64,000 nt of DNA from Scyliorhinus canicula (GCF_902713615.1 NC_052158.1:35889729-35953728); one strand, 5' to 3'; positions 1 to 64,000 are shown, counted from the first letter of the stretch. Program-made: numbers and translations. Notes: generated by a model not told the origin, from the sequence alone.

Positions 1-510
1 GGACTTTTTCTCCTGGTCCTCGACGTTTCCTCCTATTTCTCTGGGCAATCACCAACCTTTCTACCTCTGCCTCCAGGGCGATGATTCTGTCAGTCTGGTC
101 CATCGTTTCCTTTTCCAGGTCGAGAATCGTCCTCTCCTGTGTTGCCACTTTCATCCCCAGCCCGCCGGATGCCTTCTGCATGATGACTACCATCTTCGCT
201 AACGCTACCACCACCTTGACCACCACTTGGATTTCTATCTTCATTGCCTTCTTCATGGTCAGCACTTTCATCAGGAAACCCTTCCATCTGTCTCTCGAGG
301 GTGTGTGTGTTTGTGGTGGGTGGGGGGTGGGGGGGCGGGGAGGCTGATGCTCGGGTTGTTGGCCGCCCTCTCTCCTGGGTGGTTCGGGCGCCTTTGCATT
401 GTGGGTCCGCTATCTCATCTGCCTGCAGGTCCTGGCACTTTCTGCCACTTCGATTATCACTTCGGCCCCTCGAGCTCCCGCTTGCTGGCATCCTTCCTCG
501 TCTACCCTCC
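1..510 (-). mobile_element. L1-clade ORF1 5' fragment
   Basis: Minus-strand coiled-coil ending GNVEDQEKKS (compare L1 ORF1 EDxENRSRR). Similar in composition to 50300-50760. Confidence 0.6.
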
Positions 511-559
511 TTAAGCTGTTAAGGGATTTCCTGTCTTGAAATTTGGGCAAAATTCAACT

Positions 560-1713
560 AAAAGTGCCTTTTTATGTCCTGGTTCAGAGGAGAGACTCCC
601 GAAGTCGTCAAGACCATTCTTACGGACGCATTCGTCCACCTCTACTGGGGTAGTAGATTCGGCCCACTATGCTCGGATTGTCAGCAAACTTGTAGATGGA
701 GTTGGAGCCAAATTTTGGCACGCTCCACCTTCAACACCATAATCACAGCCAAGCTCATTTCAAAGCCCCAAAAGCTAGGATTTGGCTCCTCACTCTGCAA
801 CTGGATCCTCGACTTTCTGTCCCACATACCACAATCAGTAAGAATAAACAACAATACCTTGTCCACAATAGCCCTCAAGACCGGGGCCCCACAAGTCTGC
901 GTAGTTAGCTCCTACTACATTCCCTGTATGCACATGGCTGCATGCCAAAATTTGGTTCGAACTCCATTTACAAGTTTGTTGACAATACGGGCATAGTGGG
1001 TCAGACCTCGAGTAACGAAAAGTCAGAATACAGGAGGGAGATAGAGAACCTAGTGGAGTGCTGCAGCGACAACAATCTCTCCCTCGATGCCAGCAAAACT
1101 AAAGAGCTGGTCATTGACTTCAGGAAACAAAGTACTGTACACATCCCTGTCAGCATCAACGGGGCCGTTAATATCCACATTAACTCTTACCAACTTTTAC
1201 AGATGCACCAAAGAAAGCATCCTACCTGGCTGTATCACAGCCTGGTAAGGCAACTGCTCGGTCCAAGACCAAAAGAAACTTCAAGGAGTCTTGAACGCAG
1301 CCCAGTCCATCACACAAATCTGACTCCCATCCATTAACTCCATCTACAACTCCCGCTGCCTCGGGAAAGCGGGCAGCATAGTCAAAGACCACTCACACCC
1401 AGCTTACTCACTCTTCCAACTTCTTCCATCGGGCAGGAGATACAAAAGCCTGAGAACATGCACAGACTCAAACGCCGCTGTTACCAGACTCCTAAACGAC
1501 CCTCTTATGGACTGATCTGATTAACAATACACCCCGTATGTTTCACCCAATGCCGGTGTTATGTAGTTACATTGTGTACCTTGTGTTGCTCTATTCTGTA
1601 TTTTCTTTTCTTTTCTTTTCTTTTCATGTACTTAATGATCTGTTGAGCTGCTCGCAGAAAATACTTTTCACTGTCCCTTGGTGCATGTGACAATAATCAA
1701 AATCCAAATCCAA
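560..1713 (+). mobile_element. Rex1/Babar-type LINE 3' portion (degenerate RT)
   Basis: FNTI…LCNWILDFL…TGAPQ, KFVDNT…WCSDNNLSL..SKTKELVIDFRK, and a caaatccaaatccaaa tail. Confidence 0.8.
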
Positions 1714-2487
1714 AGGAAAACTAGATGAATAACAATTCTGTAACTGAATCAATAGTCAATTTTCCAAATTTGGATACGAGTTTCAGGATCAAGAATGTGT
1801 AAGATTCTTGTCACATTTAGGATAGAGGATCCATAAGCTCTCATGGACAGTTCAGACGGCTGTTGAGATCTTTATCCGAATTAGATTTCCTGAATCTTGT
1901 TGGATATTTGACCAGTTCCTTTCTCTGTCTCTAAACGCATGCTGATGTCGAATCCAACGTCTCAGCGAACTCTGCTTGAGCACGTAACTGGTTAGGATTC
2001 ATTTTCTGTCTGGTTATGGAAGCTGATCGCACCGAAATTCTCCACGGATCCTCTTAAATCCGTGTTTCACAGCGTTTAGTTTAAAAGGATAAATATTATT
2101 AAAATTTACAAATAAATACTAATTGCCTGAAACTTCTGTGCCTCCGTGAAACAATTTCATGCGTTCAGGTTCAAGCGCTTGCATCACTGCGTTTGAAGTG
2201 AAGACAGTGAATTGTGTTTTTTTTCAAAAATATGATCATCACAAAGTTCCATGCTTCGTATTTAAATTTCAATATGGTTTACGGTCGAAAAGAATCCTGC
2301 TGAAATTAGTGTTAAAGTAAACACGACCCTGGAAAATCTGTCTTTTCAAAGTAACAAAACTAATGCGAATCGTTGTGCAATGTTCGTGTCCACTGCGGGT
2401 TCTCTCAGGTACAAATGAGACCCTATTGTGAAAGCAGAACACTTGAGTTTGTAGAATACGAACACAGAACTTCGCTTCCCTCAGGAC

Positions 2488-2557
2488 ATGGGACAGCCGG
2501 TGATCAGTCAGATTGTAAACATTTACTACCCAATTCTTGCAATAGTTGGTGTTCTTG
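2488..2557 (+). pseudogene. GPCR copy 1, exon 1 (intact exon of a truncated gene)
   Basis: MGQPVISQIVNIYYPILAIVGVL plus 1 nt, donor GTAGGC at 2558. The upstream ~480 bp aligns with 17668-18154. Confidence 0.8.
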
Positions 2558-2570
2558 GTAGGCGGCTTAT

Positions 2571-2745
2571 AAGAACATAAGGACTAGGAGCAGGAGTAGG
2601 CCATCTGGCCCCTCGAGCCTGCTCCGCCATTCAATGAGATCATTGCTGATCTTTTGTGGACTCAGCTCCACTTTCCGGCCCGAACACCATAACCCTTAAT
2701 CCCTTTATTCTTCAAAAAACAATCTATCTTTACCTTAAAATTTTT
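2571..2745 (-). mobile_element. Short CR1 3'-tail insertion, copy-1 intron only
   Basis: ataagaacataag tail. Copy 2 has the empty site cttataatcag. Confidence 0.7.
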
Positions 2746-3164
2746 AAAATCAGTTAATATTCATCGTTTATTATTTTAAACCATGTTACTGCTCCACCTG
2801 TCCGTGGTACGTTCCGTTTACTTTGATCTGGTTGCTGTATAGACAACAATTTCCAGCGTTACTCAAACAACAGGAATTTCCACCTTTCTGAATTATTCTT
2901 AATGTAACGGTGCAATTCATTCTGAATTTTGAAAACAATCCGATTTTATTTCCTTTGTTAAAGACATTTCAATTTTCAGTAAGAAAACATAGCGGATCTG
3001 GAAATGTGAAATTAGACTGTAAAATTTTGGAAGCCCTCAGAGTGTCAGGAATCATCTGCAGATATAATGGTAAATATATTTTCAGCGGAGGGCGTGTTCT
3101 TTTTAATGAAATGTGATCGACCTGAAACATTAATTCTGCTTCATTCCTCACACCTGCTGAATAT

Positions 3165-4090
3165 GCAATGATAGATGTGAAAGCCCAGGATTGGTTTGCC
3201 AGTCAGTAAGGAGCAGTAAAGTTGCAGATGACATAAAGATTGGCCGGGTGGTTAACAGTGAGGGTGAGTTACAGGAACATATAAGTGGGATAGTCGAATG
3301 GGCGGATACGTGGCAGATGGAATTTCGCCCTGAAAAGTGTGAAAAGTAATTTGACAAGGAAGTGTACTATGTAAGGTCTGACACTGGGAGGTTCCAAAGA
3401 GCTAAGAGACATTGGTGTGTTTGTCCATCGATGTCTGAAGGCAGAGGGGCAGGTTAATGAGGCAGTGAAAAAGGCATATGGTACACTTGCCTTTATCAAT
3501 CGGGGCATAGATTGCAAAAGCAAGGAGGTCATGATGTAGCTGATTAGACGTTTGTTGAGGCCACGGCTGAGGAACTGTGTGCAATTCTGGTCGCCACATC
3601 ATAGGAAAGGGGTGCAGAGAAGATTCACCAGAATGTTGCCTGGGGTGGAACATTTCAGTTATAAAGAGAGGTTGGATAGGTTTGAGTTGTTTTCTCTGCA
3701 GCAGAGAAGACTGAAGGGTGACCTGGTTGAGGTATACAAGATTATGATGGACATATACATGATGGCTAGGGAACAGCTCTTCCCCTTAGTTGAAGGGCCA
3801 GTTACGAGGGGATGTAAATTCAAAGTGAGGGGTGGGAGGTTTAGGATGGATTTGTGGAAAAACGTTTAGACAGAGAATGGTGACAGTCATGAATGCAACT
3901 GTTTGGGTGGGTGGTAGAGGCAGGGTGTCTCACATCATTTAAAATGTACTTGGATGAGTACTTGGCACGTCATAACATTCATGGCTATGGCCAAGTGCTG
4001 GCAAGTGGGATTAGATGGGCAGGTCAGGACCGTTCATGCGTTGGTGCAAACTCGATGGGCCGAAGTGTCTTTTCTGCATTCTGGTATTAC
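3165..4090 (+). mobile_element. CR1 3' fragment in the copy-1 intron, orthologous to 18635-19520
   Basis: FADDIKI…CVQFWSPH…RRLKGDLVEVYK. Same junction sequence (gcaatgatagat) in both introns. Confidence 0.85.
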
Positions 4091-4820
4091 AAAGAACAAA
4101 ACAGCACAGGAACAGGCCCTTTGGCCCTACCGGTCCTGACACCAACCTTTGCCAAAATCCTCAGCAAATCAGGGGCTGGTTTACCACACTGGGCTAAATC
4201 TCTGGCTTTTAAAGCAGACCAAGGCAGGCCAGCAGCACGGTTCAATTCCTGTATCAGCCTCCCCAAACATGCGCCGGAATGTGGCGACTAGGGGCTTTTC
4301 ACAGTAACTTCATTGAAGCCTACTCGTGACAATAAGCTATTTTCATTTAATTTCATTACATCGTTGTGTCGTCTCCCTCTATACCCATCCTATCCTTATT
4401 TTTGTCACAACGTCTTTTGAACACCGTTAATGTATCTGCTTCCACAGCATCCCCTGGCAATGTGTACCAGGCACTCAGCACCCTCTGCGTAAAAAAAACT
4501 GCCTCGCACCTCTCCTCTGATCTTAAACCTATGCCCTCCACCCTGGGAAAAAGTGCATGCCCATCCTCTCTATCATGCCCCTCATAATCTTGTTGAAGTC
4601 TATCAGGTCATCCCTCAACCTCCATCTTTCTAAAGAAAACTGTCCGAGTGTATTCGGCCTCTCCACATAGCTAGCACCCTTCAGACCAGGCAAAATCCTG
4701 GTAAACCTCCTCTGCTCCCTCTCCAAAGCCTCCCCATCCTTCTGGTAGTGTGGCGACCAGAATTGTGTACAATATTCCAAGGGCGGCCTTACCAAGATTC
4801 TATGTAATTGTAACATGACT
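4090..4820 (-). mobile_element. CR1 3' fragment with nested SINE (4171-4356, +), copy-1 intron only
   Basis: RPPLEYCTQFWSPHY…LRDDLI. The SINE has a tRNA-like head and a (TTTCA)n tail. Confidence 0.8.
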
Positions 4821-5545
4821 TTTTTAAAACTCATTTTATATTCAGTGAATCTGTGAATTCTGTTTCTGTCCGTATTATCTGGAGTTCTTTATTTAAAGTA
4901 TATCTGCTTGCGCAGTTCCCCCGGTTGCTGGACACGAGTCAGTCACGTATTTTCCAAGAAACATTTTGTTCTTCCCATCAACGTGAACTCGCTCACACAT
5001 ACCTGTTTGGAATTAATTGCCACTTCCAAGTCCGATCTGTAAGTTTATTAAAGCCTTTGTTTATTTCTGGGCGGTCGTTTTAGAATTCCATTGCTAACTT
5101 GTCTTTTGATTTTCCAGATATTGAACTTATTTTCAGATTAGTGAGTCCAGATTGGTTTGCAAGTGTGAAACAACATCATTGTTAGACAGATTCTTGTCAA
5201 ATTTAACAGGTTTTACCCTACCCATTGCAAGCAACAAAATTGCCTCAGCACATTCATGTTTAAACCTTACTCCACATCAGACTCGCAATGCTATACAACG
5301 GGAAATGTTGACCTCGCAAACGTTTAGGAGACTGTAACGTTAGGCTCCGTGTTGTTAGCGATATATTTAAGGTTCCCATGGTGGGGCCTAAAGTCTACTT
5401 TCCACAAGATGTCATTGTATTCAGATGTTCCAGAGCACCTTGACCCGAATATAAATCGTGCAGAATCATTGGAAGAACGAAAATGTCGACTGCTCCTTCT
5501 CCTAATATAAAGAAAATTGTCAATTTGATTCTCGCTTCTTTGCAG

Positions 5546-5647
5546 CCAACCTGGTGACAATTGCGATTCTCTCCCGCGGGCGTTGCGAGCTCTCCATATG
5601 CATCACCCGATACCTGGTGGCCATGGCAGCGGCGGATTTGTCTTTCC
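5546..5647 (+). pseudogene. GPCR copy 1, exon 2, truncated after TM2
   Basis: Canonical acceptor ttgcAG at 5544-5545, then ANLVTIAILSRGRCELSICITRYLVAMAAADLSF, nearly identical to copy 2. Similarity stops at ~5647. Confidence 0.85.
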
Positions 5648-6050
5648 AGAGGAGTCACGAATGCAAGTGGGAAGAACCTGGACAAGGGGAGAGCGCATGG
5701 AGTCAAGCTAGGAAGACAACAGTTCCGTGCGGTAAAAACAGACCGAAACGGTGGGTCCACCAGGGCAGCAATGTTTGGGAATTTGGGGAAGAGGGTTAAA
5801 AGCGAATTTTGCGGCGTTAGGAACCAAATCGCTTGGAAGCTGTGGAGGCAATGATGTTAGTGACAGTCCAGGAAAGAATAGTGTGAAGTTTTGTGGTGGG
5901 CTCATAATCCAGGAGGATTTACGAGGAATCGGCTGCGAGTTGGTGCTCTGACCCTGCGAAGTAAAGATGATTAACCAGGCATTAACGGCGCCAGCCTTGT
6001 CAAAAGGTTTTACTCGTTTTAACCTGCTCCCGGTCACGCCTGTTACCTGA
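5648..6050 (-). mobile_element. Penelope-like RT N-terminal fragment fused to GPCR copy 1 exon 2
   Basis: Minus strand LPQIPKHCCPGGPTVSVCFYRTELLSS*LDSMRSPLVQVLPTCIRDSS resembles the PLE RT motif LPKIHK..PGRPIVS….TELISSYLD…PLVQ.LPTYIRDS. Confidence 0.65.
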
Positions 6051-6675
6051 TCAACCACCCAGGTTACAAAGGCATCTAAGGCATTCATATGGCTTCATCT
6101 AATTATACTACATTGAAAATATAACATGAATTTACATTAAACCCTATATTAGTTTTTATTTATAATCTATTACTTACAGGCCAGTTATTTCAGTGAAAGA
6201 GTATGCTGACGGAAGTACTAAATAAACACAATCATTTTCTCATGGCGAATTAAGCTAACCCACCGAATTAGAATTGTTTTGGCTTTGAAAGAAATTTAAA
6301 ACCGTCGTAAACTTCGCACAAACTCAGACATTAATGCGCAAGCCGTGTAGTTAAGTGCTGCAAGCAGCAAAAAAGAAATGCAAGCTGCACCCACAGCAGA
6401 ATATTAAATTGGAATGTTCCAACGACTGCGCCTTATAAAATTATGTCATCAGAATGGGACGTCCATTGACTTCATGGTTTTGAAAGCAGATTTTATTCTC
6501 CACAGATAACGGCGTCATATACTCATAGTTGCCACGTGCGATCAATAATGAGATTAATTGCATTATATAAATCCATTCTTTTCCAATCAATATACCTTGG
6601 CTGTATAAGTAAATATTTCTTTTCAATATAATGGTTTGGCGTCTAATTTTTTTCCCAGCCAACGGCTCAGACAAA

Positions 6676-6868
6676 GTGTTTCTGAAATCCCGGAAAAGAG
6701 TGGGGATCGCTCCCACCTTCGAATTATAATCGGATCAGTGATCATGGCACTGGTTGTTATATTCGGAATAATTGGAATAATCATGGAAAAGACATCAGAG
6801 AGGTAAGGATCAGAGAGAGGGGGATGTAGAACTGAGGGGACAGAGTGAGTGTGGGGCAATCCCCAGTC
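6676..6868 (+). pseudogene. Inverted second copy of the TM exon plus start of its intron
   Basis: Aligns with the reverse complement of ~7989-8180. Encodes LRIIIGSVIMALVVIFGIIGII/WKRHQR with donor at 6803 and the same frameshift. Confidence 0.7.
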
Positions 6869-7105
6869 CACAGTTCGACGTTTCATCTTGCATGGAGTTA
6901 GAAAATGTCATCACGGACAATTAAACATTGACACTCTACTAATTATCCAACATGGGCAAGAAATTTCGGCGTTATATTTTCCCTTCATATTTGAATTCCT
7001 GCAATGTCAAAGGGAAATTAGACGAATTACAATTCTGTCACTGAATCAAGAGTCGAATTTCCAAATGTGGATACGAGTTTCAGCATCAAGAATGTGGAGG
7101 ATTCT

Positions 7106-7292
7106 GAAAATGAAATGAAAATCGCTTATTGTCACGAGTAGGCTTCAATAAAGTTACTGTGAAAAGCCCCTAGCCGCCACATTCCTCCCCTTTTCGGGGA
7201 GGCTGTTACGGGAATCGAACCATGCTGCTGGCTTGCCTTGGTCTGCTTTCAAAGCCTGCGATCTAGCCCAGTGAGCTAAAGAGCCCCTGCTA
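7106..7292 (-). mobile_element. tRNA-derived SINE with 6-bp TSD gattct
   Basis: TSD at 7100-7105 and 7293-7298; empty site at ~1800 in unit 1. Same family at 4171-4356, ~23107-23290 and ~36480-36650. Confidence 0.85.
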
Positions 7293-7395
7293 GATTCTTG
7301 TCAGGTTCAGGCAGTAGGATCCATAAGCTCTCATGGACAGTTCGAACGGCTGCTGAGATCTTTATCCGAATTAGTTTTCCTAAATCCTACTGCAT

Positions 7396-7720
7396 ATAGA
7401 ACATAGAACAGTACAGCACAGAATAGGCCCTTCGGCCCTCGATGTTGTGCCGAGCCATGATCACCCTACTCAAACCCACGTATCCAATCTACAACCCCCC
7501 ACCTTACTTTTTAGGACACTACGGGCAATTTAGCATGGCCAATCCACCTAACCCGCACATCTTTGGACTGTGGGAGGAAACCGGAGCACCTGGAGAAAAC
7601 GCACGCACACACGGGGAGGACGTGCAGACTCCACACAGACAGTGACCCAGCCGGGAATCGAACCAGGGACCCTGGAGCTGTGAAGCATTTATGCTAACCA
7701 CCATGCTACCGTGCTGCCCC
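7396..7720 (-). mobile_element. HE1/V-SINE-type SINE
   Basis: ggggcagcacggtagc head, ggtttcctcccacagtccaaagatg V-domain and CR1-like gttctatgttct tail. Confidence 0.85.
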
Positions 7721-7890
7721 TTATCTGGCCATAATCTGGTAATAAAATTGGCGCACGCCACGATTTCGGCATCGGAACCAATCATCTGCCCAATCACGCT
7801 TCCAGATTATGTTGTAGGCCGATGGAGAATCCCACCGATGGTTTTAGATGTGTATCTGTGTTTGGTAATTAAATCAGTTTATTCAACATC

Positions 7891-8044
7891 GTGTCCTGTA
7901 CTCCCAGTACTGGAGATTCTCCACACTCACTCTATCCCCTCAGTTCTACATTCCCCTCTCTCTCTCCTCTCAGTGTCCTGTACTCCCAGTACTGGAGATT
8001 CCCCATACTCACTCTGTCCCCTCAGTTCTACATTCCCCTCTCTC
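7891..8044. repeat. Two-copy tandem repeat, 82-bp period, in the intron after the TM exon
   Basis: gtgtcctgtactcccagtactggagatt starts at 7891 and at 7973. Confidence 0.85.
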
Positions 8045-8054
8045 TGATCCTTAC

Positions 8055-8170
8055 CTCTCTGATGTATTTTCCATGATTATTCCAATTAGTCCGAATATAA
8101 CAGCCAGTGCCATGATCACTGATCCGATTATAATTCGAAGGTGGAAGCGATCCCCACTTTTCCGGGATTT
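8055..8170 (-). pseudogene. Type I transmembrane exon, probably of the same MHC class I gene
   Basis: LRIIIGSVIMALAVIFGLIGII, a frameshift, then WKIHQR and phase-1 donor G|GTAAGG. Same strand as the alpha-3 exon and ~4.7 kb downstream of it. The acceptor could not be defined. Confidence 0.6.
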
Positions 8171-9222
8171 CAGAAACACATTTGAATAATATGAGGGTTG
8201 TCTCTCTGTTCCCGGATCCATTCCCAGGTCTGTGTTAATTGGGGACAATTTGAACTGAAGCCGCCCATTGGGAATTGATGGGACTGGTTGAAACGTTGGT
8301 TTTACACTCGCCCGATTTCACTTTCCAGTGAAGTCAGTAAAAATTCCCATGGTGGGGGTGTAAAAGCCATGTTGTCCCAATCCCGTGGTTTACCTTCCCG
8401 GCCAGTTCAGTTCTAATTCTCCCCAATGTCTCTTGTCCTGTCCTTGCTCAGTCTCCAGGGTAACATTATATGGCCCAGGATGCAGCATCACTGATGGTTT
8501 TCACATCAAACTTCAAAGAGATGAGGAATAAACTGACCACAGGAAACTGGGCTGAGCTGAAAATGAGGAAAACGACAGATAAACAGAGCAAACGCTTGAA
8601 AAGAAGTACTTGGTACAACCCAACAGCAGAACTTAGTCCTGAACGACCGCAGTGAAACCACTATTGTCAACACATGGAATAAGTGAGAGAACCCAGCTCA
8701 AAGAAAAGGCTTCACAAATGTCCAGAGATTGAGTTCCTGACACATAGACAAGAGTCAGCTGATCAAAGAGAGACAGGATGGATCTGTGATGGGGAGCTCT
8801 TGTCTGACTAACGCATTGAATTTGATGAGGATCTCACTAACATGTTGGATAAGGGAGTGTCTATAGATCTGCTCCAGATGGACTCCAGAGGTCATTTATA
8901 AGGTTCAGCAAAAGATTCTTGACAATAATCAGCGTGTTTGGAATTGGAGGCAATCTGTGGCACAGGGTGGGAATTGGTTGGTGTTATGAAACAGGGAATG
9001 GGGTGAAAGGGAATGTGCTCCTATGGCAGGATGGGATCAGTTGTATTCCCCTGGGATCACTACTGGGCCCTCAGCTTTTCACCATCTATATTAGTGACTT
9101 GGATGAAGGGACAGAGAGTTGTATATCGCAGTTTACAGATGGCAATAAGTTAGGAGATACAGTGAAGGGACATTGGCAGATTAAATGAGTGAATGTCATT
9201 TGCCACAGTTTCCCCCAATGTT

Positions 9223-9812
9223 AGAACATAGAATTTATAGTGCAGAAGGAGGCTATTCGGCCCATCGAGCCTGCACCAGCTCTTGGGAAGAGCACCCCCC
9301 CCCCCCCCCCCCCCCCAGTAACCCAGCAACCCCACGCAACCCCGTTGGACACTAAGGGCAATTTACCGTGGCCAATCCACCTAACCTACATGTCTTTGGA
9401 CTGTGGGAGGAAACCGGAGCACCTGGAGGAAGCCCACACAGGCACGAGGAGAACGTGCAGACTCTGCAAAGACAGTGACCCAAGCCGGGATTCGAACCTG
9501 AGACCCAGGCGCTGTGAAGCAACAATGCTAACCACTATGCTGTCGTGCCGCCCTGCCTCCACAGCCTTCTGCGGCAAAGAATTCCACAGATTCATCACTC
9601 TCTGGCTGAAGAAATTCCTCATCTCTGTTTTAAAGGAACGTCCCTTTAGTCTGAGATTGTCTCTGCATCTAGTTTTTCCTACAAGTGGAAACATCCGCTC
9701 CACATCCACTCTATTCAGGCCTTGCAATATCCTGTAAGTTTCAATAAGATACCCCCTCATCCTTCTAAACTCCAACGACTACAGACCCAGAGTTCTCAAC
9801 CGTTCCTCATAG
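9223..9812 (-). mobile_element. V-SINE (9223-9553) adjoining a CR1 3' fragment (9554-9812)
   Basis: SINE core, plus EFRRMRGYLIETYRIL…FFSQRVMNLWNSLP. Confidence 0.8.
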
Positions 9813-10725
9813 GTTAGTCTGGTTAGTCTTCATTTCTTTCAACACAATGATCTTGGCTTTTTCTGCCTACTCAGTCAGAATTAATTTTTTTCTTTGTTTG
9901 GAGCAGTTCGACATGGGTTTTCAGTTGTTGACTCGCGAAGCAGGCTTTTCAGACCTCAATCTAAACAGCAATTTCAGATCAATGCACCATTTAATTTTTT
10001 TTCAGGTTTTGTGTTATACAGGAATTTTAAATCTTTGCTTCACTGGCTGACACTGACACTGTATTCAAGCTGGACTTCCACGGGATTCTACGGAGTCTTC
10101 TGCAGGATGTGAGATTTAATTTCTGCCTTCAACTTCCAAATCTTTCTTTGGAGCTGTTCTCTGGTGATTTCCTTCTGTGCTTCACTTCTTGAGATTTCCA
10201 GGTCAGAATACTACTTTGATTTTTTTCCTTCAGCTTTCCAGATCTTTAATTTTCTTCTGCAGCCTGTGCATGTTTTAAGTTGTTTCGGTCGCTGGCACCA
10301 TGTTTGAAAGGTAATAATCTTTATTGTCACAAGTAGGCTTACATTAACACTGCAATGAAGTTACTGTGAAAAACCTCTAGTCGCTACACTCTGGCGGCTG
10401 TTTGGGTACACAGAGGGATAATTCAGAATGCCGAATTCATCTAACAAGCACGTCTTTCGGGACCTGTGGGAGGAAACCCGAGCAACCGGAGGAAACCATT
10501 GCAAACATAGGCAGAACACACAGACTCAGCACAGATAGTGGCCAAGCCGGGAATCGAATCTGGGACCCTGCACAGTTCGGTAGATTTGAAGGTATTTGTG
10601 GTCTCAGATAGTTCAAATGTAGAAACTATATACATAGGTAGAGTAAAAGGTCCATTCTAGGAGCAATCTCCATGCCTACTTCTACACACTGCTCTATCTA
10701 AAACTACACTGACACCTCGGTGTGG

Positions 10726-10943
10726 GTCACCAGTTCCCTTGCATCACGACGCAAGGAGTACTGCACTCAATCCTATGTGCCAGGCCATTATACACAGGGA
10801 GTACTATACTCAATCCTACACATTATACTACACAAACCTCTCCACCTCTCTCCTCATTATACACGCTCCCTGTATATAATGGACTGGCACATAGGATTGA
10901 GTACAGTACTCCCTGCGGAGTGATGCAAGGGAACAAGTGTGAC
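10726..10943. repeat. Fold-back element with ~76-bp inverted arms
   Basis: Arm 10726-10801 matches the reverse complement of 10866-10943; the core 38 bp has 2 mismatches. Confidence 0.8.
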
Positions 10944-11248
10944 TTAATGTGGGAAGTGTGGGATCATCCACTTTAAAACTGAGAAGAACAAATCAGAATA
11001 ATTTCACGATGTTGGGAGACTAGGAGCTGGAAAACAAACAAAGATATTTGAGTGACCATGTGCACAAATCACTAAAATCTCGTTCATCGAAATAAAAAAA
11101 AATCAGAAAGACTACTGGGCTGTTGCCCTTTATCTACAGGGGATTGAATAGAAAGTGAGGAAATGATCCTTCAGTAGTACTGAGCTTTGGTCATACTCCA
11201 TCGGGAGAACTACATTTAGTTCTGGACACCACACCTCACAGAAGATAT

Positions 11249-11390
11249 GCTGGATTCTCCGCTGTCGGGGTTCTCCGTTGCGCTGGTAGACCAGGGATTT
11301 CCCGACGGCGTGGGACTGCCCAAAATGGGAAACCCCATTGGCCGGCTGCCGAGACGGAGAATGCCGGGGGTGCAACGGAGAATCCCGCCC
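11249..11390. mobile_element. Short MITE of the same TIR family, inside a CR1 fragment
   Basis: gctggattctccg … cggagaatcccgccc. Confidence 0.55.
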
Positions 11391-11721
11391 AATAAAGTGT
11401 CCTTGGAGAGGGCACAGCGTAGATTCAGCAGAATGATCACACAGCTCAGAGGGTTCAGTTCTGAGGGCAGGTTATATAAAGCTGACAGTATTTCCTTGTG
11501 TTTAACAGAGTGAAGGATGATTTGATCCAGATGTTTAAAATGGTAAAGGGATTCGATAGCGCCGATACAGAGAAACTATTTTCTCTGGTGGTGGAATCTG
11601 GAACAAGAGAGCATCATCTTCAAATTAGAGTGAGGACATTGATGAGTGAAATCCGGAAGCAATTCCTCACAAAAAGGGCAATGGAAATCTGGTACTTTCT
11701 CCACCAAAAGGCTGTGGGATC

Positions 11722-12569
11722 TATAGCCATCTGGGATGGCCACTTACAACGTAAACATCGATACTTGCAAAGACTCAAGGGAAATATGGCCAATACAGGA
11801 TTCAGGCAAACTCAGAGCCTGAATGTATATTTGCTGACAGAGAACCAGACAGTATCGAAACCTCTAACCGATTTGCATTCTAATGACCCATTTCCCCAGG
11901 ACAAGTGACTGGTACTCAGGTATCAGATACATTTCCAGACACAACGGCGCAAATCCCTTTACCCAGGAAGCCCAGCCATTGAGGCACCTGTCCTTTTACT
12001 AGCTCAAATCGAAGGCAGTAATCAAAGCCGGACGAATTATTGGGTCCAAAGCTAAGGACCGCCCAAAAGAACGTGAAACCCCAAAGGATAAAGAGTGACA
12101 CTGCAATGTGTTCGAACTCTTTTGGCCCTGGCACACTGGTACTCTTCGGCCCGGCCTATACCTGAAACCAGCTGCAGCACCACGACCAGAAGCAAGTTCA
12201 AGATCAATGATTGCTACCAGACGGATGAGCCAGCAGAAACAAAGTTACTTCTCCAGACCCAGCCACTCCAGATCCCAACAAAGGCCTTGTTCCTCTGCCA
12301 AAGCCGGGTGCCTGAAAGTTAAGTACATGTTGTTGTATTGTTAGGTGTAGTTTAGCTTGTAGCGTTTTTATGTTGCATGTGTGAGTTCATCTTGTGTGTA
12401 AATAAACCATTATTGAACTTGAATTAACTGACTGATTGTTGGGTTTTTGATCAATGTCCGGTTGAACCTTGTGGTGGTATCATCAGATACCTGGCGACTC
12501 TGAAAAGCAATATTACTCTATATTAAGAAGGGAAACATTATTAGCGCCTCCAGTGCAGAATTGGCAACA
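11722..12569 (+). mobile_element. Related solo LTR (right end uncertain)
   Basis: Starts t(a)tagccatctgggatggcc and shares acaaaggccttgttcc and cctggcgactc with the LTR at 39718. No clean TSD. Confidence 0.55.
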
Positions 12570-12821
12570 GCTATTAGTGACGCTAGTGGATAGTATTCCA
12601 TTCATCAAAATCGGCAACAGATCTGGGGGTAAACGTACATGTTCCAGTCTGAGATGGAGCCTGTTTTATAAGGTCAGTGCAGCGAGAAATATGGAGCAAC
12701 AGTGGATAAATGGAGCTGAGGGACAGATCAGTCAGGATGTGAATGAATGAAGGAACAGAGTCAAGGGGCTGAATGGCCTCATCCTGTCACACATACATAT
12801 ATATCCAGCACAGTTCCTTAC

Positions 12822-13099
12822 GCCACTGATGGAGCTTGGGCTCTGCCAGACTGCTGTGTTCAATTTGACAGGAGTATTGATCCTCATCCCCAGCACTTAT
12901 TTCAATCTGTTTCTGGATCTGATGGCACCCATCGTGGTTCGGTCGAAATCCCGAGGATAGTGTCTCAGACAGTATCTCTCCATTCCTTAGCCAGGTCATC
13001 TCGATGTCTCCATGATAAAACCCAGTAACCAGGCAGGAGAGAGGGAGCATTTGTACTTTCTATTGGGCCCTGTTCTGGAGATGATGACTTCAGCCTGGA
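12822..13099 (-). pseudogene. MHC class I (non-classical-like) alpha-3 Ig-C1 exon
   Basis: Acceptor cattacAG, then xQAEVIISRTGPNRKY, a frameshift, then LSCLVTGFYHGDIEMTWLRNGE…RPNHDGCHQIQKQIEISAGDEDQYSCQIEHSSLAEPKLHQW and phase-1 donor C|GTAAGG. Both Ig cysteines, the Trp and the CxIEHxSL motif are present. Length 278 nt (279-1) fits a single-base deletion. Confidence 0.85.
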
Positions 13100-13549
13100 C
13101 TGTAATGGGAATGGATGAAAACACAAACAATAGATAGAGACTGAATGTAATGGGAAAACGGTTTGATAGATCAGTGAAGTTAGATCAGAACATGGATCAA
13201 AACTGAAATCAATACCTTTCCGTTCAAAATATTCCTTTCCAATTCGAAAACATCCTTTTATATTTTAAGCGGATACTTCTTCCAAACACCATTTCCAATA
13301 CTTGGTCCAGGATTTTTCAGAATCCCATTTCTCTTTAGCCTTCACTGAAAAGTGATTGGATGCGACCCATCTCATTCTGCACGGTTCTAAACTAATATAG
13401 TCCTTTCATTCAAATCAAAGCGGCATTGATCCTCCACGGAGCCGTCTTCAGTGATCTCAATCAGCTTCATCCATTGAAAAGTGTGAATACCTGTCAGAGA
13501 GCCAATAGGGATCAATAATCACATTCACAGTCTGATCATGGGACTTTTG

Positions 13550-16500
13550 GACTGTGGCCTTACCAAGGTTTTGTACAGCTGCATCATCACCTCACGGCTC
13601 TTAAATTCAATCCCGCTGCTAATGAACGCTAGCACACCACAGGCCTTCTTCACAGCTCTATCCATTGAGTGGCAACTTTCAAAGATCTATGAACATAGAC
13701 CCCAAGATCTCTCTGCTCCTCTACATTGCCAAGAACCCTACCGTTAACCCTGTATTCCGTATTAATATTTGTCCTTCCAAAATTGACAACCTCACACTTT
13801 TCAGGGTTAAACACTATCTGCCACTTCTCAGCCCAGCTCTACATCCTATCTATGTCTCTTTGCAGCCGACAACAGCCCTCCTCACTATCCACAACTCTAC
13901 GAATCTTCGTATCATCTGAAAATTTACTGACCCACCCTTCAACTTCCTCATCGAAGTCATTAATGAAAATCACAAACAGCAGAGGACCCAGAACTGACAC
14001 CTGCGGTACGCCACTGGTAATTAGGCTCCTGGCTGAATATTTGCCATCCACCACCACCCTCTGACTTCTATCGGTTAGCCAGTTTGTTATCCAACTGGCC
14101 AAATTTCCCACTATCGCATGCCTCCTTACTTTCTGCATAAGCCTACCATGGGGAACCTTATAAAATGCCTTACTAAAATCCATGTACACTACATCCACTG
14201 CTTTACCTTCATTCACATGTTTGGTCACCTCCTCAAAGAAGTCAATAAGACTTGTAAGGCAAGACGTATCCCTCACAAATCCGTGCTGACTATCCCTAAT
14301 CAAGCAGTGTCTTTTCAGGTGCTCAGAAACCCTATCCCTCAGTACCCTTTCCATTACTTTGCCTACCACCGAAGTAAGACTAACCGGCCTGTAATTCCCA
14401 GGGTTATCCCTATTCCCCTTTTTGAACAGGGGCACGACATTCGCCACTCTCCAATCCCCTGGTACCACCCCTGTTGACAGTGAGGACGAAAAGATCATTG
14501 CCATCGGCTCTGCAATTTCATTTCTTGCTTCCCGTAGAATCCTTGGATATATCCCGTCAGGCCCGGGGGGCTTGTCTATCCTCAAGTTTTTCAAAACGCC
14601 TAACACATCTTCCTTCCTAACCAGTATCTCCTCGAGCTTACCATTCTGTTTCACACTGCCCTCTCCAACAATATGGCCCCTCTTGTTTGTAAATACTGAA
14701 GAAAAGCACTCGTTCAAGACCTCTCCTATCTCTTCAGACTCAATACACAATCTCCCGCTACTGTCCTTGATCAGACCTACCCTCGCTCTAGTCATTCTCA
14801 TATTTCTCACATATATGTAAAAGGCCTTGGGGGTTCCCTTGATCCTACCCGCCAAAGATTTTTCATGCCCTCTCTTAGCTCTCCTAATCCCTTTCTTCAA
14901 TTCCCTCCTGGCTATCTTGTATCCCTCCAGCACCCTGCCTGAACCTTGTTTCCTCAGCCTTACATAAGTCTCCTTCTTCCTCTTAACAAGACATTCAACC
15001 TCTCTTGTCAACCATGGTTCCCTCATTCGACCATCTCTTCCCTGCCTGACAGGGACATACATATCAAAGACACGCAGTACCTGTTCCTTGTACAACTTCC
15101 ACATTTCACTTGTGTCCTTCCCTGACAGCCTTTGTTCCCAACTTATGCACTTCAATTCTTGTCTGACAGCATTGTATGTACCCTTCCCCAATTGTAAACC
15201 TTGCCCTGTTGCACGCACCTATCCCTCTCCATTACTAAAGTGAAAGTCACAGAATTGTGGTCACTACCTCCAAAATGCTCACCCACTAACAAATCTATTA
15301 CGTGCCCTGGTTCATTACCAAGTACCAAATCCAATTTGGCCTCCCCTCTGGTCGGACAATCTACATACTGTGTTAGAAAAGCTTCCTGGACACACTGCAC
15401 AAACACCACCCTATCTAAACTATTTGATCTAAAGAGTTTCCACTCAATGTTTGGGAAGTTAAAGTCACCCATGACTACTACCCTGTGACTTCTGCACCTT
15501 TCCAAAATCTGTTTCCCAATCTGCTCCTCCACATCCCTGCTGCTATTTGGGGGGGGGGGGGGGGCTATAGAAAACTCCCAACAAGGTGACTGCTCCTTTC
15601 CAATTTCTGACTTCAACCCATACTACCTCAGCAGTTAAATCCTCCTCGAACTGCCTTTCTGCAGCTGTTATAATATCTCTAATTAACAATGCCACCCCAC
15701 CTCTTTTACCATCCTCCCTAATCTTTTTGAAACATCTATAACCAGGGACCTCCAACAACCATTTCTGCCCCCTTCTATCCAAGTTTCCATGATGGCCACC
15801 ACATCGTAGTCCCAAGTACCGATCCATGCCTTACGTTCACCCACCGTATTCCTGATGCTTCTTGCGTTGAAGTATGCACACTTCAACCCATCTCCTTGCC
15901 TGCAAGTACTCTCCTTTGTCAGTGTTACCTTCCCCACTGTGTCACTACATGCTTTGGCGTCCTGAATATCGGCTTCTTTAGTTGCTGGACTACAAATCAG
16001 GTTTCCATTCGCCTGCCAAATTAGTTTAAACCCTTCCGAAGACTACTAGAAAACTTCCCTCCCAGGATAGTGTTGCCCCTCTGGTTCAGATGCAACCCGT
16101 TCTGCTTGTACAGGTCCCAACTTCCCCAGAATGCACTCCAATTATCCAAATACCTGAAGCCCTTCCTTCTACACCATTCCTGCAGCCACATGTTCAACTG
16201 CACTCTCTCCCTATTCCTAGCCTCGCTATCACGTGGCACTGGCAACAAACCAGAGATGACAACTCTGTCTGTCCTGGCCTTTAACTTCCAGTCTAACTCC
16301 CTAAACTTGTTTATTACCTCCACACCCCTTTTCCTACATACGTGGTTGGTACCAATGTGCACCACGACTTCTGGCTGCTCACCCTCCCCCTTCAGGATCC
16401 TGAAGACACGACCCGAGACATCCCTGGCCCTGGCACCCAGGAGGCAACATGCCATCCAGGAGTCTCGCTCGCGACCACAAAATCTCCTATCTATTCCCAT

Positions 16501-16990
16501 AATCATAGAATCTCCTATTACTATTGCTTTTCTATTCTACCCCCCTTCCCTTCTGAGCCCCAGAGCCAGACTCAGTGCCAGAGACCTGGCTGCTAGGGCC
16601 TTCCCCCGGTAGGTCATCCCACCCAACATCATCCATGTTTTGAAGGGAAGCGGCCACGAGGGATCCCTGCACTGTCTGCCTGTTCGTTTTCTTTCCCCTG
16701 ACTGTAACCCAGCTACTCTTGTCCAGTACCTTGGGTGTGGCTACCTCCCTGTAACTCTACTCGATAACCACCTCTGCCTCCCGGATGATCCGAAGTTCAC
16801 CCAGCTCCAGGTCCAGTTCCCTAACATGGTCTCTGAGGAGGTGGAATTGGGTGCACTTCCCGTAGGTATAGTCAGCGGGGACACCGGTGGTCACCCTCAC
16901 CACTCACATCCTACAGGAGGAGCCCTAACCTCCACCCCCTCTTACTTTATAGAATATAACTGCCCCGTAGACCAACTGGACATCCGCCCT
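13550..16990 (-). mobile_element. CR1-clade LINE with ORF1 (zinc finger + SGNH esterase) and ORF2 (EN-RT), degenerate
   Basis: GNYRPVSLTS…QHGF…YMDFSKAF…GVPQ.SVLGP…FSDDT; EN GDFNFP and GGSDHN; ORF1 VVVHIGTN…GLHLN. Confidence 0.92.
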
Positions 16991-18154
16991 CCGACTCTGC
17001 TTCTAGTCAGCTGCACTCCCACAGTCCAAAGATGTGCAGGTTGGATGGATTGGCCATGATAAATTGCCCTTAGTGTCCAAAATTCTATGATCTATGATTA
17101 ACCTAGGACAAAAGTTCGCACAACATCATGGGCCGAAGGGCCTGTTCTGTGCTGTATTTTTCTATGTTCTATAGGGAAGTGTTTTATTATCAGGGGCTGG
17201 ATTTTAGGATGGTGGAGTTTCCTTTCCTGACATCTGAAGAGTCAGCAGGGAACACATCGCCATCCAGGCTTCCTGTTCTGCAGCCACTTCACACGGCAAA
17301 GAGCATTTACTGGCTGGAGGCGGGATTGCTGGCCTCCCTTGGGAGGATGTCCACCTCAGAGAGCTGGTGGCCAGTCCCTGGACCCTGCAGCGCGAGAGGC
17401 TGCAGTGGACAGGACTGGGACTGCAAGCAGGCCCCATGGCCTCAGTCCTAGGAGTCCAAGACCTGGGACATCTTGGGGGTCTGAGGATTGGTCGAGGAGG
17501 TGTTGCTCAGGTGGTAGGTTAGGGGATATGGGCGTGGATGATTGTAGAGAAGACAGAGAGGGATGGAGGAGGATCTGCACGGACCAGACTTTCTGGGAGG
17601 TGCCTGATGTTAAAAGGAGACTGCTGATTGAATCCCCACCCCCTCACCCCCCAGCACTCACCCCCCCATTTTCTGTCTAGTTGTGGAAGCTGATTGTACA
17701 TAAATGCTCCATGGAACCTCTTAAATCAGTGTTTCATAGCGTTTAGTTTAAAAGGTAAATGCTATAAAATGTTAGAAACAAATGCAACTTGTCCGAAATG
17801 TGAACTTTTCTGCCTCCTTGAAACTATTTCTTATGTTCAGGTTCAAGTGCTTGTATCACTGTGTTTGGAGTGAACACCGTGAATTGTGTTTCTTTTCAAA
17901 AATATAATCATCACGAAGATTCATACTTCGTATTTAATTTCAATATGTTTTAATGTCGAAAAGAATCCTACTGACTTTAGTGTTAGGAGTAAACACAGCC
18001 CTGGATAATCTGTTTTTTTAAAGAAACTAACGCGAATCGTTGTGCAATGTTCATGTCCCTTGTGGTTTCTCTGACGGATAAATGAGGTCCTACTGTGAAA
18101 GCAGAACACTTGCGTTTGTAGAATACGAACACAGAACTTCGCTTCTCTCAGAAT

Positions 18155-18224
18155 ATGGGACAGCCCGTGATCATTCTGATTGAAAATATTTACTACCCTA
18201 CTCTTGCAATAGTTGGTGTTCCTG
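18155..18224 (+). CDS. GPR139/GPR142-like class A GPCR, copy 2, coding exon 1
   Basis: ATG at 18155 encodes MGQPVIILIENIYYPTLAIVGVP plus 1 nt, then donor GTAAGC at 18225. It joins in phase 1 to 20219 (G+CT = Ala), completing TM1 (…VGVPANLVTIAIL). Confidence 0.85.
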
Positions 18225-18634
18225 GTAAGCAGCTTATAATCAGCTAATATTCATCGTGTGTTATTTTTAACTTGTTTACTGCTTCTCCTATCCGCGATAC
18301 ATTCTGTTTAGTTTAATCGGGTTGCTGTGCAGACAACCGTTTCCATCGTTAATCAACTTACAAGAATTTCCACTTTCTGAATTTTTCTTAATGTAACGGT
18401 GCAATTCATTCTGAATTTTGAAAGCAAGCCGATTTAATTTCCTTTATTAAAGGCATTTGAATTTTTAGGAAGAAAACGTAGCGAAATGTGAAATTAGACT
18501 AAAATTTTAGAAGCCCTTAGAAGGTCAGCAAGCATCTGCAGATCGAATAGAAAATATATTTTCAGCGAAGGTCGGGTTTTTTAATGCGATTGACTTGAAA
18601 CATTAATTCATTCCTCACGATGCTGAATATGCAA

Positions 18635-19520
18635 TGATAGATATGAAAGCCAAGGATCCGTTTGCTTATCAGTAAGGATCCAAACGTTTGCAGACGACAT
18701 AAAGATTTGCCGGGTGGTTAACAGTGAGGGTGAGTAGCAGGTTGAAATAGACGGGATGGTCAAATGGGCGGATAAATGGCAGATGCAATTTAACCCTGAA
18801 CAGTGTGAGGTGATACACTTTGGAAGCAGTAATTTAACCAGGACGTTTACTATGAAAGGCCAGACACTGGGAAGTTCCGAAGAACTAAGGGATGTTGGCG
18901 TGTTCGTCCTTAGATCGCTGAAGGCAGAGAGGCAGGTTAATAGGGTGGTTTACAGGCCTTTGTCAATCGGGCATAGATTATAAAAGTAAGGAGGTCATGT
19001 TGGAGTTGTATAGAAACGTTGGTGAGACTACAGCTGTGTGCAATTCTGGTCGCCACATTATAGGAAGGATGTACTGAAGGAGGTGCAGAGAAGATTCATC
19101 AGGATATTGCCTGGAATGGAAGATTTAAGTTATAAAGAGAGGTTGGAAAGGCTTGGGTAGTTTTCACTGCAGCAGGGAAGACTCATGGGTCGTCTGACTG
19201 GATTATTGTCCCTTAACTTGAAATGCCAGTTATGAGGGGACACAAGTTCGAAGTGAGGGGTGGGAGGTTTAGGGGGGATTTGAGGAAAAACGTTTTTACC
19301 CAGAGAGTGGTGACGTCTGGAATGCACTGCCTGGGAAGATGGTAGAGGCGGAATGCCTCACATCATCTAAAATGTACCTGGATGAGGACTTCGGGCGCCA
19401 TAACATTCAAGGCTATTGCCACGTGCTGGCAGTTGGGATTAGATGGGCACGTGGAAGGCCATTAATGCGTCTTTGCAGACTATGAGCCAAAGGGCCTCTC
19501 CTGCACTCTGGCATTCTGTG
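18635..19520 (+). mobile_element. CR1 3' fragment in the copy-2 intron
   Basis: WADKWQMQFNPEQCEVIHFG; collinear with 3165-4090. Confidence 0.85.
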
Positions 19521-20218
19521 AATCGATGATTCTGTTCCTGTCCCTATTATCTGGAGTGGCTTATTTAATGTATATCTGCTTGCTCTTTTTCACCTGTTCC
19601 TGAACACTTCAATCATCTATTTTCCAAGAAGCATTTTGTTCTTCCCATCAACGTGCATTCGCTCACATATAGCTGTTTGGGATTAGTTGCCATTTCTAGC
19701 GACGATCTGTATGTTTATTAAAACGTTTATCTATTTCTGGGTCGTCCTTTCAGAATTTAATCACCAATTTGTCATTTGTTTTTCCAGATTTTGACATTAT
19801 TTTCAGATTACTAAGTCCAGATTGTTTTGCAAGTGCGAAAAAACATGTGTGTCAGACAGATTCTTGTCAATTTTAACCAATTTTACCCCACCCATCGCAA
19901 GCAACAAAATTGCGTTAGCATATTCTTGTTTAAACCTGACGCCACATCAGACTCTCAATTCCTTACAGCGGGAGCATGTTGATCTCGCAAACCGTTAGGA
20001 GACTGTAAAGTTAGGCTCCGAAGTGTTGGTTATATATTTAATGTTTGCCTTTGGTGGCACATAAAGCCTACATTCCACAAGATACCGTTGCTTTTCAGAT
20101 GTTCCAGAGCACCTTGAATGGAATGTAAATCGTGCAGAATCATTCGAAGAACGAATATGTCGACTACTCTTTCTCCAATATAACGAAAATTGTCAATTTC
20201 ATTTTCGCTTCTTTGGAG

Positions 20219-21150
20219 CTAACCTGGTGACAATTGCGATTCTAGCCCGTGGACGTTGCGAGCTCTCCATATGCATCACCCGATACCTTGTGGCCATGGC
20301 AGCGGCGGATTTGTCTTTCCTGGTGTTTAATGTGATATTCTTCGAGATTAATGATTCCCATTTCCCATATTCGTTCCTCAGCTATACACCAATTTGCCGT
20401 CTTATTCTTTCTCTGGACCTTGCTTCCATTAACTGTTCTGTTTGGTTAACTGTTGCCTTCACTTTCGATCGATTTGTTTCAATATGCTGTCGGAAGCTGC
20501 GTGCAAATTATTGCACGGCGAAATCAGCAACTGTGGCGATATCAGTGATGTGTTCTTTAGCAATATTACAGAGCCTCCCAATATATTTCGTATATGAACA
20601 TCGTGAACTAATTGACAACGTGCCATGGTTCTGTACTGTAAAAGAAAGTTGCTACACCTCGCCCATATGGATAGCATATTGGTGGCTGGAAACTATGTTA
20701 ACACCCGTTCTTCCATTTATTTCGATATTGTTGTCAAACATCCTGACCATCAGGCACATTGTTCAGGCTAATAGAGTGAGAAGGGGACTCAGAGGTAACA
20801 ACAATGATCAGAATCACAAAGATCCAGAGGTCGAGAACCGCAGAAAATCAATGGTTTTGTTGCTCGCAATTTCTGGCAGTTTTATAATCTTATGGTTTGT
20901 AAATTTCGTAACTTACATTTATGTGCATTTTTCAGATGTTCAGCTTGTACAAACACATTTCAACGATCCATTCACCATTCTGGAACAGTCAGGCTATATG
21001 CTCATGACTTTGAGTTGCTGCGTAAACACGTTTATTTATGGAGTTTCCCAGCGCAAATTCAGAGCTGAGGTTAGGAATCTGTTTATGCGTCCCGTGGAGC
21101 TCATAATGCATTCATGGAAGCATGTTTCTGTACTTCGATGTATTAAATAG
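20219..21150 (+). CDS. GPR139/GPR142-like class A GPCR, copy 2, coding exon 2 (333 aa with exon 1)
   Basis: Uninterrupted ORF with TM2 AMAAADL, TM3 FTFDRFVSIC, TM5 LTPVLPF, ICL3/TM6 ENRRKSMVLLLAISGSF and TM7 SCCVNTFIYGVSQRKFR. These motifs are typical of the GPR139/142-like clade. The acceptor is ttggAG at 20217-20218. Confidence 0.9.
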
Positions 21151-21659
21151 CGATGCAAATTTCATTTTGGTAGTTAGGACGATGCAGCTGCTAGCAAATT
21201 TATGTTCTAGAGGTCAAGTGCATAGTGATGCCCTGAGTTAAATATGCCTATTGGCAGACTCGAACCCAACAGTTGAACCCCTCCAGATTTAACTGGATAA
21301 CTTAAATGAACTTGCGGCGCTCACAGTGCAATCGCCTTCCCATTAGTTCTGAGTAATTGCAAAGATATGTTCGACTTCCATGTTTATTTTTCCTTGCTCA
21401 TTAAATTGAATGAATTCATTTATCAATATCGTTAAAACTGGAAAAGTGGTATTGATTTTTAAAAGTATTTATTGGATTAGGGCATGGCTGGCCGTGCCAT
21501 TACAACTTGCACTGATGATGTGACCTCCGGACAAGGTAATTATGGCAGATATCATAAGGGATATTTCAGACATTGATGGGGCTTTAGGAAATGTTATCAT
21601 GGTGACCATTAGACTTTTAGTTCTCGACATTGTTCAATTACTTTCAGATGGTGTGACTT

Positions 21660-22400
21660 GAACGCAGGACCAAGGTCTTGGGGAGTTGGATTACGTGTCC
21701 AATGAACTGATGATGGGGATTGTAATGCAAGTGACAATAACACGGGGTGTGAGGGAGATAAGAAATGTGTTCGTGATAGGCGACAATAAATTCAAGGGCT
21801 GAGATATTGATCTCTGCAATCTCGAAAGGAACACGAAAGCATGTATCGCTTGTCGGATGCCAGTGTGACGAGGGTTAATCCATGGCTCGGAAGTACCTGG
21901 GAGCGGGACAGGGAAGATACAGCTCACTGGTCTTCATGGGACTCAATGACATTGGCAGAAACAAGAATGATGCGAAAATATTCTGAGCAGTCAGAGCCAG
22001 AATTAAAATACCGACCATCAAAAGGGATGGTGAGGCGCTGGAGCGGGGTCCGAACAAAAAAAGGGGGAGGGCGCAGTTTGAATATAAGAGAACGATTTGG
22101 AACGAGAATAATGTGGCGATTTGGCTAAAGAGAAACCTAAGAGGACAGCTCGGGACGGAAGTGTCGAAATTAATTCGACGGAAGACCAAAGGTTAATTGT
22201 AGGGAGCTGTGTTGAGCCAAGGCGTTATTTAAATGAATGCACGATGTGCAAAGAATGCGAGGATGTCCTTATCGGAATGAATGACATAAAGGCATTAATG
22301 AAAGAGCACCTGACCCTAGAAGATGCGCATGTTGAATTAACGGGAAGTAGAATTAGCATCTAGTGCGCATGGGCTGGTAAAAATGTGTGGCGGCTGTTGC
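21660..22400 (+). mobile_element. Very old CR1 ORF1 (esterase) remnant, paralog at ~51260-51950
   Basis: RNVFVIGD-like segment, comparable to the VVIGDS motif of CR1 ORF1. Confidence 0.45.
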
Positions 22401-23329
22401 CAGGCTCCCAATTGCTGTTAATTATTTGGCCAGAGTCTTATTCAAAACGTTATTGGAGTTTAAACCGGATGAATGCGATAAGTGTGTGAATTTTTTACTT
22501 TGTGCAAACTAGAAAAAGACGTTCTATTCAAGAGAAGTCTCGAAGAGGTATAGTTGGAATGGATTGGTACTGTTTCTTAGGGTAATCTGCTGCGTAACGG
22601 GCTGGGGAAAGTATCTAAGATGTATCTTTGCATAATTAGGCAGTGCTAATCAGCAGCATGATATTGCCAGATGCACCAAGCAGTAAAGATCAATATATAA
22701 TCGAATTCCATGTTAAATAATAATATTTATTAATGTCACAAGTAGGCTTGCATTACTGCAATGAAGTTACTGTGAAAAATCCTTAGTAGCCACATTTTGG
22801 CGCCTCTTTGTGTATACCTTCAGAATGTCCAAATTACCAAACTGCACGTCTTTTGAGACTTGTGGGTTTGAATTGCAATCACGAGTAAATGTCTTGTATT
22901 TAAACAACCTAACGGATATGAGTAGACGGAATGGTTAATCTTCTTTCCATGACGGGGAAAATATATGGCAGTGCAAGGATTGTGCGCAAACTTGAGTGAA
23001 ACAAGTCAGAATTTCAAATAAATTACATATGATGTAAACAAAACCGAGCATGAAAGCCCTACCAGTGACCCACTCAGGATGTTAGGGATAATATTCGACT
23101 ACAGGAGCAGGGGGCTGCTTTAGCACAGTGAGTTAAATAGCTGGCTTGTAAAGCAGACCAAGGCCAGCTGTGCGGGTTAAATTCCCGTACCAGCCTCCCC
23201 GAACAGGCGCCGGAATGCGGCGACGAGCGGCTTTTCACAGTAACTTCATTTGAAGCTTACTTGTGACAATAAGCGATGTTCATTTCATTTAGTTTACAAT
23301 GTCGCAAGGATCAGCAGCAGGTCTGAGCC

Positions 23330-24420
23330 TTGGGAAAGTTTCAGAAAACAGTCACGAAAAATCTTTATTAATGTGAGAACGTACATTATGGGTGTAACGT
23401 AGCCATAGACGCAAATGTAAAGCAAGCTTAAGAAAAGTTATGAGGATCCCTTCAGCTAAGATGTTCATACTAATGTCCAAAACGTTCGTTCAGTTTCCAT
23501 TCCAGCTTAAGTACAATTTGGAGATGCTTCTTCACCCTGCGCTGAGAGTGGAAAACAATTACAAAGAGTCACTGACAATATATTTACGGGAAAATAGCTC
23601 AGCTCAGAATGAACCATCAACAAACAATCAGCCAAAGGCCTGCTTTGAGGCAGAGCACGAATGGAATGGAATGGACGAGCTTCCAGCAGTATATAAAATG
23701 GAAGGAGAGTACGTAACCTAAGTGCTGCTTCCTTCACATGAAAGAAAGGCGAAATTATCGTGGGACTGAGGGAATGGTGGAGGTATTGCACACATATTTT
23801 GCAGCTTTCTTCACTTTATAAGTCACACGTTGTTCACCTGAAATAGAAGGTTAAGTGGATAAAAAGAAGAGTAATTACATCAAAATATTGCCATACAAAA
23901 ATATAAGTGGTCGAATACTATTTGAATACGGCGAACAGCAGCAATCAGATAAGATATAAATAAAATAGAAGCATGATAATACTCTTCCTGGAATGATACA
24001 TGAATGTTGCCTCTATCAGGAATTTATGGAACTGGCAGAGGCGACATTCGAAAGGATTTATGTCTTAATAAAGTCAGCAGCTCACGAAAATATCTTTATT
24101 GTAGTCACGTTGAAGCACTATCCAATCGCAGATGAGACAAAAACTACAGGCCGCAAATGTAAGACAGTGATCAATATATCCGATATCCAATTTACGAGAA
24201 ATATCGTTAAGCAGAAAATGGCCAGAATGCCGAAGTTGTTGTCATAAGTATTAGCAGGTGCAAATAGCATTGAGCAATGAGTCCAAGAGAGAGAGACATA
24301 AATTAAACTGTTGGAGGCGATGACCTGTTTCTTTCCTTTATGCTTGCTGTACAAACATTGCATTACTGCAATACTTTGTACAAGCCTTGAAATGCAAAGC
24401 GGGTCATGCATAATCATGCA
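23330..24420 (-). pseudogene. Heavily decayed multi-pass membrane-protein-like (possibly GPCR) reading frame, copy A
   Basis: Hydrophobic frame fragments (FGILAIFCLTIFLVNWISDILITVL) and a TM7/helix-8-like end (LLYICVYGYVTPIMYVLT…NKDF/RDCFLKL). Many stops and frameshifts. Confidence 0.35.
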
Positions 24421-24849
24421 GGCTGAACCAAAACAATTGTTGTATCAAAACTGACCCCTCTGCTTAATAGAATATATTTCTTCCCCTCTACCTATCTCTT
24501 AGCCTCTCTCTCCGCAGATGTTGACTGACCCTTTGAGTCTGCCAGAACTTTCAATTTTATTCCGCAGTTCCAAAACCCACTCTTATCTCCTTCTGCAAGT
24601 GAAAGAAAGCGGAATGGAACGCGGGATTACACCCAAACTTCAGAAATTATCGCCAGTCTAGTTTTTCCGTTAAGAATATCTCACGCACATAGATATGCTT
24701 ATCGTTTGTTCAATGATGGCGGTTATTCTCTGCACGTCAATCATATCAGCATAGAAAATTAATATATTCTAAAATCCTTACAGCGGAAGAAGCACCGATT
24801 CAATTAGACAGGATTAGTTATTCAGCGGAGACGATTATAAGCGGCTGAA

Positions 24850-24919
24850 CAGGAATACCAACTATAGCAAAAATAGGGTAGTACATATTTTCTATCTGTA
24901 TGATTCCTGTCTGTCCCAT
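24850..24919 (-). pseudogene. Orphan antisense GPCR exon 1 with inactivated donor
   Basis: Minus strand encodes MGQTGIIQIENMYYPIFAIVGIP plus 1 nt, 58/70 identical to copy-2 exon 1. Donor reads TTCAGC instead of GTAAGC. Upstream 24920-25060 aligns with the + strand upstream regions. Confidence 0.8.
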
Positions 24920-27431
24920 GTTCAGGGAGCATCGATCTTCACTTTGCTTTGTACATCCTCTGTGTTGAAACTTTCTCTATTATACCTGAGCAAAACCTCA
25001 CGTGACAGCGCGCCATTGTTCAATGACTTGCATTAGGTCCCACCTTTCCATATATAGGTTCGTTTGTTCACAGTCAACTAAAGGACGTCTGGAATACTGC
25101 GATGAAAGTAGATTTCTAAAATATGACATTTTAAAATGTGCACTCCCAAAGCTCTGAAACAGACTTTTGGATCGAAACGCATTCGTTGAATTCATGGTAG
25201 TTTCGTTAAATAAATGCGCACGTTTGATTGGAAGCTTAATGGACAATGGTTTGCCCTGAGCACAGATTACTTCAAACAAGTAATTATTGCGCTCAAACAA
25301 AAGTGGGGTCCTTCAGGACCTGAGTCATTTTTACCTGAAGCATTTTCTAATGTCCATGAGGAAAAGAATGGTAATGTAATCAGAAATCATTAAATCACCA
25401 ACAGGTACTTCACTAAACTAAGTAATCGGCTGACAATCAAAGATCCCAGGGCCGTACAATTTAACAAAGCCAAAGTCGAATGGTCCTACTTATGCTATAA
25501 GTTTAATAGCGCGGACATAATCAAAGATTCCGGAGGCCGTAAATGCTAATAGACGATCAATGTCGAGAAAATAGGCTGGACTTTGAAGTTAACTAGATAT
25601 CGTTGTCTGGACAGTACGTCCTTGCAAGGAGCCAGCCAAGTGTATTCAAAAATGAAGCTTGCCCTTGTGAAAGTAGAAAGTAAAATATATAATCTGAATA
25701 ATGGAAGAGGGATTGTAACATACAAAAACAATAAATGCAAAGGATTAATTCAACGCCCTGTCGGCAATCTAAAATGAATGTTTCTTTGGCAGAATTCCAA
25801 GAACACGGGGGTTCTGAAAGACACCGACATTGAACGACACCATCATTATAAATCATTTGCACTCTCTAAGCTTCGAAAGCAAATATATATAACATTAATT
25901 TACGTAAATTCTAATCAATTAGTTTTATTTCTTATTTCATGCATTGAACACTTAATTTACGTTATTTCCTCGGTGCCAAAATTGTATAGAATTTACAGTG
26001 CAGAACGAAGCCATTCAGCCCATCGAATATCCACCGGCTCTTTGAAAGAGCACCCTGCCCAAGCCCACACTTCCACCCTATCCCCATAACCCAGTAGCCC
26101 CAGCCAACACTAAGGGCAATTTTTGGACACAAAGGACAATTTAGTATGGCCAATCCACCTAACCTGCACACCTTTGGACTGTGGGAGGAAATCGGAGCAC
26201 CCGGAGGAAGCCCACGCAAACACGGGGAGAACATCGGCAGGGTGGTCTCTTGAATGAGACACAAATGACGGCGCGCTGTGCAGGACAATGTCACATCTTT
26301 CATTTTGAAGAAGATTTAGGGCAGTTCTCCCAAGTGTCCTGGCCAATATAAACCCTTCAATCAGTTGATCTCCAAACGACAACATTTGCATGGATTTCTG
26401 CAACATTGAGGGCCATATCAGCTGTCAATATTAATCTTCAGATTTAACAATGTTTTCATTTTTTCTTTGGACGAAAGGCCAATCTTGATTTGGAGGTTGG
26501 ACGCATCACATATTGACGGATCTCATTCTATCCAGTTTTCGGGGCCTGAGACCACGTTTGTTCCCTTGATTACTGGTCTTATATTATCCTGTTTTCGATG
26601 CTCATCAGTAGGCGTTGGCGGGGGTTTGTCCTGTCGAGTAATCTGCAGCCCCCCCCCCCCCCCACGTCTCCCCGCCACGACGCCGGAACCTGATGGACTG
26701 GGCGTCGGGGCGATGGCATGGCGAGGTGAAGGCACTTTATTCCATTGAATATTTGAGAGATCCGGGTACTTCTTCAACAGCCATCCGATAGCTTAGGCCT
26801 TTTCAAGCAATGAAGATGGTGTTGTTATCCTGCAACTCAATAATCTTAGCCTTTACTCTCTTTTGATTAAGCTGATGATTTTTTGTTGTCCTTTCCCCTA
26901 CCAAATGTGGAGAAGGCATGTGCAGGACGGTGAAAGTCGTCAGTCATCCCGTTTTAGCCAGACTCATATTGATATGCGTTTTAGCACGGCCGTTCTGTCT
27001 TTTTATGCATTTTGATCCTTGCACAGAAGCATAAAACAATAATAAGAGCAGTAGGAGGCCAGTTGGCCCTTTGACCCTGCTCCAGCATTGAGCATGTTCA
27101 TGACTGCTCATCCAACTCAATAGCCTAATCCTGTTTTTCGCCATTGATACCATTCGCACTAAGTGCTATATCTAACTTTCTTGAAAACAGACAATGTTTT
27201 GGCCTCAACTCCGTCATTTGGGAACGAATTCCACAGGCCGAGCACTCACTGGGCAAATAACTTTCTCCCCACCACTGTCCTCAGACTGTTACCTCTGGTT
27301 CTGGACATCCTCACAATTGGGGATATCTTCCTTAAACTATCCTGTCTCGTTCTGTTAGAATTTTATAGGTTTATATGCAATCTCCCCTCACTCTACTGAA
27401 CTCCAGCGCGTATAACCTTAACTGATTCAAT

Positions 27432-27965
27432 GGGTGGGATTCTCCAATAATGGTGCGATGTCCCCATGTCAGCATAAAGATGCGGGCGGTTCACTGTGGA
27501 CTTTCCTGCAGCGGCCCCCCGTGCGACATGGCGGACTCACACTGTGGAGCATGATGAACAAAGTAGGTGCAACACTGACATGGCACCCACCCGCAGTTCG
27601 GGCCACGCGATCGCTTGCTTGGCCATCCATTCCCACCCCCACCCCCTAGTGAAGGGTCCTCCCGCCCCTCCCCACCAGGGCTGCAGCAGATTGAGTCCGC
27701 ACCCGTCACTGGCTGTTCCTGGCAGCTGAAACATGGTTAGAACGACGCCGCCGGGAACTCGCCCAGTTACCCTCGGTGAATCAGAGGGTTGGGGGAGGGG
27801 GGGTTAGGTGGGAGGGCGGGCGGGTGCTCTGTCAATGGCTACCCGCGCCGCATTACCCACGCACGTGCGATTCGCGGGAGTGATGTTGGATGTATTTAAA
27901 CACCCCCCCCCCCCCCACCTCGCTCCGATCGCAATTTCGGTACGGAGGCTCGGAGAATCCAGCCC
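27432..27965. mobile_element. PIF/Harbinger-like MITE inside a CR1 fragment
   Basis: TIRs gggtgggattctcc / ggagaatccagccc; flanks aat / aac. Confidence 0.6.
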
Positions 27966-28749
27966 AACGTCTCTTCACGTCAATCCCGCCACCTGAAGTA
28001 TCAATCTGGCAAACCTTCAGTGCACTCCCTCTGGAGCATGAACATCCTTCCTCAGATAAGGAGACCGAAACTGCACACAATATTGCAGGTGTGGCCTCAC
28101 CACGATCCTGCATAATTGCAACAAGACATCTCTGCTCCTGTATTCGAATCCTCAATAATGAGAAGGGAGTGCATTTTGGACACCCCTTATCTAGTTTCTC
28201 ATGAAGGTCAGAGGAGCTACTGTGGGGTGATGGGTGGATGATTGGTGTAGCGGTTGGCAGTTAGGATCAGTTAAGTCCCCACTAGGATTGTGGGTAGCCC
28301 CCAGTTAGAGATAATCGTATGATGAGTTTATGTTGTTTATTATTATTGTTTTGAATTTTGAGAACATGTGGCTGATCGCCTTTCCATGTTCGGAAAAAAT
28401 ATTGTAGTCTCGTATTCTTTCTTGGGGTTGGCATTTGATAGATATTATAATAGATGGAAATGGGTGGTGCTGCACGCCGGGGTAGGATGAGATTATTCTC
28501 GTTTGAATTGCTGAATTAAGAGTCTGTACGCTGTGCCGCTGGGATGCTGGTGGAGCCCTTCGGGGGCAGGAGGTTGGGGGGGGGGGGGGGGGGGGGGAGG
28601 TGTGTAGGGGACATTCGGTCCCGTTAACCAGACGCCGAAATCCTTTGTGTCTTGACGATTCTTCTTCTCTTTGCTGGTGGTGTCTCCTCGGTTGTGGCTG
28701 CTGTGATTTTCTAATGTTAATGGGATTGGTGCAATGCCCTTTTGGTGTC

Positions 28750-31700
28750 CTGGCCCAATTGACCCCCGATACAGAATCCCCGACGGACTCCCTAATTCTC
28801 CCCCTTATCTCCCCCTCCCCTCACCCAACCATCCAGCCCCCCCCCCCCCCCCCCCCAATCACGGACCCTTCAATTCACCTGGAGGAAAGCAATAAACGGT
28901 TTCTACCTCCAGACCAACCCCTCCTGAGAGGACCGCAAAGTGTCCTTGCCCTTTTCCAAACACAGGAATTCTGCCATGTCACTCACTCATACACACGTTT
29001 TCGGCGACTCCGAGTCCCGCCAGCACAACTGGATCCACCTCCGTGCTATCAGGGAGGCAAAGGTGAATGTGTCAGCTACTCTCCGCACCTGGACTCCCGG
29101 ACCTTCCGACACACGGAATATCGCCAGCTCCGGACTCGTAGCCACCCCACGCCCAGAATCTTGGACATAACATAGGAAAAGCCCTGCCAAAACTATCTCA
29201 TCTTTGGACACACGAGGATGTGATTCGCGGTTCCTGCCACACACGGCCCACACCTCTCCTCCACCCCTTCAAAGAACCGGTTCATCCTCGCAACTGTCAT
29301 GTGGGCCCTATGCACCATCTTAAACTGGATAAGGCTTAATCTCCCAGACGCAGAAGATGCGATTCACGTTCTGCAGGGCCTCTTTCCACATAATGGCCCA
29401 CACCTCTCCACACAGCTCCTTCTCCCATTTACGGTTAATTCCTTCCACTAGAACATCCTCCATAAACTCACTGAAGGTGACTGCCCAATCCCCTCCCCAA
29501 TATCATCGTCTGACAACAACTTGTCCTGCAACACCAGAGGCGGCAGCCCCGGGAATGGTGGCATCTTCTCACAGAATCCCTCACCTGCAGGTATCAAAGA
29601 TTATTCCCTATTGGCAAGTGAGACATCTCCTCCAACTCCTCCTGACCCGCAAACCTACCCTCGATAAACATGTCCCTGAAGGACGCCATCCCCATCTGCC
29701 ATCATTCCCAGAACCTCGCATTCAAACCCGCTGGCACAAACCTATAGTTATCACATATTGGCGCCTCCAACGACATGCCCTCTAACCTGAAATGTTGCCT
29801 ACACTTGGCTCACACCCGCAACGCAGAAACATCATTGGGCTCATGGAGTATCTGTCCAGCGAGAATGGGAGGGTTGGGACAGCAGTGCCCTCGAACTAGT
29901 GAGGGGAAGGAGAGCCATAGTGGTAACGTCACTGAACTAGTGCCGGGTGATGTTCTCAGGGTAACATGTGTTCGAATCCTGTCACAGCGGATGGTGAAAT
30001 TTGAATTGAATAAAAATCGGGGAAAAAAACATTGACTATTGTGGTAAGAAAAAAATTGCTTAGGCCTTGACTGTGTGCGGAGTTTGTATGTTGTCTGTTT
30101 AGAGTTTGTAAGTTGTCTGTGTGGGTTTCCTTCAAAGATGTGCTGGCTAGGGTTAGGGTTAGGGATGTGTACTTCTTATCTTTTCTTTGTACGGACCCCG
30201 GAAGTATAGATGATTTTAGTAGACGGGCAGCATGGTGGGCGCCGGCTTGGAGGGCCGAAGGGCCTGCTCCTATGCTGTACGTTTCTTTGTTCTTTGTTCT
30301 TTATTGGGCACAAGGAGGTGCTGAGGGTTTTAGCCAATGTTAGTCTCATAACCGGTACTGGCTTGGAGGACCGAAGGGCCTGTTCCTGTTCTCAATTATT
30401 CTTTCTTCTTTGCTAATGCCGATTGAGAACTTGTCTGTCTTTTGTCAATGTCTGAATTATCAAAATGGATGACACCAATTCTCAGCAGCAACTCTGCAGA
30501 GAGAAAGGAAAGTCAGCTTTTAGGTGGATGAACTTCCTCGCCTAGAGTTTGTTCCTCACCTTCTGTGTTCTAGTTCCCCCACATGACGCCGCCTCCATCC
30601 CTCCCAACCGACCGGCCCTCCACTGCCCATTTACTCACCATTGCGATGCTCGTCACCCAAAAATCATTAATCAAATTTGTCAATGCCCCCCCCCCCCCAC
30701 CCCCTTGCCAAAAGCACCCTCTTCACCCGCGGGGTCTTCCCCGCCCACCCAAATCCCGAAATTATCCCTAAGGCTTCTTGAAAAGAGCTTTGGACCAAAG
30801 ATGGGGAGGTTCTTGAACACGAACAAGACCTTGGGCAGCACCATTATATTCACCTTCTGCACGCATCAGTCCAGTGGCAGTGGCAACACATCCCACCTCT
30901 TCAAATCCACTTTCATCCCCTCCACGAGTGATGCCAAGTCAAATTTATGTAGCTGGCCCAGCCCCGCACTACCTGGATTTCAAGGTACCGAAGGCTCGCC
31001 GCACCACTCGAAACAGCAACTCCCCTAATCTCCTATCCTACCCTCTATCATTGATCAGGAACTCCTCTCTCTTCCCCATGTTCACCAAAAGAACACACCA
31101 ATTGGTTGATCCTTAGAAAGCTGCTAATCGGGTCAGACATATATAGTAACAGATTATCCACATACGGCGAGACCTGTGCTCAAACCCCAACCACCGCTCA
31201 ATCCCTTTCTAACCACTCAACGCCCTATGTGCTATCGCCAGTGGTTCTATCAGCAGAGCGAAAACCAATGGGGAGAGCGGATACCCCTACCTCACCCCCT
31301 TATGTATCCCGAAGTACCACAATCTTGTCTTGTTCACCTTAATGCTCGCCATTGGCGCTCGGTACAGCAACTGAACCCATTCCATGAACCACTAGCCAAA
31401 CTTGAACCGACCCAACACCTCCCACAAATAGGCCCACTCCACCCGATCGAAGGCCTTCTCCGAATCCATTGCCACTACTGCTTCTATCTCCTGGCCCTCT
31501 GAGGGCATCAGAATATCATTAAGTTGCCTTTGGACAATCACCAAAAACTGCCTTCCCTTCACAAATCCCATTTGGTCATTCCCCATCAACCCTGGCATCT
31601 ATCTGTGATGCGAACACCTTCTCCAACAACGTTGACTCAACATGGAGCAGCGATATCGGGTGTGATGACCCACATTGCTCTTGGTCCTTATCGTTCTTCA

Positions 31701-34700
31701 AACTCCGGGAAAAGAATGCGTGCCACAACATGTGGAGCGGCCGTGGGGTGGAGTGCCCCATATCCCTCTCCAGATTGTACATCCTCACTAGCAGCTGGCC
31801 CAGCTGCGCGCCACATGTCTTCTGAAAATCCAGTGAGAACCCATCCGGCCTCGAGGCCGTACAGAACCATACTGTCCATCATCTCCCTCAGCCCAAAATA
31901 GACCCACGTCCCTGCACCATTCCTTCCTCCACCTTCGGGAAACTTCACATCTCCTCCACGGGCGGTGGTTCCGACTCGTACAGCGTCCTTTAGAAGGCCA
32001 CAACACCCCATTTAGCCCCTCTGGGTCCGCCACCACTTTAACCCTCGAATCCCTCACCGTACCAATCTCCCTCATTGCTCCTTGCTTCCTCGGCTGGTGG
32101 AGGCAGAATCCTACTCGCCATATCCCCATGCTCGTACATTACATAAGAACATAAGAACTCGGAGTACGAGTCGGCCACCTGGCCCTTCGAGCCTGCTCTG
32201 CCATTCCATGAGATGATGTCTGATCTTTTGTGGACTCAGCTCCACTTTCCCGCCCGAACACCATAACCCTTTATTCTTTTATTCTTCAAAAAACTATCTA
32301 TCTTTATCTTGAATACGTTTAATGAAGGAGCCACAACTGCTTCATTGGGCAGGGAATTCCATAGATTCACAACAATTTGGGTGAAGAAGTTCTTCCTAAA
32401 CTGCTTCCCCTTATTTTGAGCCTTTGCCCCCTAGTTCTGCTTCCACCCGCCAATGGAAACAACCTGCCCACGTCTATCCTATCTATTCCCTTCATAATTT
32501 TATATGTTTCTATTACATTCCCCCACATCCTTCTAAATTAGAACGAGTACAGTCCCAGTCTACTCAACCTCTCCTCGTAATTTAACCCTCTCAGCTCTGG
32601 GATTTACCTAGTAACCCCCCTCCGCACACCCTCCAGCGCCAGTACTTCCTTTCTCAAATAACGAGACTAAAACTGAACACAATACTCCAGGTGAGGCCTC
32701 ACTATCACCTTATACAATTTCAGCATTACTTCCGTAGTCTTAAGCTCCACCCCTCCAGCAATCAAGGCCAAAACGCCATCCGCCTTCTTCATGACCTGTT
32801 GCAACTGTAAACCAACTTTGTGCGACTCATGCACCAGCACACCCAAGTCCCTGTGCACAGCAGCATGTTTTAATATTTTATCATTTAAATTATAATCCCT
32901 TTTGCTGTTATTCCGGCCAACATGAATAACCTCACATTGCCCCACGGGCCCTCATAACTGCCCTTCCACCTTCCCCATGGATATGAACCTGAACACCATC
33001 TGGAGCCTCAGCCTCTCCTTTAACAACCTCTCCTCTGGTGCCACCGGGTACCTCCGGTCCACCCTCAGAATCTCATCTACCACGTTCCCTCTCTCCTCAC
33101 TTTCCACCTCTTCCAATGCATCTGGATTGAAATAAATTCTCCCCTAACTACCACGTTAAGCGCCTGCCACAGTGTGTTGTCCGTGACATTCCCGTGTCAT
33201 TCAGCTTCAAATAGCCCTGGATTTTGCCATCCCCTCAAACACACCCTCATGCACCAACAGACCCACAGCGGCCGTTGAGCCAACTGAACCACCCGCAAAT
33301 CCACCCACTGCAGCACGTGTCAGAAATCACAATTACCAAGTTCTCCGATTTGGACTACCCCACCAGCAGTGCCTTATCCATCATAGAGAAATCGATCCGG
33401 ATGTACACACGATGCACATGTGAGAAGTGCGAGAGCTCCTCCATGCACAGTCTCAATCCTTCATGGGTCCACACCCCATACGATCCATGAACCCCAACCG
33501 AGTTTACGTCATCGAGGGTGTAGGAGGTGGCCAGGTACTTGATACCTAGCCTCCTCCTGCACCCTCGATGACGTAAACTCGGTCAGTCCAACCTCAACAC
33601 GAGAACCATATTCAAATCGCACCCCATTATCAGCCGATGCACGTCCAGGTCCACAATCCTACCTAGCACCTCTAAATTCCACGTCATCCCAATTCGGGGC
33701 ATTCCTTCCAAATTCCCACTGACCATCACATATCTATATCCCGGCTCGGCCACGATGCTGCCCACCTCTAAAGCCACTTTATATAAACAAAAACCGCTAA
33801 CCCCTTCATCCTCATGGCCAATTCTGAGTGGAACACCTGCCACCCCCATCCCTTCCTCAGCCTTGTCTGATCCCCAACTCCAGGTGCTGCTCCTGGAAGA
33901 ACACGACATCCGCCTGCAAACTCCTCAAGTGCGTGAAAACATGCGACCACTTAATCTGCCCATTCAACACTTGAACGTTCCATGTAACCACCTTGTCCGG
34001 GAGAGGGGAGGAAGGGCCACCCTTCCCCCTCTCCTGCTGATCAGCCATACCCCTATTTAAGCCAGCCCACGTGGCCCACGACAAGCAACCCGCCAGGTAT
34101 GAAAACAAGATGCCCTTCGCCATTTCTCACTTCCCACACCAACCACTCCCATTTCAGCGATCCTCCCTCGCCAAGAAAGAAGTAACCTATTCAGCGCTCC
34201 CCCATACCTTCCTCCTGACAACCCCCCACTGTTCTCCCGTTAACTAACCCGTCCAGATACCATGGTGGCCCCCGACAATGGTCTCTGACAACTGCTCCCC
34301 CCAATCTACCCCTCCCGCCAATCGTCCCAGCTACTAGCAAACATAGAGACATCAAAGGCAACTCACCGTCACTGCTTCTCCATCGTATCTGACCGAATCC
34401 ATCCACCCAATGTGCCCACAAATTACACAGAGTTCCCCTGCAAAGTCCTCGCACTTCTCCCAGTTTATGGTCTCTCTTAAAGTCCATCACCTCCGACGGC
34501 GAGTCAAAATATAATTCCTGTATTTGATGCATCACCCACAGGTGGGCGGGGTAGAACACCTCAAACCAGTCCCTTCTTGTCGAGGGCTTCCTTTACCTGA
34601 TTATACCCTGTCCTACGCTTGGCCAGCTCCGGACCCACGTCCTGGTAAATCCGCAGCTCACTGACATCCCAGGTCCATCCCATGCTCTTCCTAGCCCATC

Positions 34701-35270
34701 TCAAGATCTTCTCTTTATCTTTAACCCATGCAGCCTCACTGGCATCTCCCTCAGTGGCTCCCCCACCTGCCTCCTCCTCATCGACCTGTGCATCCGATCC
34801 ACTTCGAGGGGCCGGTGAAAGGCCACCTCCCTCATCAGCTTCTCGAACATGCTCGCCACAAAATTGGCAGTCTCCGCACTTTTGCTGCCATTGGGCATCC
34901 GAAAGTGCGGAGACTGACAAGTTTGCTCAGATTCTGCTTCCTGGAGCGCTTCACAAGGATCTCCAACTTCTCCTTCAGCAATTTATGGTTCCTCAGCACC
35001 ATCCCCACCTGCGTCTCCAGCGAAGTCAGCTGACCCTCTAGATCCACCACCACAATACCTCCACTTTCTGGATCGTCAAGTCCTGAGCATCGTGCCTCTG
35101 CTCCACACACTCGATCGCCAGTCGAAGCGGCTCCACCACCTTGGCCAAATCCTCTAAGGCCTCGTTCTTCTGCTGCTGAAATTTTTCATTTTGTCCTGTG
35201 TCGCACCACAAAATCTTTCTTGCTGCAACTGCTCTCTCTTCCTCGTGGCACTCCTCATCCGATGAGCTAT
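28750..35270 (-). mobile_element. Old fragmented L1-clade LINE with nested insertions
   Basis: ORF1 (RSRKQNL; IYQDVGPELAKRR) at 34560-35270, EN at ~33000-34060, RT (AMDSEKAFDRVEW) at ~31400, zinc-knuckle remnant at ~29200. Confidence 0.8.
32140..32935 (-). mobile_element. CR1 3' fragment nested in the old L1
   Basis: CEVIHVGRNN…VRPHLEYCVQF and a cataagaacataagaac tail. Confidence 0.85.
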
Positions 35271-35279
35271 ACACCTGAA

Positions 35280-35489
35280 GAGGTGGGTTCCAGAAACATA
35301 CATATAGACAGAGTCAAATATGTCTTTGACTCTGTCTATGTATATGTTTCTGGAACCCGCCTCTTAATTCACCTGAGGAAGGAGCAGTGGTCCGAAAGCT
35401 AGTCATTCGAAACAACCCGTTGGACTTTAACCTGGTGTTATCAGACTTCTTACTGTACTCACCCAGTCCAACGATGACATCTCCACATC
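35280..35489 (+). mobile_element. Penelope-like terminal (pLTR) fragment with 39-bp hairpin
   Basis: Inverted arms 35280-35318 and 35325-35363 (3 mismatches, 6-nt loop), followed by the ribozyme motif and the gttggactttaacctggtgtt…ctccacatc tail. Confidence 0.6.
35365..35410 (+). ncRNA. Minimal type I hammerhead ribozyme motif in a Penelope terminus
   Basis: tcac-CTGAGGA-a-ggagc/agt/ggtcc-GAAA-gc-T-A-gtca. CUGANGA at 35373-35379, stem II, GAAA at 35394-35397, CUA triplet ending 35401, stem I tcac/gtca with one mismatch. Confidence 0.6.
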
Positions 35490-35529
35490 TCGCAATGAAG
35501 GCTCAACATACCATTCTCCTCCTTTACCG

Positions 35530-37780
35530 CCTGCTGCCCCTGCTACCTTCGGCGAATGGTGCACAAGGATCCGCTGCACACCCCGCTCTCCCACATTAAA
35601 GGCATTCAAGTAGTAAGCTGCCTTCCTGTTTTTGCTTCCAAAGTGAAAAACCTCACACTTATCCAAATTATATTGCATCTGCCATTGATTTGCCCACTCG
35701 CCCAATCTGTCCAGGTCATGCTGTAGGATCCCTGCATCCTCGTCAGAATTCACCCACCCACTTAATTTGGTATCATCTGCAAACTTTGAGATGTTACATT
35801 TTGTTCCCTCATCGAAATCATTAATTTATATTGTGAATATCTGGGGTCCCAGCGCCGATCCCTGTGGTACCCCACTAGTTGCTGCCTACCAATTTGAAAA
35901 GGACCATTAATCACTACTCTTTCTTTCCTCTCTGCCAACCAGTTTTCTATCCACCTCCATACATTTCCTCCAATCCCATGAGCTTTAATCTTGCACAATA
36001 ATCTCTCTGTGGGACTTTGTCAAATGCCTTCTGAAAGTCCAAATATACCACGTTGACTGGCTCCGTCTTGTCAACTGTACTGGTTACATCTTACAAGAGA
36101 TTTGTCAGGCATGGCTTTCGCTTCATAAATCCAAGCTGACTCTGACCGATCCTGCCACTGCTTTCTAAATGCTCCACTTTAAAGTCATTGATAATGGATT
36201 CAAGCATTTTCCACACTACCGATTTTAGGTTTACTGCTCTATAATTCTCTGCTTCCTCTCAACCTCCCTTTTTGAATGTTGGAGTGACGTGAGCTACCCT
36301 CCAATCTGCAGGAACAGCTCCAGAGTCTATCGAATCCCAGAAGATGACCACCAATGCATCCACTATTTCCAGAGCCACCTCCTTAAGCACTTTGGGATGC
36401 AGATTGTCAGGCTCTGGAGATTTATCAGCTTTAAATCCCATCAATTTTCCCAGCACCATTTCTCTACTAAGAATAGAATAATCGCTTATTCTCAGAAGTA
36501 GGCTTCAATGAAGTTACCGTGAATAGCCCCTAGTTGCCACATTCCGGCGCCTGTTCGGTGAGGCGGGTACGGGAATTGAATCCGCGCTGCTGGCATTGTT
36601 CTGCATTGCAAGGCAGCTATTTAGCCCACTGTGCTAAACCAGCCCCTAATGTCGAACTCCCTCAGTTCTTCCCCCTCACTAAACCTTTCATTCTCTAACA
36701 TTTCTGGTATCTGACTTATGTTCTCTTTTGTGAAGACAGAAAAAAAGTATGCATTCATTTTCTCAGCCATGTCTTTGTCCCTTATTATGCATTCCCCTGT
36801 TTCTGTCTGTAGGGGGGCTACATTTCTCTTGACCAATCTCTTTCTCTTCACTTACCTATAGAAACTCTCAGTGTCAGTCTTGACGTCCCCTGCAAGATTC
36901 CTTCCGTACTTTCACCTTCTTATTTGTGGGTGGGGGGGGGGGGGGGGGGGGGGGGCTACATTTCTCTTTATCAATCTCTTTCTCTTCACGTATCTATATA
37001 AACTCTCAGTGTCTTTCTTTATGTTGCCTGCAAGCTTCCTTTTGTACTGTACTTTCACCTTCTTATTTAATCCCGTCGTCCTTTTATGCTGAATTCCAAA
37101 CTGTTCCCAATCCTCATACCTATTATTTTTCATGGCCAATCTGCATGCTTCGCCCTTGTATCAGATACTATTTCTAATTTCCTTTGTAAGTCATGGATTG
37201 GCCCTCTTATCCCCTTTGCCTTTGTGCCAGAGAGGAATTAAAAGTTTCTGTAGTTCCCCCGTGCGTTCCTTGAATGTTTGCCATTGTCTATCCACTGCCA
37301 TCCTTTTAAGTAACTCTCCAAAATCTATCAAGGCCAACTCACGCCTCATATCTTCACAGTTCCCTTTATTAAAATTCAGCACTCTAATCTCCAGATCAAC
37401 TACTTCACTCTCCATCTTGATAAAACATTCTATCATTTTATGGCCGCTGATCCCGAAGGGTTCTCGTACAGCCAGATTGGCAAAGACTCCCTTCTCATTA
37501 CACAGTACCCAGTATAAGATGGCTTGCTCTCTAGTTGGTTCCTCCAGATATTTGACAACAAAACCATCCCGTATACACTCCAGGAATTCATTCTCTATTG
37601 CATTATGGTTAATTTGATTTGCCCAATCTATGTGAAGATTAAAATCACCCATGATCACCGATATTCCCTCGTTACATGCATCTCTAATTTCTTGTTTAAT
37701 GTCGTTCCCAAACTCATCACTGCAGTTTTGGCGTCTATATATGACACCCACTAATGTTTTTTGGTCCTTGGTCATGCTCC
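35530..37780 (-). mobile_element. CR1 ORF2 fragments (EN and RT) with nested SINE
   Basis: VIMGDFNLHIDW, KSPEPDNLHPKVLKEVALEIVDAL and WANQWQMQYN. Confidence 0.85.
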
Positions 37781-38029
37781 CAATCTAGAAAGAAGGCTAA
37801 ATATGAATACATACCACAATATCCAGCGAACACAGCATTGCTCCCCACGGGAACTCAGGGTAAACAAACTTCCAGTGGCAATAACCCAAGTCAACAATTG
37901 TCCTTTATTTCCTGCCACTGAGCAAATGTATCCAGTTTTCAGACCATATGGACAGTACAGACCTCATTAATCATCCTTGTTGCTGGCTCAAATAATTCAA
38001 TCAAGTTAATCAAGTTAATCCGATAGGAT

Positions 38030-38836
38030 CTGAGTTGTGGTGGCATCATGCTGCAGTTGGTGGAAATGACAGAGGACGATCCTTTGAAAGCAGAGGCTGG
38101 TGGGGTGCAACGTCAGGATCTTAACATGGTTCTGGGAGGCAGGGCAAATATGTCAGTGTAGAGGTGCGGTAAATGTGTAGAACTTGGTTGAGTACTCTCT
38201 CCACCACACTGGTAATGGTGGGAAGGGTGTTGTGGAAACCTCTGTTAAAGAAAACTGCATATCAAAAGCGCTATTTTTGAAGGCAGCATCGTCAATGCAG
38301 AAGTGACGGAAGCTGATAAACTGGGATAATCTGATGGAGTCGTTACATGAAGCAATGTCTGAGTAGCTGTAGTCAAGGTAGCCATGGGAGTTGTTGGAAT
38401 TGTAAAGAATATTGGTTGTTAGCCTATCACTGGAAATGGAGACAGATAGGTTATGAAGGGTTAGATAATCATGGGAGCTGCACGATATAAGGCGAGATAG
38501 AACGTGGATATTTAAAGCAGAATTGATAATGTTGTCCAGGTCCGGGGACGAGCATGAGGCGGCACCAATGCAGCCATGGATGGAGGACTTGAGCAAGGAG
38601 TGTTCCAAATGACCCACAAAAAAGACAGGCATAATAGGGGCCGATGCGTTTATCAATTGCGACACCTTTTATTCACTGGAATCAGAACAAGGGACGGTAG
38701 AAATTGTTTTATGAGGGTACAAATTCAACAGAGCGGAGAAGTGGTGGTGGAAGGGTGTTGTTCTGGCCTCCACTCAAAGATGAAGCAGGGAGCATTCAGA
38801 CAGTTGTGGTAGTGGACGGAGTCACGTAGATACGTA
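38030..38836 (-). mobile_element. Penelope-like RT fragment
   Basis: CIGAASCS…LSVSISSDRLTTNILYNSNNSHGYLDYS…LSQF, a degenerate PLE RT. Confidence 0.75.
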
Positions 38837-51238: not shown

Positions 51239-52120
51239 TATCGTTCAATGTATTTCCGATGGTGTGACTTGAACACAGGATCAAGGCCCTGGGGAATTGC
51301 ATTACGTGTCCAGTGAACTGATCATGGAACCGTAATGCAAGTGACGAGAACATGGGCTGTGGGGAAGTTAAGAAATGTGTTAATGATAGGGGACAATAAG
51401 TTCAAAGTGGTAGCTATTGTTCTCTGCAATCTCTTAACGGAACGAAAAGGCACGTATGGCTTGTGGGATGCCAGTTTGGCGAGCGTAAAATCGTGACGGG
51501 GAAGCACCTGGAAGCAGATCGGGAAGATACCACGCCGTGTTGCTCATGGGAAACAACGACTGAGCTGTCAGGACAAAAATTTAAAAACTGACGATCAAAA
51601 GGGATGGGGGCGCGGGATGACGAGATGCTGGAGTGGCGCCGGAAAAGGGAGCGTAAGGTTGAATATGAGAGAACGATTAGGAAAGAGAAGAATGTGGCGA
51701 TGTGGTGAAAGAGAAAGATGAGAGAACAGCTTGGGAGGGAAATGTTAAAATTAATTGGCCGTATTCCAATAGGTTAATTGCAGTGAGTTGTGGTTAGACA
51801 AAGCACTATTTAAATGTATGGATGAAATACCTGCAGGGAATGCGGGAAAGTCTTTATGGGAATGGATGGCAGAAAGAACATCTGACCTTAGAAGGTCAGA
51901 ATTAGCGTCTTGTGGGTCTAGTGGACATGTGATGCTAAGAATGTCTAGCGCAGCCATCGTTGATGGGAGCTCTTTCCAGACTCCAAACTGCTGTTAATTC
52001 TTTGGCCAGTCTTAGTCAAAACGTTATTGGAGTTAGAACCAGACCAGTAAGTGTGGGGTAAGTGTGGGTAGTGTTAATCTTCATGTAAACTAGAAAATGA
52101 TTTATATTCAAGAGAAGTAC

Positions 52121-52467
52121 GGGGCAGCACCGTAGCATGGTGGTTAGCATAAATACTTCACAGCTCCAAGGTCCCAGGTTCAGTTCCCGGCTGGGTCACT
52201 GTCTGTGCGGAGTCTGCACGTCCTCCTCGCGTGTGCGTGGGTTTCCTCCAGGTCTCCGGTTTCCTCCCACAGTCCAAAGATGCACATATTTTAGGTGGAT
52301 TGGGTGGGTTAGGTGGATTGGCCATGCTAAATTGCCGTTAGTGTCCTAAAGATAGGTTAATGGGGGGGGGGGGGGGGGGGTTACTGGTATAGGGTAGGGT
52401 GATCATTGCTCGGCACAACATCGAGGGCCGAAGGGCCTGTTCTGTGCTGTTACGTTCTAGGTTCTAT
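52121..52467 (+). mobile_element. Full-length V-SINE, absent from the paralogous block at ~22530
   Basis: Complete head, V-domain and tail. The paralog reads through the site (caagagaagtctcg). Further copies at ~10310-10570, 16990-17170, 25985-26245, 41345-41750 and 58954-59285. Confidence 0.85.
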
Positions 52468-52914
52468 AAGTCTCGCAGATGAAGGTTTAGAATGTACTGT
52501 TACACTTTATTCAGGTAATCAGCTGAGGAACGGGTTGCGGGAAAATATCCAAGGTCTATATTTGCATAATAAGGCAATGCTAATCATCAGCACGATACTG
52601 ACATATCCACCAAGAAATAGAGATCAGTATACATTGGAATTCCATGTTACGTTTGAATTCCAATCACAAATAAATGTATTTGAATTTAAACAACCTAATA
52701 GTTATGAGTAGAGAGAAGGGCTGATGTTCTTTACATAACGGAAGGAAGTGCATGGGTTGTGCGGAACATTGAGTGAAACAAGTCAAATTTTCAAATATAT
52801 GACGAATAATGTAAACAAAACCTAGCATGAACTCCCTACCCGTGATCCACTCAAGATGTTACGCATAATATTCGTTTGCAAGAACAGGTTTATTGCGTCG
52901 CAAAGATCAGCGGC

Positions 52915-53880
52915 AGGTCTGAGCCTCGGGAAAGTTTCAGAAACCAGAGGCTACGAAAAATCTTTATTAAAAGTAAAAAGGTACATTATTCGAGGAACGT
53001 CGCCACAAACACAAATGTAAAGCAGGTTTGAGAAAAATTCCGAGGAGCTGTTCAGCTAAGATGCTCATACTAATGTCCAAAAAGCTGGTTTAGTTCCCTT
53101 TTCAGCTTAAATGTAATTCAGAGTTGCTTCCTCAACCTGCCGCTGAGAGTAGAATACAATTACAAACCGCCACTGACAATAGAGATCCAGGAAAAGAGCT
53201 CAGGGTCAGGCCAGAACGAACCATCAACAAACAATCATCCAAAAGCTTGCTTTGAGGCAGAGCACGAATGGAATGGAACAGCCGCGCTTCCAGCAGTATT
53301 TAAAGTGGAAGGAAAGCACGTAACCGAAGTGCTGCTTCATTTGCATCAAATAAAGGCGAAATGAACGTGAATAGTAGCGTTCTGGTAAGATATTATTAAA
53401 ATATCTGCATAATAATACTCTTCCTGCAATGATACTTGGAAGTTGCCTCAATCAGGAAATTATGGAGCTAGCAGAGGCGACATTCCACAGCATTTATGGT
53501 ACAAAATAGTCATCTGCTCATCAAAATATTTTTACTGCAGACATGTTAAAGCACCATCTAATCGTAGGTGAGACAAAAACGAAATGCCGCAAATGTAAGA
53601 GAGTGATGAATATATCCGATATATAATTTACGAGAAACATCGTTAAGCAGAAAATGGGCAGAATGCCGAAGTTGTTGTCATAGGTATTGGCAAATGCAAA
53701 TAGCATCGACACATTTAATGCAAGAATTTAATGAGCCTAAGAGAGACATAAATTGAACTGTTGGAGCCGATAACCTCTTTATTTTCTTTGTGTTTACTGC
53801 ACAAACATGGCATTGCTGCATTACTCTGTAAAAGCCTTGAAATGCTAAGCGAGTCATGCATAATTCGTGCAGACTGAACC
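52915..53880 (-). pseudogene. Paralogous decayed frame, copy B
   Basis: FGILPIFCLTMFLVNYISDIFITLL and EFFSNLLYICVCGDVPRIMYLFTFNKDF. Lies in the duplicated downstream block. Confidence 0.35.
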
Positions 53881-54084
53881 AACATAATTGTTGCATCAAA
53901 ACTGATCCTTGTACTGAATATAATATATTTCTTCCCCTCTACCTATCTCTTAGCCTCTCTCTCCGCAGATGTTGACAGTCCGTTTGAGCCTGCCACAATT
54001 TTTCAGTTTTAGTCCGCAGTTCCAAAACCCACTCTTATCTCCTTCTGCAAGTGAAAAAAACCCGGAATAGAACACCGGAATACA

Positions 54085-55250
54085 TGCACGTGGCCACGTG
54101 ACAAGCACCCCGCCAGGCATGAAAACAAGATGTCCTCCGCCATATGTCACTTCCCACACCAACCACTCCCATTTCAGCGATCCTTCCTCCCCAGCCCCAA
54201 AGAAAGATACAGACCATTCAGCGCTCCCCCATACCTTACTCTTGAAAACCCCCACTGCTCTCCAGTTAACTTACGCGCCCAGCTAGCATGTTGGCCTACG
54301 CCAATGGTCTCTGACAACCGCTCATCCCTCCCACCAACCCTCCCAGCTGCTAGCACCAAAGAGGCATTAAAGAAAGCTCACCGTTACTGCTTCTTCGTAA
54401 TCTGACCGAATCCACCCAAATTATGTGCCCCACAATTTAAACCGACCTCCCCTCCAATGTCCTCGCACTCCTCCCAGTCCATGATCTCTCTTAAAGTCCA
54501 TCACCTCCTACGGCGAGTCAAAATAAAAGTCCTGCTTTTGTTGCATCACCCACAAGTGGGCGGGGTAGAACACGGCAAACCAGTCCCTTCTTGCAGAGGG
54601 CCGCCTTTACCTGATTATAACCTCCCCTCTGCTTGGCCAGCTGTGGACCCAGATCCTGGAAATCCGCAGCTCACTCACATTCCAAGTGCATCTCTTGCTC
54701 TTCCTCGCCCAGCTCAAGATCTTTTCTTTATCCTTAAACCCATGCAGCCTCATTGGCATCTCCCTCAGTGGTTCCCCACTTGCCTCCTCCTCATCGCCCT
54801 GTGCGCCCGTTCCACTTCGAGGGGCCGGTCAAAGGCCCCCTCGCCCATCAACTTCTCGAACATGTGCGCCACAAAATTGGCAGTCTCCGCACTTTTGCTG
54901 CCATTGGGCAGCGGAACGGCAACAGATTCTGCTTCCTAGAGGGGTTCACAAGGCCCTCCAACTTCTCCTTCAGCATTTTATTGTTCCTCAACACCATCCC
55001 CACCTTCGTCTCCAGCGAAGTCAGCTGATACCGCCACTTTATGGATCGTCAGGTCCTGAGCCTCGTGCCTCTGATCCACCCACTTGATCACCAGTCGAAG
55101 CGGCTCCACCACCTTGGCAAAATCCCCTAAGGCCTCGTTCCTCTGCTGCTGAAGTTTGCAATTTTCTCCTGTGTCGCACCACAAAAAACGTTCTTGCTGC
55201 AACTGCTCTCTCTTCCTCGTGGCACTCCTCATCCGATGAGTCGTACACTA
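54085..55250 (-). mobile_element. L1 ORF1/inter-ORF fragment, paralog of 34060-35270
   Basis: Collinear with 34080-35270 and ends at the same position (ctcatccgatgag…tacac). Confidence 0.8.
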
Positions 55251-56499
55251 GCGTCTCAGAAAGTATTCCATTCCCTGGACACCCATGCACCATTTGCCCT
55301 GAAACACCACACAGTTCGGGTGGGGAAGGATAGAAAACATCTACATCGTTCGGGAGCCACCAAGTGTGTGACAACTCATGCACTCCATGGCGACCACTGG
55401 AAGTCCAGAAGTAATCCAATTCTTGACTAATAAGGGGGAAAATGGTTATCCAGGGTAGGTAGGAATATGGAGTTGAGGCTGCAATCATGTCAGTCATGAT
55501 CTTATCAAATGATGAAGCACGTGCGAGTGGCTGAATTACCTGTCTTTCCCTCTAACTCTCTATTATTCAGTATCTGCCCTCTCGTTTTCTCTCTCCCTCA
55601 GGAGCTTTTCCTCCTTATCGCCCTTTATGTGTCCCTGTTCTTGACTCTAGCTGTCTTACTGTGTTCTTATTCTGCAGAATTGTGGACTCAGGTAATTGTT
55701 ACGGCACATAATCAGGCCATTCGGCTTAATATGTCCGTGCTGCATCTCCCAAGCTGAAATTCATGTGCGGTCTTATCCCAGCACTAACTCCACACTTTCC
55801 TCCTTTACAGATAATCACAAAATCAGAAACAATTACGTCATTGAGGAAGTACACTGTGATCGACTAACGAGCCGCCCAGCCGAATCCAACTTTCCATTAG
55901 CCGTGGAAGTTATAGGACTTCCTGTTATCTCCAGACGAATTTCGAACGAGTTGATAATTTCTGTCTCTACCCGCATTTCTGGCAGTGAGTCCCGACCCTA
56001 CCATCCTCTGCTCAACGAAAACGTTTTCTCAACTCCCCTCTAATTCCTCTTTGAATTTCGTTAATCTATTACACCCTCGTTGCTGACCTACTGTTAAGGA
56101 AAATAGGCCCTTTCGATCTACTCTCTCCGGACCTCTCATAACATTGTTTACGTCGATCAAATCACTCCTTAGTCTCTGTCCCAAGGAAAATAATCTTACT
56201 CTATCCAATCTTTCCTCATAGCTGCACTTTTCCAGTCCCGGTAACAACGGCATGAATCTTTTCTGCACCCTCTCTGATGCAATTTCATAATTTCTAGAAT
56301 GAAGACACCAGAGCTGGACACAATATACAGGTTACAGCCTGACTAGTGTTTCCTATATTTCCAGGGTAACCTTCCATGCTTTTCGTATCTACCCAGTTTG
56401 CCAAGTGAGATCTGGTTAAAAACGTTGCTACAATGTAGAGAGACCATATGAACAGTAGAATCGTTATTAATCATCCTTGTTGAAGACTTAAATAATTCA

Positions 56500-57060
56500 A
56501 TAGGATCTGAATTGTGGTGGCATCATGCTGCAGTTGGTTGAAATGACAGAGGACAATCCTTTGAAAGCAGAGGCTGGTGGGGTGCAAAGTCGGGAATCTA
56601 TCATGGGAGGCAATAGGATATGTGAGAGTAGAGGTGCGGGAAATATTTCGAACTTGGTTGAGTACCGTGTCCACCACCCTGCGAGATGTGGACAGGTTGT
56701 TGTGGAATCCTCTGTTAAAGAAAACAATGACATGTCAAAGGAGCTAATTTTGAACGCAGCATCGTCAATATAGAAGTGACGGATGCTGAGAAACTGGAAG
56801 AATCTGATGAAGTCCTTACATGAAGCAATGTCTGAGTCGCTGTAGTCAAGGTAGCCATGGGAGTTGTTGGAATTGTAATGAATATTGGTTGTTAGCCTAT
56901 CACTGAGAATGGAGACAGAGGTTAGGGAGGATACGGGAAGCTTCGGAGCTGCACCATATAAGGCGAGATAGAACGTGGATATTGAAACCAAAATTGATAA
57001 TGTTGTCCAGGTCCGGAGGCGAGCATGAAGTGGCACCAATTCAGCCATGGATGTAGGACT
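56500..57060 (-). mobile_element. Penelope-like RT fragment, paralog of 38030-38680
   Basis: SVSILSDRLTTNIHYNSNNSHGYLDYSDSDIASCKDF. Confidence 0.75.
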
Positions 57061-57069
57061 GGATTCCGG

Positions 57070-60000
57070 TTTCCCCCCCATACCTTTGATTCCTTTCTCC
57101 TAAAGTGCAATATCTAATTGCTTCTTGAAACAAGCAATGTTGTGCCCTCAACGATATGTCAGAACAAATCCCATAGGCCGCCCTGTCACGGGGCGGAAAA
57201 ATGTGTCCTCATCTCTATCCGAAATAGTCTACTACGTAACCTCGGACTGTGACGCCTAATTCTGGACACACCAATCATCGAGAACTTCATTCTTGCATCT
57301 AGCCTGCCTAGTCCTGCTAGAATTTTATAGGTTTCGAAGAGATCCTTCTTCATTCTTAGGAACTGCAGCGAATATAATCCTAACCGAGTCAATCTCTCCT
57401 CGTACCTCAGCCCCGTCACCCTAGGAATCTTCTGGTAAATCTTCGCTGCAGTCTCTCTAGTGTAAGAACATCTTTTCTCAGATAACGAGATCAAATTGCA
57501 CACAATATTCCAGGTGTAACCTCACCATGGCCCTGCATAATAGCAGCAAGACATCCTGTAGTGGAATCCTCTCGCTGTGAAAGCAAACATGCTACTTGCC
57601 TTCTTTATCACCTGCTGTACTTGCATGCTTATCTTCAGTAACTGGTACGAGGACACCTGGATATCGATGCACATTCCGTCTCCTACTTCATGGCCATTCA
57701 GATATTAGTCTGCATTCTCGTTTTTGATACCAAAGTAGATAACTTCGCATTTCTTCAAATTATACTGCATCTGTCATTCATTTGTCCACTCACTCAGCTT
57801 GGCCAAATCGCACTGAAGGGTCCCTGCATCCCCATCCCAGCCCACTCTCCCCCCAACTAGTTGTCATGTGCACATTTAGAAATATTTTGTTCCCTCATCT
57901 AAATCATTCATTTATATTGTGAACAGCTGGGGCCCTAACACCGACCCCTGCCATATCCCACTAGTCACTGCCTGCCAATTTGAAGAAGACCTGTTAATTC
58001 CTTATCTTTGTTTCCTGTCTGCCAACTAGTGGTCTATCCAGCTCAATACACTCCCCCTCATCCCAGGTGCTTTAATTTTACACACTAATCTCTTATGCAC
58101 GACGTTGTTCAAAGCCTTCTGCAAGTCCAAATTTACCACATCCAAGGGCTCCTTGATTTGCCCCTCATAAATCCATGCTGACTCTGTCCGATCCTACTAC
58201 TGCTTTCTAAGTGTTCTGCTATATAACCTTTGATGATGGACTCTAGAATTTTCCCCACTACCGACGTCAGGCTTATTGGTATCCTCTCGAGCTCCATTTT
58301 TAAATAGTGGAGTTACATTTGCTAGCACTCAATCTGCAGGAACTGTTCAGAGTATGTAGAATCCTGAGAGGATGACCAGCAACGCATCCATTATTTCGTG
58401 AGACACTTCCTTAAGTATTGTGGGACATAGATTATCAGGGCCTGGAGATTAGCCTTCAATTCCATCAATTTCGCCACACTCTCTCTACTAATAATCATCT
58501 CCTTCAGATATTCCTTCTCACTAAACCCTGCGTTGTCCAACATTTTGTGGTATCTGATTTGTGTTCTCATTTGTGAACACTGAATAAAATTGTGTTTAGT
58601 TGCTCAGCTATTTCTTCACCCGCTTTGATACATCCCACTGTTTCTGACTGTCAGGGGCCTATATTAGTCTTCACCAATCTTTTTTTCTTTTCGAATCGAT
58701 AGAATCTTTCGGTCAGTTTTTATGTTCACTGCAAGATTACTCTCGTACTCTATTTTTTGAATCTTAATTAATCCCTTGGTCTCTTTGTTGGATACTAAAC
58801 TGCTCCCAATCCCCAGTCCTATTGTTTTTCTTGGTGGATCTGTATGCTGCTTCCTTGGGTGTCTCTAATTTTCATTGTCAGACATGGAATGGCCACCTTT
58901 CTCATTTTAAGTTTGTGTCAGACAGGAGTAAAGAATTGTTGCAGGAATAAATAATGGAGGCACGGTAGCACATTGGTTAGCACAGTTGCTTCATAGCTCT
59001 CGGGTCCCAGGTAAGATTTCCGGATTGGGTCACTGTGTGGACTTTGTACTTTCTCCCCGTGCCTGTGTGGGTTTTATCCGTCTGCTCTGATTTCCTCCCA
59101 CAGTCCAAAGATTTGCAGGTTAGGTGGATTGGCCATGCCACATTGTCCTTAGTCTCCAAAAAGTTAGGTGGGGTTACTGGGTTACGGGGATAGGGTGGTG
59201 GTCTGGACGTAAGTAGGATGCTCTTTCCAAAGCCTGGTGCAGACTCGATGCACCGAATGGCCTCCTTTTGCACTGTAAATTCTATTCATTCTCTGAGAAA
59301 TGCTCCACTGTCATCCCTTTAAGTAATGTTTCCAAATTGATAGCCAATTTGCGCCTCAACATACCATTGTCGTTTCCTGATTAAGATTGAGCACCCTAGT
59401 CTGAGAATCAAGTACTTCACACTACATCTTGATGATCAATTCTGTCATATTATGGTCCGTCACCGCCAATTGGGCTCGCACAACTGGGTTCCCAATGCTT
59501 CCGTTCTCATTACACAGTACCTTGTCCAGGATTGCCTGCTCCTTAGTTGGCTCCTCAATGTATTGGTCCAGAAAACCATCGCATATAGATTCCAGGAATT
59601 CCTCCTCTACGGTATTGTGACTAATTTGATTTGACCAATCTATGTGCAAATCAAAATCACCCATAGTTACTGATGATCCTTTATCGTATCCGTCTCTAAT
59701 TTCCCGTTTAATACCATTCCCAATATCACCACTGTAGGTTGAGGGTCTATATACGACGCCTACTAACATTTATTGCCCGTTGGTATTTCTCAGCTGTATC
59801 CATATGGATTCCACATTGTCAGAGCTAACATCTTTCCTCACTATTAAGTACATTTCCTTCTAAACCAGCACTGCCATTCCACTACCTTTTTCATTGTGCA
59901 TGTCCTTCCGAAATACTGAATACCCCTGGATGTTCAGTTCCCATCACTGGTCACCCTGCAGCCATGACTGCGTAATCCCACTAATATGATACCTGTTTAC

Positions 60001-60180
60001 TTCTATTTGCACGATTAATTCACCCATTTTATTGTGCATGTTAAGCTTATTTTTCTAACATTATTTGCTCCGTATCCAATATTTTTCACTTGTAGCACTT
60101 ATTTAATCTGGCCCTTGGTTTCTCTGCCTATCACTTTTCTCATTCCCCTTTCAGTCTTTTGTTCTTCCCCTTGTTTTCTA
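57070..60180 (-). mobile_element. Degenerate CR1 ORF2 fragments with nested SINE
   Basis: LVGVVYRP…MGDFDLHIDW…; RYEERLTRLGLYSL. Confidence 0.75.
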
Positions 60181-60198
60181 TTTCTCTGATTCCCAAAC

Positions 60199-60960
60199 AC
60201 CCAGATTACAAGGGCATCCAAGACATTAATTTGTCTTTATCTAATTATACTACATGGAAACATAAAGTGAATTTGGATGATTTCAGAGACTAAACGTAAT
60301 ATCAGTTTTTATTTACAATCTATTAATTGCAGGTTAGTTAACTCATCGAGGGTGGATGCTGTGCGAAATATTAAAATAAATATATTAATTTTCTCAACGC
60401 GAATTTAGCTAACCCTCCAAGGTAGAATTATTTTGGCTTTGAAATAAATAATACATTTGATAGACTTTTCAGAAATGAAATATTAATTCGCATTCCATGG
60501 AGATAAGTGATACAAACAGCAAAAACGAAAGAGAAGACACTCCCATTAATAATATTACAATTGGAATGTACAGGATTGCTACATTAAAATGACGTAATCA
60601 AAATGGGAAGTCAATTGATTTCATTGTTTTGAAAGCAAATTTTATTCTCTCTGCACACTGGCATCTTTCATAGTTGCATCTCGGGATCAACCAATTTATT
60701 GTTAAATCGATTTTTTTCAAATCAGTGTGCCTTGGCTGCATAACTAAGATTTGCTTTTAAAAACAATGGTTTATGAAAATGTGTTGATTCGTCTTGCACG
60801 GAGTTGGAGCCTGCACAGAAAGCATCATTACTGGCCATTGAACAATGGAATTCTACTAATTATACGTGTGGGAAAGAAATGTCAAAGTTATGTTTTCTCT
60901 TCACATTTGAATTGATGCAATACCAAAGGGCAATTAGACGAATTTCAGTGTCTAGCTTCA
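60199..60960 (+). repeat. Far-upstream block of a probable fourth GPCR unit; paralog of 6055-6640 + 6880-7030
   Basis: acccag(g/a)ttacaa(a/g)ggcatc…tctaattatactacat, ttttgaaagca(g/a)attttattctc and aattagacgaatt occur in both. Confidence 0.75.
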
Positions 60961-61323
60961 GCAGTGGAGGACCTATATTTTTGGGTCCCTGAAGCTTGAA
61001 CTGTTATGGGGCCCCTTCGCAACCAGCAACGAGGTCTGGATAATCACTGTTATATTCTTAAATGGGGTTGTTCCACGACAGATCACAACAATTAAAAAAA
61101 AGATTTAACCACTACATCGCAGATTTTGATGAAAATTGCTGTACTGGCTTATCCCTCATGTCAAAGTCACTGGTGTGAATGAAAAAATCCCTATGCCTTG
61201 TAGTTTTCGAGTTATGGGGGGATGAAAATTAGGGAAGTGTTATATACATGCATGATGCATCGTAGAATGATGAAGTGAAACATAGAAAAGACCACAGTCA
61301 ATATAATCTTTTAGTTTAGACAC

Positions 61324-64000
61324 TGTGATGGGCAATATTAGGGTACCGCGGTACCTAGGTGGGATGTACCTTATACTATAGTATGAGTGGTGGAACCTGC
61401 CTGCTGGTTCCGCCCAGCAGGCGGAGCATAAGAGTCTGTGTTTCACCGACAGCAGCCATTCTGTACCAGTGCTGCTGGGCTGACTACTTGTTCATCAAAG
61501 CGTTCAATTGGACTAAAATCTCACTTCAGTAGTGATTGATCATGTACCAATCTAATGAACAAGAATTGAAGAATGGCTGCTCTCCGCATCAAGCCAGAGT
61601 GTCTACAAATCAACCCCATGCAGCAAATGCAGCAGCAACTTTTAAACATTGGCTGGCATGTTCCAACGGGTACATCAGGACGGCCCCGACTACCCCCATG
61701 GAGGAACAGAAAATGCAAGTCCTCCACTTAAGGGTGAGCCCAGAAATCAAAGACGAGGACGATTTCGAGGACACAATGACTTTGTTAAAAGAGCACTACG
61801 TCCACACTGTGAATCAGTTATACGCTCGGTATCTTTTAACTACCAGACCGCAGATTCCAGGGGAATCAGGGGACGATTTGTACCGTGCATTGTTAATGTT
61901 AGGTAGAAACTGTAACTGTCCACAACTCGCAGCCAAGGACGACACCGAACTCTTAGTACGGGATGCTTTTGTTGCGGGCATGCTGTCCTCTAAAATCCGC
62001 CAGAGACTGCTGGAAAATGACACAATAGGGCTTAAAGAGGCACGGAAACTTGCGCACTCCCTAGGTATAGCCTCCCACAACGCCCAGGCATACTTTCCCG
62101 ACTGCGTGGTACCCGCATGGACAGGGTGGACCACACCCGCGGCCGATTCCAAAGCACTCCTAAATTCCCCACAAGTTTGTGCAGTGCGTCAGCCTGGAAA
62201 GCCCGGGGGGGGGGGGGGGGGTGCTATTTTTGGGGGTAAAATAAACACCCCTGGCAACACTGACCGGCCCGATCCTCAATCTACAAGGGCTGCGGGAAGA
62301 AGAGGTACCTTCTGGCAGTATGACAGGCCCAGTAAGCAGCCATTGTCCCCACATGTGAACCTGGCGCGCTGCCATTCCTCTTCTCACAGGCCATGTGCAT
62401 TTCATGGGGGCAACCATCTTGGATGATGTCTCAGGACCCGGACTCGGCTGGCCATTTATCGCCTGATGAGATCTCCCTCCGGCCATGTGCGATTCATCAG
62501 GGCAGCCATCTTGGATGACATCTCAAGACCCTGACTCCCGGTGGCCTTGTATCGCCCGACCTGATCTCTCATCTTCTGCCACAACTTGCCTCAGTAACAC
62601 TGGACCAGTGTCGGCCCCAAACGCTTTCAACCGCTTCAAAGTTGGTACTCATCAACGGGCACACGACATCCTGCTTGCTTGCCCTGGGAGCATGGAGAGC
62701 TTCATCCATCCCAATACAGTAAGACCCTGCTCCCTCGCTATATACCCGATTAAACAAAATATCTCCCTGGCTTCTGGTTCCCACACTGTGGAGATCCGGG
62801 GGTACTATATTGCGAACCTCACGGTCCAGGGCGTCGAGTTCAATAACTTCCGACTCCACATCCTCCCCCATCTCTGAGCTGCCACACTCCAGGGACTGGA
62901 CCTCCAGTGTAACCTGCAAAGTGTAACGTTCAAATTCGGCGGCCCATAACCCCCTAATTGTCAGCGGCCTCGTGACCCTCTAGGTCAACCCACCTTCCTG
63001 TTTGCAAACCTTACCCCCGATTACAAACCCATCGCCACCAGGAGCAGAAGGCACAGTGCCCAGGAACGGACCTTCATTAGGTCGGAAGTCCAACAGTTAC
63101 TAACGGAAGGCAGTATCGAGGACATCAACAGCCCCTGGAGAGCTGAAGTGGTGGTTGTAAAGACTGGGGCGAAACATAGGATGGTCATAGTCTACAGTCA
63201 GACCATCAACATGTATACGCAGCTCGATGCGTACCCTCTCCCCCGCATATGTGAAATTATCAACAACATAGCGGAATACAAGGTTTTCTCCACAGTAGAC
63301 CTTAATCAGCCTACCACCAGCTCCTATTCGCCCGGATGACCACATGTACACTGCATTCGAAGCAGATGGCCCAGTCTACTAGTTTCTAAGGGTTCCCTTT
63401 CTTGTCACAAATGGAGTCTCGGTCTTCCAATGGGAGATGGACCAAATGCTTCGGTCTGCGGGCCACGTTCCCGTACCTCGACAATGTCACCATCTGCAGC
63501 CATGACCAGCAGGTCCACAATACCAACCTCCGCAAATTCCTCCACACCGCAAAAATCCTTAACTTAACCTATAGCAAAGACAAATGCTTGTTTAGCCCTG
63601 ATTGCCTAGCCACCGTTGGCTAAGTTGAGTATGATGGAGTCATATACCCTGATCCCAAATGCATGCGGCCCCATGGAGTTTCCCCTCCCTGAATGTTGCA
63701 TGGGCTTCTTTTCTTATTACACCCAATGGGTCCCCAATTATGCGGACAAGCCCCGTCCACTAATCCAGTCCACAGTTTTTCCCCTATCGGCAGAGGCCTG
63801 CCAGGCTTTCAGTCGCATCAAAGCAGACATCACCAGAGCTATGATGCATGCAATCGATGAGTCCCTCCCCTTCCAGGTATAGAGCGATGCATCAGACACA
63901 GCTCTGGCTGCCACCCTCAATCAGGCGGGCAGACCAGTGGCCTTTTCTCGCACCCTCCACGCCTCAGAAATCCACTATTCCTCCATCTAGGAGGAGGCCC
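61324..64000 (+). mobile_element. Gypsy LTR retrotransposon (5' LTR, gag, PR, RT, start of RNase H), degenerate; runs off the window
   Basis: TG-starting LTR of ~230 bp; gag RDAFVAGMLSSKIRQRLLE; RT SPWRAEVVVV…YPLPRI…FSTVDL and YLDNV; RNase H start SDASD. Confidence 0.9.

What the first reader, a model, noticed from the sequence alone, without database searches (positions are those of the whole stretch)
7395..17668. A 10.3-kb block carrying MHC class I alpha-3 and TM exons is lodged in the upstream region of a GPCR tandem unit
Seen: the unit-2 upstream sequence aligns with unit 1 up to ~7395 (ttcctaaatc vs 1890) and resumes at ~17668 (ttttctgtct(a/g)gtt vs 2003). About 110 bp of unit-1 sequence is missing at the junction and there is no TSD. 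The block holds a minus-strand Ig-C1 exon with intact phase-1 splice sites (12822-13099) and, 4.7 kb downstream, a phase-1 TM exon (8055-8170). No alpha-1/alpha-2 exons are visible. Established: alpha-3 then TM with phase-1 introns is MHC class I architecture. Inference: a piece of a non-classical class I locus was copied into the GPCR array, implying physical linkage or ectopic exchange between an MHC class I lineage and this receptor cluster.
Basis: partly seen in the sequence, partly recalled or inferred. Interest (0 to 1): 0.75.

Follow-up and report, generated by a model that had tools for sequence, protein, structure and literature searches.

The report
Decayed shark MHC class I gene fragment
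This is a dead, transposon-riddled piece (alpha-2, alpha-3 and membrane exons) of a multicopy shark non-classical MHC class I gene. It lies next to a GPR139-like receptor gene inside the already mapped catshark MHC, so it is an ordinary relic of gene-family turnover and not a surprising new linkage.

Summary
Unit 2 of the receptor array carries about 10.26 kb (7398-17657) that unit 1 lacks; unit 1 has 92 unrelated bases there, and there is no target-site duplication.

The block holds a minus-strand class I alpha-3 exon and, 4.7 kb downstream, the matching TM exon.

All three exons are dead:
- Alpha-2 has three stops and one frameshift.
- Alpha-3 has one frameshift.
- The TM exon has lost its acceptor (AG to TG) and has two 2-nt deletions.

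Only about a quarter of the block is class I DNA. The rest is transposons, including a young SINE at the left junction and a young inverted LINE.

The closest relatives (82-92% identical, introns included) are at least 11 genes on the same chromosome, 3.4-5.2 Mb away. These are the published catshark MHC-Ib cluster, most likely UEA.

The window lies between slc39a7 and that cluster on chromosome 13. GPR139-like genes are interleaved with class I genes across this region.

The linkage is therefore real but already known. Earlier notes of this scan had already described the same cysteine-less class I family at other loci.

The most likely origin is a DNA-level copy inserted about 0.5 kb upstream of the receptor gene, which then decayed. 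Read support for the junctions could not be obtained.

The parts
1711..5647 (+). Unit 1: a partial copy of the receptor unit. It holds the upstream region, exon 1 at 2488-2553, the intron and the first ~100 bp of exon 2 at 5539-5647. It lacks the block.
   Evidence: Self-BLASTN, about 78-88% identity to 7008-7397 plus 17667-20320. tblastn of receptor N-termini.
1908..1999 (+). 92 bp present only in unit 1, at the position of the block
   Evidence: Local alignment to the block scores no better than shuffled sequence.
6639..6878 (+). A ~240-bp patch inserted into the unit-2 left arm. It holds an inverted second copy of the decayed TM pseudo-exon (homology 6672-6867).
   Evidence: 94.4% identical to 8184-7991. 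It shares the TG acceptor and one of the two 2-nt deletions. It is absent from the homologous unit-4 sequence.
7008..7397 (+). Unit-2 left arm up to the left junction. It contains a 184-bp repeat insertion at 7108-7289.
7398..7727 (-). Young SINE. Its 3' tail lies against the left junction (edges within about 2 bp).
   Evidence: 96-99% identical to many copies genome-wide over its 5' 89 bp. Its tail sequence is shared with the LINE tail.
7728..7836 (.). 109 bp of unassigned sequence
   Evidence: No significant match to the paralog loci. In one search only the SINE part of the query matched elsewhere.
7837..8045 (-). About 2.5 copies of the 82-bp minisatellite. In the paralogs it follows the TM-exon donor as arrays of about 20 copies.
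   Evidence: Tandem Repeats Finder. BLASTN to paralogs A, B and C.
8055..8170 (-). TM pseudo-exon. It is the homolog of the paralogs' 120-nt phase-1 exon. The acceptor AG is now TG, and two 2-nt deletions are present.
8171..9221 (-). Class I intron between alpha-3 and TM, proximal part
   Evidence: 89% identical over 1176-1343 bp to the gene at C13:40.52 Mb, and 85-92% to other paralogs.
9226..10570 (.). Repeat insertions in that intron: a SINE-like element at 9226-9553, and others at 9575-9809 and 10298-10570
10946..11076 (-). Class I intron piece
   Evidence: 89% identical to C13:40089648-40089778, which adjoins that paralog's alpha-3-to-TM intron.
11455..11722 (-). Class I intron piece
   Evidence: 91.9% identical to paralog A, where it is contiguous with the sequence just downstream of alpha-3.
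11723..12622 (.). A complete ~900-bp dispersed repeat inserted in the intron
   Evidence: 4301 first-look candidates. Full-length matches at 85-90% identity on many chromosomes.
12822..13099 (-). Alpha-3 (Ig C1-set) pseudo-exon. Both splice sites are intact. One 1-nt deletion lies after codon 'KYK'.
13216..13490 (-). Alpha-2 pseudo-exon, with three in-frame stops and one 1-nt deletion relative to intact paralogs
   Evidence: tblastn E=1.7e-25.
13491..13536 (-). Last recognisable bases of class I intron 2. Homology to the paralogs ends here.
13553..17172 (.). Young CR1-type LINE with the inversion topology expected from twin priming. The body is on the minus strand: a GDSL-esterase ORF1 at 16506-16021, and endonuclease plus reverse transcriptase at 15616-13553. 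The 3' tail is on the plus strand at 17016-17172. 601 bp of the canonical element are missing.
   Evidence: Pfam. 92-99% identical to other copies. Canonical 3' part defined from L045-L048.
17173..17657 (.). Fragment of an old dispersed repeat, ending at the right junction
   Evidence: 318 candidates, with 67-85% identity on many chromosomes.
17658..21150 (+). Unit-2 right arm with the GPR139-like gene. Exon 1 (MGQPVI...) is at 18155-18226 and exon 2 at about 20212-21150. The block ends about 0.5 kb upstream of the ATG.

Best explanation
This is a non-functional relic. A genomic (unspliced) piece of a multicopy non-classical MHC class I gene, most likely of the UEA lineage, was copied at the DNA level from the class Ib cluster on the same chromosome. 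The piece ran from the end of intron 2, through alpha-2, alpha-3 and the TM exon, into the minisatellite that follows the TM exon.

It was joined into a break about 0.5 kb upstream of a GPR139-like receptor gene. There is no target duplication, and 92 bp of target were lost, either at insertion or later. It lacks a leader, alpha-1 and the cytoplasmic exons, so it could never encode a class I chain.

It has since decayed by stops, frameshifts and a lost acceptor. Later events were:
- A 240-bp inverted patch of its TM pseudo-exon was copied 0.5 kb to the left of the block.
- Several transposons inserted into it, most recently a SINE at the left junction and an inverted CR1-type LINE just upstream of alpha-2.

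Shown here: the anatomy, the homology, the decay and the relative ages of the transposons. Inferred: the direction of the event (insertion) and the end-joining or template-switching mechanism.
For: Class I identity and origin:
- Pfam and solved-structure searches identify the alpha-3 exon as class I type.
- The fragment is 82-92% identical in DNA, introns included and in the same order, to at least 11 genes at C13:39.29-41.1 Mb.
- Those loci carry alpha-2 exons that pass the PF00129 cut-off. They are marked 'MHC-Ib' in the published catshark chromosome 13 table (PMC10751288).
- In the unrooted tree the window copy attaches inside the cluster's diversity, on the longest branch.

Pseudogene state:
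- Searches list the stops, frameshifts and the lost acceptor.

Insertion:
- The only other copy of the flanks in the genome is contiguous.
- The 92 bp that unit 1 has instead do not resemble the block.
- The fragment-to-paralog intron divergence (about 11%) is lower than the unit 1 to unit 2 divergence (about 18%).

Later events:
- The SINE is 96-99% identical to other copies and the LINE 92-99%.
- TM copy A is 94% identical to copy B and shares two of its three defects.
Against: - Polarity rests on a single comparison copy (unit 1). Units 3 and 4 do not cover the junction.
- In the alpha-2/alpha-3 part the fragment is 15-18% from every paralog. That is as old as the unit duplication, so the order of the two events is not firmly resolved.
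- Midpoint rooting puts the fragment outside the sampled paralogs.
- No donor with matching breakpoints was found.
- Both outer junctions are now occupied by repeats: a young SINE on the left and an old repeat on the right. The original joints therefore cannot be read.
- No read-level check of the assembly was possible.
Confidence: 0.62

Rival explanations
1. In-situ relic. A class I gene of this family already lay here, at the slc39a7 edge of the class Ib region, before the local receptor duplications. Its 5' and 3' ends were lost to rearrangements. Unit 1 was either made by a copying event that skipped the class I part or lost it later.
For: - The window lies inside the interval that holds the class Ib genes.
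- Another class I-like gene lies only 0.87 Mb away, at 36.82 Mb.
- Receptor and class I genes are interleaved along the region.
- The alpha-2/alpha-3 part is as diverged from the paralogs (15-18%) as unit 1 is from unit 2.
Against: - It requires removal of the whole class I part from unit 1, leaving 92 bp that match nothing in the block.
- The intron part is only 8-11% from the paralogs.
- The ML tree attaches the copy inside the cluster.
Confidence: 0.25
2. Retrotransposon-mediated transfer. The class I piece was carried either as a 3' transduction of the adjacent LINE, or as upstream sequence of a read-through RNA that ended in the SINE tail.
For: - The LINE body lies directly upstream of alpha-2 on the same strand.
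- The SINE is on the same strand, and its 3' tail sits exactly at the left junction.
- The SINE and LINE share a tail sequence.
Against: - Both elements are far younger than the fragment: 92-99% identity to other copies, against 82-92% for the fragment.
- The LINE stops short of its own 3' end next to alpha-2. Its real tail lies inverted at 17016-17172, so it is a self-contained inverted insertion.
Confidence: 0.04
3. Assembly artefact. The block was joined to the receptor unit by a mis-join at repeats.
For: Both outer junctions abut repeats. No read evidence could be obtained.
Against: - A second class I-derived patch (6639-6878) is embedded in unique unit sequence outside the block. This shows independently that class I DNA is in this array.
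- The right junction is an old, diverged repeat copy joined to unique sequence.
- Two separate DNA samples hold 41-55% of the sampled words of 6600-8400. This shows presence only, not continuity.
Confidence: 0.04

Closest known systems
Shark non-classical MHC class Ib genes of the multicopy cluster between slc39a7 and b2m/brd2 on S. canicula chromosome 13 (UDA/UEA region; Verissimo et al. 2023, PMC10751288). UEA is one of two expanded shark families (PMC12562908).
   Same: - Same chromosome.
- 82-92% DNA identity, introns included.
- Same exon order and exon boundaries, the same short alpha-2 to alpha-3 intron, and the same 82-bp minisatellite after the TM exon.
- The intact alpha-2 of a paralog lacks both disulfide cysteines.
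   Different: - Only alpha-2, alpha-3 and TM are present.
- All three exons are disabled.
- It lies 2.4 Mb outside the first annotated gene of that cluster and 3.4-5.2 Mb from its nearest relatives.
- It is not in the published gene table.
Class I gene fragments and pseudogenes of the human MHC (for example the truncated HLA class I fragments left by block duplications). This comparison is from my own knowledge.
   Same: Partial class I genes with introns retained. They lie among unrelated genes in the MHC, decay neutrally, and are filled with retroelements.
   Different: A different lineage and species. Here the neighbours are GPR139-like receptor genes.
MHC-linked olfactory receptor clusters of mammals (from my own knowledge)
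   Same: A large rhodopsin-type receptor family interleaved with class I genes in the extended MHC.
   Different: The shark receptors are GPR139-like, not olfactory receptors. Nothing here shows a chemosensory role or any functional tie to class I.

Membership tests
MHC class I heavy-chain gene | Membrane-proximal Ig C1-set alpha-3 domain with the two cysteines and the class I-type motifs | tested here: met
   Pfam C1-set E=2.8e-13. The best solved-structure matches are class I alpha-3 and b2m. Motifs CLVTGFY...YSCQIEH are present. One frameshift.
MHC class I heavy-chain gene | Alpha-1 and alpha-2 peptide-binding-type domains (PF00129) | tested here: inconclusive
   An alpha-2 homolog is present. 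tblastn to a paralog alpha-2 gives E=1.7e-25, and the paralogs' alpha-2 exons pass PF00129. No alpha-1 or leader was found in the window or in 20 kb on either side.
MHC class I heavy-chain gene | Exon order alpha-2, alpha-3, TM, with phase-1 introns | tested here: met
   The exon boundaries coincide with those of the paralogs, which are 120-nt and roughly 276-279-nt phase-1 exons. The TM acceptor in the window has mutated to TG.
MHC class I heavy-chain gene | Open reading frame able to encode a chain (a functional member) | tested here: not met
   Three stops, one 1-nt deletion in each of alpha-2 and alpha-3, two 2-nt deletions in TM, a lost acceptor, and no alpha-1.
Shark UEA lineage | A multicopy family mapping to the class Ib cluster next to b2m/brd2 | tested here: met
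   At least 11 paralogs at 39.29-41.1 Mb. Their coordinates coincide with genes marked MHC-Ib in the published table, with b2m at 41.36 Mb. UEA is the multicopy lineage of that cluster.
Shark UEA lineage | Groups with named UEA reference sequences in a phylogeny | not tested
   No named reference sequences could be fetched. Full-length relatives fall outside the length window of the protein search for single exons.
Processed pseudogene or retrocopy | Introns removed, poly(A) or LINE-type tail, target-site duplication | tested here: not met
   Introns are retained and colinear with the paralogs. No duplication at the junctions.
LINE 3' transduction | A complete LINE 3' end followed by the carried flank, with both of the same age | tested here: not met
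   The LINE lacks canonical positions 1709-2309 next to alpha-2. Its tail is inverted at the far end, and the element is much younger than the fragment.

The most novel reading that the evidence does not exclude
The fragment may mark a former, wider extent of the UEA class Ib cluster, reaching to slc39a7. The shark-specific GPR139-like family (thousands of candidate copies) may since have expanded into that ground. The MHC-embedded receptor arrays would then be a shark counterpart of the MHC-linked olfactory receptor clusters of mammals, with repeated exchange between the two families. My data show interleaving and one exchange event, but no functional tie.
Probability: 0.1. Interest if true: 0.5.

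Novelty: new member of a known kind. Interest (0 to 1): 0.2.

Why it matters
It adds one unannotated pseudogene fragment to a known shark class Ib family. It shows that this family has shed pieces beyond the annotated cluster, here and on another chromosome (C1:23.58 Mb).

It also documents, at base level, a layered history of this spot. The order given here is inferred from sequence divergence:
1. Receptor unit duplication.
2. Arrival of the class I fragment.
3. A short inverted copy of the fragment's TM pseudo-exon.
4. Insertion of an inverted CR1-type LINE.
5. Insertion of a SINE.

It does not change the picture of MHC organisation. The linkage it seemed to reveal is already published for this species. 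The more interesting by-product is the size and MHC-interleaved position of the GPR139-like receptor family, for which I found no open paper.

Tried and rejected
- LINE 3' transduction and SINE-tail read-through transfer. Both were rejected on the ages of the elements and on the LINE's structure.
- The 92 bp of unit 1 as a remnant of the block. No similarity was found on either strand.
- A third copy of the junction to set polarity. None exists in the genome.
- A donor with the same LINE/intron-2 junction. None was found; every match stops at the LINE edge.
- Alpha-1, leader or further class I exons in the window and 20 kb on either side. None was found.
- Homology of 7728-7836 and 13500-13552 to the paralogs. 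Nothing significant was found.
The junction is therefore unverified by reads.
- Further loci from the genome.
- Naming the lineage from named reference proteins. This was not possible with single-exon queries.
Full report
**Where the window lies**

The window is G000:C13:35,889,729-35,953,728 in a 4.22-Gb genome. MHC_I-domain exons (PF00129) were found almost only on this contig, between 32.08 and 64.8 Mb. The exceptions are three degenerate matches with stops on C9 and C1. None is in the window.

Their coordinates coincide, gene by gene, with entries marked 'MHC-Ib' in the published gene table for Scyliorhinus canicula chromosome 13 (NC_052158.1; supplement of PMC10751288). Examples are 39,517,788-39,538,521, 39,555,133-39,571,521, 40,129,510-40,149,519 and 40,508,165-40,533,866.

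The order in that table is:
- C4 at 30.9 Mb
- a class Ib group at 32.1-32.4 Mb
- col11a2, rxrb, hsd17b8 and slc39a7 (35.61 Mb)
- a gene-less stretch from 35.80 to 36.04 Mb, which contains this window
- class Ib genes from 38.35 to 41.12 Mb
- b2m at 41.36 Mb, brd2 at 41.46 Mb and class II at 42.0-42.3 Mb

[quoted passage not shown] It places one cluster, holding single-copy UDA and multicopy UEA, between brd2/b2m and hsd17b8/rxrb/slc39a7/col11a2. The window is therefore inside the already mapped class Ib interval.

**The duplication and the block**

Self-BLASTN and a genome-wide search with unit 1 1700-2570 show two things. Unit 1 1802-1907 matches 7292-7397. Unit 1 2000-5647 matches 17667-20320, and by eye this match starts at 17658. 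Identity is 78-88%.

No third copy of this junction exists in the genome. In place of the block, unit 1 has 92 bp (1908-1999). These align to the block no better than shuffled sequence. I saw no direct repeat at the two junctions.

Unit 1 is only a stub. It ends 93-108 bp into receptor exon 2.

The receptor genes match the 7tm_1 family. [quoted passage not shown] They have a short first coding exon, at 18155-18226 in unit 2 and 2488-2553 in unit 1. The block therefore ends about 0.5 kb upstream of the unit-2 start codon.

**The class I exons**

*Alpha-3.* The exon at 13099-12822 (minus strand) has an AG acceptor and a C|GTAAGG donor. It matches Pfam C1-set (E=2.8e-13). In the solved-structure search its best matches are class I alpha-3 domains and beta-2-microglobulin. 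It is 278 nt long. Against all paralogs one base is missing after the codons for KYK.

*Alpha-2.* The paralogs have an alpha-2 exon only about 115-130 bp upstream of alpha-3. The window has its homolog at 13490-13216. It carries three in-frame stops and a 1-nt deletion, and tblastn gives E=1.7e-25.

*TM exon.* In the paralogs this is a 120-nt phase-1 exon that ends in a basic WKRQRK stop-transfer motif. In the window (8170-8055) three defects are present:
- The acceptor is TG instead of AG.
- Two separate 2-nt deletions shift the frame.
- As a result the hydrophobic stretch reads in an unexpected frame and ends in 'ENTSE'.

No alpha-1, leader or cytoplasmic exon was found in the window or in 20 kb on either side. 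This is a pseudogene fragment with at least eight disabling changes, so sequencing error is not a sufficient explanation.

**Relatives**

The alpha-3 exon with its flanks is 87-91% identical to 11 loci at C13:39.29-41.1 Mb, and to one fragment on C1.

Homology is colinear and includes the introns:
- 12623-13536 covers alpha-3, intron 3, alpha-2 and about 45 bp of intron 2.
- 11455-11722, 10946-11076 and 8171-9221 are pieces of the intron between alpha-3 and TM.
- These are followed by the TM exon and by an 82-bp minisatellite (7837-8045). In the paralogs this minisatellite forms arrays of about 20 copies just after the TM donor.

The best match over the intron and TM exon is the gene at 40.52 Mb (89% over 1176-1343 bp). 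Shorter stretches reach 90-92% with other paralogs.

Over alpha-2/alpha-3 the window copy is 82-85% identical to every paralog, while the paralogs are 85-100% identical to each other. In the unrooted maximum-likelihood tree the window copy attaches inside the cluster (support 0.85) on the longest branch. Midpoint rooting puts it outside.

The intact alpha-2 of a paralog has no cysteine at either disulfide position. Two earlier notes of this scan, on the loci at 39.37 and 39.54 Mb, reached the same observation and suggested UEA. I adopt 'most likely UEA' on three grounds: map position, multicopy status, and the statement that UBA and UEA are the two expanded shark families. I did not test this against named reference sequences.

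**The rest of the block is transposons**

- *7398-7727: SINE.* It is on the minus strand, with its 3' tail against the left junction. Its 5' 89 bp are 96-99% identical to many copies across the genome, so it is recent.
- *13553-17172: CR1-type LINE.* It has a GDSL-esterase ORF1 and an endonuclease plus reverse-transcriptase ORF2. It is 92-95% identical over 1.7 kb to other copies, and 97-99% over the last 208 bp.
  - Beside alpha-2, the body stops at canonical position 1708, in the middle of the ORF2 motif 'LVRP|HLEYC'.
  - Canonical positions 2310-2453, the 3' tail, lie at 17016-17172 on the opposite strand, next to the element's 5' end.
  - Positions 1709-2309 are missing.
  - This is the topology expected of a twin-primed insertion, so the LINE is one self-contained, late event.
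- *17173-17657: old dispersed repeat.* Identity to other copies is 67-85%.
- *11723-12622: complete ~900-bp dispersed repeat*.
- *9226-10570 and parts of 10571-11454: further repeats*.

About 2.7 kb of the 10.26 kb is class I-derived.

**A second class I-derived patch**

6672-6867 (plus strand) is 94.4% identical to 8184-7991, the TM pseudo-exon with its flanks. Against the homologous unit-4 sequence it is a clean insertion of about 240 bp (6639-6878).

It shares the TG acceptor and the second 2-nt deletion with copy B, but not the first deletion. It was therefore copied locally from the already decaying fragment. It also shows, independently of the main junctions, that class I DNA sits within this array.

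**How it got there**

Introns are retained, so this is not a retrocopy. Transfer by the neighbouring LINE or SINE is rejected because both are much younger than the fragment, and because the LINE has no 3' end next to alpha-2.

That leaves two readings:
- a DNA-level insertion, by end-joining or template switching, of a gene fragment from the cluster;
- an in-situ relic.

The insertion reading is favoured for four reasons:
- The only other copy of the flanks is contiguous.
- The 92 bp that unit 1 has at that position are unrelated to the block.
- Intron divergence from the nearest paralog (about 8-11%) is below the unit 1 to unit 2 divergence (about 18%).
- The tree attaches the copy within the cluster.

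Four points count against certainty:
- Only one comparison copy exists.
- The alpha-2/alpha-3 part is 15-18% diverged from the paralogs, about as much as unit 1 is from unit 2.
- Both junctions are now covered by repeats.
- The tree is unrooted.

I put insertion at about 0.6 and the in-situ relic at about 0.25.

**Linkage**

The whole-genome search with the receptor protein gave 2629 first-look candidates. All 129 that were scored had E<1e-86. Many lie on C13 between 31.5 and 48 Mb, including 32.25, 40.66 and 40.85 Mb, inside the class I groups.

[quoted passage not shown] Receptor and class I genes are thus interleaved over megabases. A class I fragment beside a receptor gene is what birth-and-death turnover in such a region produces.

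**Limits**

The junctions are not verified by reads.
- Two independent DNA samples hold 41-55% of the sampled words of 6600-8400. This shows presence, not continuity.

**Verdict**

The finding is an ordinary, unannotated pseudogene fragment of a known family inside a known region.

Noticed in passing
window 18155-18226(+), 20212-21150(+), 41872-42795(+), 2488-2553(+), 24919-24830(-); genome-wide: The GPR139-like receptor family is very large in this genome. There were 2629 first-look candidates, and all 129 scored had E<1e-86. Clusters lie on C13 (interleaved with the MHC), C6, C17 and C20. The genes have a short first coding exon, and a lone first exon lies at 24919-24830. I found no open paper on this expansion. 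The published annotation table lists no gene at all between 35.80 and 36.04 Mb, although two receptor reading frames here are open.
   Followed up: partly
L013 1339-1668 (G000:C1:23583503-23583898): A fragment of the same class I family lies on a different chromosome. Alpha-2 residues 1-60 are fused directly to alpha-3 residues 37-92, and stops are present. It is a pseudogene piece outside the MHC chromosome, whereas the intact class Ib genes are reported to be confined to the MHC chromosome.
   Followed up: partly
window 7837-8045; paralog loci L016/L017 and L023: An 82-bp minisatellite begins about 10 bp after the TM-exon splice donor in this class I family. The paralogs carry about 20 copies and the window about 2.5.
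   Followed up: no
window 13553-17172: A young CR1-type LINE has the inversion-with-deletion topology of twin priming, a mechanism described for mammalian L1. The body is inverted up to canonical position 1708, the tail (2310-2453) is direct, and 601 bp are lost.
   Followed up: partly
window 6639-6878: A 240-bp inverted patch copied from the decayed TM pseudo-exon lies 0.5 kb left of the block. A shared AATGG at its left edge may be a microhomology. This looks like a templated insertion during repair or replication.
   Followed up: partly
G000:C13:36823439-36829441: Alpha-1 and alpha-2 exon matches to PF00129 (one TAG in alpha-1) lie inside LOC119975559. That gene is not marked MHC-Ib in the published table. 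It is the class I-like gene nearest to the window, 0.87 Mb away.
   Followed up: no
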